DNA of 64,000 nucleotides from a virus. The notes beneath the pieces were generated by a model that was not told the DNA's origin, ran no database searches, and saw only the letters and a program-made list of their open reading frames with translations. Below, one piece after another: positions 1 through 64,000 of this stretch. The DNA is taken from IMG/VR virus record IMGVR_UViG_3300044522_000126, positions 2,492-66,491 of that record. One strand, given 5' to 3'. How positions within the stretch are numbered: position 1 is the first letter of the stretch; each line of letters opens with the position of its first letter. The position numbers and the translations under genes are program-made.

Positions 1-32
1 AACCTTTATAGATTATAAGGTTTAAAACCGTA

Positions 33-71
33 CGGACTTACAAATATAATAGTCAGATAATATACGTGAAA
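33..71 (+). promoter_or_regulatory. Putative phage early promoter, copy 1 (CGGACTTA-N14-AGATAATATACGTGAAA)
   Basis: Motif recurs at 2587 and 8084 with an identical 14-nt spacer, each time upstream of a + strand gene cluster. Confidence 0.75.
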
Positions 72-107
72 TTAAATTATAATTAACCCTTTAATACCTA
101 AATTCCT

Positions 108-314
108 ATGTCAGCAGTAATTAATTCTTTCAAGCGTCGCGGCGCAACAGTATTCTTAAATAAAATAGAATACACTGGTTTTTTAATTGGTAATTTACCA
201 ACAAGATTTGCCTTCATTTATAACGAAGATAAAGAGCAAGACGGCTTGTCCGCATGGTTTAACCACAAAGGTTGGACCTTTATTCGCAAGTCTGACCTAA
301 AAACTGGTTGGTAA
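108..314 (+). CDS. Hypothetical early protein
   Basis: 68-aa ORF directly after promoter motif, tightly packed with next ORF. Confidence 0.7.
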   Translation: MSAVINSFKRRGATVFLNKIEYTGFLIGNLPTRFAFIYNEDKEQDGLSAWFNHKGWTFIRKSDLKTGW

Positions 315-315
315 T

Positions 316-504
316 ATGAGTAGTTTTAGTGATGATACTATCGATGGTTTCAAAGCTTTCGTCCTCTGTGGCGGAAGCAGAGACCAGGTAGTCAGAGAAA
401 TGTCAGAATACATTTATACAGAGTGCGACTGGGATTCCAGTTGGCAAAGACACGAGTTATTAGAAACATTAATTAAATTAGTATATTATGAAGAAGTACA
501 GTAG
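316..504 (+). CDS. Hypothetical protein
   Basis: 62-aa ORF starting 1 nt after previous stop. Confidence 0.65.
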   Translation: MSSFSDDTIDGFKAFVLCGGSRDQVVREMSEYIYTECDWDSSWQRHELLETLIKLVYYEEVQ

Positions 505-588
505 GATTGCGAGTATTATATTATTGAGGTTCAAAGTGGTATTTTTAGAATATGCTAGCGCAGCAGGCGCGGCTTTAAGAAGTTAACT

Positions 589-837
589 ATGGAAGCATCA
601 GCAATAGCAGCGTTAGAATACTGCAACAATATCAAGAAGATTAGATTGGAAGAGCATAGGCTTTCAAACCTGCACGAGAGAAAATGCAGCGGACTTACAT
701 ACTCCGAATGGGCGTTACCTATTAGACAGAAGTCTACGTTCAGTAAAAGTAAAAAGTTCGCTTGCACTCGACTGTGGAGTCATAAGTCAGTACCAACAGA
801 ACAAGGATTTGAATCATTAACTATTAAAACTATATAA
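589..837 (+). CDS. Hypothetical protein
   Basis: 82-aa ORF abutting next gene. Confidence 0.5.
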   Translation: MEASAIAALEYCNNIKKIRLEEHRLSNLHERKCSGLTYSEWALPIRQKSTFSKSKKFACTRLWSHKSVPTEQGFESLTIKTI

Positions 838-839
838 TC

Positions 840-1349
840 ATGAGCAGAGTAACAAAAATTAAATTAAGTCAGGTACCAAGTCAGTACCACAATCAGATGT
901 TCGCTAACTTAGTAAATCTTAGAGGCGTTGAAGGTTCCAAACAAGCCATTGAAGAAGACATTACATTGTCAGCTGCTTTTCCGTGGATGCTAACGCCTGA
1001 AGGTCATGAATTCTGGCAAGAGATCAGTGAAGACAGAGCGCCAACTACAAAGGTTACAACCAACAGTACTGGCGAGACAATCGAGAGCCTTGCTAAAGAA
1101 GCAGAACAAAGAGGGTTTGCTATCGGAGTTGATACTAAGTTTGGATTAATAAGACCGGGTTTCGACCATTCGCTAGACAGCGACAGTTCTTTCTGGTATT
1201 CAAATATCAGAGTTCGTAAGGCAAATGGTAAATGGATTAAACCATTAGGCAAGGTATCTAAAATCGCTAAGACCACCAAGGTTGAGGACAGTGAAGTTGC
1301 TATACACGCCTTTATTGAGAAATTAATTAAAGCAATTCATTCGAATTAA
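840..1349 (+). CDS. Hypothetical protein (FxWxxTPEGHEFW motif)
   Basis: 169-aa ORF; AFPWMLTPEGHEFWQEI motif of a type seen in Bacteroidota phage small proteins. Confidence 0.75.
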   Translation: MSRVTKIKLSQVPSQYHNQMFANLVNLRGVEGSKQAIEEDITLSAAFPWMLTPEGHEFWQEISEDRAPTTKVTTNSTGETIESLAKEAEQRGFAIGVDTKFGLIRPGFDHSLDSDSSFWYSNIRVRKANGKWIKPLGKVSKIAKTTKVEDSEVAIHAFIEKLIKAIHSN

Positions 1350-1358
1350 AGATAGCGG

Positions 1359-1471
1359 TCGCTTGACTCAGATAGTACAGCGACAGTCATTGGAGTATCT
1401 GATAACTCTCGAATGACGGCGTAAGATAAGGTATAACTTACAACAGCGGAGTGCCTGACCAAATCTCCGCT
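1359..1471 (+). ncRNA. Candidate structured RNA: four consecutive hairpins
   Basis: Stems gtcgct/agcgac, gtcatt-ggagt/actct-aatgac, gtaag/cttac and agcggag/ctccgct in a GC-enriched ORF-free interval. Confidence 0.5.
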
Positions 1472-1475
1472 AAAT

Positions 1476-1547
1476 AACCAAGTACTGGGCTTCAATGGCA
1501 TGTTACGACCGACTGGTTAAAAGGTTCGATTCCTTTTTTGGTTACTA
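1476..1547 (+). ncRNA. tRNA-like element A (acceptor stem + T-arm, no canonical D/anticodon arms)
   Basis: Acceptor aaccaag/tttggtt, T8-A9, T-arm aaagg-TTCGATT-ccttt, ends A-CTA. Confidence 0.65.
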
Positions 1548-1625
1548 AATTAAAGGTGCTTATAACTAATCTTACAAGTGATTATATGTCGTATAAGCTA
1601 AGTACTATTTGTGAAGCCTTTAATA

Positions 1626-1708
1626 AGTCAGGTGGGTGTAATGAGGGATGGTCCCGAGTCCTTGAAATATAGGTTGCTTATCCGGTTCGAGTCCGGCCCT
1701 GACTACTA
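1626..1708 (+). ncRNA. tRNA-like element B (acceptor stem + T-arm)
   Basis: Perfect 7-bp acceptor agtcagg/cctgact, T-arm ccgg-TTCGAGT-ccgg, ends A-CTA; interior lacks a 5-bp/7-nt anticodon arm. Confidence 0.7.
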
Positions 1709-1725
1709 ATTTTAAATATATTACT

Positions 1726-1899
1726 ATGAGATTATTTGATGTAGAAATAGTAGAAACACTTGCTAGAACTGTAACAGTCAAAGCAGAAGACGAAGTGGAT
1801 GCTAGAAACCTTGTTGAAGAAATGTATCGAGGTGAAGAAATAGTATTGTACCCTACAGATTTTGTAGAAGTAACCTTTAATTCAGTAACTTATGATTGA
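1726..1899 (+). CDS. DpnD/PcfM-like small protein
   Basis: Manual translation MRLFDVEIVETLARTVTVKAEDEVDARNLVEEMYRGEEIVLYPTDFVEVTF; matches the VEI.ETL.R.V.V.A...EEIVL pattern; not in ORF track (57 aa). Confidence 0.7.
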   Translation: MRLFDVEIVETLARTVTVKAEDEVDARNLVEEMYRGEEIVLYPTDFVEVTFNSVTYD

Positions 1900-2014
1900 T
1901 ACTTGGAGTTACCCATTAGATGACATAGAAGATGAATGTAACTTCTGTGGTGAACCATGCTATGGTAATTACTGTTCAAGAGAATGTAGAAAAGCTTATG
2001 AATCAGAAAACTAA
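1892..2014 (+). CDS. Small Zn-finger protein (CxxC...YCSxxC)
   Basis: Manual translation MIDTWSYPLDDIEDECNFCGEPCYGNYCSRECRKAYESEN; overlaps previous stop. Confidence 0.6.
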   Translation: MIDTWSYPLDDIEDECNFCGEPCYGNYCSRECRKAYESEN

Positions 2015-2019
2015 TAGAT

Positions 2020-2220
2020 ATGAAACAAAAACCTAAACAAGAAACACTTGAAGAAGCTACTGAAAGAACAAAAGAAGAATATCCAGTTTGGCTTGACGAA
2101 GAAGCTTTTATATTAGGTGCTAAATGGCAACAAGAGCAAATAGGTAAATCAGAATTTCTGCAAAAATTAAGAGCAACATTATCTGATGCAGAAGCAAGAA
2201 GATTAATTAGAACAATTTAA
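2020..2220 (+). CDS. Hypothetical protein (KQETLEEA...GAKWQQE family)
   Basis: 66-aa ORF with a motif typical of flavobacterial phage small proteins. Confidence 0.7.
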   Translation: MKQKPKQETLEEATERTKEEYPVWLDEEAFILGAKWQQEQIGKSEFLQKLRATLSDAEARRLIRTI

Positions 2221-2232
2221 AAACAAATAAGA
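2211..2232 (+). repeat. 22-bp direct repeat, copy 1 (aacaatttaaaaacaaataaga)
   Basis: Identical to 2466-2487; the two copies flank the 2234..2485 gene. Confidence 0.85.
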
Positions 2233-2233
2233 C

Positions 2234-2485
2234 ATGAAACAAACAGCAGAAAGTGTTTTAAGAGAATATATACAATTTGAAGATGTAAATCAGTCAGAAA
2301 CTATTGAACTTTTACCTTTAACGATAATTGATGCAATGGATGAATATGCAAATCAACAAGAAAGAAGCTATAGTAAGGAAGATTTAAAAGAAGCGTTTAA
2401 ATTTTATGCTGAAAGAGTTATTTGTGATATTAAATATTTAGATGATGATTTTACTGAATTTATAAAACAATTTAAAAACAAATAA
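2234..2485 (+). CDS. Hypothetical protein (QERSYS.E...QFKNK family)
   Basis: 83-aa ORF. Confidence 0.7.
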   Translation: MKQTAESVLREYIQFEDVNQSETIELLPLTIIDAMDEYANQQERSYSKEDLKEAFKFYAERVICDIKYLDDDFTEFIKQFKNK

Positions 2486-2487
2486 GA
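2466..2487 (+). repeat. 22-bp direct repeat, copy 2
   Basis: Identical to 2211-2232. Confidence 0.85.
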
Positions 2488-2586
2488 TTATGGATTCTAA
2501 TTTAGTAGGAGTATTTTTATTAATAGTATTTTTCATAATGGTATTTGTTATAGGAGATTACGACAGTAAACATTAAATAATCTACA

Positions 2587-2625
2587 CGGACTTAATAATA
2601 ATATAGTTAGATAATATACGTGAAA
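2587..2625 (+). promoter_or_regulatory. Putative phage early promoter, copy 2
   Basis: CGGACTTA-ataataatatagtt-AGATAATATACGTGAAA; both boxes identical to copy 1. Confidence 0.75.
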
Positions 2626-2641
2626 CAAAAAATAAATAAAT

Positions 2642-2845
2642 ATGCAAGCTAAAATCAAAGTAAAAAATGGATACTGGACTTTCAATGGCAAACCATTAGT
2701 TAAATGTACGTTTCCAGAAAGACAGATAGTATCTCAGTTCATTAAAAACTCTATATTCAGTATGGAATTAGATTATCAAATGGAAACACGAGAGACTAAT
2801 GATTTATTAGAATATAATTATAATTTCGAGTTTGTTAAACCTTAA
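2642..2845 (+). CDS. Hypothetical protein
   Basis: 67-aa ORF downstream of promoter motif. Confidence 0.7.
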   Translation: MQAKIKVKNGYWTFNGKPLVKCTFPERQIVSQFIKNSIFSMELDYQMETRETNDLLEYNYNFEFVKP

Positions 2846-2855
2846 ATAGTTTAAT

Positions 2856-3044
2856 ATGTATTGTAAATGTGGAAGTAAATTACATCCAGTCAGATTAGAA
2901 CTAGGATATAAAAGCTGTATAGGTTGTTCTACTGTTAAGACGTACAGTTATATACCTATTATCGAGCATAAAACAGGTAATACAATTCAAATTGTCAGTC
3001 AAGAGCTTAGTGCTGCGGTACATAAGTCTTGGCGACGTAAATAA
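2856..3044 (+). CDS. DksA/TraR-like C4 Zn-finger small protein
   Basis: CKCG...HPVRLELGYKSCIGCS resembles the TraR-type Cx2C...RL...Cx2C finger. Confidence 0.55.
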   Translation: MYCKCGSKLHPVRLELGYKSCIGCSTVKTYSYIPIIEHKTGNTIQIVSQELSAAVHKSWRRK

Positions 3045-3051
3045 ATATATT

Positions 3052-3201
3052 ATGGTACATACAATAGTTCAAGGCAATGAGTGTTATATCTTTATGAATG
3101 GTAAATTAATTCATAAAACTAGAACTGATAATTCAGAGTCAGGAGTTACGTTCGATGTAATGGCATATAGAAAAAATGATACTTTAATTTCAATAAAATA
3201 G
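3052..3201 (+). CDS. Hypothetical protein
   Basis: In-frame ATG at 3052 after previous stop (ORF track start 2992). Confidence 0.55.
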   Translation: MVHTIVQGNECYIFMNGKLIHKTRTDNSESGVTFDVMAYRKNDTLISIK

Positions 3202-3203
3202 AT

Positions 3204-3338
3204 ATGGAAAGTGATTGTTGTGGTGCTTATTCAAGTTGTTGGGACGATATAGATATATGTCCTGATTGTGGTGAACATGCTGATTGGAATGAAGATGAAG
3301 ATGAAGATTATCCATGTGATATAATAAACGAATTCTAA
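3204..3338 (+). CDS. Small acidic Zn-ribbon protein (SDCCGA...CPDCGEH)
   Basis: Manual translation MESDCCGAYSSCWDDIDICPDCGEHADWNEDEDEDYPCDIINEF. Confidence 0.65.
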   Translation: MESDCCGAYSSCWDDIDICPDCGEHADWNEDEDEDYPCDIINEF

Positions 3339-3341
3339 ACA

Positions 3342-3441
3342 TGGATACTTGCTATACACGCTCTTATAGGCGTGGTTGGTTAAATCTGGTGATGACTCAG
3401 AGGCATAGACTGAGTTGATAGTTCGATTCTATCTTATCCAC
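3342..3441 (+). ncRNA. tRNA-like element C (acceptor stem + T-arm, two non-canonical internal hairpins)
   Basis: Acceptor tggata/tatcca, T-arm gatag-TTCGATT-ctatc, internal stems cacgc/gcgtg and actcag/ctgagt. Confidence 0.65.
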
Positions 3442-3491
3442 AAAGTTACCATGGTGGTAACCTCTATTAAACCCTTTAATAAAATTTAATT

Positions 3492-4529
3492 ATGGCGACA
3501 GCTAGAAAAACAAAAGCAGTAGTGCAAGAAGTCACAGGCGTAGGTGCAGACTTCGTATTTATGGACAAATCACTTAGTATCTTAGATATTGGGCTGAAGA
3601 CAGGTAAAAATATTGTCTTGTACGGTCCTGGTGGACATGGTAAATCAGAATTAACAATGGCGTATCTCGCTGAAAAAGGCATCGACCCTTATGTAATTAC
3701 AATGGGTACAGGTATGACTACTGATAGATTATTCGGCGGTTTAGATATACCTACGTTCGAGAAAACAGGTAAAATTGAATATCTTGTTGAGAATTCATTT
3801 ATGAATAACGAGTATGTTATATTCGAAGAATTATTCGATGCTCCTGACTTTATTCTTGAACAATTAAAAGATATTTTATCTTCTAAAATATTCAGAAATG
3901 GTACGCAAATATTTCCTATTAAAACTAAGTTTATTATCTGCTGCACTAATCGTACTCGTGAAGAATTTTCTAAAAATGCATCTTTAAAAGCATTAATGGA
4001 ACGTTTCCCACTTGAATTAAATGTAGTATGGGATAATTATACTGAAGCAAGTTATAATAAACTTCTTGAAGTTAAATTTGGCCAAGGTAATGTAGATCCA
4101 ATTATACCTTATATTCTTCAAGAATATCATAGAGGTGGAGTTACAATATCACCTCGTGTAGCTGTTACTGCTTATACAGTATACGAAGAATGTGGTCCAG
4201 ACTCGTTAAACTTTATTGCAGAATTTGCTAAAAAACCTGCATTAATCGCTGATACCCTTAAGAAATATCAGAGCACGTTAAAGTTTAGAAAGTTATCAGA
4301 TGATTTAGGTGACATTGTAAATAAATTACAAAACAATAATCTAATCACTAAAGACGAGCAATCAGCATATACTAATGATATTGGTTTATTAGCTAATACA
4401 ATTAGAGATATTAAAAAGTTAACAGTATCTGACGATCTTGCGTCTAATCACGCCTCATTAATTAAGAGTGCGACTGATTTATATACATCTTTATCTAAAA
4501 AGCAAACCGTATCATCTATAATGGATTAA
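3492..4529 (+). CDS. MoxR/RavA-like AAA+ ATPase
   Basis: Walker A YGPGGHGKS, Walker B VIFEE, CCTN sensor, ALMERF arginine finger; next to a VWA gene. Confidence 0.85.
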   Translation: MATARKTKAVVQEVTGVGADFVFMDKSLSILDIGLKTGKNIVLYGPGGHGKSELTMAYLAEKGIDPYVITMGTGMTTDRLFGGLDIPTFEKTGKIEYLVENSFMNNEYVIFEELFDAPDFILEQLKDILSSKIFRNGTQIFPIKTKFIICCTNRTREEFSKNASLKALMERFPLELNVVWDNYTEASYNKLLEVKFGQGNVDPIIPYILQEYHRGGVTISPRVAVTAYTVYEECGPDSLNFIAEFAKKPALIADTLKKYQSTLKFRKLSDDLGDIVNKLQNNNLITKDEQSAYTNDIGLLANTIRDIKKLTVSDDLASNHASLIKSATDLYTSLSKKQTVSSIMD

Positions 4530-4532
4530 ATC

Positions 4533-5963
4533 ATGAGTAAATATTCTAGTTACTGGGGTGATGATGACGATTATACTTCAGAGTATGATAGTTATGGAAG
4601 TTATGGTTATGGTGGTAGAAGTAATAAAAAAGAGACTAAATATAGTTCATACTCTTGGAAACCGAGTGTATGGACTAATTACTCTTGGGGCGGAAGTATA
4701 TATGATGAAGATGATAATTCAGATTTATTCGTTAAAGATCCAATAACCTATTTAACTCCTACTAAAGCAGATATTAAAGCTAAGTCTAACGTGTGGATTG
4801 ACAAGTCAGTAGATACTATTAAAGAATTAGCTAGAGTATGTTACTTCAAGATGGTTGATGAGCGTGAATATATCAGTGAAAAATTCGCTGATTACGACTC
4901 TCTTAGCGAAGGTCAACAAATGGATTATGAGCAGAAGAAACAATTATATGATGGTATCTTCGATCAATTTATTCCTGGTAATACTCCACTCGAACAAGCA
5001 ATAGCTATATATAGGCAAATCGGTGGTAACAGTGAATATAGAAAACGTAATCCAACTGGTGATGAAGAAGATGAAGATATAGACTACGATTCAACTCTTA
5101 ATTTTGACAGAGCTATATATTCTGATCCAGATATTAATCAGCAACTTGAATTTAATGAATTAAGTAAAGAACGTAAAATGGATATTCTTGATAAAATATC
5201 TATTGTCGGTCAACTTGGTGATCAATTCAAAGTTGAAAAAGAAGTTGAAGAAAAACTTGTATCAAACTCTGATCAGTATGCTAAAAAGATTATGCGTGAT
5301 TATGCTCAATTCAGTAACATCGAGTTATATCAGAAAATGTTTCCAAACTTTCGTACTAAGTTCTTAACTAAGGATTTAACTGTTAACGTGCCTGTTGACC
5401 GTAAAGAACAGAAACAAAAGATAATTATATTATTAGATTTTTCTGGCAGTATGGATTCGTGTGATAAACAGACATGGGTGAATGCTATACTCATTGATCG
5501 CTTACGCTATGTAATGAAAGAAGAAGCTGAAGTTTATTTCAGTTATTTTGTACATAATCCTAAAAATATGCAGTTTCACCATTTAAAAAATAGAGAAGAT
5601 GTCATGGATTTCTGGACGTGGTTTTCTAATGATCCAAATGGTGGTACAACTGATATAGGCGCGATGGTTACATCTATTGCTAATGATATTTCAAATCGCA
5701 AACTTGGTAATCTATCTGTAGATTTATCAGTTGAAAAACCTGAAATTCTAGTTATAAATGACGGTCAAGATAGAGTTGGTTATGATACTTTACCTTATAA
5801 AGTTAATGCCATATCTCTTATGGATTTTAGCAGTGAATTAAAGACCTTATGTATTAAAACAGGTGGTAAACAAGTTAGAGTTGGTTATGATAACTCTGTT
5901 ACTAGTTATGCTGAAGAAGGTACAACTGTTATAGATGATGGTAAAAATACTAAAACTTCTTAA
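4533..5963 (+). CDS. VWA (MIDAS) domain protein, ViaA/CobT-like MoxR partner
   Basis: IILLDFSGSM (DxSxS), GGTTDIG and VINDGQD motifs; Tyr/Ser/Asp-rich N-terminus. Confidence 0.85.
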   Translation: MSKYSSYWGDDDDYTSEYDSYGSYGYGGRSNKKETKYSSYSWKPSVWTNYSWGGSIYDEDDNSDLFVKDPITYLTPTKADIKAKSNVWIDKSVDTIKELARVCYFKMVDEREYISEKFADYDSLSEGQQMDYEQKKQLYDGIFDQFIPGNTPLEQAIAIYRQIGGNSEYRKRNPTGDEEDEDIDYDSTLNFDRAIYSDPDINQQLEFNELSKERKMDILDKISIVGQLGDQFKVEKEVEEKLVSNSDQYAKKIMRDYAQFSNIELYQKMFPNFRTKFLTKDLTVNVPVDRKEQKQKIIILLDFSGSMDSCDKQTWVNAILIDRLRYVMKEEAEVYFSYFVHNPKNMQFHHLKNREDVMDFWTWFSNDPNGGTTDIGAMVTSIANDISNRKLGNLSVDLSVEKPEILVINDGQDRVGYDTLPYKVNAISLMDFSSELKTLCIKTGGKQVRVGYDNSVTSYAEEGTTVIDDGKNTKTS

Positions 5964-5971
5964 CAATTTTT

Positions 5972-6002
5972 AAAGGGCCCACTGTGAAAGGTGGGTCTTT
6001 TT
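5972..6002 (+). terminator. Rho-independent terminator
   Basis: aaagggcccac-tgtgaaag-gtgggtcttt followed by T run, right after the VWA stop. Confidence 0.8.
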
Positions 6003-6016
6003 AATACCCTAATTAT

Positions 6017-6241
6017 ATGAAAGAGAGATATGTAAGAATGAGAAATGAAAAAGTCATTGATTGGCTATTCATTTATGACTATGCTGTATCTAAAGGTTTT
6101 ACTCTTGGAGTAGAAAAATTTAATATAGGCGCTAATTACTTAAACATGACAATGCATGAAATATTAAATCAACTAGATCATGAGTACGAGTTAACTATAT
6201 TATATGACAAGCAAGGAATATTTATAAAAGTTGTACTATGA
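6017..6241 (+). CDS. Hypothetical protein
   Basis: 74-aa ORF, ATGA overlap with next gene. Confidence 0.7.
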   Translation: MKERYVRMRNEKVIDWLFIYDYAVSKGFTLGVEKFNIGANYLNMTMHEILNQLDHEYELTILYDKQGIFIKVVL

Positions 6242-6546
6242 AAGATGAAGATATTATTGGAAAAGAATTTTTAACTGTTCGCTTTGAAAAAAAAGACGGT
6301 GGAATTTTAACTTGTAACCCGACTTACGACCCTTATATTGGATTAATTGGCATAGTAACTAACTTTCACGAACCTTATACAGAATACGCTCGTGTTGAAT
6401 TTAAAGATTCTGTAGGATATATAACTGCATTACATTGGCCTGTTAAAGTCATTAAAAAACAATTGCAGGAAAATATTAATAAAGAAAGTCCTGAATATAT
6501 TAAAAAACTATTTAAAGAAATAATTAAATTAACTAAAACAAAATAA
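6238..6546 (+). CDS. Hypothetical protein
   Basis: 102-aa ORF. Confidence 0.7.
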   Translation: MKDEDIIGKEFLTVRFEKKDGGILTCNPTYDPYIGLIGIVTNFHEPYTEYARVEFKDSVGYITALHWPVKVIKKQLQENINKESPEYIKKLFKEIIKLTKTK

Positions 6547-6548
6547 TT

Positions 6549-6902
6549 ATGGGATTAGACATGTATCTTTATAGAAATGGAGATCAAGAAAAAGAAATTG
6601 GTTATTGGCGTAAAGCTAATGCTATACACAAGTGGTTTGTAGACAACACTCAAGATGGTAAAGACGAATGTCAAGTAAGCGACATTTCTATAGAGCAATT
6701 ACTTACTTTATATAATTTATGTAAAAAAGTATTAAAAAATCCACAAAAAAATGGTTATTTATTGCCACCGCAAGGCGGTTTTTTCTTTGGAAATGCAGAA
6801 CATGGTGATTATTATTTAGAATACGTAAAGAAAACTAAAAAAATACTAAAAAAATGTTTGAAACAACCGAACGAGAAGTACGAGTACCAAGCAAGTTGGT
6901 AG
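6549..6902 (+). CDS. Conserved phage protein (MGLDMYL...YWRKANAIHKWF...YQASW family)
   Basis: Recognisable widespread phage hypothetical-protein signature. Confidence 0.8.
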   Translation: MGLDMYLYRNGDQEKEIGYWRKANAIHKWFVDNTQDGKDECQVSDISIEQLLTLYNLCKKVLKNPQKNGYLLPPQGGFFFGNAEHGDYYLEYVKKTKKILKKCLKQPNEKYEYQASW

Positions 6903-7114
6903 ATTCTTTAATTAAAGAAAGAGCATCAGATAAAGCTTTTGCTACTATAAAAATGTACGAGAATCAAATTAAAGCTTTGCAAAGAGATGTTAAAAGCGGC
7001 GGTTCTGGTGGAATATCGTTAGAACAACTATTAGGTGTAGTAGATCACACTGAAATGGAGAAACTTGTATGGATCTACATAACTAGTTTAATTGAAAAAG
7101 ATAATAAATTATGA
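6854..7114 (+). CDS. Hypothetical protein
   Basis: 86-aa ORF; start uncertain. Confidence 0.55.
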   Translation: MFETTEREVRVPSKLVDSLIKERASDKAFATIKMYENQIKALQRDVKSGGSGGISLEQLLGVVDHTEMEKLVWIYITSLIEKDNKL

Positions 7115-7584
7115 GTAAATATATAAATAGATACAAAGACACTTATACTTTTACAGAAAACAAAGACCATGACATATTATGGAAAGGTAATTTTGAATGG
7201 TGTAGGTTTGGTATGCCTAATGACTATAATAGAGCTTATAAAGCTTATTGTGAAGACATGGGTAACTTATTAACAATGGAAGAATTTAAAACCGCTGTTC
7301 ATAAGTATGACGATATTAAAAAAGAATACATTTTAACAGATAAATATGTTAGAATGGTTGATTCTTTACGAGATGAAATAGACATGATAGATCCTTCTGG
7401 TGGTCCTTTTATATCTAGAGGCATGTCTCTTGATTCATTTGGCTTTAAAGACTATATTGTAAAAGATTTTAAAGTTATGAAATCAGGTTACAAAATAATT
7501 ACTGAGAAATGTCCGATGTGTAATCTCGCAGGTGCTATACACAAGATAAGTTGTTCAACGCAGAAAATACAAATAAACTTATGA
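7111..7584 (+). CDS. Hypothetical protein
   Basis: 157-aa ORF with IDPSGGPFI motif. Confidence 0.75.
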   Translation: MSKYINRYKDTYTFTENKDHDILWKGNFEWCRFGMPNDYNRAYKAYCEDMGNLLTMEEFKTAVHKYDDIKKEYILTDKYVRMVDSLRDEIDMIDPSGGPFISRGMSLDSFGFKDYIVKDFKVMKSGYKIITEKCPMCNLAGAIHKISCSTQKIQINL

Positions 7585-7844
7585 CAAAAGAAAATGTAAT
7601 ACAGATTTTACCTAAATGGTTTAATGGTGAAGTCTATGAAAATGGTGGAGAGGTTACAAATCCATATAGTGGATGTAGTTGTTATTTATCTCCAAAGGAA
7701 TTAAGTATGTATGATTTTATAAAAGGATCTGAGATGCTGTTAGAACAAGGTATACGTAGTGAAAATTTAACTAATTTATTCTACGAAGGTTTATGGTGGT
7801 TTAAAGATAACAATATAGAAGCCTATATAATACTACTTGATTAA
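7581..7844 (+). CDS. Hypothetical protein
   Basis: ATGA-coupled start at 7581 (track start 7551). Confidence 0.7.
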   Translation: MTKENVIQILPKWFNGEVYENGGEVTNPYSGCSCYLSPKELSMYDFIKGSEMLLEQGIRSENLTNLFYEGLWWFKDNNIEAYIILLD

Positions 7845-7949
7845 CTATGATTAAAAACTTTTTATTAAAATTAAAGTTTATTTTATACTGCATGACAGTA
7901 ATAGTATTAAGTTTTGTTTTAAAAATGTGTGAATTAAAAAAGTTTTAAC

Positions 7950-8111
7950 ATGAGTAGAACAGTTAAACAAGCTTATAGAAAATCAAGAGTATTTGATAGA
8001 TCTTGCAGAAATAATGGAAAATGTTCTTATTGTAGAGGTAATAGATTACACAGTAATAATGTAAGAGACCAACAATCACTACACGGACTTAGAAGTTTAA
8101 ACAATAGATAA
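7950..8111 (+). CDS. Small basic Cys protein (DRSCRNNGKCSYCRGNR)
   Basis: Manual translation, 53 aa; SCRN.G.C.YC..NR phage motif. Confidence 0.6.
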   Translation: MSRTVKQAYRKSRVFDRSCRNNGKCSYCRGNRLHSNNVRDQQSLHGLRSLNNR

Positions 8112-8113
8112 TA
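8084..8113 (+). promoter_or_regulatory. Putative phage early promoter, copy 3
   Basis: CGGACTTA-gaagtttaaacaat-AGATAATA with the same 14-nt spacer; preceded by tacac as in copy 2. Confidence 0.65.
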
Positions 8114-8135
8114 ATTAAAACAAAACAAATGAAAC

Positions 8136-8411
8136 ATGACTAAAAAAGAAATGGACGCGTTAGCAGACGTTATTGTAGGTAAATTAATTGAAAAACAAAA
8201 AGAGTTAGATAAAGAGTTTATCCAAGATCTCGAAGCAAGTAATGTACCAATTGAAGTGCACGAACGTATAAGTAATAAAGATAAAATCATAATGGAAATC
8301 ACGCGATTAGTCGTTATGTTAGATGCTTTTGAAAAAGCTGAAGAATATGAAAAAGCTGATACTTGTGCAAAACGAATTAGTTATTTAAAATCTGAAATGT
8401 CTAAACTTTAA
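8136..8411 (+). CDS. Hypothetical protein with C-terminal UVR-like coiled coil
   Basis: AFEKAEEYEKADTCAKRI resembles the UvrB/UvrC motif. Confidence 0.65.
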   Translation: MTKKEMDALADVIVGKLIEKQKELDKEFIQDLEASNVPIEVHERISNKDKIIMEITRLVVMLDAFEKAEEYEKADTCAKRISYLKSEMSKL

Positions 8412-8564
8412 TGTAAATAGCCGTTTAAGTATGGGAAAAAACAGAGAATTATTTGAAAAAATAAAAAATGAAACAGAGAATGAGGATACTGATGAAGAAG
8501 AATATTATATTAATAATATGTAGAACTGTGACAATAGGGTCTATATATAAAAAGTAAGGGGCTA

Positions 8565-9182
8565 ATGTCACACGATAGAAATATAAAGTATCTAACAGAT
8601 AGACGAATAATATATAGACGGTTTCCTATTAATGACCAACCTACTCAGGTATTTGAATGGGGTAATTATTATGAAACTGGTACTGTTGAATGTTATGAGT
8701 TGTTTAGGAGTAAGGCCAAAATAAATACATATAGAAGTCTAAAATGGCATCTATTAGTTATATGGTATCTTAATCCTCAGTTAGATCAAGATAAATTAGA
8801 AAGTTTATGTAGATTTATCTGTGACAAGTCTAACAACTTTATTACATTTAATATTTCTGATCAAGTTTTAAAGACTATTTTATATGAGGTAAGTATGCAT
8901 GATTTAGAATCTCCTCCTAAAAATAAAATACGTAAGATAATATTTAAAGATTACTGTCAGTTAACTACTGAACAGAAACTACAGATAGTAGGTCAAATTA
9001 TCGGTCGTAAAAAATTATCAGAGTCTGAGATTTACGATGCCATGCTATACACTCATGATGATGGCGACAAAATTACTGTTGAGAAACTAGCGAAGTATCT
9101 AGGTTGTTCTACAAGAACAGTTTATAGAAACATGGGTAATGAACTTAAAAAAGAAAAAGAATTATTAAACCAAGAATTATGA
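8565..9182 (+). CDS. DNA-binding protein with C-terminal HTH
   Basis: ITVEKLAKYLGCSTRTVYRNM helix-turn-helix. Confidence 0.75.
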   Translation: MSHDRNIKYLTDRRIIYRRFPINDQPTQVFEWGNYYETGTVECYELFRSKAKINTYRSLKWHLLVIWYLNPQLDQDKLESLCRFICDKSNNFITFNISDQVLKTILYEVSMHDLESPPKNKIRKIIFKDYCQLTTEQKLQIVGQIIGRKKLSESEIYDAMLYTHDDGDKITVEKLAKYLGCSTRTVYRNMGNELKKEKELLNQEL

Positions 9183-9781
9183 AACTTAAATATTTTATAA
9201 AAGATTTAGATTTTTTAAAGGCATACAACTCGCCATTTAAACCTCCAAGTATAAAATTATATGTTGGTAAAGTAGCAATTGGTACTCCTTATTTTCTACC
9301 TAGACGATGGATTAAAGGAACTCCTAATTTAGCAATTGCAGCAGCTGATAAATATGTAAAAGAACGAATAGAATTTAATAAACGAAATCCTGAATATGCT
9401 AAACCTATAAAACCTTTTAGAGAAATATACGAAGATAAACTACGATGTTCTTATGCAATGCCTAAAAGATTTGGTTTCAACTATACTGGTTTAGGTTGGA
9501 AAACTAAATGGGAACCAGATAATTATAGATTTGAATGGTCTCCTGTTTTTTCTTTTGTATTTTTTAAATGGCAAATAGCAATTGAATTTATTGCTCCTGA
9601 GTGTCATCATTATTGGGAATGTTGGTTATATTATACTAGAGAAACAGATAAAACTAAAAGTACAAAAGAAAGATTAGAACAAGCTAGAAAAAAGTATCCA
9701 TGTAAATGGACAAGACATGTTAACGGTGAAGAAGAGATGATTTGCTATTGGGATTCAATTTTAAAAAATAAGTGGTTATGA
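9179..9781 (+). CDS. Hypothetical protein
   Basis: 200-aa aromatic-rich ORF coupled to neighbours. Confidence 0.7.
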   Translation: MKLKYFIKDLDFLKAYNSPFKPPSIKLYVGKVAIGTPYFLPRRWIKGTPNLAIAAADKYVKERIEFNKRNPEYAKPIKPFREIYEDKLRCSYAMPKRFGFNYTGLGWKTKWEPDNYRFEWSPVFSFVFFKWQIAIEFIAPECHHYWECWLYYTRETDKTKSTKERLEQARKKYPCKWTRHVNGEEEMICYWDSILKNKWL

Positions 9782-10563
9782 AAAAATACAATTTAGAAAA
9801 TTATATAAGATATAAAGATGATGTTAAAAAAGTTATTAGTAATATAGAAAAAAGAAATTACAATGAATATTCAAGAGATGAATTAATAGCCACATTTTTA
9901 CCTTTAGTAGAAAATATATCTAGAAAGTTCTCAACAGCGGATCAAGCATCTGGTATTATGGATATTACAGATATAATTCAAGAAGGTAGTATTGGTTTAA
10001 TATTTGCCATTGACAAAATAGAGTGGGATAAAATAACTGAATCTAAAGACCAAGAACAAACAATCAAATCGTTTCTGTCAAAACGTATAAAAGGTTCAAT
10101 AAGACGCGCGATAGACATTAATAAAGGATCTATACGTATTCCTGAACATAAATTAAACGAAATAAGAAAAGGTTCAGATGAAGATCATAAACTACTTGCT
10201 TTATTCTTTAGTAGTATGGTTGGAAGTTTAGACGCTTTCTTCGATAATAGTGATGCTACAGATTACGACTTAGAAGCTGAATACACTCAGAAAATGTTTG
10301 AAGACAAATCAGAGGAATATAACATAGATATTCTAAATGCTTTTATACTTAGTTTATTTAAAAAGTATTTAACAACTCCTGAGTCTGAAGTTTTAAGATT
10401 AAGTTATGGTTTAGATTGTGACAAACATTCTGCAAATGAAATAGCTGACATACTTGGATTTAAAGGTCCAAGCGCGTACGTTAGAGTTTCTGAATTAAAA
10501 AAGTTAGCAGTAACTAAACTAATTAGTAAATGTAATCCAAAGCAACTACTTGAGTATGTTTAA
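9772..10563 (+). CDS. RNA polymerase sigma70-family factor
   Basis: Region 2 LPLVENISRKF...DIIQEGSIGLIFAIDK...RIKGSIRRAID..IRIP; region 4 LTTPESEVLRLSYGL...SANEIADILG. Confidence 0.9.
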   Translation: MVMKKYNLENYIRYKDDVKKVISNIEKRNYNEYSRDELIATFLPLVENISRKFSTADQASGIMDITDIIQEGSIGLIFAIDKIEWDKITESKDQEQTIKSFLSKRIKGSIRRAIDINKGSIRIPEHKLNEIRKGSDEDHKLLALFFSSMVGSLDAFFDNSDATDYDLEAEYTQKMFEDKSEEYNIDILNAFILSLFKKYLTTPESEVLRLSYGLDCDKHSANEIADILGFKGPSAYVRVSELKKLAVTKLISKCNPKQLLEYV

Positions 10564-10567
10564 GTTA

Positions 10568-10607
10568 TGACAAAAAATGTCAACTAAAATAGGTTAAATA
10601 GTTGACA
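10568..10607. promoter_or_regulatory. Overlapping inverted repeats (operator-like or hairpin)
   Basis: tgtcaacta-N12-tagttgaca (10578-10607) and tgaca-N5-tgtca (10568-10582). Confidence 0.45.
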
Positions 10608-10609
10608 AA

Positions 10610-10630
10610 ACGTGTAATTATATAGGTATA
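10610..10630 (+). promoter_or_regulatory. Putative middle/late promoter motif (ACGTGTAATTATATAGGTATA)
   Basis: Close variants in sense orientation upstream of - strand genes at about 33132, 39240, 50423 and 54859. Confidence 0.6.
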
Positions 10631-10655
10631 AGAACTAAACAATTAAATCAAATAT

Positions 10656-11222
10656 ATGGAAGATCAAAAACTAGAATTATCTGTTAAACTGTCTAGAATT
10701 CAAATTGAGTTTAAGTCTAATAAAAGCAGGTACAATTCTTTCGGTAAGTACAATTTTAGATCCGCAGAGGATATACTAGAAGGCTTAAAACCTTTTAATG
10801 AAAAGTACGGCGTGTATTTTACAATAAATGAGGATTATATATATTCTCATGAATTACCAGTAATTATTAGTAGAGCTGCTATACACGATGCTTTTAGTGA
10901 TAATTCAATCGAAGTGAAAGCGATTGTTGGTGTTGATTTACAGCAAAAAGGTATGCAGACACCACAGGCTTTCGGCTCTGCTTCTTCTTACGGTAAAAAA
11001 TACGCTCTCGGTAATTTATTATTGATAGATGATACTGCTGATGCAGATGCTTCAAATACACATGGTAAAACAGATCAAACTAAACCAAAGGTAAAACTAG
11101 ACGTTAAAGATGCTGCGTTTGAAAAAGCTAAAACTTTCATAGAAACAGGCGGATCTATAGAGAGTATTAAAGGTAAATATGAATTAACTAAAGAAGCAGA
11201 ATTAATCTTATATAATCTATAG
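10656..11222 (+). CDS. ERF-family single-strand annealing protein
   Basis: YNSFGKYNFRSAEDILE...QAFGSASSYGKKYAL..L.IDD..DAD ERF signature. Confidence 0.9.
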   Translation: MEDQKLELSVKLSRIQIEFKSNKSRYNSFGKYNFRSAEDILEGLKPFNEKYGVYFTINEDYIYSHELPVIISRAAIHDAFSDNSIEVKAIVGVDLQQKGMQTPQAFGSASSYGKKYALGNLLLIDDTADADASNTHGKTDQTKPKVKLDVKDAAFEKAKTFIETGGSIESIKGKYELTKEAELILYNL

Positions 11223-11223
11223 T

Positions 11224-11955
11224 ATGAAAAAAGATCAAATATTAGAAAGGTTAAAAAACGATGAAGATTATTATGGAGAATTTGGTCAACAGTTTTTAAG
11301 TAATTCAAATATAATGACGTTACTTTCAAATCCTTTAGCTTTAAGAGATCCAAACCCTTCAAACATAAACTTTTTAGTCGGTGGATACTTTCATACGGCT
11401 ATATTAGAACCAGATAAATTAAAAAAGTATAAAATTGTGCAATCATCTACGAGGAATACAAATATATACAAAGAAATGTCTGGTGGTGAAATGTGTCTAT
11501 TACAACATGAAGTTGATCAGTTAGAAGTAATGATTGACAAAGTACTAGCTAACGAAGTTTGTAGAGGTTTGATACGAGGTGACAATGTAGATTACGAAGT
11601 TCCTGGTATTGCAGAAATATCTGGACAAATGTGGAAAGGCAAAGCAGATATATTAAATCATTCTGAAAAACTAATCATAGATCTTAAGACAACATCTAAC
11701 ATACTTGATTTCAAGTATTCTGCTAAAAAGTATAACTATGATAGTCAAGCGTATATATACAAACATCTATTTGGTTATGATATGGTTTTTATGGCTATAG
11801 ACAAAAATAGTCATCAAATAGGTATATATGACTGTTCTGAAAAGTTTCTTGAAACAGGTAAAGAAAAAGTAGAAAAAGCAGTTGAAGCATACGAGTTGTT
11901 TTACAATGACCCAGATTTTATTCCAGAAAACTATTTTATTAATTTAACTTTATAA
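11224..11955 (+). CDS. PD-(D/E)XK exonuclease, RecE/ExoVIII (DUF3799)-like
   Basis: LSNS, G..FH.AILEP, KGKADIL...IIDLKTT, YDSQAYIY. Confidence 0.85.
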   Translation: MKKDQILERLKNDEDYYGEFGQQFLSNSNIMTLLSNPLALRDPNPSNINFLVGGYFHTAILEPDKLKKYKIVQSSTRNTNIYKEMSGGEMCLLQHEVDQLEVMIDKVLANEVCRGLIRGDNVDYEVPGIAEISGQMWKGKADILNHSEKLIIDLKTTSNILDFKYSAKKYNYDSQAYIYKHLFGYDMVFMAIDKNSHQIGIYDCSEKFLETGKEKVEKAVEAYELFYNDPDFIPENYFINLTL

Positions 11956-11964
11956 TTTTTAACT

Positions 11965-12120
11965 ATGGGTAGACCAAAAAAAGCAATTGTTCCAAATGTT
12001 CCTACTATTCCAGATAATTCTGGAACCTTTAAGTCTTTAAAAGAATATAAAGACTTAAAAACAAGATTAAGTACCTTTGAAAAGATTAAACAATTTTTTA
12101 ACCAATTTAATATATTCTAA
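11965..12120 (+). CDS. Small basic protein with N-terminal GRPKK (AT-hook-like)
   Basis: Manual translation, 51 aa; fills the gap, with its stop 1 nt before the next ATG. Confidence 0.5.
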   Translation: MGRPKKAIVPNVPTIPDNSGTFKSLKEYKDLKTRLSTFEKIKQFFNQFNIF

Positions 12121-12121
12121 T

Positions 12122-12436
12122 ATGGCTTCAATTATCAATGCGAGTATTAATCTTAACGAAATTCCAAAGCACAAAATTATTGATGGAAAAAAAGGTAAAT
12201 ATCTTCCTATTACCATTACAATAAATGACGAATGTGATAACTTTGGAAACCAAGGTCCTATAACAGTTGGACAGACTAAAGAAGAACGAGAGTCTAAAAT
12301 GGCAAAAGTTTATCTCGGTAATGTTAAAGTCTTATGGACAAATGGTCAAAATGTAGCAGTTGCACCTAAAGATGGTCAACAACAAAGCGCTCCAGCAAAA
12401 CGAGCCCCTGCTCCTGTAGATGATCTACCTTTTTAA
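12122..12436 (+). CDS. Single-stranded DNA-binding protein (Bacteroidota phage type)
   Basis: GKKGKYL...D.FGN...YLGN, acidic tail DDLPF; follows ERF and exonuclease. Confidence 0.8.
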   Translation: MASIINASINLNEIPKHKIIDGKKGKYLPITITINDECDNFGNQGPITVGQTKEERESKMAKVYLGNVKVLWTNGQNVAVAPKDGQQQSAPAKRAPAPVDDLPF

Positions 12437-12445
12437 ATAAAAATT

Positions 12446-12648
12446 TAACATCCTGACGGTTGCCTATAACCAACAATTGTTTGAAAGAACTTATGAAATA
12501 GGATAGCGTGTTGATAGTGGTAAACCTCACCAATTGTAATCGATTAAGTTCAAAGGAAGATAAGGACTAGTACGCCTGTGACGAACACGACGAATTCAGG
12601 ATTTCCCATAGTAGCCCCATTACAAACCAGAGTGCAACAGGGATGTTA
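12446..12648 (+). ncRNA. Candidate ~200-nt multi-pseudoknot ncRNA
   Basis: ORF-free GC-enriched island closed by taacatcc/ggatgtta plus a T run; several internal crossing complementarities. Confidence 0.55.
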
Positions 12649-12670
12649 TTTTTTTTTAAAATATAATTGT

Positions 12671-12814
12671 ACCTATAGCGCTTCCCGTAAGATCAGCCTT
12701 TAGGTCTTTTTTTTAAGTGGCGTTAGGCGGCACCGCTCGAGAGGTTACAAATAAGAATCGCCTTTTACATAGTGTGGTTGCAAGCCTTCGGTCCCAACTG
12801 CCCTATGGCACACT
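12671..12814 (+). ncRNA. Three further small structured elements
   Basis: accta..taggt + T run (12671-12714); aggcgg..tcgcct (12725-12763); agtgtg..cacact enclosing gttg/caac (12771-12814). Confidence 0.45.
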
Positions 12815-12825
12815 TTAGATAGTTA

Positions 12826-12848
12826 GACCCCACAAGTTGGGGTTTTTC
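12826..12848 (+). terminator. Rho-independent terminator-like hairpin
   Basis: gacccca-caagt-tggggtt followed by ttt. Confidence 0.65.
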
Positions 12849-12880
12849 TATCTATAATTAGTAACAATTAAACTAATCAA

Positions 12881-14602
12881 ATGCAAGTAAACAATACAGA
12901 GATCAATGGATTCTTGATTGATACATTCAATCGATATGGTCTTGAAGAAGGTAAAACACAAGGCGTTTGTCCTCTGTGTTCTTCTGATAGAAAACCTAAG
13001 AATGAGAAAGCTAAATGTGCTTCTTATGATTGGGAACGTGGTCTTGGAACTTGTCATAATTGTAATAAATCATTTCAGTTACATACTTATCAACGTAAAG
13101 GTTCTGGTGAAAAGGTTTATATTAAACCACCTCCTAAAGAACAAGTTGAAGAAATGCAAATAAGTGAACCTGTAGTTAATTGGTTTGCTACTAGAGGTAT
13201 TTCTAAAGAAACTCTTTATGAATTACAAATATCCGAGGGAAAAGAATTTATGCCTCAAACAGGTAAGGAAGAAAATGCTATACACTTTAATTACTTTGTT
13301 GGAAATGAATTAGTAAATGTAAAATACCGTGATGGTCACAAACACTTTAAACTATTCAAAGGTGCTGAAAAAGTTTTTTATAATATTGACAGCATTGTGG
13401 GTTTTGAATATTGTGTTATTGTTGAAGGCGAAATGGATGTTTTAGCTTTACATGAAGCTGGAGTTACTAATGTTGTTTCTGTTCCTAATGGAGCAACATT
13501 AAATACAAATAACTTAGAATATCTAGATAGTTGTATAGATTATTTTGATGATAAAGAAAAGATTATATTAGCAGTAGATTCTGATGCTGCTGGTCAAGCA
13601 TTGCAAGCAGAATTAATTCGTAGATTAGGTTCAGAAGTTTGTTATTTAGCATCGTTTGAAGACTGTAAAGATGCTAATGAGTACTTATTAAAGTATGGTA
13701 AAGAAAAGTTGTCTCAACGTATATCACAAGCAAGACCTGTTCCGTTAGAGAACGTTAAAACTTTTAAAGACATTGAAGATGATGTTACAGATTTTGTTAG
13801 AAACGGGTTTAAACCAGGATTTCAAGTTGGATTGGATAACTTTGATAGTATATTCTCTACTTATACCGGTCAGTTTATCACTGTTACTGGTATTCCTTCT
13901 TCGGGTAAATCTGACTTCGTTGATCAAATGGTTGTTGGTTATAATGCTAAATATGGTTGGAAGACTGCATTTGCTTCTCCTGAAAATCAACCAACTTACT
14001 TACATGCTCATAAGTTAATGCGTAAAACCTGGGGTGATATGCCTTCGCCTGAAGAAATTCACGGAGATAAATGGAACCAAGTAGCAGGTCATGTAAATGA
14101 CAGTTATTATTTTATAGATATGGAACGTTATACATTAGAGTCTGTTCTTAGAAAAGGTGCTGAACTAGTTAAACGTAAAGGTATTAAATGTTTAGTTATA
14201 GATCCATTTAATAAAGTAAGAGCACAAGATGCTTCTGGTGATGTTAATGTTTATACATTAGAATATCTGCAACAGATAGAAATATTTGCCAAAAAATACG
14301 ATGTATTAGTTATAGTAGTAGCGCATCCAACTAAAATGTACAAAGACAGAGATGGTAAAATAGAAGAACCTACAATGTATAACATTAAAGGTGGTGGCGA
14401 ATGGTACGATGCATCTTATCACGGTTTGTTAGTCCATAGAGATTATGAAACAAAAACAGTTAAATGTAAGGTTCTTAAAGTCAAGTTTCAAAACTTAGGT
14501 GAGAATGGCGCTGAAGCACATTTCAAATGGGAACCACGTTCTGGATGTTTTATACCTCAACAACCACCAGATATGTCTGATAGTAAAATGCCATGGGAAT
14601 AA
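12881..14602 (+). CDS. T7 gp4/Twinkle-like DNA primase-helicase
   Basis: Zn finger CPLC...CHNC, TOPRIM VEGEMD and DSDAAG, KDANE, SF4 Walker A GIPSSGKS, LVIDPFN. Confidence 0.95.
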   Translation: MQVNNTEINGFLIDTFNRYGLEEGKTQGVCPLCSSDRKPKNEKAKCASYDWERGLGTCHNCNKSFQLHTYQRKGSGEKVYIKPPPKEQVEEMQISEPVVNWFATRGISKETLYELQISEGKEFMPQTGKEENAIHFNYFVGNELVNVKYRDGHKHFKLFKGAEKVFYNIDSIVGFEYCVIVEGEMDVLALHEAGVTNVVSVPNGATLNTNNLEYLDSCIDYFDDKEKIILAVDSDAAGQALQAELIRRLGSEVCYLASFEDCKDANEYLLKYGKEKLSQRISQARPVPLENVKTFKDIEDDVTDFVRNGFKPGFQVGLDNFDSIFSTYTGQFITVTGIPSSGKSDFVDQMVVGYNAKYGWKTAFASPENQPTYLHAHKLMRKTWGDMPSPEEIHGDKWNQVAGHVNDSYYFIDMERYTLESVLRKGAELVKRKGIKCLVIDPFNKVRAQDASGDVNVYTLEYLQQIEIFAKKYDVLVIVVAHPTKMYKDRDGKIEEPTMYNIKGGGEWYDASYHGLLVHRDYETKTVKCKVLKVKFQNLGENGAEAHFKWEPRSGCFIPQQPPDMSDSKMPWE

Positions 14603-14848
14603 ATGGCTAAGAGAAGTATTATAGACATGGGTGATTATAGATGTACTAAAAAAGAGTTTGATGCTTTTAGATGGTGTATTGAAAATGGTATATACATATC
14701 TCCTAAAGCAATTTCAACTAATAAATGGTCTATAGTTATAGAGATAAATAAAAAGATAAATGTAAGTCCAGAATCTTACGGTAAAGTAGAGATATGGAAA
14801 CAAATGTATAAATATTATATTTACTATTATGACAAATACAAAAAATAG
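14603..14848 (+). CDS. Hypothetical protein
   Basis: 81-aa ORF. Confidence 0.7.
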   Translation: MAKRSIIDMGDYRCTKKEFDAFRWCIENGIYISPKAISTNKWSIVIEINKKINVSPESYGKVEIWKQMYKYYIYYYDKYKK

Positions 14849-15467
14849 TTTTAAAAATGCTAATGAAGCTTATAAATATTTTTTAGATAAGATAATTATT
14901 GAAGGCGTTGATTTTGATAATACCAAAGCTTTATTTAACGTAGGTTTTTATATAGAAAACCCGGAAGATAATTTTATAACAGAAGCACATAGAAAATGGA
15001 GTTCTACGTATGCAATGAGAGAATGGCAATGGTATTTATCTGGTGATCCTAGTGCTGTTGAAATATCTAAACATGCTCCAATATGGAAAAACATGATGGA
15101 TGAAAATGGTGAAGTTAGATCTAACTATGGTTGGCAATGGCGAAGAAATGATCAAATAGGTAAAGTAATTAAATTACTACAAGAAAATCCAAATACTAGA
15201 AAAGCTACAATATCTATATACGACGGTAAAGAAATAGATACATATTCTAATGACACTCCTTGTACTTATGCTGTTCAATTCACAGTGTTAGATGGAAAAT
15301 TAAATATGGCTGTTCTAATGCGTTCTAATGATCTCTGGTACGGTTTCTGTAATGATCAATTCTGTTTTTCAAACTTACAAATGGATATTGCTGATGTTCT
15401 TAATTTAGAAATAGGTACGTATTATCATTTCGCTCACAATTTACATTTATATAACGACAAATTATGA
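14829..15467 (+). CDS. Thymidylate-synthase-fold enzyme, probably dCMP (hydroxy)methylase type
   Basis: NYG, TRKA, catalytic TPCT, MRSNDLWYGFCND, HNLHLY; Asp at the E. coli ThyA Asn177 position. Confidence 0.85.
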   Translation: MTNTKNSFKNANEAYKYFLDKIIIEGVDFDNTKALFNVGFYIENPEDNFITEAHRKWSSTYAMREWQWYLSGDPSAVEISKHAPIWKNMMDENGEVRSNYGWQWRRNDQIGKVIKLLQENPNTRKATISIYDGKEIDTYSNDTPCTYAVQFTVLDGKLNMAVLMRSNDLWYGFCNDQFCFSNLQMDIADVLNLEIGTYYHFAHNLHLYNDKL

Positions 15468-15658
15468 CACCAAAAGTAAAATCAAGAGAATTAATAAATA
15501 CATATCTTAACATAACCAGAAAAGAACTTGATTTTTATGGTTATTATTACGATATAGATTTAGCTATAGAATGTTCATTAGTGTTAGTCAATGAAATGAT
15601 AAAAGCATCAGGAAGCAAATATTGGTATGAAGTTAAAAAACATTTAGAAAACTTGTAA
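15464..15658 (+). CDS. Hypothetical protein (MTPK...YWYEVK family)
   Basis: 64-aa ORF. Confidence 0.7.
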   Translation: MTPKVKSRELINTYLNITRKELDFYGYYYDIDLAIECSLVLVNEMIKASGSKYWYEVKKHLENL

Positions 15659-15660
15659 TT

Positions 15661-15840
15661 ATGGAAGAAAAGAAAACAATAGAATTTTGGAAAGACGGTG
15701 AATATACCGCAAGAGGTGGTTATTTCATAAGAAACAATTTAAAGGAGTTTTTTGGCAAATTAATTGAAAACGGACTTGAACCTGTTGGAATAATTGTAGA
15801 TTTAGAGTCTTTTAACTTAGAAGTAATCGTAAAAGAATAA
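15661..15840 (+). CDS. Hypothetical protein
   Basis: Manual 59-aa ORF MEEKKTIEFWKDG...LEVIVKE filling the gap exactly. Confidence 0.6.
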   Translation: MEEKKTIEFWKDGEYTARGGYFIRNNLKEFFGKLIENGLEPVGIIVDLESFNLEVIVKE

Positions 15841-15842
15841 AA

Positions 15843-16733
15843 ATGACGTATTATTTATATCACATATTTGGTAAAAAGATTGGCGTAACGTGTGATCTTA
15901 GAGATAGATTAACACGTCAACAAGGTTATGGTTGTAAAGAATATGAAGTTCTTGATTCTAGTGAAGATATAGATTATATATCAGAAAAAGAGTTAGAACT
16001 TCAAATTGTCTACGGTTATAAAGTAGATAGACAATCTTATAAAGAATTAATAACTAAAAAATTAAATTTAAAATCAAATCAAATGGTACTAAACGTAACA
16101 GAGCAAACAACAACATTTCCTTGTCCAGTTAATAAGTTAAAAGGTAACTTATTAGATAACCAAGGTTTAGAAATTGAAACTGGTTTTGGTAAGTATTTTT
16201 TAACTCCAGGTTTAACTGACTGGATAGTTCAAAATGCTAAAACTTCAATGTATAATCCTGGTAGATCTTATATATATAACAAAGCTATGGACGAGTATTG
16301 CAAGTCTTTAGGAAAACAAAATTTCGCTCGTAGTTACAAAAATCAACCTGAAAGTGTTAAAGTTGACGACCCTAATATTTATGATCTTATTAGACAATGG
16401 GCAGATGAACGTGGCATATATAGAAACGGTGATACTAAAACTCAGTTTGCAAAATTACAAGAAGAAGCTGGCGAACTAGCTAGAGCAATTCTTAAAAATG
16501 ATAAACCAGAGTTTATTGATGCAATTGGCGATATGATAGTTGTACTTACAAATCTAGCGGCTTTAGAAGGTTTAAAAGTAGAAGACTGTGTTATGTCTGC
16601 TTACGATGTTATTAAATCAAGACATGGCAAAATGATAAACGGTACATTTGTTAAAGAACAACCACAAACTCAAAATGGTTTATCACCTGAATTTAAAGGA
16701 GTATTAAACGCACATTTAAAATCAACTTTATAA
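15843..16733 (+). CDS. Fusion: N-terminal GIY-YIG-like region + C-terminal MazG-like NTP pyrophosphohydrolase
   Basis: YYLYHI..KKIGVT.DL..RL at N-terminus; WADERG...KLQEEAGELA...DAIGD at C-terminus. Confidence 0.8.
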   Translation: MTYYLYHIFGKKIGVTCDLRDRLTRQQGYGCKEYEVLDSSEDIDYISEKELELQIVYGYKVDRQSYKELITKKLNLKSNQMVLNVTEQTTTFPCPVNKLKGNLLDNQGLEIETGFGKYFLTPGLTDWIVQNAKTSMYNPGRSYIYNKAMDEYCKSLGKQNFARSYKNQPESVKVDDPNIYDLIRQWADERGIYRNGDTKTQFAKLQEEAGELARAILKNDKPEFIDAIGDMIVVLTNLAALEGLKVEDCVMSAYDVIKSRHGKMINGTFVKEQPQTQNGLSPEFKGVLNAHLKSTL

Positions 16734-16734
16734 T

Positions 16735-17055
16735 ATGACAGAAAAAAATATTATTTTTAGAGACCCTGTAGTAGAAAGAGTAGTAGAGAAATTTGTATCT
16801 AGATCAGATATAGGTTTTGAAAAGTATGGCAATACGTTACACGATGAACGTACTAAAAAAATGAAAGGTCTTTTTAAATATCTAAACGATGTTCAAGAAG
16901 AGTTAATGGATGCAGTGCTATACATACAAGCATGTAAAGAGGAAATTCAAGATTTAACAGAAGAAGCAATGATACAAGATTTTAGAGATATTGATGTGGA
17001 CATTGAAGATTTAGGACATCCTTACGCTTTTACAATAGATGAAGAAAATAACTAG
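16735..17055 (+). CDS. All-alpha NTP-pyrophosphatase-like phage protein
   Basis: SRSDIGFEKYG..L...QEELMDAVLY motif. Confidence 0.65.
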   Translation: MTEKNIIFRDPVVERVVEKFVSRSDIGFEKYGNTLHDERTKKMKGLFKYLNDVQEELMDAVLYIQACKEEIQDLTEEAMIQDFRDIDVDIEDLGHPYAFTIDEENN

Positions 17056-17497
17056 AAAAAAAGGACCAGTAGTTTCAAAGAAGGTGGTATACGACGGTAT
17101 CACCTTCGCTTCTGGTTTAGAAAAGTATATGTATAAAGCTTTAAAAGAAGCTGAGATAGACGTTGAGTATGAGAGTCAATCATTTGAATTACTACCTTCT
17201 TTTACATTTAAAAACGATTGTATTGAAAGACAATCTAATGGAAAAGGTGATTACGTAAACAGAGGTAATAAAAAAGTTTTAAATTTAAAATATACTCCAG
17301 ATTTTATCGGTTATGATTTTATTATAGAAACAAAAGGCAGAGCAAATGATTCTTTTCCTCTACGTTGGAAAATGTTTAAATGGTTAATGAGTTTAATGTG
17401 TGATAAAAGAACATTATATAAACCTCAGTCACAACGCGAGTGCGATATAACAATTGAATTAATCTTAAAAAACAGAAAAAATGACATTAGACAATAA
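17039..17497 (+). CDS. T7 endonuclease I-like Holliday junction resolvase
   Basis: FASGLE...YE...YTPDF...IETKGR. Confidence 0.85.
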   Translation: MKKITRKKGPVVSKKVVYDGITFASGLEKYMYKALKEAEIDVEYESQSFELLPSFTFKNDCIERQSNGKGDYVNRGNKKVLNLKYTPDFIGYDFIIETKGRANDSFPLRWKMFKWLMSLMCDKRTLYKPQSQRECDITIELILKNRKNDIRQ

Positions 17498-17633
17498 TGA
17501 AAAAGATTGGGAATTAGCAATTGGACTATACCCAGGAGTTTTGTTTGGAATTCGAACATACGAAGAACCAACATTTAATACACATGTATTATACTTGCCA
17601 TTTATAAACATACTTTTAACAATAGATAAATAA
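17481..17633 (+). CDS. Hypothetical protein
   Basis: Manual 50-aa ORF (GLYPGVLFGIRTY...HVLYLPF) ending 1 nt before the RNR start. Confidence 0.6.
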   Translation: MTLDNNEKDWELAIGLYPGVLFGIRTYEEPTFNTHVLYLPFINILLTIDK

Positions 17634-17634
17634 T

Positions 17635-19503
17635 ATGAGTTTAACAATAGACAAACAAATTTTAAGCGATATAACAGTATACACTAAATATGCAAAATAC
17701 CTACCAAGTAAAGAAAGAAGAGAGACATGGGAAGAATTAGTGACTAGGAATATGGAGATGCATATATCAAAGTTTCCAGAAATGAAAGAATCAATCGAAC
17801 AGATTTATGAAAATTTTGTATTTAATAAAAAGGTTCTACCGTCTATGCGTAGTTTACAATTCGGAGGTAAAGCTATTGAACTTAATAACGCTCGCATTTA
17901 TAACTGCGCTTTCTTACCTATTGATAGTATTCATAGTTTTTCCGAGACTATGTTTCTACTACTTGGCGGCACAGGCGTCGGTTACTCGGTACAAAATCAT
18001 CAAATTGAAAAACTACCTGAGATTAGGAAGCCAAATTACGATCGTAAGAAAAAGTATGTAGTTCAAGATTCTATTATTGGTTGGGCAGATGCAGTTAAAA
18101 CCTTATTTAAGTCTTATACTGGAGGATTAACTTCTCATATAGAGTTTGATCTTTCTGATATTAGACAAAAAGGAGCGTTATTAGTTACCGCTGGAGGTAA
18201 AGCACCAGGTCCAGAACCATTAAGAATTGCTTTAGTTAAGATAGAAGCTATTTTAAGAACCAAAGACGATAGATCAAAACTTACTGATATTGAGTGTCAT
18301 GATATTCAATGTCATATTGCTGATGCAGTATTAGCTGGTGGTATTAGAAGAGCAGCTATGATTAGTTTATTTGATCTTGATAGTACTGCAATGCTTAATT
18401 GTAAAGCAGGTAATTGGTGGGAAGACAATCCACAAAGAGGTAGATCAAACAATTCAGTAGTACTTTTAAGACATAAAATTGATAAGAAAACATTTGACAA
18501 AGTTTGGGAACGTATTGAAGCTTCTGGATCGGGCGAACCAGGAATTTACCTTACTAATGATAAAGATTGGGGTACTAATCCTTGTTGCGAAATTGCTCTA
18601 CGACCTTATCAATTTTGTAACTTAACAGAAATTAATATGTCTGACATTGAAAATCAAGATGATTTTAACGCTAGAGCATCCGCAGCATCATTTCTAGGTA
18701 CGTTACAGGCATCGTATTCTGATTTTCATTATCTACGTGATATTTGGAAAAAGAACACAGAGAAGGATGCGTTATTGGGTGTATCAATGACTGGTATCGC
18801 CTCTAAATCTAACTTAGAATTAAATTATGAAGAAGCTGCCAAACACGTTAAAGTTACAAATATTGAAACTGCTTATTTGCTTGGGATTAATACTGCTGCT
18901 AGGACCACTGCTGTTAAACCTGCAGGAACCACCAGCTTGGTGCTTGGCACTTCTAGTGGGATTCACGCTTGGCACAATGATTATTACATTCGTAGAATGC
19001 GATTAGGTAAGAATGAAGCGATATATTCTTATTTAGCAATTAATCATCCGGAGTTATTGGAAGACGAATATTTCAATCCAACAGCACAGTCAGTCATATC
19101 TGTTCCTCAGAAAGCTCCAAATGGCGCTATTACAAGACATGAGTCTACGTTAGATTTATTAGAAAGAGTTAAGTTAATATCTAAAGACTGGGTTAAAGTA
19201 GGTCACGATAAAGGTAATAATACTCATAATGTATCTTGTACTGTCTCTGTTAGAGATGATGAATGGAAAATTATTGGTGAATGGATGTGGGCAAATAAAG
19301 ATTATTATAATGGATTATCTGTTTTACCTTATCATGGTGGAACATACAAGCAAACCCCGTTTGAAGACTGTACTAAAGAAGTTTATGACGAAATGATGTC
19401 TACTTTGAAAGACGTTGATCTATCTAAGGTAATTGAAATACAAGATAATACTAACTTTGGTGAGTCAGTTGCCTGTGGACCAGGTGGTTGCGAAATAACA
19501 TAG
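17635..19503 (+). CDS. nrdJ: Class II (adenosylcobalamin-dependent) ribonucleotide reductase
   Basis: LPSMRSLQFGG, YNCA, GTGVG, GGIRRAA, TNPCCEI, CNLTE, TAVKPAGT, C-terminal CGPGGCEI; no beta subunit gene nearby. Confidence 0.9.
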   Translation: MSLTIDKQILSDITVYTKYAKYLPSKERRETWEELVTRNMEMHISKFPEMKESIEQIYENFVFNKKVLPSMRSLQFGGKAIELNNARIYNCAFLPIDSIHSFSETMFLLLGGTGVGYSVQNHQIEKLPEIRKPNYDRKKKYVVQDSIIGWADAVKTLFKSYTGGLTSHIEFDLSDIRQKGALLVTAGGKAPGPEPLRIALVKIEAILRTKDDRSKLTDIECHDIQCHIADAVLAGGIRRAAMISLFDLDSTAMLNCKAGNWWEDNPQRGRSNNSVVLLRHKIDKKTFDKVWERIEASGSGEPGIYLTNDKDWGTNPCCEIALRPYQFCNLTEINMSDIENQDDFNARASAASFLGTLQASYSDFHYLRDIWKKNTEKDALLGVSMTGIASKSNLELNYEEAAKHVKVTNIETAYLLGINTAARTTAVKPAGTTSLVLGTSSGIHAWHNDYYIRRMRLGKNEAIYSYLAINHPELLEDEYFNPTAQSVISVPQKAPNGAITRHESTLDLLERVKLISKDWVKVGHDKGNNTHNVSCTVSVRDDEWKIIGEWMWANKDYYNGLSVLPYHGGTYKQTPFEDCTKEVYDEMMSTLKDVDLSKVIEIQDNTNFGESVACGPGGCEIT

Positions 19504-19504
19504 T

Positions 19505-20068
19505 ATGATATATATAGAAGACGATTTCTTAGATATTAATCTAATTAATTATTTAAACAATGACAAAACAGACTTCCAGGAAATAAAGACTCCTGGAAAG
19601 TCTTTTTGGGTTAAAAAACCTACTGAGAATTTTGTAGAATTAGTTTGTGAAAAGTTATCTAAAATAGAAAACTGTACCATACAACCGATATTAAGTTTTT
19701 TTAGAGAGGCAAAAGAAGGACAAGACAATGATTGGAGAATACATAATGATTCTATTATAGAAGGTCAACAACCAGACAGAGCAATAGTATTATATGTTTC
19801 AGAAAACAATTATTGTGACTTAAATGGAACCGCTTTTTGGGAACATTGGAAACATGGAGAAAAACTTGAAAATATTACACAGAAAGAATTTGACAGACTA
19901 TTAATAAAAGACTCTAATGATAGAGATAAGTGGTTATTAAAGTCTGTAATAGGTCATAAACAAAATAGATTGTTATCTTATCCATGTAATTATTTTCATA
20001 GTAAATATCCTAATGAATTTTTGAATAGTAGAAAAGTATTTGTAATGTTTTATAAAACGATAAAATGA
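19505..20068 (+). CDS. 2OG-Fe(II) oxygenase superfamily protein
   Basis: IHND (HxD), AIVLYVS, GTAFW, NRL..Y...FHS, distal R. Confidence 0.75.
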   Translation: MIYIEDDFLDINLINYLNNDKTDFQEIKTPGKSFWVKKPTENFVELVCEKLSKIENCTIQPILSFFREAKEGQDNDWRIHNDSIIEGQQPDRAIVLYVSENNYCDLNGTAFWEHWKHGEKLENITQKEFDRLLIKDSNDRDKWLLKSVIGHKQNRLLSYPCNYFHSKYPNEFLNSRKVFVMFYKTIK

Positions 20069-20271
20069 AAGAACAAAGTTTAATTGAAATGAAAAACAAA
20101 GTTGAAGCCTTAGTTAGAGTTGTACAACAAGTAATGCATGAACAACAACATCTAACAGTACTAGCTGCTGGTACATTAGAGACCTTAAAACTAATGCCAG
20201 GTTATGACGACGCTATTAAAGCGATGACTGAAAAAGCTAAAGAAGAAGTTGAAAAAAAATTAGAAGAATAG
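20065..20271 (+). CDS. Hypothetical coiled-coil protein
   Basis: 68-aa ORF, last + strand gene. Confidence 0.7.
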   Translation: MKEQSLIEMKNKVEALVRVVQQVMHEQQHLTVLAAGTLETLKLMPGYDDAIKAMTEKAKEEVEKKLEE

Positions 20272-20289
20272 TTATTATTATTGTTAATA

Positions 20290-20330
20290 GAAAAAAGGGG
20301 ATCACAATTAAGTGTATCCCCTTTCTCTTT
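20290..20330. terminator. Bidirectional terminator at convergence of the two gene arms
   Basis: aaaaaaggggat-cac..gtg-tatcccctttctcttt. Confidence 0.8.
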
Positions 20331-20368
20331 ATAGGAACGTTGAGTATGGTGCTCATTGTGTTTGTTCC

Positions 20369-23300
20369 TTATTTTAATTCTGGCATAACCAATCCTCCGC
20401 CACCTTTTAACTCAGGTATTTTTAAAGTTCCTTGTTGATTCATTTGAACAGGTGCTGATTGACCTTCTCCTAAATTCCATTCAGTATAACCCATTACGAA
20501 AGCTACTCTTTGCCAAGTTTGGTATTCGTCATCTAAAGCGTTTTTAATATTCTGCATTTTTTGATACATTCTATCGGCAGGTAAATTAAAAGTAAGAGAT
20601 GTTAAAGATGTCAAAGCTTCTATCGCATACGTATTTGACAAACTAAATCCTTCATATTCTATTTCAGCAGCGTTATATTCTACTGCTTTATAAGCCTTAA
20701 TAAAACTTCTTAGTTTTATACCTATAGAAGGCGAAATGTTTGCTAATTCTGCCGCGACATCTCCATAACCTTTAGGATCACCGCTTTTTTCGTACCATTT
20801 TACTAAAGCATTTTTAACGGTGGTTAACATTACACCTGTCAAACCAGTACCTCTTATTAAAGTATCCATAGCTCCGTTTAGCATTCTCCATTTAGCTTGA
20901 TCGTATTTACCTTCTTTTTGTTCTTCATCATCGTCAAAAAGTAAGGCGAATAAAGCATTTTGTAAAAAGTTAAACATTAAGTTCTGAATTGTAGAATAAT
21001 ATACTATTTTAGCTACATTATTTGGAACACTTCCTCTTCCTTTCGCTATATCAATAAAAGATTTTTTTATTATCCTAGAATACTGAAATGGTGTATTCAT
21101 AAACGATAGAAGCAACCTCCCTTTTGTACTAGCTTGATTAGCTGATATTTTAGAAACGTCGGCAGATTGTTGTGATATTTCTGATGTTTCATAGAAATCA
21201 CGCATTGTAATCTTTTCAGCCTCATCTTGTGAATAACCTTGTTTTAAATAAGTGTTAATTCTATTTCTGTAAAAACCTGCACCACCAAACGCTATCGCAA
21301 AACTATCCATAACTCTTGTAGGAGTAAATCCTTGTTTTAAGAACCAGTAATTAGCAGCTTTGAACTTATCCATTAGTGTATTGTTTCTAGGATCATTCAT
21401 TAACTGAGCAAACTCTGCTTCTGCAACATCATTCATTAAACCAGATCTCCTGTCTTTAAGATAATTAGAATTCCATATTGTTAAGAAATCTTTAGTGTAT
21501 TGTTTTATATTAAGTAACGCTAACCCAGCTTTTACAACGTTGTTATCTCCAGTATTTATATAGTTGATACCACCGATGACTTGTAACAAAGCAGATCTAG
21601 TATTCCAGAACATCGTAACAGCGGTTGATCCATTTATCCAATTTAAAAGACCATCAGAAGCGCCTTCAGCTCTGTTACTACCAGTTTTCATTCTGTATAA
21701 CATGTTTTCTAGAGCTTTAGAATATTTTCTACCATATAAAGCTTCTATCTTGCTCATGTTTTGTTTAGAGAAGATTTTATCAACATTAGTTTGCCAAACG
21801 CCTAAATACTTAGTTCTGTTTGACTTCGATATAACATTGTTAATATCTCCAACTACACTACCAAATCCCCAGTTATGATCTGGTTCAGTATAACCATTAG
21901 GTTGTTTAGATAATAAAGAAACGTCTTGAGCAAAATCTCTTAATCGTTTATCTTTTCTAACTAACTCTTTTAAATGCCATAGATCTTTTTTATCTAATCC
22001 AGGCACTTCGTAACCAGCACTATTCCAAAGATAAACCCTAACAGCTTGATCTACTAAGTAACCACCGTAACCAGAATCTTGCTTAAGTTCTTTACTTATA
22101 CCTTTATACTTTTTATTTATTAAGTCTTTCCAGTCTTTGTACATAGTCTGTCTAGACTTCATAACGTTTAACATGGCTTCACTATAAGGTTTTAGTAAAT
22201 TATCAACTAAGAAATCCATTTGGTCTTGACCTTGTTGACCTTTACCAGAACCTAAAGTGTATAGCAAACCTAAGAAATCCTCATCTTCAGGTGGCAAATA
22301 TATGTCGTACTTACCTATGTTCTTACCTAAGTTCTTAGCAGTCTCAGGAGAGAAAGTTTCTGAAGCTTCTACACCTTTATTTTGCTCTATGATTTCGTTC
22401 ATTCCTTGCTCAAGGTTATTATTTAACCTCATTCTTTCTTGAACTTTATCTGACTTAAAGTCTAATGCATCTAAAACTTGTTTTGTCAAAGGTCCTTCTG
22501 CATTCTTTTTAACTCTAAATTCAAAATCATTATATCCTTCTGCTACTTTTTGAATTATAAAATAAGCAGTTGATTTGTCTGACATTTTAGATCTACTAGG
22601 TACTTTAAAGGTTATTTTACCGCCTTGAACTTCTTGTAATTGTCTTTTTAATTCTTTTTTCTTTACTTTATCAGTTTCTTTTTCTATTTTTTGATTTAAC
22701 TTTTCAGTCTCTTCTGTTTCAGCATAAGTTGCTGTTTTTGCTCTTTCAATAGCGTTGTCAATGTCTCTAGCAACTAACCATTGTTTACTAAATGGAAGTC
22801 CTTCTAAGAAGTTTGATAGTTTACCGTTTTCTTCTTCAGCTAAACTAAACTTTATTATGTCTGGTTTGTTACTAATTTTTTTTGTTATAGAAGTTTTAGG
22901 CATGTTTCCAAACACAATAACGGGTGTTCCTTCTATTACACCGTCTTTATCATATATATCTTCTTGACCAATATCCCAACTTAGATTTCCTTTTATAGTG
23001 GCCCAATCAATCCAATCATTTAGTATTTCGTTGGCTTGGCTTGTTTTTATTATATCTCTTAAATCTGCTCTAAAAATTCCATTATTATTGTTTTTTATTT
23101 CTTCTACAGCTTTTGGATATTTTTTCTTTATTATTTCGTGAAAATTACCAACGTCGTTAATGTCTGGTATTATTATCGCGTTAGACAAATCTTTAACTTT
23201 AGTTTCGTACATAACACCATCACCCCAGTCACCCACGGTATCATCATCAACATAAAACCACAACGCTTTCATATCGTCGTCTCTAAAAGTTCTATCTAAT

Positions 23301-26300
23301 GATTCTGACCCAGAATGATATAAAGTATGGTTTTTTAGTTTGTCTTGAAACTCTATATATTTTTTAGAGCTAGTTAAACCTTTAAATTTTTCTTTAAACT
23401 CTTTATTTTCTTTAGTTTCTGCTAAACTAAACTTAACAATATCACTTTTACCTTTAGACATGTCTTTTAGAACCTCTGCTCTTAACACATCGTCTTTTAA
23501 ACTATTATACAAGTTTACATTTCTATCTGCTACCCTGTCCAAGAAGTCTGGTTGTCTAAGAAGTCTTCTAGCTTCTTGCAAAACCATAACATCTCCAAAC
23601 AATTCCATTAAAGCGGTTCTTCTATCAAAATAAGCTGTTGGAACTAATCCTTTACCAGTTTTTTCATTAAGTTCTGGTTCTTCTAGTTTAGCAATTTGTT
23701 TACTAGCATTATCACCTCCATATATCTTAAGAATACGAGTTGCTTCTTCTACACCATAATATGATTGCAAGAATTTAGTTCTAGTTATATCACCTATTTT
23801 TCTTAAGTTTCCTTTTTCGTCAAATTCTTTTAATCTAGGTGGTAGTTTTTTAGAAGCATAACTTGATTCGTTAGTAACTGGATCTACCGGGTGATTTATT
23901 ACGTCGTAAAGTAATTGCCATTCGCGATACATTAACGATTCTATTTCTGGACCATTTTTAAAAGTCATTCTCCTTGCCATTGTTTTTGACATGGTAGAAA
24001 GTCTTTCTTTAAAATTTCTATATTCTAGAGTTTCAATGTTTGGAGATCTTAATATTTCACGAGCAACCTCATCAGTAATGATTTTAGCAGGTGTATCTTG
24101 AATAGAAAGAGCTTCAAATGTATTTACTGTCATTCCTGTAGAAAGATCATAAGATTTGAAAGATTTTAAACTTTTAAGTTCTTCTTTTTCTTCGTATGTT
24201 AAGTCTTTTTTATTCTGTAATTCTAATCCTCTTTCTAGATCTTTTAATTGTCTTTTTAATTCTACTATTTTAGCTGGATCAGTTTCTGTTCTTAGTTTTT
24301 TATTAGCAGCAATAGACATGTCTGATACTTCTGTAACAAAGTTACTACCAAATGGTACAGTTTCAATATCTATAGGTTTACCTTGTTCGTCTACGAAATT
24401 AAACACTGGATCACTAAGTAATACAGCTAGTCTACTTTGCTCCTCTTCAAAGTCTTGTTCTGCTTCATACACAGAATCACCTTCGTCAGCTAAATAACTA
24501 GAATCACCACCAAAACCATCTACAATAGTAGATTCTTTAAACATTTCTCCTTCGATGTCTTCCGTAAACTTTTGTGTTGTAACGTTTCCAGTTTTAAGAG
24601 CATCTTTCATCTTATTGCTAAGTTGAGAATTTATCCAAGCATTAAGGTCGTCGTTTTCTTTTACAATACCTTTTTTACCTTGGTAACCTTTTTCGTCTTG
24701 CGCTTGTACTTTGTCTTTGAATTCTTTACTATTAGGATCTAATCCTTTTGATTCTAACTCTTGTTTGTATTCTTCTCTTTTAGCAAGAAACTCTTTGTTA
24801 AAGTTTCTAACATGAGGTATCATAGCTATTTGTGTTTCACTTATGAAATCATACTCACTAAAATCAGGTAGATTAAAATAACCTAAACCTTTTGCTTTTC
24901 CTTTTATTATATATTCATATTCAGTAAGAATATCGTACAACGTAGTTTTTCTATCGCTGTTTATATCTTTACTCCAAGTATCTTTATTATAGGTTTTATT
25001 TATATCTTTCTTAATATCTTCTGAAGATTTTCTATCACCTAAAGAGAATTTAGGTCCTGATGTTGCTGCTTGTGACCGCACTACATTTCCACCGATTTCT
25101 TTTGACAATGCTTCTTTGTTTATATTAGCGCCTTTTGTACCCATTTTAGTAAAGGCTTTACCCCATTTACCTGATTTAGCACTTGCATTGTAATCTTTTA
25201 TAAAATTATAAACATCTTTACCAGAGTCAAACTTTATATCTCTAATGCCTAAATATTGCAAAACACGTCTAATAGTATCGCCAAGTTTTGTAAACGTACC
25301 TTCATTATAAGTAATATATCCAAGACGTAAAGCATCAGAATATAAAGTCATCACTTCCTCCCATCTATTACCTTCAGACTTAGCAACATCAGCATCATGT
25401 GCTTCTTGAGTTTTCTCTCCTGCTTCAAGTTCTTTTAAACTTTCTACTTTTTGTTGTCTAGATCTATCAGCATAAAGATTTAATCTTTCAATAAATTTGT
25501 CTGGAGTTACTCTTTCATCAGATCCTTTTTCTCTAAGAGCTTTATCAAGTTTTATCAATTCGCCACCTAAAGAAGCTCCTAATAACATTTGAGCTTGTGG
25601 ACTATTCTTTATAGTTTTTTGAAGTAAACCATGTAGGAATTCGTGTTGTTGTATACCTGAATCACCAAGTTTAAATGCTACTTCTTCATTTTGTAATATA
25701 ACTTGAAAACCTTCTGGTATTAAATCTGGATCTTTAGAATATTTCTTTAAAACATCTGAAGTAAGAGCAAATCCACCTTCTTGAGACCAATCATCCGCAA
25801 CGTCTTCTGGAACGTTTAATTCATTAACAAGATATGTTTTTAAGTCTTCAGAAGTAGAAAAGTTTTTCATTTCGATGTCTTTTACAACACCTTTTTTAAT
25901 AGCTGCTTCTATACTTTTATTTTCCAAATCCATTTGGTCTTTAAAATATATTTTAGCAATGTTTTCTCTTATACCGTCTATTTTTTCATCTATTTGTGGA
26001 TGAAAAGCTTTATCTGTAGTTTCTTTCTCGTCTTGAAGTTTTGTAACTTTGTCTAACTCCCTCATTATAGGCATCGCACCGTCAGCAGATACATTTTTAG
26101 GTACTTTATTTACATTGTTAGCATAAATATCTACATCTTTCTTTAAGTTATCTGCTTGTTCTGCTGTAAACACTTCTTTAGTTACTAAACCATCTATGAT
26201 CTTAGTAAACTCTTTTTTATTTTTAGCTAAAGTACTAAGAGAAGTAAGGTTGTCTGTCGCTTGGTCTCCAGCATGGAAGTTAGGTAGTTTTGCTTTTGAT

Positions 26301-28471
26301 ATTAAACCAGAAGAAATAAATGAAAGTATAGACGTGTTCATGAAATCATCACCGCTCATTACTTCGTTCATAATCTTTTTACCAGCGTCTTTATTAGTCA
26401 TCATATTGACACCAATCTCTCCGCCTTGCTGTATGTTTTCTTGAACAACTTCTTTACCACCTTCTTCAGCAAATTCAACTAGATTCCTAGGTGTATTTTT
26501 TATTATATCATCAATATAGTTTACAAACCCAGTTTTACCTGTTTTAGTATATTGCTCTATAGCTTTTTTAATTATGTTTTTAGAACCAAATAAATTCTCA
26601 ACTAATTTCGTTTGTGGATTTATAACACCGGTAGTTCCGTATAACACTGCCATTCTTTGTCCAGCAGCACTAGCTAATTCAAAAGCATCTTTGTCGTTTA
26701 TACCGTTATCTCTAGCCGCTTTTAAAGTGTCTTCATATCCTTGAGCATAACCCATAGTTCCTTGAGCTATCATGGAATATCCAGTAGCTCTGTCTAAAGG
26801 TACTTTTCTTAATAGTTTTGAAGAGTCGTTTAATAATGAGGTAAATCCACTTGCCGGTTTTACCACATTTGATGCGTGTCTTATTTCTCCAGCAATAGTT
26901 CCTAATTTACCAACTCCACGTGTGATAGCGGCTTGTAATAACATATCTGCCATAACGCCTGAAGTTTGAACAGCAGCTCCTTGAGTGCTGAATGTCCAAT
27001 CTGAAGGTCCATATTTTGCTTCTTCTACTAGTTTTTTCTGTAATGTATCGTTAAATAAATCTGTTACACGTATCTTAGCCTCTGCGTCATATATTTGTCC
27101 TTTAGAGTCTACTATGTATTTAGTCCCATCATAGTTAACTGTCTTGCCAGATACGTACGCGATGCCTCTATCGTCTCTTCTAATAAACTTATTTTCTTCA
27201 TCTAACATTCTAATACCTTCGGCGGTACCTGTCATTCCTAGTGCTTCGTAACCAGAAGCAGTCATTTGAGCAGTTCTATCTATCACAGCGCTCCAACCTG
27301 CTCTACCAATCTTTTCAGCAGTATCCCAAGAGAAGAAATCTGTTCCTCCTTTTTTAGACTCTTCGTATAATTTAGCGTTTTCTTTGTCTTTGTTTTTTAG
27401 TTTTTTAGTTATTGTTGGAAAATAGTTTTCAACATATTTAGCCATACCATTAGGGTCAAATATATCGTTATTTACTATTTCTTTTTTATCTCTAACTCCT
27501 TGTATTATTTCTAATTCTTGGTTTAAGTCTTGTCTATTAACATCACGAGATTTCATTTCGTCCATATATGTTAATAACATTTTCTTTCTCGCTAATTCTC
27601 TAGCAAGACCTATATCATATCCTCCAAAACTTCTACCATCTCCTGTAAATAGACCTTCTGCTTCTTTCTTTTTAAAATCGTCTTTATATCCTTTTTTATT
27701 TAAGTAGCCATCAAAGTCTTGTGGGTTTATACCAAAAGCTTCTAGTTCTTTTGATTTATAATTTCTTTCTATAAAGTCATCTTCAACTTGCTCTTCTTCT
27801 ACTGGATTTAAAAACTGTTGGTTTTTTGAAGAATAATATAGATAAGGATGTATTAAATCAGAATCTGTTTCTCTAATTTTTTCTTTTAACTTTGCTACCT
27901 TAAATTTAGTGTCATAACCAGCTTCTCCAGTTATTGGATTGTCAGCAAAGTTTTCAACGAAATCTTTCATATCATTTTTTGACCCAATTGATTTACCTTT
28001 TATTTTTTGCGCAATTCTTTGTCCAGGAAGTTTAACTTTTTCTTCACTAACAAGGTCAAATTTTATTCTTTTATTAAAGTCTTTGTCAACTGCAGGGTTT
28101 AATAGTATTTCAAAATCTTTTAAATCTCTATAGTTTTTTTCTTGAGCGTCAATAGGACTACCGTACATGTCTTTAACATCGGTAGTTGATCTAGGAGTTG
28201 CAGAAGGAGGAGGTAACATTCCTCTTTTCTGCATTGTTTCAAGATCATTTTCTGCAGGTAATCTATATTTTTTCGGTTCCAACGAACCATTTTCCGAACT
28301 GGAATCCGTACTTAGTGCCTGATTCTTTTTTGGCGCTACAGTTGCACTCTTTGCAACGCCTTTTTGCTTTTTTGCTCCAGTGTTTTTTGATAAAAAACTA
28401 ATCTTTTCAAAATCAGAAAAATTAGATATGTCTACTTGTGATCCGTCTGATAAAATATATATTTCTTCCAT
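20369..28471 (-). CDS. Giant (2700 aa) internal/ejected virion polyvalent protein
   Basis: Last gene of the virion operon after two smaller internal proteins; HEFLH zincin motif, sigma-2-like segment, LYHSG ART-like segment, hydrophobic C-terminal region. Confidence 0.8.
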   Translation of the reverse strand: MEEIYILSDGSQVDISNFSDFEKISFLSKNTGAKKQKGVAKSATVAPKKNQALSTDSSSENGSLEPKKYRLPAENDLETMQKRGMLPPPSATPRSTTDVKDMYGSPIDAQEKNYRDLKDFEILLNPAVDKDFNKRIKFDLVSEEKVKLPGQRIAQKIKGKSIGSKNDMKDFVENFADNPITGEAGYDTKFKVAKLKEKIRETDSDLIHPYLYYSSKNQQFLNPVEEEQVEDDFIERNYKSKELEAFGINPQDFDGYLNKKGYKDDFKKKEAEGLFTGDGRSFGGYDIGLARELARKKMLLTYMDEMKSRDVNRQDLNQELEIIQGVRDKKEIVNNDIFDPNGMAKYVENYFPTITKKLKNKDKENAKLYEESKKGGTDFFSWDTAEKIGRAGWSAVIDRTAQMTASGYEALGMTGTAEGIRMLDEENKFIRRDDRGIAYVSGKTVNYDGTKYIVDSKGQIYDAEAKIRVTDLFNDTLQKKLVEEAKYGPSDWTFSTQGAAVQTSGVMADMLLQAAITRGVGKLGTIAGEIRHASNVVKPASGFTSLLNDSSKLLRKVPLDRATGYSMIAQGTMGYAQGYEDTLKAARDNGINDKDAFELASAAGQRMAVLYGTTGVINPQTKLVENLFGSKNIIKKAIEQYTKTGKTGFVNYIDDIIKNTPRNLVEFAEEGGKEVVQENIQQGGEIGVNMMTNKDAGKKIMNEVMSGDDFMNTSILSFISSGLISKAKLPNFHAGDQATDNLTSLSTLAKNKKEFTKIIDGLVTKEVFTAEQADNLKKDVDIYANNVNKVPKNVSADGAMPIMRELDKVTKLQDEKETTDKAFHPQIDEKIDGIRENIAKIYFKDQMDLENKSIEAAIKKGVVKDIEMKNFSTSEDLKTYLVNELNVPEDVADDWSQEGGFALTSDVLKKYSKDPDLIPEGFQVILQNEEVAFKLGDSGIQQHEFLHGLLQKTIKNSPQAQMLLGASLGGELIKLDKALREKGSDERVTPDKFIERLNLYADRSRQQKVESLKELEAGEKTQEAHDADVAKSEGNRWEEVMTLYSDALRLGYITYNEGTFTKLGDTIRRVLQYLGIRDIKFDSGKDVYNFIKDYNASAKSGKWGKAFTKMGTKGANINKEALSKEIGGNVVRSQAATSGPKFSLGDRKSSEDIKKDINKTYNKDTWSKDINSDRKTTLYDILTEYEYIIKGKAKGLGYFNLPDFSEYDFISETQIAMIPHVRNFNKEFLAKREEYKQELESKGLDPNSKEFKDKVQAQDEKGYQGKKGIVKENDDLNAWINSQLSNKMKDALKTGNVTTQKFTEDIEGEMFKESTIVDGFGGDSSYLADEGDSVYEAEQDFEEEQSRLAVLLSDPVFNFVDEQGKPIDIETVPFGSNFVTEVSDMSIAANKKLRTETDPAKIVELKRQLKDLERGLELQNKKDLTYEEKEELKSLKSFKSYDLSTGMTVNTFEALSIQDTPAKIITDEVAREILRSPNIETLEYRNFKERLSTMSKTMARRMTFKNGPEIESLMYREWQLLYDVINHPVDPVTNESSYASKKLPPRLKEFDEKGNLRKIGDITRTKFLQSYYGVEEATRILKIYGGDNASKQIAKLEEPELNEKTGKGLVPTAYFDRRTALMELFGDVMVLQEARRLLRQPDFLDRVADRNVNLYNSLKDDVLRAEVLKDMSKGKSDIVKFSLAETKENKEFKEKFKGLTSSKKYIEFQDKLKNHTLYHSGSESLDRTFRDDDMKALWFYVDDDTVGDWGDGVMYETKVKDLSNAIIIPDINDVGNFHEIIKKKYPKAVEEIKNNNNGIFRADLRDIIKTSQANEILNDWIDWATIKGNLSWDIGQEDIYDKDGVIEGTPVIVFGNMPKTSITKKISNKPDIIKFSLAEEENGKLSNFLEGLPFSKQWLVARDIDNAIERAKTATYAETEETEKLNQKIEKETDKVKKKELKRQLQEVQGGKITFKVPSRSKMSDKSTAYFIIQKVAEGYNDFEFRVKKNAEGPLTKQVLDALDFKSDKVQERMRLNNNLEQGMNEIIEQNKGVEASETFSPETAKNLGKNIGKYDIYLPPEDEDFLGLLYTLGSGKGQQGQDQMDFLVDNLLKPYSEAMLNVMKSRQTMYKDWKDLINKKYKGISKELKQDSGYGGYLVDQAVRVYLWNSAGYEVPGLDKKDLWHLKELVRKDKRLRDFAQDVSLLSKQPNGYTEPDHNWGFGSVVGDINNVISKSNRTKYLGVWQTNVDKIFSKQNMSKIEALYGRKYSKALENMLYRMKTGSNRAEGASDGLLNWINGSTAVTMFWNTRSALLQVIGGINYINTGDNNVVKAGLALLNIKQYTKDFLTIWNSNYLKDRRSGLMNDVAEAEFAQLMNDPRNNTLMDKFKAANYWFLKQGFTPTRVMDSFAIAFGGAGFYRNRINTYLKQGYSQDEAEKITMRDFYETSEISQQSADVSKISANQASTKGRLLLSFMNTPFQYSRIIKKSFIDIAKGRGSVPNNVAKIVYYSTIQNLMFNFLQNALFALLFDDDEEQKEGKYDQAKWRMLNGAMDTLIRGTGLTGVMLTTVKNALVKWYEKSGDPKGYGDVAAELANISPSIGIKLRSFIKAYKAVEYNAAEIEYEGFSLSNTYAIEALTSLTSLTFNLPADRMYQKMQNIKNALDDEYQTWQRVAFVMGYTEWNLGEGQSAPVQMNQQGTLKIPELKGGGGLVMPELK

Positions 28472-28476
28472 GTTTA

Positions 28477-30312
28477 TTAATTAGATTTTGTTGCTCTTGC
28501 GTAATATTGTTCTAGTGTTTCGTTTTCTTTCCTAGGATTAGATTCTGTCCAGTCTTTTAATTTAGCATCTTTCAACTTACCTTGCAACATTTTCTTTTCT
28601 CCAGCGTCTGTTGTTTGATCTAATGCTAATTTTATTCTATCAACAGCTTTGTTAATGTTATAATCTTTTACGGCTTTATATGCACCTTCTCCTTCTTTAC
28701 CATATAAATAAGAATTACCAAATCTAGACGTAAATGCTTTATCAATATCGCCTTCTACTTTTCCTTCTTTATATGCTTCTTCTATAGTCATATTGGTATT
28801 GACAGGACCTCTACTTGTTTGTTTTACAAAAGGTTGTGCTTTATATAGTTTAAATAACTCTTCTTTTGTTATATACTTATCAGCTTTTCCAGAAAGTTTA
28901 TTTAAGTTTTTAGCTAATGTAGATCTAGTAGCATAGTTCTTTTGACCAACGCTTAAGTCTTCACCTTGTCTAGGGGTATAACCTGATATTATTTCATTGA
29001 AATAGTCTTCTTGATATGTAGTAGGTGGTTGTTTACCTAGTCCACCTCCTTCTAATGAAGCAGCGGTAGGTTTTTCTTTCTTTTCAACCTTAGAATCTAC
29101 ACTCCAATAAACTTTTTCACCGTTTTCTTCTGTGTATTTTGAATTATCGGTTATTTTACTAAAAGAATATTCTGTTAATAAATCAGTTAACATGGTTTTT
29201 TGTTCTTCTACTGTTCTATTTGTATAAGTTTTTTTACCATTTACGTCAACACCAGTTTCTTTTCTTAAAAACTCATCTTCGTAAAATCCAGGTTCTTTTT
29301 TTAATGTATATTCTAATAATGAACTTAAACTTTGTTGTTTGTCTGCCTTTAAATAACCAGTAGCTTTTATTTCAGCTGCTTCTTTTATCTTTGATTTAAT
29401 AGCATCTGTTTGTAATCTTTGACCTTCTACTATTTGATAAACGTCTTTAATTCCTCTTCCAGAACTACCTTTTTGCGGAGGTAAATCTACTGTCTCTCTT
29501 TTTTGTTGTAAAAGTCCTTCAAGTAATTTGCCTTTATTATCTAACACTTCTTTTTGGGAAATCTTTATAAAATCATCTAAACCTTCAACTTTACTTAAAA
29601 ACCCACCAGTTCCACCTGAATCTGCTTTTAAATATGATGATGAGTTTATAGTAATAGGTTTAAAGTTTTCTGCTTCACCTTTTACTCTACCTGTAAATTC
29701 AATATTGAAACCAGTTCCAGTTCCATCTTCTTTTACATTCATTGTTGTATTTTCATATAAACCATCTAAACCACCTGTTATTTCTAAAGCCGCTCTTCTT
29801 TGTTTTATTTGTTCTTTACTTCCATTTATAGCCCAACCTCCAGGAACTCCAATGCTTATTGCTGAAGATTCTCTCCATGTAGCACTTTCCATTGCTATTC
29901 GTTTACTTACTTCAGAAGCGTTATTCATAAAAACATCAGCATCTGATATTAGTTTTAAATATCCTTTTCTTTTATCTTTATCTGACTCTTGAGTTAAAGC
30001 AATTTGTGCATCGGCAGCATCTTGTATTTTTTGTTGAACCATAGTGGTTATTTGTTCGTCAACTCCACCACCAACTTTATCATGTTTCTTTTTCCAATCA
30101 GAAAGTACCGAGTTGTAATGTAAGTCTGTTTTGTTTTTTTGATCTTGTAGTTTTTGGATAGTAAGTCTATCTTCTTTTTCTCTTTCTCTAATTCTTTCAC
30201 CACGAAGCATGAAGCCTTGAGCTAGTGCTTTAGAACCACTTAATATACCAGCCGTGATAGCGTTATAACCTTCACCAGGACTTATTATAGGAGGATTTTC
30301 ATAATATCCCAT
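28477..30312 (-). CDS. Probable internal virion (ejection) protein
   Basis: 611 aa, helical; lies between pilot-like protein and giant protein. Confidence 0.6.
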   Translation of the reverse strand: MGYYENPPIISPGEGYNAITAGILSGSKALAQGFMLRGERIREREKEDRLTIQKLQDQKNKTDLHYNSVLSDWKKKHDKVGGGVDEQITTMVQQKIQDAADAQIALTQESDKDKRKGYLKLISDADVFMNNASEVSKRIAMESATWRESSAISIGVPGGWAINGSKEQIKQRRAALEITGGLDGLYENTTMNVKEDGTGTGFNIEFTGRVKGEAENFKPITINSSSYLKADSGGTGGFLSKVEGLDDFIKISQKEVLDNKGKLLEGLLQQKRETVDLPPQKGSSGRGIKDVYQIVEGQRLQTDAIKSKIKEAAEIKATGYLKADKQQSLSSLLEYTLKKEPGFYEDEFLRKETGVDVNGKKTYTNRTVEEQKTMLTDLLTEYSFSKITDNSKYTEENGEKVYWSVDSKVEKKEKPTAASLEGGGLGKQPPTTYQEDYFNEIISGYTPRQGEDLSVGQKNYATRSTLAKNLNKLSGKADKYITKEELFKLYKAQPFVKQTSRGPVNTNMTIEEAYKEGKVEGDIDKAFTSRFGNSYLYGKEGEGAYKAVKDYNINKAVDRIKLALDQTTDAGEKKMLQGKLKDAKLKDWTESNPRKENETLEQYYARATKSN

Positions 30313-30339
30313 ATTATATATGTTTTAAATTATTGTTAA

Positions 30340-31068
30340 TTAACTACCGGCTATTAATCCACTAGCTATATTACCCACACCACTGGCTATACCGCCATAA
30401 GCTGCTGTTTGAGCATTTTTAGCTGCTACTTGATTACTCTTAGATTGCGCTTCTTGTCCTGACAATCTATTTAATTTAGCTATATCTCTAGATTCTTGTT
30501 CTCCATATTTAAACTGAATTCCAGCAGTTTCTGCAGCTTGCATTCTTTGCGCTTCGCTTAATTGAACTCCTTGAACTCTTTGTTGTTCAGCCATTTTAGC
30601 CTGTTGCAACTCAGCATTTCCTTGAGCTTTTAATTTTTCGTTTTGCGCTTCTTGCATTTCTATACTAGCAGAAACTCCTTTTTTACTTTGTAAAGCAGCT
30701 TGTGCCAATGCAGTAGCACCTCCAGCACTTGCTCCTGTACTTCTAAGAGTATCTAAAGTGTTTGCTAAAGATATATCAGCTTCTTCTATTTGCATGTCTG
30801 CAGCTTGCGTAGAAACTCCTAAACTAGCATAAGGATTACTTAAAGTACCACTTAAATCTTTAGCTAAACCACTAAGGTTAGTTACGTTAGCGTATGGGTT
30901 AGGTATCGATTGTCTTTTTTGTTCTAATTGATTTATTTCCCAAGCTTTTCTTTCAGCTTCGTTTCTAAAACCTTTAGCGTCTTGCTTTGCTTGATTAGCC
31001 GCAACCAATCCTCCACCGATCGTGGCCACCGCGGCTACACCCGCCGCTACTGCTGTTATTACTGCCAT
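30340..31068 (-). CDS. Probable DNA pilot/ejection protein
   Basis: Ala/Gly-rich hydrophobic termini with a Gln-rich coiled coil, as in podovirus ejection proteins. Confidence 0.65.
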   Translation of the reverse strand: MAVITAVAAGVAAVATIGGGLVAANQAKQDAKGFRNEAERKAWEINQLEQKRQSIPNPYANVTNLSGLAKDLSGTLSNPYASLGVSTQAADMQIEEADISLANTLDTLRSTGASAGGATALAQAALQSKKGVSASIEMQEAQNEKLKAQGNAELQQAKMAEQQRVQGVQLSEAQRMQAAETAGIQFKYGEQESRDIAKLNRLSGQEAQSKSNQVAAKNAQTAAYGGIASGVGNIASGLIAGS

Positions 31069-31069
31069 A

Positions 31070-31477
31070 TTACTTTATTTTTTTTGAAATTTCATACGAA
31101 GGAGTTTCGTCAACCGTATATCCTAATTTTTTATGTGTGTTTATTAAACCTTTATGCCTAGCGATACTAATTATAATACTATAATCTTGTTGTCTAGCTA
31201 CTTCTTCTAAAGATGATATTAATAGTTCTAAAGCTTGCCTTCTATCTGATTCTTTATAACTTGGACTAGATATTATCCAATCTAACCATGCTACTTTAGA
31301 GTTTGATAAATATAAGAAACCAGCAGCGATTGGTACATCGTCCTTATAAACCATCAAACCTCCGCAACCATTTAATGGTAACATGTCTTTACTCATGACT
31401 GGCCATTTCCATAGTTTCCACCATGATTGTAAAGTATCCCAATCAGACTCTTCTAATGCTCTTACTTTTAATTCCAT
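31070..31477 (-). CDS. GNAT-fold acetyltransferase-like protein
   Basis: VRALEESD, AAGFLY, LEEVARQQDY, HKKLGY; position equivalent to T7 gp13. Confidence 0.7.
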   Translation of the reverse strand: MELKVRALEESDWDTLQSWWKLWKWPVMSKDMLPLNGCGGLMVYKDDVPIAAGFLYLSNSKVAWLDWIISSPSYKESDRRQALELLISSLEEVARQQDYSIIISIARHKGLINTHKKLGYTVDETPSYEISKKIK

Positions 31478-31487
31478 TTTATTTAAT

Positions 31488-33116
31488 TTAATATGATGAT
31501 TCTACATACTCTGCTGATACAGCAAATAACTCTGCTTTTTGATTTAAATTAACATCTACGGTAGCATTTGCACAGTAGAAAGTAGCTGTAGCGTAAAAAC
31601 CTTTAACTCCTGATATACTTTGTCCCCATACTACTTCGGCTTCTGAAGATGAAGATATATTAAGTAGATTTGCAAAGTATTTATTTTCTTTCTTTTTAAA
31701 TCTATTTTCAAATAACTGATCTTGTAATCCAATTAAAGTAGAAGCAGTAAAACTTTGATCTACAGGAGCCGTTATGTCTGTTTCTGTGTAAAATTCTGAC
31801 AAACTCCAATTTGAAGTTCCTTCATAGTTTACAGTTAAAAAAGATTTAGATTGAGAAACAGAAGGATTAAATATAACAGTAACCTTAGAAGGATAATGGA
31901 AATTGTAGTAACTTGCTTTTTGAACTGCTGTAGAATAATGTTTCCATATACTACCGTTTTTAAAAGTATAAAAATTATTTCTTAAACTTACACCTTGATT
32001 TGGAATATAACTATGTAAACTAGTCCACCCAGTATTATCTTCGTCAAAACTTAAGGTAACACTATTTGGTTCATCTATGTAAAATATATTGTCAAGATCA
32101 GAGATTGTAGGTTGTATAGATACTACGTACTGTTTAGAATGAATATCCCATAAACCATATATAAATCCATTTGTTAAATTTGTATTAGATAGTTTATCTC
32201 TAAAATAATCAAACATACCGTATGCTGAAATCTCAGTTATACCGTCTTGTGATAAACGTAATACTACATTTTGAAAACCATCTACAAAGTATTTTCTATA
32301 ACCATATACTGCGAAACTTTCAGGATGTGTTCCTATACCGTAGTTACCGGCATAAGATTGTATTTGACCTATAACCTGAGATCCAGACGTAGTCATTGGA
32401 GATCCATCAGCAGAATAAACTGCGTCTTTATCTATCAATGCTCTACTTACTTTTAACTCTTGAAATATTATTAAATTTGTATCTTCTGCATATAATTTTT
32501 GTATACTTCCTTGAGAAGGATCTATTGTTCTAGTTATATCTTCAGCTACAGAGAATTGATTTGTATTATTAATTCCTGTTCTAGAATTAAATACACCTGA
32601 ATAAATCATTGTATTGAATAAATGTTGTCTTTGAGGTGAGTCTTCGACTATGTATGCTTTTACACCAAAGTCTACAGATGTGTTGTTATAACCTCCTCTA
32701 ATTCTAGCTTCTTCTATATACCAATCATGTAGATAACTAAAGTTACCAGCAGAAAGATAACGACCTGGTAAAAAATTATAATCAATTATTTTACCAAATT
32801 CTAATACTACTCCAGACCCAATATCGGTTGTTAGTGGGTTAAGAAGTTTAAAGTAAGTATACGTAGCGTCAGATGTTATGTTTGCTATTACGTTTGTACT
32901 AACTATAGATGTATATGTCCAACTTATTTGTTGACCAGGTCCGTATTTTTCTAAGTCAATAGGGTTTATTAGTAATACTTTCAAAAAAACATCACCTGTA
33001 GACGAAGCGCCAACAGTTAATGGTCCAGTTCCAATAGTAGGACTAACTTGTGTTATGTTATTCATTTTTTTTAACCAAAATGAATTAAAATATTTTATCT
33101 CTATAGTAGCTGCCAT
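31488..33116 (-). CDS. Tail stabilization/nozzle protein (C-terminal-type part)
   Basis: YSGVFNSRTGINNTNQFS, GSIQKL, GIGTHPESFA, RLSQDGITEIS, GWTS resemble crAss-like/P22 gp10 stabilization proteins. Confidence 0.7.
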   Translation of the reverse strand: MAATIEIKYFNSFWLKKMNNITQVSPTIGTGPLTVGASSTGDVFLKVLLINPIDLEKYGPGQQISWTYTSIVSTNVIANITSDATYTYFKLLNPLTTDIGSGVVLEFGKIIDYNFLPGRYLSAGNFSYLHDWYIEEARIRGGYNNTSVDFGVKAYIVEDSPQRQHLFNTMIYSGVFNSRTGINNTNQFSVAEDITRTIDPSQGSIQKLYAEDTNLIIFQELKVSRALIDKDAVYSADGSPMTTSGSQVIGQIQSYAGNYGIGTHPESFAVYGYRKYFVDGFQNVVLRLSQDGITEISAYGMFDYFRDKLSNTNLTNGFIYGLWDIHSKQYVVSIQPTISDLDNIFYIDEPNSVTLSFDEDNTGWTSLHSYIPNQGVSLRNNFYTFKNGSIWKHYSTAVQKASYYNFHYPSKVTVIFNPSVSQSKSFLTVNYEGTSNWSLSEFYTETDITAPVDQSFTASTLIGLQDQLFENRFKKKENKYFANLLNISSSSEAEVVWGQSISGVKGFYATATFYCANATVDVNLNQKAELFAVSAEYVESSY

Positions 33117-33132
33117 ATATAATTATTACTTG
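33115..33132 (-). promoter_or_regulatory. Putative late promoter motif (ACAAGTAATAATTATAT)
   Basis: Variant of the shared ACrnGTrATwwTA motif in a 32-nt intergenic gap. Confidence 0.45.
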
Positions 33133-33148
33133 TTTTTCTTTATTATTA

Positions 33149-36100
33149 CTAACAACTTCCATACGAAGCAACTCCGCCAGATCCGTATGATAATGTGTTT
33201 TCTTTTATACACCCATAAATACTACTGCCAGTAAATTCAGCTGGCGCTAAAGTTCCACCTAACACAGTACCTCCAGTACTAGACAAAGCTGTCCAATTTA
33301 TAGAACTTGAAGTATTACCATTTGTTAACTGCCAACTTCTAGGAGTTGGAGGTATGTAAACTGTACACGTGTCCGCAGCGGATAATCTTACGTCTAATAT
33401 GTCTACATACGCTTCATCAGTTAAGTCTACAGTTATATTTCTTCCAGAAGGTAAAACTCTAATATTACCAACTACATGTAAAAACCTAACTGGTCCATCT
33501 GTAATTTGAATTTTATCAAAGTTAAAAGTTCCATTATAATTTAAACTACTAAATGTTAACTGTCCTGTGCCTGAATTTGGAAAGTAACTTGCCCCAACTG
33601 GATAAGTAGTATAATCAAATACATAAACAAAAGTGTTTGAAACATCTATAGTTTCACCTGGAAAAAATTGAGTCCAAAAATTTAAACGACCTTCAATATG
33701 GTTATTATAAAAACCTTCGAACGGAAGAGTAACTTCACTAGTCCATTCTCCACAATAACTAGCGGCAGCCAAACTATTTATCACTAAAGAACTATCAGCA
33801 TATAAAGATCCAGTGCCTGGAGAGTTTAATGGAAAGTTATACACGTCTCTAACTCTAATATTTAAAACGTAAGTATCAATTGGTGATATTCCTGTGTTTA
33901 TAATACTTATAACACCATTTACTGGATCTATACTAAAATAATCGTCCCAGTTTTCAGGTGTTGATGTATTAAGTATAGACCATTGAAGTTGCTGTTCGTT
34001 AAAAGTTGGGTTACCTACTTCTTCAGTAGCGCCATTTGTTCCAGTACATTCAAATATTGGTCCTAAAAGTGGTGGACTAGATATAGTTATTTCTTGTATA
34101 GGATCTGTTAATACTGGTTGTGTTATAATAGGTATTGAGTTACTTAAACTACCTGTTTTAACTATTACACTATTTCCATTTATAACATCAGTTATATTGA
34201 AAGTAAATTCGTAACTTTCTTTTGAACTAGCGTCAATTAGAAAAGTAAAAGGATTTTTTATTTTTATAGCGTATTTATAACTACTTGGCCCAACTAACTC
34301 AAAATTAGTTGTTCTATTTCCATTCGTTAAATCCTTAACTGTCATCGTTATATCACTAACAGTAGTCATAGGTAATCCTGCTAAATTTATAGGTTGAAAA
34401 TAATTAGTTATAAAAGGACAGTTTGCTGCTCCTGGAGGACTTAAGGCAATGCCTTGATAATCTTGATACTCATTAAATGTAAATTCAAATTCATCAAAAT
34501 CAAAAGCAGCATTATTAGAAATTAACGCTTCAGAATTTAAATCTGATATTAACCCAGCTGTTGTACTTTCCCAAAATAAATCTAGCAAAGAAACTACTGG
34601 AGCGGTTTCGTATATACTTAAATAAGGATTCATTGTGTAATCTTCATTTGGTATTGCTGGTATAACATCATTAGTTGCTATAACACCTATTTCATTTACA
34701 GTAGATATTCTAGCTATAATTGGTTTGGTACTTAATTGGTAAAAGTTTTTAGAAGCAGTACCATATTGATTTGTTTGTTCGTCTGTAGGTAAAAAAGTTA
34801 AATCGCTAGACGTTGCTATTGTAGATGCTACATCCGCTTTTTTAGCAGGGTAGTATTGTTGATTATATGTTATAGAAGAAATTAAAGAATTTTGAACTCT
34901 ACCATACAATTCAACACTACTTCTATATTGTTTTTGATCTGGTCCAACTTCTGTTAAATCTCTTGGTATTTTATTTATATTATCATTTAATAATACAGTA
35001 TGCGCTGTTTTGTTAGTTTCACCTATAGGAAATATAGTAGGATTTGAGGCCGGAGTTGGGTATGTTCCAGGCGCCGTAGACGTTTGAAACATTGGATACC
35101 CATTAAGCATTCCTGGTAAATAAACATTATAGTATTCTTGTTGTTGTTGTCTAACTACTATCTTATAAGAATACCAACCTAGTTGATTTAAGTCATAAGC
35201 GTATTTAACATCAGGTACGTTAACAGAATTAAAGTTATAAACATCGTTTATTTCGCCGTCTGTTGTTAAAAAACCTTCAACTGCTCCAGGTAAAACTTTT
35301 ACATAATCTGTATATTTTCCTCTTATATAACTACCCGCAACTGGGTAATTTCTTTGCGCAGGTAACGCAGCTAAAGTATATGTATAACTATTACCAATAA
35401 CAGTTCCCGCGGTTATTGTAAAACCATTACCTGTTTGCCCATTAATACCAGAAACTATAGCGTATAATCCAGGAGTTCCCGCTCCTTCATTTCTATTAGA
35501 AGATATAGGTGAATTCAATATTAAAGCCAAACAATTTCCTCTCCAATCTTTGACATTTAAAGAATCTTGTTCGCTGAAGTATGGTGAATATATAGTTGAT
35601 CCAACAAAAGTAGTTCCTCCTAAAGTTACAGCTAAATCATTAGAAGATAATATAACAGAAGACTGTCTTCCAAACTTGTCTGACAATACAAAACCAGCTT
35701 GGTAATTTCTATTTTGTTTTAATGTATGGTTTGGATATTCTGCCCAACTTTCAAATGGAGCAGACTTTGTTATAACAGCTAAGTTATAATCTAATCCAGC
35801 AGGTGGAGTACTTTGACTAACGACGTTACCGTACACTACTCTATTACCAACAATCTCTTGAGATCTTGCTCTAACTGGAGTTTTATCATAAACTCTGACT
35901 GTTTGATTTTCTGGTAAAGTTTTATATGGTTTTTGTGATTTATAAGTATAAAAGTATTGATTTGTATTTTGAGCAACAGAAGCAATTTGATTTAATAAAA
36001 CAGTTTCTAAAACTTTAACAGCAACAGCATCTGATTCTTTGTATAATATATCAATACTTGTTATTTTATAAGAACTTTCAATGTTATTACCTGTGTCAGG

Positions 36101-37177
36101 TAATTCTATTTGTAATACTATATTATTTATATAGTTTTCCATCCAAGAAACAACTGTACTTCTATAAGCAGAATCTTCATCTCCATTTAAAAAATATCCA
36201 TTTTGATTTGGAATAAATAATATTTGAGTAAAAGGAGCCATTAAAGAATATTCACCGTCGTCATATCTAAATCTATAACTAAATCTTACATATTTATCTT
36301 TTAAATAATTAGGATCTCCACTCCAAGAAGGATCTTCAGATTTATTTGACATAGTTGTTCCAACAAAATTTAATTCATCTCCTATAGATATACTAATAGA
36401 AGCCGGAATGGACAATGTTATAGTGTTACCACTTATCTTTATTATAACAAAATAATCATTAGGACCTATTGTTGTAGAGTTAATTAATTGCATACCAACA
36501 CTTAATTTTAAAGCATCAATACTTGATACATCAAAAACTATTGATTCAGAGTTTCCGGTAGGACTAGTAGGTATTACTCCATTACTTGTTGCTGTTACAA
36601 TTATATCAGAATACATACTTATTGGAAAAACAGGTGCGTATTTTGCTACTGAAATTTGTGTTTCTGTAGTATAATAATTAGGATTACTAATCGCTTTTGT
36701 TATGTTTATTTTTCTAGGTTGATTTCTATTATCAGTCCAAAACAACAAATCTTCAAGTATATTTAACCCTATTATTCTATAAGGATTGTTTCTTGCAAAA
36801 TTTAAAAATACTCCAGAAACTAAAGTAGTTAAAACGCCAACCGTTGAATTAGCGGTATACATAGTTATACGCATGTCGCCAGAAGTAGCTGGCGTTAGTT
36901 CCCCGTTAGAAGAATCCCAATAATCTGTCCAAAACTGGAATATTCTATTGTTTTGATTATCAGCTATTTGACCTATGCAAACTAAGTTGTTATTAATTGG
37001 ATTATTCAAAACCATAAATTGATTTCCAAGAGTGGTTTCTAACGCACCTACATCTTTGTCTTCTGATTTACCAACTGATATATTTAAAGCATCTCTATAT
37101 TCTCCATTAGGAATAAGTCTATCATCTAGATCTTTATTCATTTTAGACTGTAGAAAACTATTTTTTACTTCTGCCAT
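33149..37177 (-). CDS. Tail stabilization/nozzle protein (beta-propeller) with Ig/cadherin-like C-terminus
   Basis: MNKDLDDRLIP.GEYRDALNI, LFWTDN.NQPRKINI, RFSYRF.Y.DGEYS, GNRVVYGN, D.FGR.S. Confidence 0.75.
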   Translation of the reverse strand: MAEVKNSFLQSKMNKDLDDRLIPNGEYRDALNISVGKSEDKDVGALETTLGNQFMVLNNPINNNLVCIGQIADNQNNRIFQFWTDYWDSSNGELTPATSGDMRITMYTANSTVGVLTTLVSGVFLNFARNNPYRIIGLNILEDLLFWTDNRNQPRKINITKAISNPNYYTTETQISVAKYAPVFPISMYSDIIVTATSNGVIPTSPTGNSESIVFDVSSIDALKLSVGMQLINSTTIGPNDYFVIIKISGNTITLSIPASISISIGDELNFVGTTMSNKSEDPSWSGDPNYLKDKYVRFSYRFRYDDGEYSLMAPFTQILFIPNQNGYFLNGDEDSAYRSTVVSWMENYINNIVLQIELPDTGNNIESSYKITSIDILYKESDAVAVKVLETVLLNQIASVAQNTNQYFYTYKSQKPYKTLPENQTVRVYDKTPVRARSQEIVGNRVVYGNVVSQSTPPAGLDYNLAVITKSAPFESWAEYPNHTLKQNRNYQAGFVLSDKFGRQSSVILSSNDLAVTLGGTTFVGSTIYSPYFSEQDSLNVKDWRGNCLALILNSPISSNRNEGAGTPGLYAIVSGINGQTGNGFTITAGTVIGNSYTYTLAALPAQRNYPVAGSYIRGKYTDYVKVLPGAVEGFLTTDGEINDVYNFNSVNVPDVKYAYDLNQLGWYSYKIVVRQQQQEYYNVYLPGMLNGYPMFQTSTAPGTYPTPASNPTIFPIGETNKTAHTVLLNDNINKIPRDLTEVGPDQKQYRSSVELYGRVQNSLISSITYNQQYYPAKKADVASTIATSSDLTFLPTDEQTNQYGTASKNFYQLSTKPIIARISTVNEIGVIATNDVIPAIPNEDYTMNPYLSIYETAPVVSLLDLFWESTTAGLISDLNSEALISNNAAFDFDEFEFTFNEYQDYQGIALSPPGAANCPFITNYFQPINLAGLPMTTVSDITMTVKDLTNGNRTTNFELVGPSSYKYAIKIKNPFTFLIDASSKESYEFTFNITDVINGNSVIVKTGSLSNSIPIITQPVLTDPIQEITISSPPLLGPIFECTGTNGATEEVGNPTFNEQQLQWSILNTSTPENWDDYFSIDPVNGVISIINTGISPIDTYVLNIRVRDVYNFPLNSPGTGSLYADSSLVINSLAAASYCGEWTSEVTLPFEGFYNNHIEGRLNFWTQFFPGETIDVSNTFVYVFDYTTYPVGASYFPNSGTGQLTFSSLNYNGTFNFDKIQITDGPVRFLHVVGNIRVLPSGRNITVDLTDEAYVDILDVRLSAADTCTVYIPPTPRSWQLTNGNTSSSINWTALSSTGGTVLGGTLAPAEFTGSSIYGCIKENTLSYGSGGVASYGSC

Positions 37178-37182
37178 ATTGT

Positions 37183-38430
37183 TTAATGTTTAATCCACTT
37201 GGATTGACCTCTTAATACCTGAGTTATTTCTTCTAATTTTATATTAGATAGTCTTATTTTTGTATTTCTTAATTTAGCACTCTTCTCTTGTTTAAGTCTT
37301 TGTACTAAATATTCTGGTTGATTAGATCTTGTAGCAATAATAGCATGTAAAATATATGCGTACATAGCTTCTTCTGCTAGTTTTGGTACTCTAGAATCTA
37401 AATCATAGGCTAAACCATCAGAAATATATTCTAATACTATTAGTCTACCTACTAGATCACTACTAAACGATATTTTACCTTCTCTATCGTTTATACTAAA
37501 GTAACCATTTATATTAGCAAACTGAGGGTCTAAACCATATCTTCTTCCATACCAAGCACTTTGTACCCACATATCTCCATTGTACCAATCTCCTACGAAG
37601 TTGTTAACATCAAAGTTTATTTGAGCAAAGTTATTTTTATTCCAACGTTCTTCTGTTATCGATGTTCCTTCTATGTTATCTCCAAAGTTATCTTGTATTG
37701 GTACACCTGTAGAATCTTGTATTGGATTTTCGTATGGATTTATAGTTAAATTATTAGTTGGGTATATTATATGTTTAACACCTTGTCTATCTATCCAAGA
37801 CATTCTTACATAATTAACATAGTCTTGTGGTATAACAACACTTAAACTAGGTGGTATATTTAATTCAACTGATTTAACACTTTTCAATGTATCATAACTG
37901 AATTCCTGCATACTACGTTTGGCGTGGAATATTACATCAGTTCTTTTAACAGTTCCTATTAATTTACCAGTGCCAACATATCCAACCATGAAGTTGTTTA
38001 TTACGTCGTTTAATGTTATATAAGAATAACCACCGTAATTTTCTTCTACAGTATCTCCATAAGCATAACTACCAGGCGTTAATGGGTCTCCATAATTACC
38101 GCCATCTAATATCTTTAATTGTACAACAACATAATAATTATTAGGAATTGCTACAGTTGTTATTATAGTATTATTACTAACATTAAAATCAAAAGTATAC
38201 TCTGTAAATGTACCAGGAAAACCTGTAGAACTAGTATATAATTTAAAATTATTTAAAGCGTAATTTACATTATTTGGATCCCAAGAACCTGTACCACCAA
38301 ATATTAAATCAGTATTAAAAGTTGTAGTAAAAGAGTTTTGACCAGCAATATTATCAACTTGAAAACCTTGTGCTCCTTCGTAATATTGTCTATTTGTTTC
38401 GGTAATTAAACCGTTATTAGGTATCGGCAT
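37183..38430 (-). CDS. Tail tubular/ring protein
   Basis: LNIP..VIPQDYVNYVR, LEYISDG; position after capsid genes. Confidence 0.7.
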   Translation of the reverse strand: MPIPNNGLITETNRQYYEGAQGFQVDNIAGQNSFTTTFNTDLIFGGTGSWDPNNVNYALNNFKLYTSSTGFPGTFTEYTFDFNVSNNTIITTVAIPNNYYVVVQLKILDGGNYGDPLTPGSYAYGDTVEENYGGYSYITLNDVINNFMVGYVGTGKLIGTVKRTDVIFHAKRSMQEFSYDTLKSVKSVELNIPPSLSVVIPQDYVNYVRMSWIDRQGVKHIIYPTNNLTINPYENPIQDSTGVPIQDNFGDNIEGTSITEERWNKNNFAQINFDVNNFVGDWYNGDMWVQSAWYGRRYGLDPQFANINGYFSINDREGKISFSSDLVGRLIVLEYISDGLAYDLDSRVPKLAEEAMYAYILHAIIATRSNQPEYLVQRLKQEKSAKLRNTKIRLSNIKLEEITQVLRGQSKWIKH

Positions 38431-38436
38431 TTTTTA

Positions 38437-39171
38437 TTAGCTTTTTGAATTAATAGTCTCTGATTGTATTTGTTGAGCAGCTGCTTGTACTATTTGTGGG
38501 TCTTTTATAATTATACCTGAATACAGTAATATTCTAGTTATTAAATTAGTTTGTTCGCTAGGATGCAAATCAAAGTCTTGAGAACCAGTTGGATTAGATA
38601 TAGCGTTATATTGTGTTGGATTATAAACATATTGATAATTAGGTGGAGTACTAGTAAAACCCCATATTGGATTATAAGGTTTTCTTAAATACGTACAAGA
38701 AATGTCAGATTGAATAGTAGTTGGATATACGTTTATCTTAAAATCTTTATATATGTATACTGGCCAATAAACAGAAGGTTTGGTTATTGGTGATAAATTT
38801 AATTCTAATAATTCATTTGGTTGAACATATTGAACTTCTTTTTCATCTTTGTATATTACAGTTCCTAACTTGTAGAACTCAGTAGGAGTTACTAGAGTAG
38901 GTAAATTAAATTTTCCAGATAAATACGTACAGCTTCCACTATCTTGAAATATAGCTATTTTTTGTTCTAAATTTTTTATACGATCACTGTATTCACTGTC
39001 ATTACCAGGAACACGAAGTTGTTGATTTAAATCTTCAAAATATTCATTAAATATCTCAAGTTGAACTTGTGCGGCTGTTCTATTAAACTCATCAGGATTT
39101 AGATAACCTCTTTGTTCTTTGTTAATTATTAACAAAACAGTTCTATAAACTGTATTCACATTTACTGCCAT
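38437..39171 (-). CDS. Head-tail connector/ring protein
   Basis: NKEQRGYLNPDEFN..A..VQLEIF, YLRKP..P.W. Confidence 0.7.
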   Translation of the reverse strand: MAVNVNTVYRTVLLIINKEQRGYLNPDEFNRTAAQVQLEIFNEYFEDLNQQLRVPGNDSEYSDRIKNLEQKIAIFQDSGSCTYLSGKFNLPTLVTPTEFYKLGTVIYKDEKEVQYVQPNELLELNLSPITKPSVYWPVYIYKDFKINVYPTTIQSDISCTYLRKPYNPIWGFTSTPPNYQYVYNPTQYNAISNPTGSQDFDLHPSEQTNLITRILLYSGIIIKDPQIVQAAAQQIQSETINSKS

Positions 39172-39220
39172 ATCGTATATTTGTTATAGTATTAAGGCGA
39201 TAACTGATAGCTACCGCCTT

Positions 39221-39240
39221 TATATACTAATATTACATGT
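39221..39240 (-). promoter_or_regulatory. Putative late promoter motif (ACATGTAATATTAGTATATA)
   Basis: 13 nt identical to the 50411-50423 copy; followed by an aaggcg/cgcctt hairpin. Confidence 0.6.
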
Positions 39241-40121
39241 TATTTTAATTTTTTCTCTATAGACCTAAAGATTAAAATACCTTCATCTGTCTTAAAGAAC
39301 GCTGCCATCGCTGAGTATGGGTTTTCATCAAACGGTACAGTCATTAATTTTCTATCATTTTCACCCCATAAAAAGGTTCTTTGATCTTGTGATAGTTTTA
39401 TAATGTTTACCTCTGTAGCTCTAATAGCTACGTTTCTAAGTTGGACATTATCGTCATTTGCTAATTCTAAGAACAAACTAGGATTTCTTCTAGCAAATAG
39501 TAGTAAATCTCTTCTTATCTCCTTAGAACTCATCTTATTGACTCTAGAACCAACTTCTACGCGTACAATTGCTTCTGCGTCATCAATATCCATTTCAAAA
39601 GCAAGATTCATAGCGTCAAGTTCTACTTCTATGTAGTCTAAATCATCTTCCGCTTCAAATACTGGGTTAAACTCAGTGTACTTAATTCCTAAGCCAGGGT
39701 GATAAATAGACAATAGTTTTTGTAGATTCTGTTTTTCTTTTGGAACGTTTAAAATTCCGTTTTCAAAAATAATATGACCTAAAGTTACTTGACCTTTTTG
39801 ATCTTTAATTAAAGGTGAATTTTGATTCGTAGCGTATCTTATCTCCTCTTGTTCTCCTATTTCTTTATTAAACCATAATAAAGGATACCTTAGAGTATGT
39901 TTTCCTTGTAACGTATATGTTAAAGGACTGTGACTGTCCGCTATAACGTAAGTTCTATCCTTGATTTCCCAACCAGGATTAAATTCTTTTTGAATATTTT
40001 TTTGTTTAGTAACTACTTCTGTAGGTTCGTTAACTTCTATTTCATTAACCATATCAACGTCTTGCGTTGTAGTCTCTAATTTTGCACTAGGACGTGCTAC
40101 TTGTTTTTTTGCTTGTGCCAT
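39240..40121 (-). CDS. Conserved virion-module protein downstream of capsid
   Basis: 293-aa ORF in the structural operon. Confidence 0.7.
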   Translation of the reverse strand: MAQAKKQVARPSAKLETTTQDVDMVNEIEVNEPTEVVTKQKNIQKEFNPGWEIKDRTYVIADSHSPLTYTLQGKHTLRYPLLWFNKEIGEQEEIRYATNQNSPLIKDQKGQVTLGHIIFENGILNVPKEKQNLQKLLSIYHPGLGIKYTEFNPVFEAEDDLDYIEVELDAMNLAFEMDIDDAEAIVRVEVGSRVNKMSSKEIRRDLLLFARRNPSLFLELANDDNVQLRNVAIRATEVNIIKLSQDQRTFLWGENDRKLMTVPFDENPYSAMAAFFKTDEGILIFRSIEKKLK

Positions 40122-40147
40122 AATATAATATAATTTAATAAATTTTT

Positions 40148-40192
40148 AAAAAGTAATAATTACCCCCGTCAGTTCAACGAGGGTAATATTAC
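40148..40192 (-). terminator. Terminator after major capsid gene
   Basis: On - strand gtaatattaccc-tcgttgaactgacgg-gggtaattattac followed by ttttt. Confidence 0.75.
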
Positions 40193-40199
40193 CATATTT

Positions 40200-41666
40200 T
40201 TACACTGAAGCAGTGAACAATACGAAATTGTTAGCAGCTTGTGTAACTAAACATCTTTCTGATAAGAAGTGTACCTCCATTGCATCAAGATCAGAAGTGT
40301 AAGCACCTCCAACAGATCCAGTGATCCAGTTTTTCATTCTTCTATCATCAGCTTGGTTAGCTCTATAACGAACGTGTAAGAAAGGTCTACGGATGTTAGT
40401 ACCTAATTGTTGATCGTATACAGTAGAAGTTCCAGCAGGGATAAGGATACCATCAATAGATGTATTAGCCATACCACCACGAGTAGAAGCATCATTTAAG
40501 TATTTCCAGTCAGTTTTGTAGAAATCATAAGATCCACGACGGAAACCAGAGAAACCTAAGTTCAATGCCATTTGCTCAGAGTTTTCAAACAAACCGTAAG
40601 CAACACCACCAGCAGCGCCAGAAGATAAAGAAGCTAACATATCATCAAAATCAAGAGAAGTAGCTCTGTTCAAGAAGAACATGTTTTCTTCAATTGCTCC
40701 TTGAGTATCTAATCCTTTCAAGATTGAATCAAAATCACTAAGACCAGAAGCAGCAGTAAAGTTGTTCACGATATTACCTCTTTCTTTAACAGCAGAGAAA
40801 AGACCTTGAGTTCCTTTGTAGTTGATACCAGTTGCAAGTGGATCGTAAGTAGCAACACCAGATCCTGCTGTAGCTAATTCACCTTCAATTACAGACATTT
40901 CTAAGTAATCTTCAAAACGTAATCTTGTTTCAGATTCAGCTTTTAAATACCATAAGAATCCACCAGTACCGTCTTCAGCAGCAACTTCAACCCAACCGAT
41001 TTGAGCAGTATCAGATCCATTTATAGAATATTTAGATTTGATAATGATTGGAGAGTTAGAATATTGTGTGAACGATGGAGTAATAGATTGAATAGAAGCA
41101 TCTGTAGTTCCTTTTTTGAATTCAGAACCATATACAAAGATTTTAAGATTTGTATCAGTTGCTGCAAATACACCGTTTGAAAAAAGATTCGCTTGAGTAT
41201 ACGTTGCAACGGTAATAGTAGCAGTAGTACTTACAGTTACAGAGTTTGTAACAAGAACTTTAAGTTCTTTTCCTGTAGTAGGACTCATAACCACTAAAGT
41301 TTGACCAATAGATATAACATTCTGAACGAAGTTAATACCAGTTCCACCAGTTGTGAAAGTTAAAGTAGTACCAGTAGCAGAAGTTACATTGTTGTAAGCA
41401 ACATGCAATCTATTTTGCTCAGACCAAACTACTTGATCAGAAGACATAGGCATTTCAGCACCTACCATACGTAAGAATCCAGAAAGAGTTCTGTTTCCAT
41501 AACGTTCTACTTCTGCTTCATAGATTTCTGGCAAATATTGTTGCGCGAAATCGTTACCTGTTCCATTAGTAAAGTTTAAGTAATTAGACTCTAATGGTTG
41601 TTGTTTTTGAGACGGTTTAATAGTACCATAATTGGTTCCAGTAACCGAGTTAATCATGTTTGACAT
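40200..41666 (-). CDS. Major capsid protein
   Basis: Follows portal and scaffold; strong codon bias; QQYLPE.YE.EVERYGNR, WSEQNRLH, GTQGLFSA, LGFSGFRRGSYDF; followed by a terminator. Confidence 0.85.
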   Translation of the reverse strand: MSNMINSVTGTNYGTIKPSQKQQPLESNYLNFTNGTGNDFAQQYLPEIYEAEVERYGNRTLSGFLRMVGAEMPMSSDQVVWSEQNRLHVAYNNVTSATGTTLTFTTGGTGINFVQNVISIGQTLVVMSPTTGKELKVLVTNSVTVSTTATITVATYTQANLFSNGVFAATDTNLKIFVYGSEFKKGTTDASIQSITPSFTQYSNSPIIIKSKYSINGSDTAQIGWVEVAAEDGTGGFLWYLKAESETRLRFEDYLEMSVIEGELATAGSGVATYDPLATGINYKGTQGLFSAVKERGNIVNNFTAASGLSDFDSILKGLDTQGAIEENMFFLNRATSLDFDDMLASLSSGAAGGVAYGLFENSEQMALNLGFSGFRRGSYDFYKTDWKYLNDASTRGGMANTSIDGILIPAGTSTVYDQQLGTNIRRPFLHVRYRANQADDRRMKNWITGSVGGAYTSDLDAMEVHFLSERCLVTQAANNFVLFTASV

Positions 41667-41677
41667 AATTGTAATTT

Positions 41678-42859
41678 TTAATTGTTAAATTTTCTTGTTT
41701 GTATTCTTAATTTAGAAGAATCAAAACCACTTACGGATTTAACTTTTAATCCACTGATAAACACCTCGCCAGACGCTTGTCTAGGTTGTGTTAATCCTGG
41801 GTTTTTAGAGTTGTTAATCACTTCTTTAACCGCATCCGCTTTTCCTTGTTCGTAAAAGTGTTGTGCGATTTTATCAGAATTCATAGCGGTGTACAAAGCC
41901 TTGTGGTAATTTTTAGTATCAGTTACATTTCCATCAGTATCTAGGAACTTCCCGATAAAATTACTAATGTCTGATTGTTTTTCTGCGAGTTGTTCGTTAT
42001 TTTGAACGCTGTATCTAAACCTTTTTTCTCCAACGTTGTATTCAAAACCTTTGAAATCGTTGTTAAATAAACTTTTAGTATCCTGTTTAAACCTCTCATG
42101 TCTTACCTTAGACTCGTCTTCATTCTTCTTATATCGGTTGAAAAACTCAAAAGCTTCTTGCTGTTCTTGAGATACGCCCGGTCTCAACTTGATCTCGTCG
42201 TAATATTTACTCTTTACAGTTTCTAAATGATTTTTTGCTTTTACAACCTCTTCTTTAAAAGCGAGTTTCTTTTTTCTAATATCTCGCTCTTCTTCAAGAT
42301 CTTCATCATATTCAAAAGAGTCTTCCATTAAAAATTGGATTTCTTCTCTATCTAAATGAGGTTTTGTTCTTAAATAATATTCTTTTAATAATGTTTTTTC
42401 GTCTACATTTGAGTAGTCTGTGTTCAGTCTAACGTAATCTTCTACTGTTCCACCTGTCTCTTCCATAAAGTTAACAAGTTTTTCAATATTTTCTGGTAAT
42501 GGTTTACCAGTTTTAAACTGTTCTTGAACATGTTGTTTTATTTCTTCTTCAACCTTAACGATGTTTATTTCTTCGTCGGTGATTTCTTTAATAACATTTT
42601 CAAAGGACCCTTCGTTTCTTGACTCCATTTCTTGCAGTTCCACTTTGGGTTGTTCTGCGCGTAACAGGCTTTCATCTGTGCTTTGCTTTTGAACGGCATT
42701 TTCTTCTTGTTCTAAATTAGGTATAACTACTTTAGTTATCTCTTGATCTATTCTTGGAGTAGAAAAATCAACCTTAGTTACTTCAATTTCTTTTGATAAG
42801 TTTCTAGGTCTTGTTTTTTTGATTTTAAAATCCCCTTCTTGTTTAATAATTTCTGACAT
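41678..42859 (-). CDS. Capsid scaffolding-like protein
   Basis: Highly acidic/helical, between portal and capsid; FYEQGKADA. Confidence 0.65.
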   Translation of the reverse strand: MSEIIKQEGDFKIKKTRPRNLSKEIEVTKVDFSTPRIDQEITKVVIPNLEQEENAVQKQSTDESLLRAEQPKVELQEMESRNEGSFENVIKEITDEEINIVKVEEEIKQHVQEQFKTGKPLPENIEKLVNFMEETGGTVEDYVRLNTDYSNVDEKTLLKEYYLRTKPHLDREEIQFLMEDSFEYDEDLEEERDIRKKKLAFKEEVVKAKNHLETVKSKYYDEIKLRPGVSQEQQEAFEFFNRYKKNEDESKVRHERFKQDTKSLFNNDFKGFEYNVGEKRFRYSVQNNEQLAEKQSDISNFIGKFLDTDGNVTDTKNYHKALYTAMNSDKIAQHFYEQGKADAVKEVINNSKNPGLTQPRQASGEVFISGLKVKSVSGFDSSKLRIQTRKFNN

Positions 42860-42888
42860 AATATAATATAATTAAATAGTTATTTTTT

Positions 42889-45282
42889 TTACATTCCAAA
42901 TTCTTCTAAACCAGTAAATGATGCTGATTCAAAACTTTGTGGTAATGCATTGGTTTTTCTTTGTTGAACTAATTCAGACGCTTGAGTTGCCTGTATTCTT
43001 GTTCTCTCATCTTTTCTGTCTTCTGCTAATTGTAGATTCTGACTATCTGTCTGAGATTTTAATTGAGCTAGTTGCATATCATAGTTAAATTGCAAATTCA
43101 TCAATTGTTTCTTTATCTCTGCTTCGGTTTGTATTCTTTGTATATCGAACTGAGATTTAGCTTGTTCTACATTAACTGTTTCTTGTGTTAATGCTTGTTG
43201 TTTTTGAACTTCATATAAAGCTGCTTTTTCTGCTGTCTCTTGATTTGCTTGAGCTTGTGCTTGTATGTTTGCCATTTGAGCAGCTTGAGCGGCTTTTAAT
43301 TTCCTTGTTTTTCTAAGTTTTAGCATTTGATTTGCTAACTTTAGATTTTTAATTTGTCTAATATCTATAACATCGTCTAAATCAACACCTCCACTTTGTA
43401 AAGCGACTTGAAGATTTTGTTCAAGCATTGCTTTTTCTTCTTCGTCTGGTTCTAACTCTAAGTATATACCAAACTCGTGTAGGTTTAAATTTTTAATTTC
43501 TCTTAATGTAGACACGTTGTAAGTAGATATACTTTCTTCTAACACTTGTGCTAATAAAGGATAATCTAAACAATCAGCTATTCTAAGAGATATGTTTTCA
43601 CATGTTCTAAGAGTTAAAAATAAACTAGACTGTAAAATATGTTTAGTAGCCGTATTTGACGCGTTAGCCGCCATTTTTTGTAATCCTACTAATGTATCTC
43701 TTTCTGGTGAACTTCCGTCTCTTGCTTCGTTTAATCCAGTTACGTCTCTAATCATTTGAAGATAGTATTGATATGTTTGTATCAAAGAAGCTATCTTAGC
43801 TTGACCAGCTGAACTGTTTAATTCTTGAATAGGTACTCGACCAGCATTCATTCCTCCTTCTTGAGTTAATGATCTACCTACGATACTACCTGTTTGAAAG
43901 TACATGTTTAAAGCTTCTGCAGCATTATAATTTGTACCATTACCTAAATCAACTTCAGCCAAACCATCAACATCTATATATACTCCATCAGGAACTATCT
44001 TAGACATTACTTGTTGTAGTTTTAAGTGAGTTAGTTGAATCATATCAGCAAACCCAGTTATCTTGTTTACGATAGAATCAATTCTACCTTTATACATTCT
44101 TGGTGCTGATATAACGTAATTCATTTCAACTTTTGTCATATTAGAAAATGGTCTTGTCATATTTTCAGACATCTTCCATTCTAACATAGTATCAGTACCT
44201 AATATTTTAGCACCAGTATATAATACTTCTATTGTTCTAGATACTCTTTCAAAGTTGTCACTTGGAGGTGGATTAAATTCATCTGTTTTTTCAATAACTT
44301 TTTCAAGTCCGTTTTCTCCATATTTTATTTTATAAACCTGGTTCATGTAAGTCTTATATTCAAAATATAATACTTGAACAGTGTTTTCATCGTAGTTACC
44401 CCAACCAGTTATATACTGTCTATTACCTGGCATTTGTTGTATCTTATACAATTCTTCCTCTGATAAACTAGGAAATTGCATTTTAAGTTCTGGTATTGTA
44501 ACTGCTTTAACCTCTCCAACATAATATATATCATCAAAGTTTGGATCTTCTGTGTAAGAATACACTAAATAAGCAGGATCTACGTATTCAGTTCTTATTC
44601 CTTCACTTACATTAAAACTTGTCTTAACACAACCAATACCTAACACAGTTAAATCGTAGTTTAATCTACGTCTAGTTAAGTCCCATTTGTTAGCGGCTAG
44701 TACATTGTTTATAGCTTCTTCTTCTGCAATCTCTATAGATTGTTTATAAGAAAGTTGCATGTGTAAGTCTAGTTCTTCTTTTGTTTCTGGAAGTTCGTCT
44801 TTTGGAAGAGGAGATCCAGAAAAGTCTTTACCTGTTAAAGCGCTTGCTTTTGTTAGTAAGTCTTGAGAATACATATCTCTTAATATTGCTTGAGCATAGT
44901 TAGTCCTTGTCTTTAAAGATTCTGGATCTTGTGCATAAGCTTTTATATCGTAAGTCTTTTGTGACATACCGTTAACAACTATATCAACAAATTTTGATAT
45001 AACAGGAACTGGTTTCCAATCTAAGTTAAGATAAGAAATATCACCGTTTGTAGCTAATTCATCTTTATATTTTTGAATAGATTGTTCTCCTCTTGCATAT
45101 AGTCTTAACTGATGAAAATTATTCCAATTAGATAAATATCTATTTTGAGTAGTTCTACCTTGTTCAAACCATTCTTGTTCTATGGCTCGAGATACTTGTA
45201 AACCATACTCTTCAGAAGCTTTAACTGCATCAGGTACCACCTGACTCGGAAACGCACTGTTTGTATTTGTGTATATATTCAT
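42889..45282 (-). CDS. Portal protein
   Basis: 797 aa after terminase; NLDWKPVPVISKFVDIVVNG, RDVTGLNEARDG, Gln-rich C-terminal barrel. Confidence 0.85.
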   Translation of the reverse strand: MNIYTNTNSAFPSQVVPDAVKASEEYGLQVSRAIEQEWFEQGRTTQNRYLSNWNNFHQLRLYARGEQSIQKYKDELATNGDISYLNLDWKPVPVISKFVDIVVNGMSQKTYDIKAYAQDPESLKTRTNYAQAILRDMYSQDLLTKASALTGKDFSGSPLPKDELPETKEELDLHMQLSYKQSIEIAEEEAINNVLAANKWDLTRRRLNYDLTVLGIGCVKTSFNVSEGIRTEYVDPAYLVYSYTEDPNFDDIYYVGEVKAVTIPELKMQFPSLSEEELYKIQQMPGNRQYITGWGNYDENTVQVLYFEYKTYMNQVYKIKYGENGLEKVIEKTDEFNPPPSDNFERVSRTIEVLYTGAKILGTDTMLEWKMSENMTRPFSNMTKVEMNYVISAPRMYKGRIDSIVNKITGFADMIQLTHLKLQQVMSKIVPDGVYIDVDGLAEVDLGNGTNYNAAEALNMYFQTGSIVGRSLTQEGGMNAGRVPIQELNSSAGQAKIASLIQTYQYYLQMIRDVTGLNEARDGSSPERDTLVGLQKMAANASNTATKHILQSSLFLTLRTCENISLRIADCLDYPLLAQVLEESISTYNVSTLREIKNLNLHEFGIYLELEPDEEEKAMLEQNLQVALQSGGVDLDDVIDIRQIKNLKLANQMLKLRKTRKLKAAQAAQMANIQAQAQANQETAEKAALYEVQKQQALTQETVNVEQAKSQFDIQRIQTEAEIKKQLMNLQFNYDMQLAQLKSQTDSQNLQLAEDRKDERTRIQATQASELVQQRKTNALPQSFESASFTGLEEFGM

Positions 45283-47504
45283 TTATTATATATTTTTGAT
45301 GAAGAACCAGTATTATCGTATTTTTTTATTCCTAAATTATAAGTCTGCCTGATTAAAGGAGCAGAAGGAGCATATCTATTTTTATTACAAGCCATTATAG
45401 CTAATCCTGAACTAATAGAAGCATCAAATTTTGTTCTATCATTTATATTAAATCTAGCCCAATCATTTAAAGTTCTATTAAAGTACATGTCACCATAACC
45501 TTGTTCAGTCATTCCAACATATTCTTCTATGTATGATTCTATAGCAGCGGCGTGCGCTTGTTTTATATCTTCACTAGAGTTTGGTATTCCACCAATGTCT
45601 CTTTCTGTTATTGACAACTTGTTCCAAACTTTATCAGGTCGATTCATAGAGTAACCTCTATAACCTCTTCTTTTAAAATGGAACAATAGTCTTGGTTTAT
45701 TATTTTCCGCCAATATAGGCATTCCATAAAAGATACAGGCCATTAATACATCTTCAAAAAATATCTCAGCCGTCTGAGGTCTTGCAATATATTCTAAGAA
45801 AAAAGTATTAGGTGGAACGTCTTCCATAGAAAACTTAGTTAAACCACTTAAAGCTCCATTAGAACCTTTACCATCAACTGTTCCAGATATATCGTATGGA
45901 TCACAACCAAAAGCCCCACAATGTTCATTACCTGGATATTTTACACCATTCTTAATTATAATGTGGTTTTGTAAGTGATGAGGTGGAACCCATGAAACTA
46001 TAAATCTACCGTCTTTATTAGGGTGAAATATAACTCTAGTATCTTGTATACCATTCTCCCATTGAAAACTTCCTTTTGTTAATATACTTGTGTTTCTTAA
46101 GTCTTCGTTGTAATCTATTTGTTCATATATTTTAGTAAGGTTAAACAAAGATTGTTTTGCCTCGTCTCTAAAAGCGTGTTGTTCTGTTCTTGGAAACTGA
46201 CGATAGTATTCATTTAAACTGTCTTGATCTAGTTTTAAACCGTCTACTTCGTTTTGCCAATGTTCTATAACTCCATATTCAATCCAATTACCATCAACTC
46301 CTTTTATAGCGTTTTTAGGTGTATCGAATACTGGTATTCCATAAGTATCTATAAAACCTTCGTATGACCATTCCATTGGAATAAATAATCCATAAAGCCC
46401 AGAACTAGTCTGTCCATTTAAATTTCGTTTAGTAACATCTGAATTATAATAAAGTTTTTTAAAGTTTTCACCTCCTTTATCTAAAGCATTCGACGTTGAA
46501 CCCATCATACATTTACCAATAACTCTACTACCTAACCTAAGAGTTGTTTTAGTAACTCGCCAGTTGTTTAATATGTTATCTGGTCTTTCCCACTTACCAC
46601 TCTCATCATGTACTAAAAGTTTTAACTTTTCACCATCATAGGAGTTGTCTCCAGTATTTTTCCAGTCGATCGTTGTATCAAGTCCTTCTAATTCCTCTAA
46701 TCTTTCGTTAGAATCTAATTTTCGTCTTGTTAGTTTCGATGCTGGAATCCTATAAGCTAGTTCTGTTTTAGGTCTATCCATACCATCTTGGATAGGTTTA
46801 AAAAAGAAAGGATAATTAATTGATATTGGTACAACTTTGTCAGTAAACATCTTCTTAGCATCTGCTCCAGATTTAGATAATATACCAAACCTTGAGTCGC
46901 TAGATATTGTAGCTAAGTTTACTAATTCTGCAGATGACATAAATGAAAATCCAGAACGTCTATTTTTTAAATAACACATTCCATAACATCTAGGATCTGC
47001 CTTACATGCTTCCCAAAAAATAAAGAATAATCTATTTGATTCTCTAAAATCAGGTGCTCCAACGTCGATCTTACTCCATTGAAGATACATGTAATGTGTA
47101 CCTGTTATATATGTTGGTTTACCATTATTATAAAAGAATAAACCTTCTTCTCTATATTTAAACTCGTTGTCGATATAATCATACCAACGGTCCTTAAAAG
47201 TATCTGTCTGTTTATTCCAGTCAAAGGTACTTTTAATCTTACTTAATTCTTTTGGGAAATCCATTTGTTCCCAATATTGTTCTTCTTTATTCTTAGATCT
47301 TAAGTATGGATTCTCAACTAATGGTAAAGCTATTTTTAAGTCTTGGATTTCAAGTATCTCACCAATCTTTCCAGTCTTACTAATAACAACCATATCATGG
47401 TCTTTATTATATCCATATTTCCATTTATTAAGGCGATTATTTTGTTTTATAACACTAGATTTAACGTAATCTGGCACTATTTTGTATAGAGTTTGTTCGT
47501 ACAT
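45279..47504 (-). CDS. terL: Terminase large subunit
   Basis: KNRRSGFS Walker A, LVHDESGKW Walker B, GST coupling motif, GCDPYD nuclease, LAENN, FDASISSG. Confidence 0.9.
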   Translation of the reverse strand: MYEQTLYKIVPDYVKSSVIKQNNRLNKWKYGYNKDHDMVVISKTGKIGEILEIQDLKIALPLVENPYLRSKNKEEQYWEQMDFPKELSKIKSTFDWNKQTDTFKDRWYDYIDNEFKYREEGLFFYNNGKPTYITGTHYMYLQWSKIDVGAPDFRESNRLFFIFWEACKADPRCYGMCYLKNRRSGFSFMSSAELVNLATISSDSRFGILSKSGADAKKMFTDKVVPISINYPFFFKPIQDGMDRPKTELAYRIPASKLTRRKLDSNERLEELEGLDTTIDWKNTGDNSYDGEKLKLLVHDESGKWERPDNILNNWRVTKTTLRLGSRVIGKCMMGSTSNALDKGGENFKKLYYNSDVTKRNLNGQTSSGLYGLFIPMEWSYEGFIDTYGIPVFDTPKNAIKGVDGNWIEYGVIEHWQNEVDGLKLDQDSLNEYYRQFPRTEQHAFRDEAKQSLFNLTKIYEQIDYNEDLRNTSILTKGSFQWENGIQDTRVIFHPNKDGRFIVSWVPPHHLQNHIIIKNGVKYPGNEHCGAFGCDPYDISGTVDGKGSNGALSGLTKFSMEDVPPNTFFLEYIARPQTAEIFFEDVLMACIFYGMPILAENNKPRLLFHFKRRGYRGYSMNRPDKVWNKLSITERDIGGIPNSSEDIKQAHAAAIESYIEEYVGMTEQGYGDMYFNRTLNDWARFNINDRTKFDASISSGLAIMACNKNRYAPSAPLIRQTYNLGIKKYDNTGSSSKIYNK

Positions 47505-47779
47505 TACTTAGATCTCCCTTCTGCAAAACCTTTAAACACTTTAACCTCTATCTCTTTATCACCTTCAATTAGTAATTTTTCCTCTTCTTCAATTCTACTT
47601 AGAATTTCAAACGCGTCAAATATAGCTAACTTTTTAGTAGCAGCAGCGTTTTTTAACTTATCAGCTGACAAATCGTCCTCTCCGTTGTTTAAAATAGCTT
47701 CTTCAGCTACCTTAATTAATTCAAGTACTGCTTTGTGTCCAGCTAGGATTATATTCTGCTTCGTTTCCTTTATATTCAT
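47504..47779 (-). CDS. Possible terminase small subunit
   Basis: Small helical ORF coupled immediately upstream of terL. Confidence 0.45.
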   Translation of the reverse strand: MNIKETKQNIILAGHKAVLELIKVAEEAILNNGEDDLSADKLKNAAATKKLAIFDAFEILSRIEEEEKLLIEGDKEIEVKVFKGFAEGRSK

Positions 47780-48341
47780 ATTTAATTACAATATCATTAG
47801 ATTTCATACAATAAAGTCTTTGCCCATCAATAACAAAGTCAAATTCTCCATCAGGAGTATAACCAACAAGGTCTCCCTCGTGTATTTTAAGTGCTTCTAA
47901 AGAACTATTTCCGTATTTTAATATACCAATAAGTTCTTGTTCTTTATTTATCTTTAAATAACTAGTATTTTTAAGTGGTTTTATAAAACATCTGTTACCA
48001 AATGACTCCCACCTACCACTGTCACTGTCATTATTTTTATATAAATAAATTTGATCTATATCACAAAAATAAAGATTATCCATAAAGAATGCTCTACTAT
48101 TTTTTTGATTACCTTTTATGTCATAAAACCTTCTGAATACATTGTGGTGAATTACTACTATATCTCCTACTTTTATATTAGTAGAATAAGCCAATGGTAC
48201 TGCAACCACTTCTGCTAAGTTGTTTACAGACTTGAAACTTTCTATTCTAGTATTTAATATAAGTTCTTTACCATCTACTTTAATTTTATTATTGTATCTT
48301 TCACCTAATGGTTTTACAATAAAATTGAACACACTAGTCAT
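47721..48341 (-). CDS. Tandem GroES-like domain protein
   Basis: FIVKP...AEVVAVP...IKVGDIVV and a second GNRCFIKP...EGDLVGY...DGQRLYCMKSNDI. Confidence 0.65.
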   Translation of the reverse strand: MTSVFNFIVKPLGERYNNKIKVDGKELILNTRIESFKSVNNLAEVVAVPLAYSTNIKVGDIVVIHHNVFRRFYDIKGNQKNSRAFFMDNLYFCDIDQIYLYKNNDSDSGRWESFGNRCFIKPLKNTSYLKINKEQELIGILKYGNSSLEALKIHEGDLVGYTPDGEFDFVIDGQRLYCMKSNDIVIKYEYKGNEAEYNPSWTQSST

Positions 48342-48568
48342 CAATACTCTAAATCATATTCTACTGATATAGCCATGTTAGAATTAAACTTCTTCCAAGG
48401 CATTACTTCGTCTCCCTTTTTTATATATATAAAATAAGAAGAGTCTTTTGAATCTAATAGTATATGAGTTATCTCGTGACCTCCGTATACAGACTGACCA
48501 ATAGAATAATGCATTGCTTCATTCTTATAGTCAGATCCAATGCTTATCTTGCGAATAACCGAACTCAT
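48341..48568 (-). CDS. Hypothetical protein
   Basis: 75-aa ORF (IRKISIG.DYK..AMHY.IGQ). Confidence 0.75.
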   Translation of the reverse strand: MSSVIRKISIGSDYKNEAMHYSIGQSVYGGHEITHILLDSKDSSYFIYIKKGDEVMPWKKFNSNMAISVEYDLEY

Positions 48569-48816
48569 TATTCTACAACTGGTTTTTCAATTTCAGTATA
48601 TGAACCGTCCTCTAAATTAATATTGATTGCTCCATATTCTGCTTCTAGTTCTGCTTTAAATTCCTCAATTGATTTATTTAAGTCTGCTAATTGATGTAAG
48701 AACCCGTGTTTTTGAGATTCTAATACTCCAATGTTTGATAGAATAGCCGACAAATCTTTTTGTCCTGCTACAATTTTCCCTAATTGTTCTGCTGTAATCT
48801 GTTTTGTAATTTCCAT
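48568..48816 (-). CDS. Coiled-coil protein
   Basis: 82 aa, ends LEAEYGAININLEDGSY. Confidence 0.7.
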   Translation of the reverse strand: MEITKQITAEQLGKIVAGQKDLSAILSNIGVLESQKHGFLHQLADLNKSIEEFKAELEAEYGAININLEDGSYTEIEKPVVE

Positions 48817-48859
48817 TTTTATTTAATTTAATTGTTTATTTGTTTTTTTATTCCACCGC

Positions 48860-48934
48860 TTACAGAGTAGGTGGCGGCGGTGGATTAGTATTACCTCCGC
48901 CCCAACCTATTCCAATACCTATGCCCCAACCCAT
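48860..48934 (-). CDS. 24-aa micro-ORF MGWGIGIGIGWGGGNTNPPPPPTL (head-fibre anchor-like)
   Basis: ATG overlaps the upstream stop (TAATG); GIGIG N-terminus. Confidence 0.5.
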   Translation of the reverse strand: MGWGIGIGIGWGGGNTNPPPPPTL

Positions 48935-49245
48935 TAGTAAAGTGCTACTATGTTGGCGCAGGTTGTATCAATACTATCCCCATCAGAACCCCACACAGCG
49001 CTTACTATAACAGGAAAAAACGTACCATCCGGTATATTATAAAAAATAGTATATCCACTTCCTGGATCGCTATTATATAAAGTTGTATTTCCGCCTACCA
49101 CTCTACAAACCAAAGTACCGCCTGTGCCAATGTATAAGGCTGCTGAGTTTAAATTAGTAACTGAAGCAACCTCGTCTGGCCCTACTCCAATTGTAACAGC
49201 ATTTGCTCTTGTTCCAAAGTCTGGTTGATTACCGTATTGTCCCAT
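48934..49245 (-). CDS. Head spike base / capsid decoration-like protein
   Basis: ALYIGTGGTL.....G.FFPV.V..V....TT...IVALY resembles the RcGTA Rcc01079 family. Confidence 0.65.
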   Translation of the reverse strand: MGQYGNQPDFGTRANAVTIGVGPDEVASVTNLNSAALYIGTGGTLVCRVVGGNTTLYNSDPGSGYTIFYNIPDGTFFPVIVSAVWGSDGDSIDTTCANIVALY

Positions 49246-49248
49246 AAT

Positions 49249-49497
49249 TTATTTTTTAAATATTCTATTGTATATTTTGTTTTTATTTTTTGTTCCAGGT
49301 TTAAATTCTAAAACGGTATTCCCTGGAAAACTATAATCTTCCCCTGGGTGCATTTCTTTTTTATTACCTAAATTATCAATTCCCAAAACGGGAAATTCAA
49401 CATCTTTCATTGTGATATCCCCACTAGGTATTACATTATAAGGTCTATCTTTGTCAGGACTATTTTTTTTATAACCCGTTGTTGATAGATTTTTCAT
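49249..49497 (-). CDS. Hypothetical protein (ITMK.V.FPV.G...M.PG.DY.FPG..V.E)
   Basis: Conserved-looking Bacteroidota phage motif. Confidence 0.7.
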   Translation of the reverse strand: MKNLSTTGYKKNSPDKDRPYNVIPSGDITMKDVEFPVLGIDNLGNKKEMHPGEDYSFPGNTVLEFKPGTKNKNKIYNRIFKK

Positions 49498-49498
49498 T

Positions 49499-50014
49499 TT
49501 ATTTTTTAACAGCAATTGCTTTACGTAATTTAATCAAAGTGTCTTTGTCTCTAGCATCTGCGTTTTCAGGGGATTTTGCTCCACCAGTGATGTTATATTG
49601 GGCAGCGTTTTTGTTTCTAGAATTCATAGTACTAGTACTGTCTGCTTTATATTCCTTGTACAATTTTTCATTTGATTCTTTAAACAAACCAGCGCCAGAT
49701 TCTTTAACTGTTTTACCACCAGAAATTATAGAAGCTCTACTTCTACTTCCACCTCCTTTTTGACCCTCACCTGGTCTAAATGTTTTTTCATACGGTTTTG
49801 CGGTAGCTGCTCCAGACGCTACATCCACATTTATGCCTTCAATACTAGCTATTGCATTAGAGTAATTTTTACCTCCTTTTTTTCTAGCATCTGCCATTGT
49901 TTTCTTACCTTTGTCGTATTCGCTAGTAAGTTCAATTTCTTGTTTAAAAGGTGTCGGAATTCCATGTCCTGTTTTAGAGTTGTTACCTCTTCCTGGTGAT
50001 TGTGTGTATGCCAT
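49499..50014 (-). CDS. Basic low-complexity protein
   Basis: 171-aa ORF. Confidence 0.7.
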   Translation of the reverse strand: MAYTQSPGRGNNSKTGHGIPTPFKQEIELTSEYDKGKKTMADARKKGGKNYSNAIASIEGINVDVASGAATAKPYEKTFRPGEGQKGGGSRSRASIISGGKTVKESGAGLFKESNEKLYKEYKADSTSTMNSRNKNAAQYNITGGAKSPENADARDKDTLIKLRKAIAVKK

Positions 50015-50024
50015 TTTATTTTTT

Positions 50025-50381
50025 TTAGTTGTTTAAAATTCTTTTGTATATTATTTGTCCCGAAATATTAGCCACGTAATCTGCTACCATAGTATCTTCA
50101 TCTATTATTATAAATTTAGCTAAAGATTCCCAATCGTTTTGTTCGTGTAACATTTTTAAGTATAGATTTCTATTAGTTAATTCATATCCTAATATTTTAA
50201 AATCGTTTCCAGTTAAATAAGAAAAAGACTTTATATTTAAATACCGTTTTTCTTTTATAGAAAATTCTATTTCAACCGTGTCTGATTTCCATTTTCCTAC
50301 TAAGAAGTTTTTAGACATCTTCTGAGCGTTGATATTAAAACTAAATAATACTACCACGATAATTAAAAATACTTTTTTCAT
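50025..50381 (-). CDS. Secreted/periplasmic lipocalin-like protein
   Basis: Signal peptide MKKVFLIIVVVLFSFNINAQ followed by LVGKW. Confidence 0.65.
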   Translation of the reverse strand: MKKVFLIIVVVLFSFNINAQKMSKNFLVGKWKSDTVEIEFSIKEKRYLNIKSFSYLTGNDFKILGYELTNRNLYLKMLHEQNDWESLAKFIIIDEDTMVADYVANISGQIIYKRILNN

Positions 50382-50402
50382 AATTAAATAAGATTAGAGT
50401 TA

Positions 50403-50423
50403 TATACCTATAATATTACATGT
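50403..50423 (-). promoter_or_regulatory. Putative late promoter motif (ACATGTAATATTATAGGTATA)
   Basis: 18/21 identical to the + strand copy at 10610. Confidence 0.65.
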
Positions 50424-50424
50424 A

Positions 50425-50760
50425 TTATTTAACTTTAACACTTTTACCTTGTTTAGAATATGCTTCTTTTTCCCAAGGAAGATTTTTAGCGCCTTCTTTC
50501 ATACTGGCGCGAGAGTATTTTTTACCTCTCCAAAATACATGTGTGTCAGAATAATCTAAATCGCCACGTTTCATTTGGTCAATATGAACCATTTCGTGTT
50601 CTATTGTTTTGTTTTTCTTTAATTCTAATGGAGATACGTTTTTATTAACTAGTATAGTTCCATTTGATTGAGCCATACCTAATACATTGTCGTCCATGTC
50701 CGTACTATAAATAGGTGTATTGTCCGTTGAATAAGGTGGACCTGTCATTGTAAATGCCAT
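50425..50760 (-). CDS. Small zincin metallopeptidase-like protein
   Basis: HEMVHIDQ (HExxH) plus PWEKEAY. Confidence 0.75.
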   Translation of the reverse strand: MAFTMTGPPYSTDNTPIYSTDMDDNVLGMAQSNGTILVNKNVSPLELKKNKTIEHEMVHIDQMKRGDLDYSDTHVFWRGKKYSRASMKEGAKNLPWEKEAYSKQGKSVKVK

Positions 50761-50781
50761 TTGTATACGGTTTAAATTATT

Positions 50782-50813
50782 AATTCCCCTACAAATTACT
50801 TCATAGGGGATTT
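50782..50813 (-). terminator. Hairpin, possible terminator
   Basis: tccccta-N12-tagggga in an intergenic gap. Confidence 0.5.
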
Positions 50814-50824
50814 AAAATAAATAA

Positions 50825-51094
50825 TTATGCTATTGCGATACCTGTAACTGTAACTCCTGTAGGAATTGCTACTGGTATTAAAAGAGGACCATTAACAGCG
50901 ATGATAGCTTTATTGATCGCATTGTAAAGATTAGTAGTAGTCGCTCCTGCAACTGTCAAAGTAAACTTTTTAGGTCCTGAATAAATTTCAATAGAAGTAG
51001 CGCTAACGTAATGTACATAAGTAAGTAAGTCTGTAGCGAACTGTAAAATTGGTGTTCCTGTAATTGTTGTTGCAATCGAGATGAATTTTGCCAT
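50825..51094 (-). CDS. Small probable structural protein
   Basis: 89 aa, Thr/Ala/Ile-rich. Confidence 0.7.
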   Translation of the reverse strand: MAKFISIATTITGTPILQFATDLLTYVHYVSATSIEIYSGPKKFTLTVAGATTTNLYNAINKAIIAVNGPLLIPVAIPTGVTVTGIAIA

Positions 51095-51139
51095 TTTGTT
51101 TTTTTTTGTTTTTAGTTGTTTATTTATAAATATGTTATA

Positions 51140-51409
51140 TTAACATTTTTTCATTTTAGTTGGAGAATTCTTTTTTTCTCTCATCGCACTATCTATTGTA
51201 GATTTAGCTTGACGTAAAGGACTTTTTTCTTTAACCATTTTAACAGGTGAATCAACTTTTTTTCCTTTCATTTCTTTGTCTACCTTCTTTCTAGTAGAAC
51301 TTCCTGGCATACCAATCATATCACTTTTGTAAGAAACATCTTTCTTAGTCAATGGAGCTGACTTTTTCTGAAGCACAGGTGACGTTTGTTTTTTATCTAA
51401 TTTTTTCAT
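51140..51409 (-). CDS. Lys-rich protein with repeated SP-hydrophobic motif
   Basis: SPVLQ, APLTK, SPVKM, SPLRQ, SPTKM. Confidence 0.7.
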   Translation of the reverse strand: MKKLDKKQTSPVLQKKSAPLTKKDVSYKSDMIGMPGSSTRKKVDKEMKGKKVDSPVKMVKEKSPLRQAKSTIDSAMREKKNSPTKMKKC

Positions 51410-51414
51410 GTTTA

Positions 51415-51843
51415 TTAGTTTATTGTTGCTGTTGGTGTTTTTTTCTTTTTTTCTTCTTCGTAAGTTTTAATTCTACCGCTAATATTCTCTTTTCTTTTAT
51501 CTATTCTTTTTAATCGTTTATCTATTGTAGCATTTCTACCAGTTACGTCTTTCATAGAAGTATTACCAGCTCTTTCGTCTTTTAGTTTTTTCTCTCTACC
51601 TTCTAAACGTTCTTTAGTTTTAACATCTTGTTTGTTATTACTTTCTGGCGTTTTAGAGGCTAATGCAGCACCTACTGTTTCTGCAAAAGATGACAACGTA
51701 GCGTTTGTAACATCAGCATTATAATCCGCCTTTCCAGTATATCCACCAGATTCATAAGCACCACCTTCTCCACCTTGATCAACTATACTTCTTTGTAGAT
51801 GAAAAGGAGAGTTAGTATTTCTATTTACTAAGTTTAAAGACAT
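51415..51843 (-). CDS. Basic hypothetical protein
   Basis: 142-aa ORF. Confidence 0.7.
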   Translation of the reverse strand: MSLNLVNRNTNSPFHLQRSIVDQGGEGGAYESGGYTGKADYNADVTNATLSSFAETVGAALASKTPESNNKQDVKTKERLEGREKKLKDERAGNTSMKDVTGRNATIDKRLKRIDKRKENISGRIKTYEEEKKKKTPTATIN

Positions 51844-51847
51844 AATA

Positions 51848-52066
51848 TTAAAATTTACCTTTTGCTTTTTGTGTTATAGGTCCAGAAGAATAACTTGGTT
51901 TGTCATTGTTAAAAACAATACCACTTATTCCGTTACTAGATCCTTTACCTTTTGGAAGACCTGTAGAATCGTACGGTCCGTTCCATAGAGCATTTGCTCC
52001 TACTCCAGAAGTTTTAGCTTCTCTATCGTGAATACTTCTTGGGTGTTTTTTTGTGTTTAAATTCAT
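51848..52066 (-). CDS. Hypothetical protein
   Basis: 72-aa ORF (GANALWNGP...GKGSS.G). Confidence 0.7.
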   Translation of the reverse strand: MNLNTKKHPRSIHDREAKTSGVGANALWNGPYDSTGLPKGKGSSNGISGIVFNNDKPSYSSGPITQKAKGKF

Positions 52067-52070
52067 AATT

Positions 52071-52568
52071 TTAAATATTTGATAAGTCGTAAGTAGGTGT
52101 TATTTGTTGTGTGACATCCTCAGGAGGAGGTATAGGTGAAGTATTCATAGGAACACCAGTCGCTGCCATATCGTTCTGAATTGCTGCTGGCATGCCAGGA
52201 TTAGTTGGATCAACTTGCATTGCTAAGTTAGGATCCATTGTTTGAGCAAAAGGAGACTGAACAGTTCTTGTAAAAGTACCTGGGTTTACTTGTCCATATA
52301 AATTAGCAATAGTACCTGGATTTGAAAAAGCTTTTGGATTTATTGGATTAACCGTTCTTGGCATTACATTTTTTACCTCATTATTTATCAAAGAACCTCC
52401 AAATCCAGAAAGATTTGAGGTAACACCTGTTGTGCCTCTCATAGTTTGTTGACTTGGAAGATTGTTAGACTGTGCTAGTTTGTTTTGGGCTTGTAGAGCT
52501 TTTGCTTTTGCCATCCCCATCATTCCCATTTGGTTTACTACGCTACTTGTTGAATTAAAAAATCCCAT
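52071..52568 (-). CDS. Met/Pro/Asn-rich disordered protein
   Basis: ORF; start placed at MGFFN (track start 52598). Confidence 0.65.
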   Translation of the reverse strand: MGFFNSTSSVVNQMGMMGMAKAKALQAQNKLAQSNNLPSQQTMRGTTGVTSNLSGFGGSLINNEVKNVMPRTVNPINPKAFSNPGTIANLYGQVNPGTFTRTVQSPFAQTMDPNLAMQVDPTNPGMPAAIQNDMAATGVPMNTSPIPPPEDVTQQITPTYDLSNI

Positions 52569-53013
52569 AATTATTTCTTGTTTTATCTTTATTAACATTG
52601 TCTATAGCTGTTATAGCTACAGTATCCATATACGTTTTACCATTCATAATAATATTTCTATGACTTGTTGGTATGTCTTCTTTTCCTAACATAATTCGAT
52701 ACATTTTACTTATTAGTTGTTTGCACTTAAATGAAACTTTATATATGTTATATTTTTGAGTTGTATGATTTCTTTCTCTCCAAATCGTTATCCAACCTTG
52801 TTTCAACAAATCGTTCCAGCGTCTATTGTTCCAACTATATGCGTATGTACCTATTTTAAAATCTTGTTTTGTAAAAAAATCCATACAATCAAAATAGATA
52901 AGAAGTTCTAAATCAGCGTCTGTTAAATTATTATTTCTACACGCCCATCTTCTTATTATTCTATAATGTTTTAGTAATCCAATCTCTTTAATATCAGTAG
53001 GTTCTAATCTCAT
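52555..53013 (-). CDS. Winged-helix-like protein
   Basis: LTDADLELLIYF...LLKQGWI...YKVS MarR-like pattern. Confidence 0.6.
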   Translation of the reverse strand: MRLEPTDIKEIGLLKHYRIIRRWACRNNNLTDADLELLIYFDCMDFFTKQDFKIGTYAYSWNNRRWNDLLKQGWITIWRERNHTTQKYNIYKVSFKCKQLISKMYRIMLGKEDIPTSHRNIIMNGKTYMDTVAITAIDNVNKDKTRNNYGIF

Positions 53014-53273
53014 TATAAAACAACTACTACGTCTTGAATCTTTATAACATGATATGTTTCTTTACCAAGTTCTATTTTATGTCCAGCGTGTCTGTCATAG
53101 AATATCACGTCTCTTTCTTTGATACCAACTACGTTTTCTCCTATTGACATTACTTGCGCTTCTATATATCTAATATCTTCTCGTTGACTTTCAGCAAGCA
53201 TTAATCCACCTTTAGTTTTAGTGGTGCCTTCTTTTACTTTCTGTATGATTAAATTTATACCTACTGCTTTCAT
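53013..53273 (-). CDS. groES: Co-chaperonin GroES
   Basis: KTKGGLML mobile loop, VMSIGENV.GIKE.D, VIK.QDVV; adjacent to GroEL. Confidence 0.9.
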   Translation of the reverse strand: MKAVGINLIIQKVKEGTTKTKGGLMLAESQREDIRYIEAQVMSIGENVVGIKERDVIFYDRHAGHKIELGKETYHVIKIQDVVVVL

Positions 53274-54817
53274 TATGCTCTTAAGTTATTAATTACACAA
53301 TCAGTTGACAATATGGTAGTTGCTACAGAAGCAGCGTTTCTTAAAGCGCTTTTTGTAACTAGTAAAGGATCAATTATGCCTGCTTTAATCATGTCAACTG
53401 TTTCGCCAGTTATAACATTGAGACCATACCCAACTTTTGATATTGTTTCTATAGGAGCGTGTTCGATACCTGCATTATCTAATATAGTTTTAAACGGTGC
53501 TCTAATAGAATCTAATAATATTTCTTCACCTACAGAATAAGAACTAATGTTATGAGAAGCGTTTAACAATGCAATTCCACCACCAGCAACAATTCCTTCT
53601 TTAATAGCAGCTTTTGTAGCACATATAGCGTCTTCTATTCTATCTGCTTTTTCTTTTAATTCTATCTCAGAGTTAGCACCAACTTTAACAACAGCTATCT
53701 TAGCAGTTAAACGCGCTAATCTTTTTTCTAACTTTATAACTTGTGGAGTAGTATTGTTTTCTAATAAAGATTTTTTAACATCTTTAATTATATCTAATAC
53801 TTCTTCAGAAGTTTCTCCAACGTGAAGAATTGTTTCTTCATGGTTAGTAATACTCTTAATACATGCACCTAACATTTCAGGTTGTATTAAATCTAAGTCA
53901 TCGCCTAAGTCTTCATTTATTAATACTGCATTAGTTAATAATGCTAGATCATCGAATATCTCTTTTCTGTTTATTCCAAAAGTAGGTGCATTAATTACGT
54001 TTACTTTTAAATTACCTTTAGACTTGTTCATTGCCAATGTGGTTAAAACCACTTGTTCCATATCGGCTATTATAAGTAACGATTTATTGTTTTTTATAAT
54101 ATACTCTAATACAGATTGAATTTGTCTTATAGATTGTATAGGAGATTCTACTAATAATACTAAAGGATTATCTAACTCTGCTGTTTTATTTTTTTGATTT
54201 GTTACGAAATGAGAGTTTGTCAAACCCATACCGCATTGTACTCCTTCTACTACCTGTAAACTACATTCTGGATCTGAAGATGCTTCCATCATAACAATCC
54301 CAGTATTACCTACAGATCTAAAAGCGTCTCCTACTATCTTACCTAATTCAGCATCATTATTTGTAGATATAGTAGCTACTTGATCTAACATGTCTCCTTC
54401 TACAATTATTGAATATTTTTCAAGGTATTCTATAACTTTATCAACTGCTTTATTTATTCCTTCTTTTATCTCTCTTGTATTTGGATTTTCTACAGCATAA
54501 GCATTTTTTAAAATAGCATGCGCCAAAACAGTTGCTGTAGTAGTTCCGTCTCCAGCTTCTCTAACAGTCTTTCTAGCTGCTTCTTTTAAAAGTGTTGCTC
54601 CCATGTTTTCTACTGGATCTAATAAAATAATAGAATCAGCAACAGATACTCCGTCTTTTGTAATTATAGGTCTTCCAGAAGAATCTTCTAAAAGAACACA
54701 TTTACCACTTGCTCCAAGAGTAGAACTAACTGCTCTAGATAATTTTTCTATCCCAGCAAATACTTTATCACTTGCTTCTTTTCCGAAACTTAAATTTTTG
54801 ACTATAGCGTCTGACAT
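53273..54817 (-). CDS. groEL: Chaperonin GroEL
   Basis: ITKDGVSVA, ENMGA, AGDGTTTATVLA, EK.DRIEDA, EGIVAGGG, GIIDP. Confidence 0.97.
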   Translation of the reverse strand: MSDAIVKNLSFGKEASDKVFAGIEKLSRAVSSTLGASGKCVLLEDSSGRPIITKDGVSVADSIILLDPVENMGATLLKEAARKTVREAGDGTTTATVLAHAILKNAYAVENPNTREIKEGINKAVDKVIEYLEKYSIIVEGDMLDQVATISTNNDAELGKIVGDAFRSVGNTGIVMMEASSDPECSLQVVEGVQCGMGLTNSHFVTNQKNKTAELDNPLVLLVESPIQSIRQIQSVLEYIIKNNKSLLIIADMEQVVLTTLAMNKSKGNLKVNVINAPTFGINRKEIFDDLALLTNAVLINEDLGDDLDLIQPEMLGACIKSITNHEETILHVGETSEEVLDIIKDVKKSLLENNTTPQVIKLEKRLARLTAKIAVVKVGANSEIELKEKADRIEDAICATKAAIKEGIVAGGGIALLNASHNISSYSVGEEILLDSIRAPFKTILDNAGIEHAPIETISKVGYGLNVITGETVDMIKAGIIDPLLVTKSALRNAASVATTILSTDCVINNLRA

Positions 54818-54838
54818 AATTTTATTTAATTAAATTGA

Positions 54839-54859
54839 TATACTGTATATATCACCTGT
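54839..54859 (-). promoter_or_regulatory. Putative late promoter motif (ACAGGTGATATATACAGTATA)
   Basis: Variant of the shared motif, directly upstream of groEL. Confidence 0.55.
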
Positions 54860-54874
54860 TTCAAGACGTTTTTA

Positions 54875-55006
54875 CTAACCTTGTCCCTTATACTTCTTCT
54901 TATACAACTTAGAAGTTTTTATTTTTGAAGTCTTTGTTTTAGCATGAACGCCAGGTCTTGATATGTCTTTTACAACAGCTTTAGTAACGACAGTCTGTTT
55001 CGCCAT
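54875..55006 (-). CDS. Small basic protein (RPGVHAK...KKYKGQG)
   Basis: Manual translation, 43 aa; common phage K.Y.GQG C-terminus. Confidence 0.65.
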   Translation of the reverse strand: MAKQTVVTKAVVKDISRPGVHAKTKTSKIKTSKLYKKKYKGQG

Positions 55007-55458
55007 AATAAATATAGTATTAATATTAATATTAACCAATAAAATAAAAACCAATAATTTGTTTTTTTATCTATTATCTTTGTTTTACCAGTTGTTTGTT
55101 CTTTTACTTGTATCTTAGTAGTTGCTACTGAGTCTTTACGTTTAATATTAGACTCTGTTTTATTGTTTACATATAAAGTATTAACTTTAGTTTTTTTGAT
55201 CTTTAAAACAACGTTTTTATAACTTTTACCATCAACAACAATTACTTTACTTGAATCTATAGGAGTTATAATAGTTTCACTAGAATCAGTAGTTATATTT
55301 ATGTTTGTAGAATCTGTTTTTATTTCTTTTTCTATAGTTGTAACTACAACTTTTGCTTCTACAATACTATCTTTTTTAACATCAGTTTTATTTATATTTA
55401 CTTTTCTACTAGCACAGGAAGTTAACAATATAAGTAGTATTAATATAATTTTCTTCAT
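54970..55458 (-). CDS. Lipoprotein with C-terminal TM helix: unimolecular spanin candidate
   Basis: Lipobox LLTSC, beta-rich middle, C-terminal WFLFYWLILILILYLLW; next to endolysin. Confidence 0.7.
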   Translation of the reverse strand: MKKIILILLILLTSCASRKVNINKTDVKKDSIVEAKVVVTTIEKEIKTDSTNINITTDSSETIITPIDSSKVIVVDGKSYKNVVLKIKKTKVNTLYVNNKTESNIKRKDSVATTKIQVKEQTTGKTKIIDKKTNYWFLFYWLILILILYLLWRNRLSLLKLL

Positions 55459-55844
55459 TATGATATAATAGTTAATGTTATATTTTTAGCGGTTTGCATT
55501 TTTTTAAACAACTTGTCAAAAGCTTTCCTAGATTGGCCTATGTAGTTTTTATTTCTAGTTTGCCCAACTAATATGCATCCTTCGGTATCGTGATTAGAAT
55601 TACCACTATGGATACGGACACCCTCAAAATTAGGGACATCGATCAATAAAGGCAATAATCTTTTAAACCTATTAGATTGGTTTATAATCACTCTATATGT
55701 TCCTTTAGGTATTGCCGTTTCCCCTTTAATCTTAACAGGTCTTTCTTTGTCTTCTAAAGTGAAGCATTCAAATACACCGTCAATAAGCATTTCCCCTATT
55801 GTAGAATTCTCAGTCTTGTAAAGTCTCTTTACTGTTATTACCAT
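55458..55844 (-). CDS. DUF5675-family putative endolysin (L,D-transpeptidase-like)
   Basis: FTLED, AIPKGTY, VPNFEGVRIHSGN..DTEGCILVG. Confidence 0.8.
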   Translation of the reverse strand: MVITVKRLYKTENSTIGEMLIDGVFECFTLEDKERPVKIKGETAIPKGTYRVIINQSNRFKRLLPLLIDVPNFEGVRIHSGNSNHDTEGCILVGQTRNKNYIGQSRKAFDKLFKKMQTAKNITLTIIS

Positions 55845-56007
55845 TTTTTTTATTTAATCTAATTAATATCCAATCATATATTTTCATACTAGTATACACT
55901 ATTGATATTAATAGTAATAGTATTTTTAATGTAGTCTCCAATCTTGTAAAGCTTAAGTAAATAGTTAAAGCATTTAATATGTATAAGCGTATTGATCCCT
56001 GGTCCAT
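55810..56007 (-). CDS. Putative holin
   Basis: 65 aa with TM helix and basic C-terminus, upstream of endolysin. Confidence 0.6.
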   Translation of the reverse strand: MDQGSIRLYILNALTIYLSFTRLETTLKILLLLISIVYTSMKIYDWILIRLNKKNGNNSKETLQD

Positions 56008-56189
56008 TATCTTTTTAGTTTATTAACAATGTCCGTAAATCCTTGGATGCCTATATAAGCAGTGGCTATTATAACCCAATCAGACGAGGTTAAGTATCCC
56101 GAAAATAATCCAGCGCATGCTACAATAAAAACAGATAGTTTTCTACTAACCCATTTATTTATTAATATATCTAATTGTTCTTTACTCAT
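56007..56189 (-). CDS. Putative holin/antiholin (2 TM)
   Basis: SRKLSVFIVA...WVIIATAYIGIQG..D. Confidence 0.65.
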   Translation of the reverse strand: MSKEQLDILINKWVSRKLSVFIVACAGLFSGYLTSSDWVIIATAYIGIQGFTDIVNKLKR

Positions 56190-56191
56190 TA

Positions 56192-58435
56192 CTATTTAGC
56201 TTTTAAAATTTCAATCTCTGCTTTTAATTCTTTAATTGCGTTTATCATAACAGGTATAAGTTGATCATATCTTAATCCTTTTATATCAGTTTCTTTATCG
56301 TGTATAAACCCGCCAAAATCTTTACCATCTAATGCCGCTTCAACTTCTTGAGCAATTAAACCATAATGCGTTCTTTTACCCTCTATTGGTGTAACTACTA
56401 TTTTTGTTTTTGGATTGCCTTCTTCATCTAGTCCATCAAGTTCGTTTGTAACTTCGTTTTTACCTACTTTCCATTTAAAAGAAACAGGTCTTAATTTAGA
56501 AATAAAGTCTAATCCTAAATCAGAATCAACAATATCTTTCTTTTCTCTTTCGTCCGAAGTTTGAATTGTTCCATTTGCTGCCCAAACTGCCGACCATCTA
56601 ATGCCACTTGCACCTAAAGAATAACTATTATCAATCCCTGGTTGTACTGTGCCGCCTTGTGTAACGCGCATTCTTTCTATAGGATTTGTAGGAAATGTTC
56701 CGGGAGAAGTCATAAATTTCAATGCCCCTCCTCCGTTATTACTTGCGCCCATGCTCCCGGTTGAAATAACCTCAATAGCTGCACTTGTGAACCCAACTAG
56801 AGCATCGGATTTACCTGTAAATTGTATTCTACCTAATAAACTATCGGCTACTATGTTTGTATTAAGATTTCTTATATCTATAACCCCACCAACATTACTA
56901 AATGGGTTAGCTACTACAAGTTGTGGAGTAGAACCATAAGTAGGGGCGCCCACTGTAGTTGTTCCAATTAACGTTTGCCCTCTTAATATAGTAGTTAAAA
57001 TACTTCCATTACCTAATACAACAGTATTTGAACCCAAACCACTTGCATTGTAGCCTATAACTATTTCATTTTGATTGTCATCTAAAGAAGGTTTGGTGTC
57101 ATTTCCTATATATATAGAAAAATCACTTGTGGTATTTTGATTTCCGGAAGCAGTTAATAAACCCGCATTAACTCCAATACCTATGTTTTGGTTCCCCGTA
57201 AGAATATTTCCAAGGGCGGTTCTGCCAAAAGCGTTATTTTTATTAGCTGAAGTAGCTAGATAAAGAGTTCTGTATCCAAAGGCAGAATTTTCATTTCCGC
57301 TAAGGCTTGTTTGTAAACTTTCTGAACCTACCGATGTATTTGTATTACCCGTTGTGTTTGTCTGCATTGCTTTAAACCCTACGGCTGTATTATTGTTTGC
57401 CGTATTACTGTTTAAGGCTAAATTACCTATTGCCGTAATTTGGGTTCCTGTTACATTTGCAGAAAGAGCATCCTTGCCCACCACAGTATTTGTTGCCAAG
57501 TTGCCACTTCCCCTTCCAATTTTTAACCCACTAATTGTAGAATCAATAGTTGTAGTTATAGAGTTTGCAGTTGTATCGCCGTTATTAGCAACTTTAAATA
57601 CTGTTGAATCTACACCTAAAGTATATTTACGCGCTATAAAATAATCTCCTGTATGAGCATCAAAACTGCTTGTCTCAAAACCACGAGAGGTCCCTGATGT
57701 AGCAGTCAAGTCAGCAAAAAATCCAATATTATCTTCACCCGCAGTATTTGCTAAAAATCCAACAACTGAACCTATTAAAGTACCTGGCGTCTGACCATTT
57801 ATATTTGCAACAAACGCATCAGGCGCAGGTTGATAAGTTGGATATACGCCTGTTTGAGTAGGGATCGTAACTGATATTCCATTTTGAAATACTGTAGATT
57901 CATTCGCTAAAGTAATATCAATACCCTTCGCCACAGTTGTTGGAACTACAATTGTGTTACCAACATTTATAACTTGCTGTAAACTTGGTATATCGCTAGT
58001 TAAAGCGATAGTTCCCGATGCATCCGGTAATTGATATGTTCTACTCGCTGTTATAGCGGTTGCGCCCACGAAAGCTTCAAAAGCATTTGGAAAAAATGAA
58101 ATACCTTCTCTACTAATCAAGTTTGTAGGAACACCAAAAGCATCATAAAAACCAAAATTAGAATCATATAATCTTACTTTACCATACTGTAATTCTGTAG
58201 TATCATATAAATATAATTCCCCTATCTTAGCATCTAATAAAGATGTATTCCCGTTAGTTAAAACTTGGTTTAAGTTGTTACTAGGGCTTGTTAATATAAA
58301 AGTTGTTAAACTTCCTATTGATAAACTTTTAGTCTGATTTCTAGGTTTACCGCCGACTAAAGCGGTACTTGTACATACTATTATATCTGTTGATAGTATG
58401 TTATTATTTGGTGGGTAACTATATATTATTGCCAT
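56192..58435 (-). CDS. Tail fibre with C-terminal intramolecular chaperone (peptidase S74)
   Basis: NTAVG/NTSVG/NSAFG beta-roll repeats; TSDEREKKDI...GLDFI..LRPV.F.W...GLIAQEV...LRYDQLIP. Confidence 0.9.
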   Translation of the reverse strand: MAIIYSYPPNNNILSTDIIVCTSTALVGGKPRNQTKSLSIGSLTTFILTSPSNNLNQVLTNGNTSLLDAKIGELYLYDTTELQYGKVRLYDSNFGFYDAFGVPTNLISREGISFFPNAFEAFVGATAITASRTYQLPDASGTIALTSDIPSLQQVINVGNTIVVPTTVAKGIDITLANESTVFQNGISVTIPTQTGVYPTYQPAPDAFVANINGQTPGTLIGSVVGFLANTAGEDNIGFFADLTATSGTSRGFETSSFDAHTGDYFIARKYTLGVDSTVFKVANNGDTTANSITTTIDSTISGLKIGRGSGNLATNTVVGKDALSANVTGTQITAIGNLALNSNTANNNTAVGFKAMQTNTTGNTNTSVGSESLQTSLSGNENSAFGYRTLYLATSANKNNAFGRTALGNILTGNQNIGIGVNAGLLTASGNQNTTSDFSIYIGNDTKPSLDDNQNEIVIGYNASGLGSNTVVLGNGSILTTILRGQTLIGTTTVGAPTYGSTPQLVVANPFSNVGGVIDIRNLNTNIVADSLLGRIQFTGKSDALVGFTSAAIEVISTGSMGASNNGGGALKFMTSPGTFPTNPIERMRVTQGGTVQPGIDNSYSLGASGIRWSAVWAANGTIQTSDEREKKDIVDSDLGLDFISKLRPVSFKWKVGKNEVTNELDGLDEEGNPKTKIVVTPIEGKRTHYGLIAQEVEAALDGKDFGGFIHDKETDIKGLRYDQLIPVMINAIKELKAEIEILKAK

Positions 58436-58451
58436 TTATTTTTATTTATTA

Positions 58452-61400
58452 TTAATATACTTTTGTAAGAGTAAAATTCCTTGATAATATAGAGTTCCCT
58501 GCACTCGCGGTATTCCATTGAACAGTGACTACAAGAGTATTGTCAACCGTTGTGTTAAATGTCGTGTTATTAAGTGCACTTAAAACATATCCTTCAAACT
58601 GCGTACCGCCATTCCTAACATAAGAAAATAGTCCTCCTGATGAAATTGAAGCAACTCCTGCTCCGCCTAAAGTTCTAATCGTAAAATATAAAGTTAGTAT
58701 CCATGACTTACTTGTCGCAGCGGCCAAGTCAATAGGACCTGTGTCCGCTAGTAATACGCCGGATAAAGTCTTTACTCTAATTGTTACTTCTGATGAGCTT
58801 ATGCAAGTAATTAAACCGTCTAAAGAAGCTTGAAAAGAATACCCTATTTGAAATCCATTCGCCGGAACAGTTAATGTGCCAACTCCAGGACCTACTATTG
58901 TTGTTTCTACAGCTGTAGCAGTTACAGGTGTGCTATCAGCGGTTTGCGCATATAATCCGTAAGTACTGTTTGGCTTAACATTAGACCTGCTTTTTTCCAT
59001 CCATAATCCATAATTAGTATAGATGAATGATATTGTGTTTGCAGTTAAATTTATTGGTTGAACCCAATTAGAATCTAATCTGTATCCTGACGCGCCCGCA
59101 TTCCACGTTAAATTACCTAACGATGCACCAGTTGTATTAGTAATAACAAAACTAATTTCCTGGCCAACTCTTGCATTTGTTGGTGCATTGATTGTAAATG
59201 CATTTCCATCTGTTGGTGTAATATTTAACTTTCCATTTAATGGTAATACACTAGCATCTACATCAATAGACGGACTATATATAACCCCCGAACTAAATAC
59301 TGTTGGAATTTCTACTTCTGCTTTATAAAAATTAGAATCTTCAGTTATTCTAAATTTAGCTGCTGATTGCACAGCGATATATTTTCTAGAAACATCAGGA
59401 ATATAATCAATACCATTAATAAACGCATTACCTCTCATATCGATTGTAATGTACTTATCGGTAGGTGACACTTGCTGTAATAAAACATTATGAATAGTAA
59501 AATCAGTTGCTGAAATTCTATTAAAAGAACAAGATTGAATAACGCCAGCGCTTTCCATTAAAGCGCCATCAATCATTACTTTAATATCAGCATTTCCTAT
59601 ATTTCCTTCAAAATATACTCCATTAAAATTCCAAGCAGCTGCGCCTTGACTTCCTCCGTTATATATTGCAATAGCAGAAGAACCTGCAATTCCACAAGCC
59701 TCAACAGAACCTCCATACATATTAAAATTTGATGGATCGTCTAATCTTATACCCACCCCAGGTAATGATCCAAAAACACAAGACGTAAGCGTTAAAGCAT
59801 TTGGATTAGAACCGCCTGTTGAATCTGCGTAAAAACCCGCGGCTCCTGCCGGCCCAAATCTTGCTCTAACAGATGTAAACTGAGAAGACAAACAATTTCT
59901 TAATCTCCAATGCCTAAAAAAACCCTCCGAATAAATATTTTCGTAAGTTGCATAAGCCGAATTTAATAAAAGAAAAGCTATTCCATCACTAATAGGAGAT
60001 ACAGCAGTAAAATCTCTCCATACAGCTAAGGTATTTGTTGAAACACTAGCTCCATTCATTGTAAGCATTGCATTCTCTCCAGTTAGATAAGAGTATAAGA
60101 AAGTATTTTGAGGTCCATTTCCTTGTATTGTAACTTTTGGATATGTAATAAGCCCAGTGTTTAGTCTATAAATCCCACTATCTATCCTTAAAACTCCCCC
60201 AATTCCTGAGTTTAAATAATTAATAGCAGCCTGAAAAGCAGGAGAGTCATTATTTACACCGTCTCCTTTTGCTCCAAACATTTTAGGATCTACTTCTTTA
60301 TAGGTAAGACTGCTCGGTTCGTCTAAATAATAAGTATAATTTGAACCTTTTAAAACAAATACTATTTTGTAAATATCTACACCAGCTACTCCTACTATAC
60401 TAATACTTATAGGGCTACTACCACCGTTTATAGTATTAGGAACTTCTGAACCTCCTACAGATACATTTAAAACTCTTGTAACACCTATTGGAATATTTAA
60501 AAGATTAAATTCTCCCGTAACAGCATGGTCTATCCTAATATCCCCCATATATTCCATGTCATTAACAAGGTCAGCTAAAACTAAAAGCGTTGGATCAGTA
60601 ACAGTAGATACATCCCTAAAAACTTTAAAATCAGGATTGATTGGTTGTATAGTTGGAAAGTCATTTTGTGTACTAGAATATACATTTGACAATCTATCAC
60701 TTCCTCTCCAGGAATGAAATTTAACGCCTGTTTCCGGGGAAGCTACTCTAACGCCACTTGTCATTAAACATCCCTCAAAAACTATATTACTTTTTCTTCC
60801 TGAATAAACTGTTGGTTGATCAGCTATATTACCTTCGGTATGTATTCCGTAAAATGCACTTCTAATACTTAGCATTGTCACTGGGTTTATTCCGTCCATG
60901 TAAATGCCCCCAACACAAACGTTTGTCAAGTTGCCCTCTATTTCACCACCGTTAACCGTTACACCATATAATGATTGAATGGTTAGACTTGAACCATCTA
61001 ATCCAACCATGTTCAATGTTTTATAATCTATTGCTCCGTTGTCTGTATGTTTTTGATGTAAAATACCTCCCCCGGTACAATGCCACAGTTTAGTCTCAGG
61101 AAGTCCATTCCAAGCGGGCATGTTATAAAAATCACCAACATAATAAACATTAGTTGTACTTGGTTTTTTTACAATAGGGTAAGATTTATCTAAAATAACT
61201 ATAAAACCTGTTTTTATATTTAATGGCTCTGTAGTTGTTATTTCTCCAATATTATAAATATTTGTATTACTTACTTGAGCTCCTTTTATATACCCAGCTC
61301 TATATGTTTTACTTAATTCTCTACATTCAATAAAATTCCAAGCAATACCATTATTATTTCCTAAAGCTTCATAGTCAATACCCAAACTAAAATTATTTAA

Positions 61401-62063
61401 GTAAATCTTATCGAAACAAGTTCCTTTCGATCCATTTCTTATAACAATACCTCTTGATGTACCTAATCTATTAGTGCCTCTTAACGTTAAACTTCCAGTA
61501 TGCTTTATTCTACAACCATCAACTATTATCAAATCAACATCTGTAATTGCTTGTATTTGACAATCTGTAAAAATATCTATATCACCATTATCAAATGTAA
61601 TAGTATTTGAAAGAAAATTACCTTTTAATTCTAATTTATCACCGCTTGTTTCGCAGAAATTTATGGAGTTTTGCAAAGCTAAAGTGTCATTATTTACACC
61701 GTTTCCTTTTGCTCCAAACATATAAGGATCTATATCCGTATAATTTCTTTTAAAATATTCAAGACCTAATTCAAAATAAATAATTCCATCAACCACGGGG
61801 GTTCCAATTACTTTTGATAAAGTCATTTCCTCCCCTGTGTATTTATCTAAAATACCATATAACACATCATCTTTTCTTTGTGCTAAAGAAAGAGATTCAT
61901 TTGATTTAATCCATTTTGGAGTTACATTTGTATTTACAGCTAAATCAACTATATCCGATATTGAAAATGATTTTGTTGTATTACCATCGAAGTCAAATTG
62001 ATTACCTATTACCGTGTCTGATAATATGGGCGTTGCTATTGGATAACTATATATTATTGCCAT
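58452..62063 (-). CDS. Tailspike/depolymerase with two pectate-lyase-like beta-helix modules
   Basis: Two FGAKG.GVNND..A.Q..IN entry motifs. Confidence 0.85.
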   Translation of the reverse strand: MAIIYSYPIATPILSDTVIGNQFDFDGNTTKSFSISDIVDLAVNTNVTPKWIKSNESLSLAQRKDDVLYGILDKYTGEEMTLSKVIGTPVVDGIIYFELGLEYFKRNYTDIDPYMFGAKGNGVNNDTLALQNSINFCETSGDKLELKGNFLSNTITFDNGDIDIFTDCQIQAITDVDLIIVDGCRIKHTGSLTLRGTNRLGTSRGIVIRNGSKGTCFDKIYLNNFSLGIDYEALGNNNGIAWNFIECRELSKTYRAGYIKGAQVSNTNIYNIGEITTTEPLNIKTGFIVILDKSYPIVKKPSTTNVYYVGDFYNMPAWNGLPETKLWHCTGGGILHQKHTDNGAIDYKTLNMVGLDGSSLTIQSLYGVTVNGGEIEGNLTNVCVGGIYMDGINPVTMLSIRSAFYGIHTEGNIADQPTVYSGRKSNIVFEGCLMTSGVRVASPETGVKFHSWRGSDRLSNVYSSTQNDFPTIQPINPDFKVFRDVSTVTDPTLLVLADLVNDMEYMGDIRIDHAVTGEFNLLNIPIGVTRVLNVSVGGSEVPNTINGGSSPISISIVGVAGVDIYKIVFVLKGSNYTYYLDEPSSLTYKEVDPKMFGAKGDGVNNDSPAFQAAINYLNSGIGGVLRIDSGIYRLNTGLITYPKVTIQGNGPQNTFLYSYLTGENAMLTMNGASVSTNTLAVWRDFTAVSPISDGIAFLLLNSAYATYENIYSEGFFRHWRLRNCLSSQFTSVRARFGPAGAAGFYADSTGGSNPNALTLTSCVFGSLPGVGIRLDDPSNFNMYGGSVEACGIAGSSAIAIYNGGSQGAAAWNFNGVYFEGNIGNADIKVMIDGALMESAGVIQSCSFNRISATDFTIHNVLLQQVSPTDKYITIDMRGNAFINGIDYIPDVSRKYIAVQSAAKFRITEDSNFYKAEVEIPTVFSSGVIYSPSIDVDASVLPLNGKLNITPTDGNAFTINAPTNARVGQEISFVITNTTGASLGNLTWNAGASGYRLDSNWVQPINLTANTISFIYTNYGLWMEKSRSNVKPNSTYGLYAQTADSTPVTATAVETTIVGPGVGTLTVPANGFQIGYSFQASLDGLITCISSSEVTIRVKTLSGVLLADTGPIDLAAATSKSWILTLYFTIRTLGGAGVASISSGGLFSYVRNGGTQFEGYVLSALNNTTFNTTVDNTLVVTVQWNTASAGNSILSRNFTLTKVY
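60246..60292. repeat. 47-bp direct repeat, copy 1, within tailspike gene
   Basis: 44/47 identical to 61686-61732 (offset 1440 nt). Confidence 0.85.
61686..61732. repeat. 47-bp direct repeat, copy 2
   Basis: gtcattatttacaccgtttccttttgctccaaacatataaggatcta. Confidence 0.85.
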
Positions 62064-62074
62064 TGTTTATTTTA

Positions 62075-62464
62075 TTAACAGTTCCACTTGTCTAATGCAA
62101 GCTTTTTTCTTGTTGGTTCTCCGTTTGGTTTCTTCATTGGGCCTGGCATACCAGACATCCTAGCACAGAAAGATTTTCTGCGGTTAGCGTCTTTGCTACC
62201 AGGTTTTAATTCCGATGGTTTTTTTGTCACCGCTGTTTGTAGTTTACTCCCCGGGTTCTCTTTTCTGTAACTTGCAACACCTTTAGCGTTTAATCCTCCT
62301 TTAGGATCTTTGCCTTCTTTACGTGTCCATGCAGCAGTTTTATGTAATGGGCTACAACCACAATTACCATTGCAGCCACATCCTCTTCCACTCGCTTCTC
62401 CAACAGTGTAGCCGTTATTTTTACTTGTCCCTAGCCCTTGAGGACCTATACCTTTCATTTTCAT
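62075..62464 (-). CDS. Conserved basic phage protein (DUF6321-like)
   Basis: AWTRKEGK.PKGGLNAKG.ASY...RRKSFCARM...LALDKWNC. Confidence 0.8.
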   Translation of the reverse strand: MKMKGIGPQGLGTSKNNGYTVGEASGRGCGCNGNCGCSPLHKTAAWTRKEGKDPKGGLNAKGVASYRKENPGSKLQTAVTKKPSELKPGSKDANRRKSFCARMSGMPGPMKKPNGEPTRKKLALDKWNC

Positions 62465-62479
62465 GATACCTTATTTTAA

Positions 62480-62704
62480 TTATAAAACACTTATCATTAT
62501 ACCCGCAGGTAGTATTGTAGAAGTCATATCAAATATATCAAATCCACCATAAACCACCTGGTCTTTAATTTCTTTTCCCAATGCAAATAAACATACCACC
62601 CCAAATGCTATTGGATTAGATACAAATAAACACGCTATTATATATATGAAAAATCCATATATAAAATGATTTGCTTTGTCTTGTGGTATCAGTGGTAGTT
62701 TCAT
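62480..62704 (-). CDS. Small membrane protein (DK..HF...KE..D motif)
   Basis: Hydrophobic 74-aa ORF, QDKANHF...GKEIKD. Confidence 0.7.
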   Translation of the reverse strand: MKLPLIPQDKANHFIYGFFIYIIACLFVSNPIAFGVVCLFALGKEIKDQVVYGGFDIFDMTSTILPAGIMISVL

Positions 62705-63339
62705 TATGAGTATACTCTTATTTCGATTGGAGCACCTATCAACATGTCGTCCATACCACTTGGTGTCTCTATGGATATTTCATTAATATTCTGTAGATAC
62801 ATAATAAATACTGGGTCTCCAGTAGCATTTCCAAATTGTTGCCCACCAGCAAATCCGATGGTTTTATTAAATGTAAATAAACTAGCGCTATTCATTATAT
62901 ACATGCCATTTCCATTATAACTAAACCATACATTCCCAATAGTGTTCTCTAATACAGTTGCTACTGGAGCTCCTGGAGTGTAACCAAGCAGTCCATCAAT
63001 TCCCCAAGAATTTGGGTTTTCTCCTGTTGCAACAAAATAAGTAAATAAATCATTATTAGGTGCACCAACATTGGTAAAGTCCCATCCACTACCACCATTA
63101 TCTTCAATGTAATAAGTTGCTCCTATAATTAAAGGAGAACTACTAATTCCTTGTGCGGCCCCATCACTTCCACTCTGTGTTAATAAAGCAGTGAATACTT
63201 TGTAAGGTTTAACTGTATTAGATATATCCTCCATTGTGTACCACGTGTTAAGTTCTTTCAATGCTTGTGATCCTCCATAAGTTGTATTAACCGCTTCATT
63301 AGAAGTTAATATTTTTTGTGTACTAGGTATTATTGCCAT
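62704..63339 (-). CDS. Putative structural/fibre-associated protein
   Basis: YKVFTALLTQSG...PVATVLENTIG...IEIRVY; MAIIPS N-terminus shared with next gene. Confidence 0.7.
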   Translation of the reverse strand: MAIIPSTQKILTSNEAVNTTYGGSQALKELNTWYTMEDISNTVKPYKVFTALLTQSGSDGAAQGISSSPLIIGATYYIEDNGGSGWDFTNVGAPNNDLFTYFVATGENPNSWGIDGLLGYTPGAPVATVLENTIGNVWFSYNGNGMYIMNSASLFTFNKTIGFAGGQQFGNATGDPVFIMYLQNINEISIETPSGMDDMLIGAPIEIRVYS

Positions 63340-63349
63340 AACATTTTAT

Positions 63350-63934
63350 TTATGATTTTTCTATTTGAAATGATGATATGCAAGCTCTATCCGTTGATGT
63401 TGTTGTAACCTGTGTAATTATGTAAAAATTAGTTGCTGGAATTGCAACGCTATTGATTGCAAACGCTGAGTTAGATGTTGATGTTGATGCACTGGCTGTA
63501 AAATCCCTTCCGTAAAGTGTTGTGCCAGATACCCAAAAGAATCTATCTATAGGAATATATTGATTACCAATAGGGCCATTGTATCTACCTATCAAAGTTG
63601 CTCCGGATATTGTTGCCGCAGAATTTATATAAAATTCTATTGTCGCAATGGCAACGCTCGCCGCTGTCGTAGTTATAACAGCATTTAATTTCAATAAATC
63701 GCCATCTGTAAATATACTACTTGATATTGGCGCCGAAATGCTTTGCAAGGCACCAGCAGCGGTTTGATATGTTGTTGATGCTACTTTATATAGTGTTACA
63801 CTACCTACAGAATCAATCACATCCTGCATTGTGTACCATTGTTGCATAGCTTGTAAAGCTGCACTACCACCATATATTGTATTTGTTCTTTTATCGACCA
63901 TGAACACTTTCTCGTCACTTGGAATAATTGCCAT
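63350..63934 (-). CDS. Putative structural/fibre-associated protein
   Basis: MAIIPS...NT.YGGS.AL....WYTM.D N-terminal domain paralogous to 62704..63339. Confidence 0.7.
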   Translation of the reverse strand: MAIIPSDEKVFMVDKRTNTIYGGSAALQAMQQWYTMQDVIDSVGSVTLYKVASTTYQTAAGALQSISAPISSSIFTDGDLLKLNAVITTTAASVAIATIEFYINSAATISGATLIGRYNGPIGNQYIPIDRFFWVSGTTLYGRDFTASASTSTSNSAFAINSVAIPATNFYIITQVTTTSTDRACISSFQIEKS

Positions 63935-64000
63935 ATCTTTTTATTTATTTATTAATTATTTTGTACTGTATTTTTTACCACTCTCACTCTTTGTTCCATT

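What the first reader, a model, noticed from the sequence alone, without database searches (positions are those of the whole stretch)
12446..12657. About 200-nt candidate ncRNA with several mutually crossing helices between SSB and primase-helicase
Seen: closing stem taacatcc(12446)/ggatgtta(12641) followed by a T run; alternative pairing atcctga(12450)/tcaggat(12596); hairpin ggtt/aacc whose loop cctat(12463) complements atagg(12498); gaactta(12487)/taagttc(12545); cgtgtt(12507)/aacacg(12584); ttgtaat(12534)/attacaa(12619). Several of these cross, implying pseudoknots or a conformational switch. Inference: a complex, possibly unclassified RNA (ribozyme, scaffold or anti-defence RNA). Some short complementarities may be chance.
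Basis: partly seen in the sequence, partly recalled or inferred. Interest (0 to 1): 0.7.

Follow-up and report, generated by a model that had tools for sequence, protein, structure and literature searches.

The report
New pseudoknotted RNA from phage tRNA islands
The 200-base stretch is a real gene for a highly structured RNA with two pseudoknots, from a family that matches no catalogued RNA family and that phages usually carry inside their tRNA gene clusters; what it does is unknown.

Summary
The finding holds. Window 12446-12657 is one member of a conserved structured-RNA family of about 195-215 nt. I found it in 38 IMG/VR viral contigs and 6 metagenome contigs. It was absent from 28 bacterial candidate loci and from 151 sampled genomes of one phylum.

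The other two are not conserved and are chance.

On a 28-row alignment, 93.7% of cells pair, against 82.5% in shuffles. 26 of 57 pairs change on both sides, against 16.4 in shuffles (0 of 500 shuffles reach either value).

Three divergent members give no Rfam 15 match, even at E<=10.

In 26 of 30 scanned loci the RNA lies among phage tRNA genes on the same strand, in some only 1-4 nt from the neighbouring tRNAs. In this crAss-like phage it is a sporadic, free-standing insert between the SSB and primase-helicase genes; 0 of 80 relatives have it.

A 201-nt metatranscriptome contig equals 12446-12644 exactly.

The closest known kinds are ROOL and GOLLD RNAs and T4 RNAC/RNAD, which are phage RNAs of unknown function near tRNA islands. 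I found no homology to the two classes tested (Rfam for ROOL/GOLLD, the family model for T4).

The parts
12434..12445 (+). A-rich 5' flank with a -10-like TAAATA (12434-12439). It may hold the promoter and can pair with the 3' T-run to lengthen the closing stem.
   Evidence: Read from the sequence. Inverted repeats I4 and I5 link 12431-12453 with 12641-12661. Comparable A-rich flanks lie upstream of other members. The sigma-70 scan did not call a promoter here, so the promoter is inferred only.
12446..12453 (+). P1 closing stem, 5' strand
   Evidence: Helix 1: 11 pairs, 10 of them changed on both sides, 99% of cells paired. RNAalifold also predicts it.
12458..12471 (+). Pseudoknot 1, stem S1 (ggtt 12458-12461 / aacc 12468-12471). 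Its loop holds the P2 5' strand, cctat 12463-12467.
   Evidence: Helix 2: 5 pairs, 2 changed on both sides, 92% paired. This helix was not in the covariance model, so the alignment was not fitted to it.
12479..12490 (+). Optional hairpin P2a, gttt-GAAA-gaac (GNRA tetraloop)
   Evidence: Present only in the window (with L109) and L102, where the stem differs but still pairs. It is deleted in the other members.
12498..12502 (+). P2 3' strand (atagg), pairing with 12463-12467
   Evidence: Helix 3: 6 pairs, 3 changed on both sides, 92.7% paired.
12507..12512 (+). Pseudoknot 2, 5' strand (cgtgtt)
   Evidence: Helix 4: 7 pairs, 2 changed on both sides. Column pair 80/175 reads CG 14, UA 11, UG 1. 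This helix was not in the covariance model.
12517..12530 (+). P3 hairpin (gtgg 12517-12520 / tcac 12527-12530)
   Evidence: In the RNAalifold register, column pair 91/107 reads GC 36, UG 5, UA 2. In my own register the helix scored 87.5% paired, because the window clade is shifted by one column in A3.
12534..12540 (+). P4 5' strand (ttgtaat)
   Evidence: Helix 6: the five inner pairs are paired in every row and 3 of them change on both sides. The two outer pairs hold only in the window clade.
12553..12573 (+). Invariant single-stranded core: AGATA 12558-12562, GGACT 12564-12568, GTAC 12570-12573
   Evidence: Invariant in 25 of 25 distinct full-length rows and outside every modelled helix.
12575..12600 (+). 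P6 hairpin: cctg 12575-12578 / cagg 12597-12600, inner pairs 12582-12583 / 12591-12592, and a 7-nt loop at 12584-12590 whose aacacg forms pseudoknot 2
   Evidence: Helices 8 and 9: 6 pairs, 5 changed on both sides, 100% paired. RNAalifold also predicts them.
12604..12618 (+). Conserved joining region (TCCC, GT, G, C, C invariant). An optional GNRA hairpin is inserted here in 6 distinct rows.
   Evidence: (helix 10).
12619..12625 (+). P4 3' strand (attacaa)
   Evidence: helix 6.
12641..12648 (+). P1 closing stem, 3' strand (ggatgtta)
   Evidence: helix 1.
12649..12657 (+). T9 run: the likely transcript end, and/or the pairing partner of the A-rich 5' flank
   Evidence: Sequence. A T-run follows P1 in every free-standing member. 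The terminator scan did not call it, because the stem is long-range.

Best explanation
SHOWN. Window 12446-12657 (+ strand) is a gene for a stable, independently folding non-coding RNA. It belongs to a phage-borne family that matches nothing in Rfam 15.

The fold has a closing stem P1. It has an H-type pseudoknot near the 5' end (S1 plus P2). It has hairpins P3 and P6 and a long-range helix P4. A second pseudoknot joins the strand after P2 to the 7-nt loop of P6. Hairpins capped by GNRA tetraloops come and go between members. About 49 invariant nucleotides lie outside the helices.

Most members lie inside the tRNA gene arrays of large phages, on the tRNA strand. Some are only 1-4 nt from the neighbouring tRNAs, so they would be cut out of a common precursor by the tRNA-processing enzymes (inferred).

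In this crAss-like phage the gene is a free-standing accessory insert. It has an A-rich upstream flank and a T9 run (promoter and terminator inferred).

INFERRED. The RNA acts in trans through its three-dimensional shape rather than through an antisense stretch. It would be a small counterpart of the ROOL/GOLLD kind of phage RNA found near tRNA islands. It would bind a partner linked to tRNAs or translation, or assemble with itself.

My odds:
- real transcribed structured-RNA family: about 0.95
- trans-acting particle that works by shape: about 0.6
- partner linked to tRNA or translation: about 0.35
For: Homologues with the same boundaries:
- 5 of 5 loci from one 18-mer scan of viral contigs
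- 38 of 42 loci from a gapped core pattern
- 6 of 6 metagenome loci
- 7 of 7 loci found through a neighbouring protein
- a second, independent core pattern returned the same 38 contigs and no others

Covariation:
- 93.7% of 1300 cells pair, against 82.5 +/- 0.5 in shuffles (0 of 500 reach it)
- 26 of 57 pairs change on both sides, against 16.4 +/- 1.8 (0 of 500)
- with the 3' partners slid by 1-3 columns, only 33-46% of cells pair and 2-9 pairs change on both sides
- both pseudoknot helices covary although they were not in the model that made the alignment
- G-U pairs are frequent (pair 16/31 GU in 15 rows, 18/29 in 14, 93/106 in 19). These would be A-C mismatches on the other strand, so the + strand is the folded one.

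Other evidence:
- RNAalifold independently recovers P1, P3, P4 and P6.
- The stretch is not coding: stops occur in all six frames.
- G+C is 40%, against 32% for the window.
- tRNA context: 26 of 30 loci and 4 of 9 loci have tRNA genes nearby, always on the RNA's strand (strands).
- In L129, L136, L146, L147, L158 and L163 the RNA lies 4 nt after tRNA-Arg and 1-2 nt before tRNA-Ser.
- There is one copy per genome in 5 of 5 phage records of about 300 kb.
- Expression: four RNA libraries from four studies hold it. X19 has a 201-nt contig equal to 12446-12644 with 0 differences and nothing else.
- ROOL and GOLLD are described as phage or prophage RNAs 'often near tRNA islands' with unknown function (PMC12286853, passages read).
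Against: No result here shows any function, partner or activity.
- The window copy's folding energy is no better than shuffles.
- The family is narrow and very alike: 82 of about 190 positions are invariant. Several helices therefore rest on few changes, and the rows fall into about three clades, so cells are not independent events.
- The RNA evidence comes from assembled contigs only. They cannot show strand, ends or level, and DNA carry-over in RNA libraries is possible. X20 covers the neighbouring SSB gene too.
- Not every copy is near tRNAs: 4 of 30 and 5 of 9 loci have none within 1-1.5 kb, and the window itself has no tRNA gene.
- No conserved neighbouring protein was found.
- The promoter and terminator scans called nothing at the element's ends.
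- Homo-oligomerisation or tRNA binding is argued by analogy alone.
Confidence: 0.6

Rival explanations
1. It is an anti-defence RNA. A phage accessory RNA would act as a decoy or sponge for a host immune component, such as a tRNA-targeting nuclease or a signalling nucleotide. It would be kept in the same islands as the phage tRNAs that counter anticodon nucleases. This is a more specific version of the main reading, not a contradiction of it.
For: Distribution is sporadic: 0 of 80 relatives by primase carry it. Almost identical cores occur in unrelated phages of 66 kb and about 300 kb. In the window it sits in a hypervariable, cassette-like spacer. It has no detected counterpart in bacteria: 0 of 28 candidate loci and 0 of 151 sampled genomes. 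One paper in a search listing reports a viral tRNA neutralising the PARIS defence system (PMC11464382, listing and abstract only).
Against: No defence or anti-defence gene was identified next to any copy. No mimicry of a known RNA was detected by Rfam or ARAGORN. This reading rests on context alone.
Confidence: 0.2
2. It is a ribozyme or a ligand-binding RNA. The invariant junction nucleotides would form an active site or pocket, and the GNRA hairpins would be peripheral struts, as in large ribozymes and riboswitches.
For: There are 49 invariant nucleotides outside helices, two pseudoknots and optional GNRA-capped hairpins at three sites.
Against: No known ribozyme or riboswitch family matches at E<=10. 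It is not placed as a cis-regulator, because the downstream genes differ. No conserved processing site could be read from the contigs.
Confidence: 0.12
3. It is a DNA-level element: a replication origin, a single-strand initiation signal, or a small mobile element with terminal inverted repeats, located between SSB and primase-helicase.
For: It lies in the replication module. It is an insertion relative to relatives. Its ends are inverted repeats flanked by A and T runs. HNH endonuclease genes lie near two copies.
Against: It is absent from 0 of 80 relatives' spacers and from 50 of 50 whole relative records searched, so it cannot be the family's origin. No iterons were found. The 'terminal repeats' covary in sequence instead of being conserved (helix 1). 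There is one copy per genome in 5 of 5 large records and in the window's own record. Most copies lie in tRNA arrays on the tRNA strand. G-U pairs are strand-specific. RNA-library contigs cover it.
Confidence: 0.04
4. It is a cis-acting leader or terminator structure belonging to the SSB or primase-helicase transcript.
For: It lies between the two genes on their strand and ends in a T-run.
Against: The same RNA has unrelated neighbours elsewhere: tRNAs, an RNA ligase, HNH genes and small ORFs. About 220 nt of other conserved modules and a separate terminator (12825-12845) lie between it and the primase start. Relatives express the same genes without it.
Confidence: 0.04

Closest known systems
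ROOL and GOLLD RNAs (large ornate phage/prophage RNAs)
   Same: Both are phage-borne and 'often near tRNA islands', both are rich in pseudoknots, and both have unknown function. GOLLD was first seen in lake and marine metagenomes, and tRNAs sometimes lie inside it (PMC12286853, passages read). Here, 26 of 30 loci have tRNA genes on the same strand, and the RNA has two pseudoknots.
   Different: This RNA is about 195-215 nt. The paper gives 659 nt for one ROOL and more than 800 nt for many GOLLDs. Rfam 15 gave no match of any kind to the window spacer or to two other members at E<=10; that Rfam holds ROOL and GOLLD models is taken from the paper's methods. Whether this RNA forms homo-oligomers was not testable.
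Phage T4 RNAC and RNAD (species 1 and 2 stable RNAs)
   Same: Both are small stable RNAs encoded in a phage tRNA cluster, directly after tRNA-Arg, with a homing endonuclease gene in the cluster. Their roles are reported as unknown (PMC3014915 passage; PMC9697503 passages). In six loci here the RNA also directly follows tRNA-Arg.
   Different: T4 RNAC and RNAD are 139 and 119 nt. The family model finds nothing on them: over the 4-kb T4 region with filters off, the best score is 9.9 bits and lies elsewhere. The resemblance is analogy of place, not detectable homology.
tmRNA, and tRNAs interrupted by introns
   Same: These too have paired 5' and 3' ends and H-type pseudoknots and occur among phage tRNA genes (general knowledge, recalled).
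   Different: ARAGORN finds no tRNA or tmRNA in the window or at the element in other loci. Rfam gives no match. By eye, the sequence shows no T-arm and no tag reading frame.

Membership tests
Any Rfam 15 family (4227 models) | Covariance-model match at the gathering score, or at least at E<=10 | tested here: not met
   The whole window at gathering threshold gave 0 matches. Window 12300-13000 at E<=10 gave three chance hits, none on 12446-12657. L126 and L129 members at E<=10 gave 0 matches.
ROOL / GOLLD | Match to the family's covariance model | tested here: not met
   No Rfam match at all.
ROOL / GOLLD | Length of roughly 600-800 nt or more, with many helices | tested here: not met
   Members are 190-216 nt.
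ROOL / GOLLD | Encoded by phages or prophages, often beside tRNA islands | tested here: met
   All carriers are viral or metagenome contigs. 26 of 30 loci and 4 of 9 loci have tRNA genes nearby.
ROOL / GOLLD | Homo-oligomeric RNA-only assembly | not testable with these tools
   This needs native gels, SEC-MALS or cryo-EM of the transcript.
T4 RNAC / RNAD | Sequence or structure homology | tested here: not met
   Model R1 over the T4 tRNA region with filters off: best score 9.9 bits, and not on rnaC or rnaD.
tRNA / tmRNA | Cloverleaf or tRNA-like domain detectable by ARAGORN | tested here: not met
   no call overlaps the element.
Mobile element with terminal inverted repeats (MITE-like) | Several copies per genome, and end repeats conserved in sequence | tested here: not met
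   There is one copy in the window's own record and in 5 of 5 large records. 10 of 11 closing-stem pairs change on both sides.
Replication origin | Conserved in related genomes at the same place; iterons or an AT-rich unwinding region | tested here: not met
   0 of 80 relatives carry it. No repeat family has more than two weak copies. The element is richer in G+C than the genome.
Riboswitch / cis-regulatory leader | Constant position upstream of one class of gene | tested here: not met
   Downstream neighbours differ: tRNAs, small ORFs of no known family, a GNAT acetyltransferase, a phrog_839 protein with an RNA ligase, other RNA-like modules.

The most novel reading that the evidence does not exclude
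The RNA is a new functional RNA class that acts on or with tRNAs. It could be a compact natural ribozyme or a tRNA-recognising RNA particle. It might assemble through its second pseudoknot between molecules. Phages of different families would exchange it and express it from their tRNA arrays to keep translation running, or to blunt tRNA-directed host defences during infection.
Probability: 0.15. Interest if true: 0.9.

Novelty: new variant of a known kind. Interest (0 to 1): 0.75.

Why it matters
Phage RNAs that sit in tRNA islands are abundant, elaborate and still without a function; ROOL, GOLLD and T4 RNAC/RNAD are examples. This family is a much smaller example, about 200 nt. It has a well-supported double-pseudoknot fold, sharp boundaries and natural variants with and without peripheral hairpins. 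That makes it far easier to transcribe, probe, mutate and solve than RNAs of 600-800 nt.

It occurs both inside tRNA arrays of phages of about 300 kb and as a free-standing insert in a 66-kb crAss-like phage. This suggests it works without phage-specific protein partners, so expression in a host alone might reveal a phenotype. If it touches tRNA biology or host defence, it would give a handle on why phages place such RNAs among their tRNAs.

Tried and rejected
- Single-sequence folding gave no signal on either strand.
- blastn against GenBank phages found nothing, with the window spacer and with two other members. No cultured phage is therefore known to carry the RNA.
- Whole-record search of 50 of the 80 relatives gave only 14-20-nt chance matches. 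The first attempt with 80 handles exceeded a limit.
- The scan with the pattern from 12602-12618 added only one locus, L107, which is unrelated G+C-rich DNA.
- The 18-mer scan of genome contigs gave 0 hits. The gapped pattern gave 28 loci in many phyla, none of which is a homologue by nhmmer or by the CM.
- The CM search of 151 genomes of the phylum of G051 gave 0 matches. G051 is the genome behind L167, whose title says Bacteroidetes. This is a sample only, run with strict filters, and the tool itself warns that an empty answer shows nothing.
- Neighbouring proteins showed nothing shared: mostly no family, two HNH endonucleases, one GNAT, one RNA ligase. Pfam on 55 window ORFs found no RNA-repair or RNA-binding partner.
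- A scan of all column pairs for further covariation was swamped by clade structure and gave no new helix. The candidate GGA/UCC helix could not be tested, because the clades are offset by one column in A3.
- Eighteen DNA runs and two further RNA runs hold small shares of the words. I did not lay them, so they say nothing about habitat or spread.
- Not used: complex prediction, the protein structure tools and the large protein searches, because no protein partner was in question.
- Seven literature searches found no description of this RNA. Subscription journals and supplements were not searched.

Full report
SETTING. The window is a 66.5-kb virus record with 32% G+C. The finding lies in a 444-nt spacer between two genes. 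The upstream gene is a small one at 12122-12436 whose product ends in an acidic DDLPF tail; I read it as SSB by recollection, and it has no Pfam hit. The downstream gene is a Toprim/DnaB-type primase-helicase at 12881-14602. ERF recombinase, a PD-(D/E)XK exonuclease, thymidylate synthase and MazG lie around them. A crAss-type muzzle domain and a 2700-aa ORF suggest a crAss-like phage. The window has no tRNA gene.

THE OBSERVATION. The region has about twice to four times as many perfect complementary 6- and 7-mers as dinucleotide shuffles; 11 and 10 of 500 shuffles reach the observed counts. Its folding energy is ordinary: z = +0.41 and -0.10 for the two strands. The stretch is not coding, since stops occur in all six frames. 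Its G+C is 40% against 32% for the window. Rfam 15 gives nothing at gathering scores for the whole window. At E<=10 it gives nothing on the element.

RELATIVES OF THE PHAGE LACK IT. Of 390 viral contigs that encode a related primase-helicase, the best 80 were kept. None of the 80 matches window 12437-12649, although many match the rest of the spacer. In the nearest relatives the SSB stop is followed at once by later parts of the spacer or by other short inserts. The spacer is therefore a cassette-like variable region, and the element is an insert in it. Whole-record searches of 50 of the 80 relatives gave only chance matches of 14-20 nt.

THE FAMILY. An 18-mer from the element hit five viral contigs of 10 to 282 kb. 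All five carry a full-length homologue whose ends coincide with the closing stem.
- Six metagenome contigs also carry it. Two are the same phage as the window. One, L112, is a relative with the RNA in the same spacer but a different closing stem.
- Relatives of an ORF next to one copy led to more divergent members.
- A gapped pattern built from conserved words gave 42 viral loci. 38 of them are homologues by nhmmer and by a covariance model, at 155-230 bits for full-length matches.
- A second, independent core pattern returned exactly those 38 contigs.
- 12 of the 38 contigs are 150 kb or more, five of them about 306-322 kb.
- Five of five records of 306-322 kb have exactly one copy.
- In genome contigs the 18-mer found nothing. 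None of the 28 loci that matched the gapped pattern is a homologue.
- A sample of 151 genomes of one phylum gave no match; this is weak evidence.
- GenBank phages gave no blastn match.

STRUCTURE. I gave the model search 76 sources, leaving out loci that duplicate a contig already included. It returned 45 matches, of which one is spurious (13.8 bits). The resulting alignment A3 has 28 distinct rows. On A3 the structure I proposed has ten helices:
- P1, the closing stem
- S1 and P2, which together form an H-type pseudoknot
- P3
- P4
- an optional P5
- P6, with two inner pairs
- an optional P7
- pseudoknot 2, between the strand after P2 and the 7-nt loop of P6

The counts are these:
- 93.7% of 1300 cells are standard pairs, against 82.5 +/- 0.5 in shuffles.
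- 26 of 57 pairs change on both sides, against 16.4 +/- 1.8.
- The covariation score is 0.253 against 0.101. None of 500 shuffles reaches any of these three values.
- The count of further pair types is not exceptional (75 of 500 shuffles reach it).
- Sliding the 3' partners by 1-3 columns drops pairing to 33-46% and the doubly changed pairs to 2-9.

The two pseudoknot helices were not part of the model, yet they covary. S1 has 2 of 5 pairs changed on both sides. Pseudoknot 2 has 2 of 7, and one of its pairs reads CG 14, UA 11, UG 1. RNAalifold recovers P1, P3, P4 and P6 on its own. Frequent G-U pairs fix the folded strand as the + strand. The three optional hairpins all end in GNRA tetraloops. 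82 positions are invariant in 25 full-length distinct rows, 49 of them outside helices, including AGATA-GGACT-GTAC at 12558-12573.

CAVEATS ON THE STRUCTURE. The rows form about three clades and are very similar, so the counts are cells, not independent events. P3 is offset by one column for the window clade in A3. RNAalifold also proposes an extension of P3 (window 12510-12513 with 12531-12534) that competes with half of pseudoknot 2 and shows no two-sided change. A switch is therefore possible but not shown.

Four are confirmed. The other two (12450/12596 and 12487/12545) are not kept in homologues.

CONTEXT.
- Of 30 further loci scanned, 26 have tRNA genes within about 1 kb. In all 26 the tRNAs are on the RNA's strand.
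- Of the first nine loci, four have tRNAs nearby.
- In six loci the RNA is 4 nt downstream of tRNA-Arg and 1-2 nt upstream of tRNA-Ser, spaced like one more tRNA.
- Many of these loci carry identical RNA rows and may be the same phage species, so they are not 30 independent cases.
- Other copies have no tRNA nearby. Their neighbours are small ORFs of no family, HNH endonucleases (two loci), a GNAT enzyme, or an RNA ligase.
- No neighbouring protein is shared.

EXPRESSION. Six RNA libraries held part of the stretch, and I laid four of them, from four studies.
- X19 has one 201-nt contig equal to 12446-12644 with no difference and nothing beyond it.
- X22 has contigs over 12452-12602 and 12593-12767.
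- X21 has a variant member.
- X20 has a 2.5-kb contig of a related phage that spans SSB and the RNA.

Contigs cannot give strand, ends or level, and DNA carry-over is possible. This is consistent with a discrete transcript but does not prove one.

COMPARISON WITH WHAT IS KNOWN. ROOL and GOLLD are phage or prophage RNAs 'often near tRNA islands'. They have many pseudoknots and unknown function, and they form RNA-only nanocages (PMC12286853, passages read). T4 encodes RNAC and RNAD directly after tRNA-Arg in its tRNA cluster. Their roles are unknown (PMC3014915 and PMC9697503, passages read). The present RNA shares the place and the lack of a known role, but it is much smaller than ROOL or GOLLD. 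It matches no Rfam model, and its own model finds nothing in the T4 region. Seven literature searches found no description of it. Subscription journals and supplementary files were not covered.

MECHANISM. Shown: a conserved, strand-specific, double-pseudoknot fold; carriage by phages only, in what I searched; placement among tRNA genes; presence in RNA libraries. Inferred:
- Where tRNAs flank it, it is released by the tRNA-processing enzymes.
- In this window it is transcribed from the A-rich flank to the T9 run.
- It works in trans through its shape, because conservation is concentrated in junctions rather than in one accessible antisense stretch.
- It needs no phage-specific protein, because very different phages carry nearly the same core.

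Which partner it binds, whether it multimerises and whether it is catalytic all remain open. My odds are given under the best explanation and its rivals.

VERDICT. It is a new, compact family within the known but unexplained kind of phage RNAs that accompany tRNA islands.

Noticed in passing
window 12708-12784: A second conserved RNA-like module lies just upstream of the primase-helicase gene. Helix 12725-12730 / 12758-12763 pairs in 9 of 9 relatives, with 3 of 6 pairs changed on both sides. A candidate helix 12716-12720 / 12733-12737 would make it an H-type pseudoknot, but it does not covary (72-85% paired). There is no Rfam match at E<=10.
   Followed up: partly
window 12650-12712: A short module with TATAAT at 12662-12667, a stretch of about 40 nt and a T-run is 85-98% identical in several relatives (L049, L063, L077, L079, L066, L072). 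In two of them it is preceded by TGGTATAAT. It may be a small RNA gene with its own promoter.
   Followed up: partly
window 12437-12880 and the same spacer in L001-L080: The SSB-primase spacer is hypervariable and built of cassettes. Relatives carry other inserts of 45 to about 570 nt in different combinations, and all end in the same terminator hairpin (window 12825-12845).
   Followed up: partly
window 53273-54817 (-): A phage-encoded Cpn60/GroEL-type chaperonin (PF00118, E = 1.8e-53).
   Followed up: no
window 20369-28471 (-) and 31488-33116 (-): A 2700-aa ORF with no Pfam match, and a protein with a crAss muzzle C-terminal domain (PF25729). These suggest a crAss-like phage from fresh water. 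That the large ORF is a virion RNA polymerase is my recollection of crAss-like phages and was not tested.
   Followed up: no
L102 1668-3016; L149 280-882; L099 2391-3017: Genes next to some copies of the RNA: a phrog_839 protein followed by an RNA ligase (L102), and HNH endonucleases (L149, L099). T4 likewise has the homing endonuclease segB inside its tRNA cluster.
   Followed up: no
L098 1611-1994 and relatives L117-L121: A 127-aa ORF of no known family directly follows the RNA in one lineage of large phages. It is 77% identical between contigs.
   Followed up: no

Follow-up and report, generated by a model that had tools for sequence, protein, structure and literature searches.

A divergent sigma-70 domain 2-like module within a giant, putatively virion-packaged phage protein

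Judged by sequence comparison and fold modelling together, residues ~1170-1300 of a giant protein from an uncultured marine flavobacterial phage make up a genuine though divergent sigma-70 domain 2, spanning regions 2.1-2.4, which sits inside a single 2700-residue open frame and is not separately encoded as a dissociable subunit (Table 1). We infer, from the position of the gene among particle genes and from an analogue in Cellulophaga phage phi18:3, that the giant protein is packaged in the virion and ejected with the DNA, in which case the phage may deliver, together with its genome, a handle on the RNA polymerase of the host. Phages are known to take over transcription by injecting a whole RNA polymerase (N4-like, crAss-like and phiKZ-like phages), by injecting polymerase-modifying enzymes, as T4 does with Alt, or by means of sigma factors made after infection. 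A sigma domain in probable capsid cargo would, if true, represent a fourth way, in which only a specificity handle is brought in and the host enzyme is used from the first second. The module also frames a testable question, namely which factor recognises the early promoters, unlike those of the host, that cluster at the leading end of these genomes. No published description of the module was found in a literature search that covered the main texts of openly accessible papers. The window referred to below is the whole 64,000-nucleotide stretch of viral DNA analysed.

Table 1. Features of the giant protein, the stand-alone sigma factor and the early promoter-like repeats, in window coordinates
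Feature	Position	Strand	Basis or remark
Giant ORF (P0001), 2700 aa	20369..28471	minus	stop-free frame; closes the minus-strand block of virion genes
Zincin-type HExxH motif (HEFLH), aa 943-947	25631..25645	minus	only HExxH in the protein
E1039, candidate third metal ligand	25355..25357	minus	invariant in 18/18; ligand role inferred
KFSL linker 1, aa 1141-1144	25040..25051	minus	directly ahead of the sigma-like module
Sigma-70 domain 2-like module, aa 1170-1300	24572..24964	minus	AF2 model, Pfam on relatives, hhalign, ESM Atlas
Region 2.1-like helix pair, aa 1173-1196	24884..24955	minus	model helices 24-35 and 37-47
Region 2.2-like helix, aa 1202-1225, PDFSEYDFISETQIAMIPHVRNFN	24797..24868	minus	conservation and alignment
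Charged insert between regions 2.2 and 2.3, 48 aa	24653..24796	minus	modelled as two helices plus a hairpin
Region 2.3/2.4-like helix, aa 1274-1296, DDLNAWINSQLSNKMKDALKTGN	24584..24652	minus	conservation and alignment
Acidic linker and 350-aa mostly helical domain, aa 1326-1682	23426..24496	minus	conserved only in the close family
KFSL linker 2, aa 1680-1683	23423..23434	minus	VKFS in 7/8 aligned close relatives and in the A5 consensus
KFSL linker 3, aa 1874-1877	22841..22852	minus	third KFSL copy
C-terminal domain, ~730 aa, with hydrophobic stretches	20381..22576	minus	most conserved part of the giant protein
Stand-alone sigma-70-family factor, 263 aa, regions 2 and 4	9772..10563	plus	phrog_351 at 9.5e-16
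Early promoter-like repeat, CGGACTT-N16-GATAAT(ATA)	33..61	plus	motif count
Early promoter-like repeat, second window copy	2587..2615	plus	motif count
Early promoter-like repeat	8084..8112	plus	same strand as the stand-alone sigma gene, 1.7 kb ahead of it

A sequence-only reading of this DNA had pointed to a sigma region 2-like module at 24594-24940, just after the first KFSL motif. That span corresponds to residues 1178-1293, the residues it quoted are present in the translation, the first KFSL stands at residue 1141, and the module proved real, with Pfam searches on relatives, a fold model, hhalign and the ESM Atlas in agreement. Among module homologues that lack the 48-residue insert, 18 of 25 match Pfam Sigma70_r2, with a best E of 1.2e-6 and over profile positions about 20-67 of 71. 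Scans of whole records gave matches to the same family in seven of ten giant ORFs, one of which passes the curated cut-off (24.3 bits vs 24), and most of the Pfam Sigma70_r2 scores on relatives fall short of it. Insert-bearing copies match Sigma70_r2 in 2 of 18 cases and DotZ in 5 of 18, and neither Pfam nor PHROGs found a sigma family on the whole giant protein of this phage, whose own copy of the module is tied to Sigma70_r2 through family alignments (A1 and A3).

Other kinds of comparison gave the same family and register. Against PDB sequences, the family profile retrieved three chains in all, two of them sigma factors, 8b3z, which is the N-terminal domain of SigE (E 0.15), and 6pfv, which is WhiG (E 2.1), both in the register of regions 2.2-2.4; a profile of the insert-bearing copies retrieved no sigma factor from the PDB. 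Alignment by hhalign with domain 2 of seven Flavobacteriaceae sigma factors yielded the canonical register with probabilities of 7-44% (P 0.00023 with alignment A1, 0.0025 with the family of 122 sequences and 0.0047 with A2), the family score being reached by none of 30 column-shuffled controls, and the same method found no match to the family of the phage's own stand-alone sigma (probability under 1%). When the ESM Atlas was searched with a protein language model, 27 of the 30 nearest named clusters carried PF04542, with a score of 0.95, shared features that were low (122-139 of 256) and one third of shuffled proteins also reaching ten of ten same-family matches.

Conservation within the module is consistent with this assignment. 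Polar residues are near-constant in both the 2.2-like and the 2.3/2.4-like helices (18 giants at 23-66% identity), and selection probably acts on both sigma-2 surfaces. In the 2.2-like helix, P1202, N1223 and F1224 are invariant and D1208, H1220 and R1222 nearly so among the 18 full-length relatives; it aligns with region 2.2 of SigE 8b3z and, at P 0.00023, with that of a host sigma resembling RpoD, and region 2.2 of sigma factors is the stretch that docks on the β′ clamp helices. The 2.3/2.4-like helix, with L1276, N1281, S1282 and K1287 invariant and W1279, I1280, L1284 and N1286 nearly invariant in the same 18, aligns with regions 2.3-2.4 of SigE 8b3z and of host sigmas, and W1279, the sole aromatic residue in the set that would melt and read the −10 element, aligns with the region 2.3 aromatic of 8b3z. 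Positions 35-50 of alignment A2 align in hhalign with the region 2.1 part of host sigmas. The charged insert, whose helices lie at positions 77-92 and 100-112 of the model, is present in the close family and missing from P0112 and most of L043-L071. It adjoins the docking helix and could alter or block docking.

A sigma domain 2 fold is predicted for this stretch. The AlphaFold2 model of the module from this phage has a mean pLDDT of 82.4, and comparison with 48,161 chains (VIA) placed sigma-factor entries in all 23 of the best matches, at Z 7.5-5.6, where values below 8 are middling for helical folds and 5.6-7.5 is often reached by helical models by chance. The top match, 7d7d chain F, which we take to be T4 gp55 (rmsd 3.3, 96 residues aligned), is tied within one Z unit with other sigma factors, and structural alignments of the module with working sigma factors give about 10-18% identity. 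Foldseek returned no match at E ≤ 0.001; about 23 of its 50 rows are sigma entries by their titles, all with E above 1.

The module belongs to a protein of mosaic build. Upstream of its gene on the same strand lie the genes for TerL, the portal, the major capsid protein and a muzzle-like protein, and the crAss muzzle C-terminal domain is present in the tail module of the phage. Relatives over residues 1140-1700 number 112, at 42-79% identity; across the giant proteins related to it, length ranges from 2100 to 4238 residues, with a conserved core and a variable middle, and the module is found in 198 clusters at 50% identity, mostly giant phage proteins. The module-bearing proteins come from uncultured, mostly marine phages, whose kin infect Flavobacteriaceae. 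When 50,697 phage records were searched by tblastn, once with the entire protein and once with the C-terminal domain, no cultured phage with the giant protein was found, and in MW202828.1 and phi18:3 the same gene slot is occupied by unrelated giant proteins. In the aligned sequences a zincin-like HExxH region, a KFSL linker and the sigma-2 module follow each other in conserved order, after which come lineage-specific cassettes between further KFSL linkers and then the conserved C-terminal domain, and this domain order recurs in about 200 sequence clusters. Such a mosaic with exchangeable domains is as expected of polyvalent phage proteins.

Of the putative peptidase residues, H943, E944 and H947 are nearly invariant in the 18 relatives (HExxH in 17 of 18 alignment rows), and Pfam reported no peptidase or LPD family on the giant protein or on the 18 full-length relatives. 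Linker 1 is retained as K[FPML][SA][LM] in close relatives, with KFS-like forms in some distant ones; linkers 2 and 3 flank a 194-residue cassette missing from several relatives. The 350-residue domain that follows the module (alignment A5, 22 sequences; AF2 pLDDT 79.3) was not found in L043-L071 by blastp, and among the variable cassettes Zeta_toxin/AAA_33 occurs in 2 of 18 relatives. The C-terminal domain keeps 36-43% identity with distant giants, with many invariant columns; in the ESM Atlas the clusters closest to it hold viral proteins some 700 residues long, and the nearest that bear Pfam families carry LPD39 (28% of members) and LPD38 (63%). As to packaging, the occupant of the same slot in phi18:3, gp123 (1935 residues), which is not homologous to the giant protein, is a virion protein by MS/MS.

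What the giant protein holds of a sigma factor appears to be confined to domain 2. Pfam found neither Sigma70_r3 nor Sigma70_r4 in the 18 full-length giants at E ≤ 0.1, and the 50 best fold matches of residues 1326-1682 include no sigma entry in either search. With no region 3 or 4 detected beside domain 2, the giant protein does not appear to be a complete sigma; of the injected sigma proposed earlier, the embedded region 2 homologue is supported and the complete factor is not. Equally unsupported is the suggestion that such a module by itself reads the bipartite CGGACT-N17-GATAAT, since a −35/−10 promoter is not assignable to a protein in which only domain 2 is detectable. The remark that no DxDxD polymerase catalytic motif is visible was accurate: D.D.D and D.DGD each have zero matches in the 2700 residues, and PDB sequence searches with the giant protein and with the 18-sequence profile matched no solved chain, polymerases included.

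Docking on the host enzyme was addressed by complex prediction. The module paired with residues 180-420 of RPOC_FLAJ1 scored 0.48, against 0.28 for the best of three controls, a result graded weak; since sigma-β′ complexes have already been solved, this pass may merely reflect those structures. In calibration, 58 of 80 solved complexes attained the mark used, as did 2 of 110 mismatched pairs, and at scores of 0.60 or below 7 of the 80 solved complexes and both mismatches did so. The partner was modelled with a pLDDT of 69 or more, and 42% or more of the contacts were common to the runs.

Two parts of the earlier proposal that concern promoters were confirmed. The protein at 9772 is a real sigma-70-family factor, as shown by its phrog_351 match and by homologues that are named as sigma-70 family and carry PF04542 (one carries PF04545); its own match to Pfam Sigma70_r2, at 7.3e-4, is short of the cut-off. 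CGGACT-N17-GATAAT is a true repeat, with three copies in the window against 0.04 expected and six exact copies in the whole genome, and the plus strand of the first 10.6 kb of the genome holds eight promoter copies. In each of the four lineages examined the clustered early promoters carry the 9-nt box GATAATATA unchanged, and this box recurs with different upstream boxes in G002, G007 and G011, the upstream box being lineage-specific (CGGACTT in the lineage of this phage, CAAACTAAA or AACTCACC in others), and in four of four genomes the stand-alone sigma gene lies downstream of the promoter cluster on the same strand. This invariant box in the relatives' clustered early promoters, the lineage-specific upstream boxes and the sigma gene downstream are new here. 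A host-type Bacteroidota promoter pattern is not enriched (3 matches vs 3.5 expected), and none of the large ORFs of the phage can be recognised as an RNA polymerase. Together with the promoter cluster, these points speak for a factor needed from the very start of infection. From these sequences GATAATATA is a candidate target of the sigma-2 module. A domain 2-only module does not account for the conserved upstream box, which lies some 17 nt away from the −10 box. Module, stand-alone sigma and promoter class always occur together and are jointly absent from MW202828.1 and phi18:3, so that the comparison does not discriminate which factor reads the promoters. The division of labour suggested earlier, with the module serving early promoters and the stand-alone sigma middle and late ones, is a candidate scheme.

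The explanation that we tentatively favour, giving it as a whole somewhat less than an even chance, runs from packaged cargo to a later handover. The giant protein would be a polyvalent cargo, packed in the capsid and leaving it with the DNA as the virion RNA polymerases of N4-like and crAss-like phages do; the zincin would cleave it at the KFSL linkers and release its modules; and the freed sigma-2 module would dock, like any sigma domain 2, on the β′ clamp helices of the host core RNA polymerase, recruiting the first polymerase molecules to the entering genome. There it would read a long −10-type box, for which GATAATATA is the candidate, much as the domain 2-only T4 gp55 does, until the full-length sigma of the phage, encoded downstream of the promoter cluster, took over. 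In a bolder form, which we think improbable, the whole fragment between KFSL linkers 1 and 2 (residues ~1145-1680) would amount to a full promoter-specificity factor of a novel design, delivered by the virion. Its sigma-2 module would dock on host core polymerase and read GATAATATA, and its lineage-specific 350-residue domain would stand in for sigma domain 4 and read the upstream box. If true, this would mean transcription from the leading genome end without host sigma and before phage protein synthesis, and the first injected sigma as opposed to an injected polymerase.

Likeness to a sigma domain need not imply a sigma's work. PhyR offers a non-sigma role, its sigma-like domain binding an anti-sigma (PhyR/NepR), and the module could similarly be a sigma mimic with a non-polymerase partner, or could contribute to packaging or ejection, either structurally or by binding DNA ends. 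The low identity to working sigmas, the lack of an hhalign match to the phage's own sigma family and the large insert adjoining the docking helix would all fit, but conserved residues that track regions 2.2 and 2.3/2.4 of true sigmas in register, and the co-occurrence of the module with a second sigma and with promoters of a class specific to the phage, make such a role unlikely in our estimate.

Quite unlikely, too, is that the module acts in the producing cell and is not injected at all, being freed by the zincin as a gp55-like late sigma or co-factor within the same cycle. A late factor encoded at the distal end of the late operon would need to activate the very operon that it belongs to, a full sigma is already encoded in the early region, no common motif was seen by eye in the late intergenic regions, and fixed fusion to the 730-residue C-terminal domain and effector cassettes better fits cargo proteins; on the other side stand the location of the giant gene within the late virion operon, the T4 late-sigma complex entry 7d7d_F as best structural match within ties, and the KFSL linkers and conserved HExxH, compatible with processing anywhere. 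A decoy that occupied the β′ clamp helices, shutting off the host or displacing its sigma without any promoter reading, is in keeping with the conserved docking helix, with the better docking score than controls (weak as it is) and with the undetected region 4. Such a decoy would have no need of the 2.3/2.4-like DNA-reading and melting helix, which is as conserved as the docking helix, and a capsid would hold few copies, far below the number of polymerases in a cell, so that this role too is quite improbable. Finally, mere chance likeness of an unrelated helical bundle is very improbable indeed, for although every single score is weak (Pfam mostly sub-cut-off, Foldseek E > 1, Z < 8, low hhalign probabilities and ESM-Atlas shared features), five methods of different kinds converge on one family and register, one relative exceeds the Pfam curated cut-off, no shuffle reaches the hhalign score, and the best structural matches are all sigma where the neighbouring helical domain, by the same procedure, gave 0 of 50.

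Among known systems, the module is close to sigma-70 domain 2 itself (PF04542; SigE 8b3z, SigR 1h3l, SigB 8x6g, sigma-28 6pmj), with which it shares predicted fold and register, an acidic/hydrophobic docking helix, and an aromatic residue plus Asn/Gln/Lys in the DNA-reading helix. Unlike the free-standing ECF and group 3 sigmas, it lies at residue ~1170 of a 2700-residue protein, carries the 48-residue insert between regions 2.2 and 2.3, has no detected region 3 or 4, and scores mostly below thresholds. T4 gp55, the near-tied top structural match (Z 7.5), is likewise domain 2 only, and the module, like it, comes from a phage and would recognise a long −10-type box with no domain to read a −35 box. 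However, gp55 is synthesised during infection as a small, free protein, its partners are gp33 and the sliding clamp gp45, and it is not known to be packaged. Free-standing phage sigmas also supply promoter specificity to the host core, their counterpart in this phage being the factor at 9772-10563; phiEco32 gp36 and its SU10 copy are complete sigmas, separately encoded and made after infection, and the SU10 protein was represented in a particle preparation by one peptide among many non-structural proteins, which is not evidence that it is packaged (PMC4281155).

The setting of the module recalls the polyvalent proteins of phages and conjugative elements; in the main text of the paper on them the word "sigma" has zero occurrences (Iyer, Burroughs, Anand, de Souza, Aravind 2017, PMC5512222). 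The giant protein resembles them in being a giant mosaic, in its zincin-type motif, its Zeta_toxin/AAA_33 cassettes and a C-terminus near LPD38/LPD39 clusters. Virion RNA polymerases of N4-like and crAss-like phages (e.g. Cellulophaga phage phi14:2 gp66) are likewise giant, encoded with particle genes, and thought to be ejected with the DNA for early transcription. The giant protein, encoded with particle genes as they are, differs from them in having no DxDGD motif: whereas they bring their own polymerase, the sigma-2 module would borrow that of the host.

The giant protein (2700 residues) is the product of the gene that closes the particle block, in a record of 66,491 bases whose completeness is rated 100% and whose G+C content is about 32%. 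Up to about 20 kb the plus strand carries replication and nucleotide genes, among them a primase-helicase, a ribonucleotide reductase, a MoxR/VWA pair (MoxR AAA+ with a weak VWA match) and a 263-residue sigma factor of the sigma-70 family, here called the stand-alone sigma. From 20.4 kb on, the minus strand carries the particle genes: large terminase, portal, major capsid protein and two muzzle-like proteins, one of which matches Pfam crAss_MUZ_C (36.4 bits, cut-off 27), followed by tail spikes and a GroEL-type chaperonin, which is full (Cpn60_TCP1, 1.8e-53). Two ORFs, of 611 and 242 residues, separate the muzzle-like genes from the giant gene and match neither Pfam nor PHROGs. The terminase shares 64% identity with its counterpart in MW202828.1 and is 46% identical to those of the Flavobacterium phages vB_FspP_elemo and 31-39% to those of Cellulophaga and Tenacibaculum phages, and the host is a member of the Flavobacteriaceae in all 87 terminase-matching records with a named host.

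Positions of features in the window, with residue numbers (aa) of the giant protein
Feature	Position	Strand	Remark
Early promoter-like copy 1	33-61	+	CGGACTT upstream box
Early promoter-like copy 2	2587-2615	+	CGGACTT upstream box
Early promoter-like copy 3	8084-8112	+	CGGACTT upstream box
MoxR AAA+ / weak VWA pair	3492-4529, 4533-5963		
Stand-alone sigma	9772-10563	+	263 aa
Giant protein	20369-28471	-	2700 aa
C-terminal domain	20381-22576	-	~730 aa, most conserved part of giant protein
KFSL linker 3	22841-22852	-	aa 1874
KFSL linker 2	23423-23434	-	aa 1680
KFSL linker 1	25040-25051	-	aa 1141
E1039, conserved glutamate	25355-25357	-	kept in 18/18 giants
HEFLH, HExxH motif	25631-25645	-	aa 943, sole HExxH in giant protein
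611-aa ORF	28477-30312		
242-aa ORF	30340-31068		
GroEL-type chaperonin	53273-54817		

Re-translation and a check of coordinates bore out the particulars of the sequence-only reading: the residues it quoted are present exactly, positions 24594-24940 corresponding to residues 1178-1293, and the catalytic motif it had reported absent is indeed absent, neither D.D.D nor D.DGD occurring in the giant protein. A crAss-type virion polymerase was ruled out, there being neither this motif nor a match with phmmer or with the profile of 18 full-length giants (A3) against the PDB. These 18 proteins, 23-66% identical to that of the window, share four fixed parts: an HExxH region, the sigma-2 module (residues ~1170-1300), a variable middle and a C-terminal domain. 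HExxH occurs in 17 of the 18, with H943, E944 and H947 near-invariant and E1039 invariant, which suggests a putative zincin-like peptidase outside all Pfam families. A linker of the KFSL type ahead of the module is kept among close relatives and a VKFS linker after residue 1680 in 7 of 8 relatives; two loci (L017 and L018) have additional linker copies flanking additional cassettes, and the 194-residue cassette between linkers 2 and 3 is missing from several relatives. Bounding modules as they do, these linkers look like cleavage or recombination joints. The variable middle holds a Zeta_toxin/AAA_33-type kinase domain in 2 of the 18 giants (best E 9.5e-11 and 1.5e-11, at loci among L009-L070), and residues 1326-1682, which follow the module, are conserved within the close family only, their AF2 model (pLDDT 79.3) having no convincing match. 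The C-terminal domain, 36-43% identical to that of distant members, matches no entry of Pfam, PHROGs or the PDB. In ESM-Atlas it falls closest to clusters of unnamed viral proteins some 700 residues long and, among named clusters, to ones carrying LPD39 (28% of members) or LPD38 (63%), a lead rather than a match. LPD38 and LPD39 are domains of large polyvalent proteins.

For the giant protein there are 112 homologues, 1501-4238 residues long, with 42-79% identity over residues 1140-1700, and in two distant ones, P0111 and P0112, the match is confined to residues ~1148-1318, a stretch that is therefore a separate domain. P0112 is without the charged segment of 48 residues that is inserted, in the window's protein, between the region 2.2-like and the 2.3/2.4-like helices, and its conserved blocks ..LIPHIRNFN and ..GWINSQLxNK.. 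nearly adjoin. A scan of IMG/VR with the alignment of insert-bearing copies (A1) found 64 loci, 29 of them (L043-L071) giant ORFs of up to 3853 residues, mostly of the insert-less form and some truncated by contig ends; HMMER with the alignment of insert-less copies (A2) against 1.84 billion representatives found 198 proteins at E <= 0.001, of which 89 pass <= 1e-10 and 15 pass <= 1e-30, and the 150 of the 198 that were listed are mostly longer than 2000 residues. Among prokaryotes (one genome each of 185,579 species) the single module match was L075 (CALKFR010000081.1), which sits on a 28.8-kb contig assigned to the MAG of an uncultured member of the Flavobacteriaceae and is probably phage DNA. 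Searches (tblastn) with the giant protein and with its C-terminal domain found no match among 50,697 deposited phage records.

That the module is truly homologous to sigma domain 2, as first read by eye, is very probable: five kinds of evidence concur, each weak or middling singly. Pfam searches of 25 insert-less copies returned Sigma70_r2 as the most frequent family, in 18 of the 25 with a best E of 1.2e-6; the first member matches positions 20-67 of the 71-position profile at 19.5 bits. In whole-record scans the giant ORF matched Sigma70_r2 in two of five records (20.5 and 11.3 bits) and, in a second set, in five of five (24.3, 20.3, 18.5, 18.1 and 15.4 bits), a single ORF, at 24.3 bits, exceeding the curated cut-off of 24. 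Pfam scarcely recognises the copies that bear the insert (Sigma70_r2 in 2 of 18, HTH_16 in 3, DotZ in 5), and it matches Sigma70_r2 in 4 of the 18 full-length giants. With the window's whole protein, Pfam gave no sigma family (a sub-threshold EAD9 match only), PHROGs no match and phmmer against PDB sequences a chance L9 match only. Of the profiles run against the PDB, A1 found two designed proteins and zero sigma factors, A3 one unrelated match, and A2 just three chains, namely a DEK domain (E 0.008), the SigE N-terminal domain 8b3z (E 0.15) and WhiG 6pfv (E 2.1), the alignment to 8b3z taking in the docking helix, the FNPE turn and the helix of region 2.3/2.4.

Predicted structure points the same way. 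The AlphaFold2 model, built on A1 headed by the window's domain (mean pLDDT 82.4), has helices at model residues 24-35, 37-47, 57-73 and 127-143, and the insert forms two further helices and a hairpin. The Foldseek comparison that the sequence-only reading had proposed was divided: against the PDB zero matches reach E <= 0.001, but about 23 of the best 50 rows bear titles of sigma or holoenzyme entries. Among 48,161 representative chains compared by VIA-align, sigma entries took all of ranks 1-23, with Z from 7.5 down to 5.6 where Z < 8 is common for helical models; 7d7d_F leads (Z 7.5, rmsd 3.3, 96 aligned), followed by pro-sigma-K, SigB, SigR, sigma-32, SigC, sigma-28 and sigma-S. The next domain, also helical and run identically as an internal control, gave a mixed list with a top Z of 6.4 and no sigma in the best 50.

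Profile-profile alignment (hhalign) set the module against host-type sigmas, the domain-2 regions of seven sigma factors (one RpoD-like, six ECF-like) from the MAG that holds L075. The 122-sequence family profile scored 21.4 (P 0.0025, 51 columns), A2 20.4 (P 0.0047) and A1 28.9 (P 0.00023, 23 columns of region 2.2 only, the match being cut by the insert), all three in the canonical register; 30 column-shuffled controls scored 6.8-18.4, none reaching 21.4. Against the stand-alone sigma or its family (A4), the same three profiles gave probabilities below 1%. In ESM-Atlas the window's own 176 residues have PF04542 in 27 of the 30 nearest named clusters (score 0.95), a measure by which one third of shuffled proteins also score ten out of ten same-family matches; these PF04542 neighbours are mostly viral proteins of 120-142 residues, sharing 122-139 of 256 features. 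Within the module, P1202, N1223, F1224, L1276, N1281, S1282 and K1287 are invariant in the 18 giants and D1208, H1220, R1222, W1279, I1280, L1284 and N1286 near-invariant. The proposal of an injected sigma thus keeps its domain 2 and loses the complete factor: a full sigma was not seen, Pfam matching neither region 3 nor region 4 in the 18 full-length giants, and no sigma appears among the best 50 fold matches of the 357 residues after the module, a negative that covers, as regards fold, the module and these 357 residues.

The early promoter motif proposed alongside it, CGGACT-N17-GATAAT, proved real, with three copies in the window against 0.04 expected. The whole record has six exact and two one-mismatch copies (positions 219-10603), all of them on the plus strand and none beyond 10.6 kb, with six falling in the first 2.6 kb; all five close relatives have 2-7 copies, reversed-pattern controls giving 0, and share with the window the upstream box CGGACTT. 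The exact pattern CGGACT-N15-19-GATAAT is absent from five of five distant complete genomes; as an argument against a link to the module this absence was dropped, since three of them retain the GATAATATA box, though the box upstream of it differs. A blind search of these three (G002, G007 and G011; L086-L097) for repeated bipartite words found GATAAT at the end of the commonest words of G002 and G007, which have 8 and 5 copies respectively, clustered on one strand and with CAAACTAAA as the upstream box; in G011 three copies form a cluster, and their upstream box is AACTCACC. In all three genomes, as in two of the three window copies, the sequence of the -10-type box is aGATAATATA; it is therefore invariant over four lineages, the upstream box being variable. 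The copies cluster at one genome end on a single strand, and in four of four genomes the gene for the stand-alone sigma is found downstream of that cluster and in the same orientation, so that the promoters are early and their reader is needed already at time zero. The Bacteroidota host-type promoter pattern is not enriched (3 matches vs 3.5 expected).

Judged by sequence, the bipartite early promoter could be read by the module or by the stand-alone sigma. The reading helix of the module is invariant and region 2.4 of the stand-alone sigma likewise conserved, and the region 4.2 helix of the latter is nearly identical across lineages whose upstream boxes differ (54-61% overall identity), though with just three or four lineages this carries little weight. 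Module, stand-alone sigma and promoter class co-occur and are jointly missing from MW202828.1 and Cellulophaga phage phi18:3, a pattern that does not test their link because the genomes are kin and share features.

The likeliest working of the module, put forward tentatively, is that it would dock on RNA polymerase at the start of infection, possibly acting in the manner of gp55, the giant protein delivering or releasing it at that moment. Concerning delivery, in the deposited relatives that are closest by terminase the same slot holds an unrelated 3859-residue protein with two HExxH motifs in MW202828.1 (L074, 741-12320) and the unrelated gp123, of 1935 residues and classed as a structural virion protein on MS/MS evidence, in phi18:3 (L084, NC_021794.1, 65632-71439); in relatives the slot thus holds giant, fast-changing virion proteins. 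By analogy, the giant protein is probably a cargo protein, slot occupancy in relatives being the whole case. The sigma of SU10 was represented by a single peptide, alongside DNA polymerase and further non-structural proteins, which does not demonstrate packaging (PMC4281155). One rival, of low probability, assigns the module a late, intracellular role; the late intergenic regions show by eye no clear common motif.

As for docking, the polar residues conserved in the 18-giant alignment map to each of the two functional helices of a sigma domain 2. A complex prediction of the module with residues 180-420 of Flavobacterium johnsoniae beta', also suggested by the sequence-only reading, came out as 'weak support', a mark that 58 of 80 solved complexes attain, as do 2 of 110 mismatched pairs: its score of 0.48 exceeds the 0.28 of the best of three controls but lies at <= 0.60, where only 7 of the 80 solved complexes and both mismatched pairs reach the mark. 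Partner pLDDT is at least 69 and runs concur in at least 42% of contacts; the prediction shows likeness more than binding because sigma-beta' complexes are already solved. Two further rivals, each also of low probability, are a decoy and a sigma mimic with another partner. That the likeness to sigma region 2 is due to chance is improbable in view of the concurring profile and fold comparisons.

Sigma domain 2, gp55-type minimal sigmas, polyvalent proteins and injected polymerases are already known. Their combination here, a sigma domain 2 in a giant that is probably cargo, is not described in the searchable literature, supplements excepted, and 'sigma' is used 0 times in the main text of PMC5512222. 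According to that text, zincin-like peptidases are proposed to cut polyvalent proteins either inside the head or once they have been injected (PMC5512222). The giant protein has the same build as these polyvalent proteins (Iyer et al., 2017; PMC5512222).
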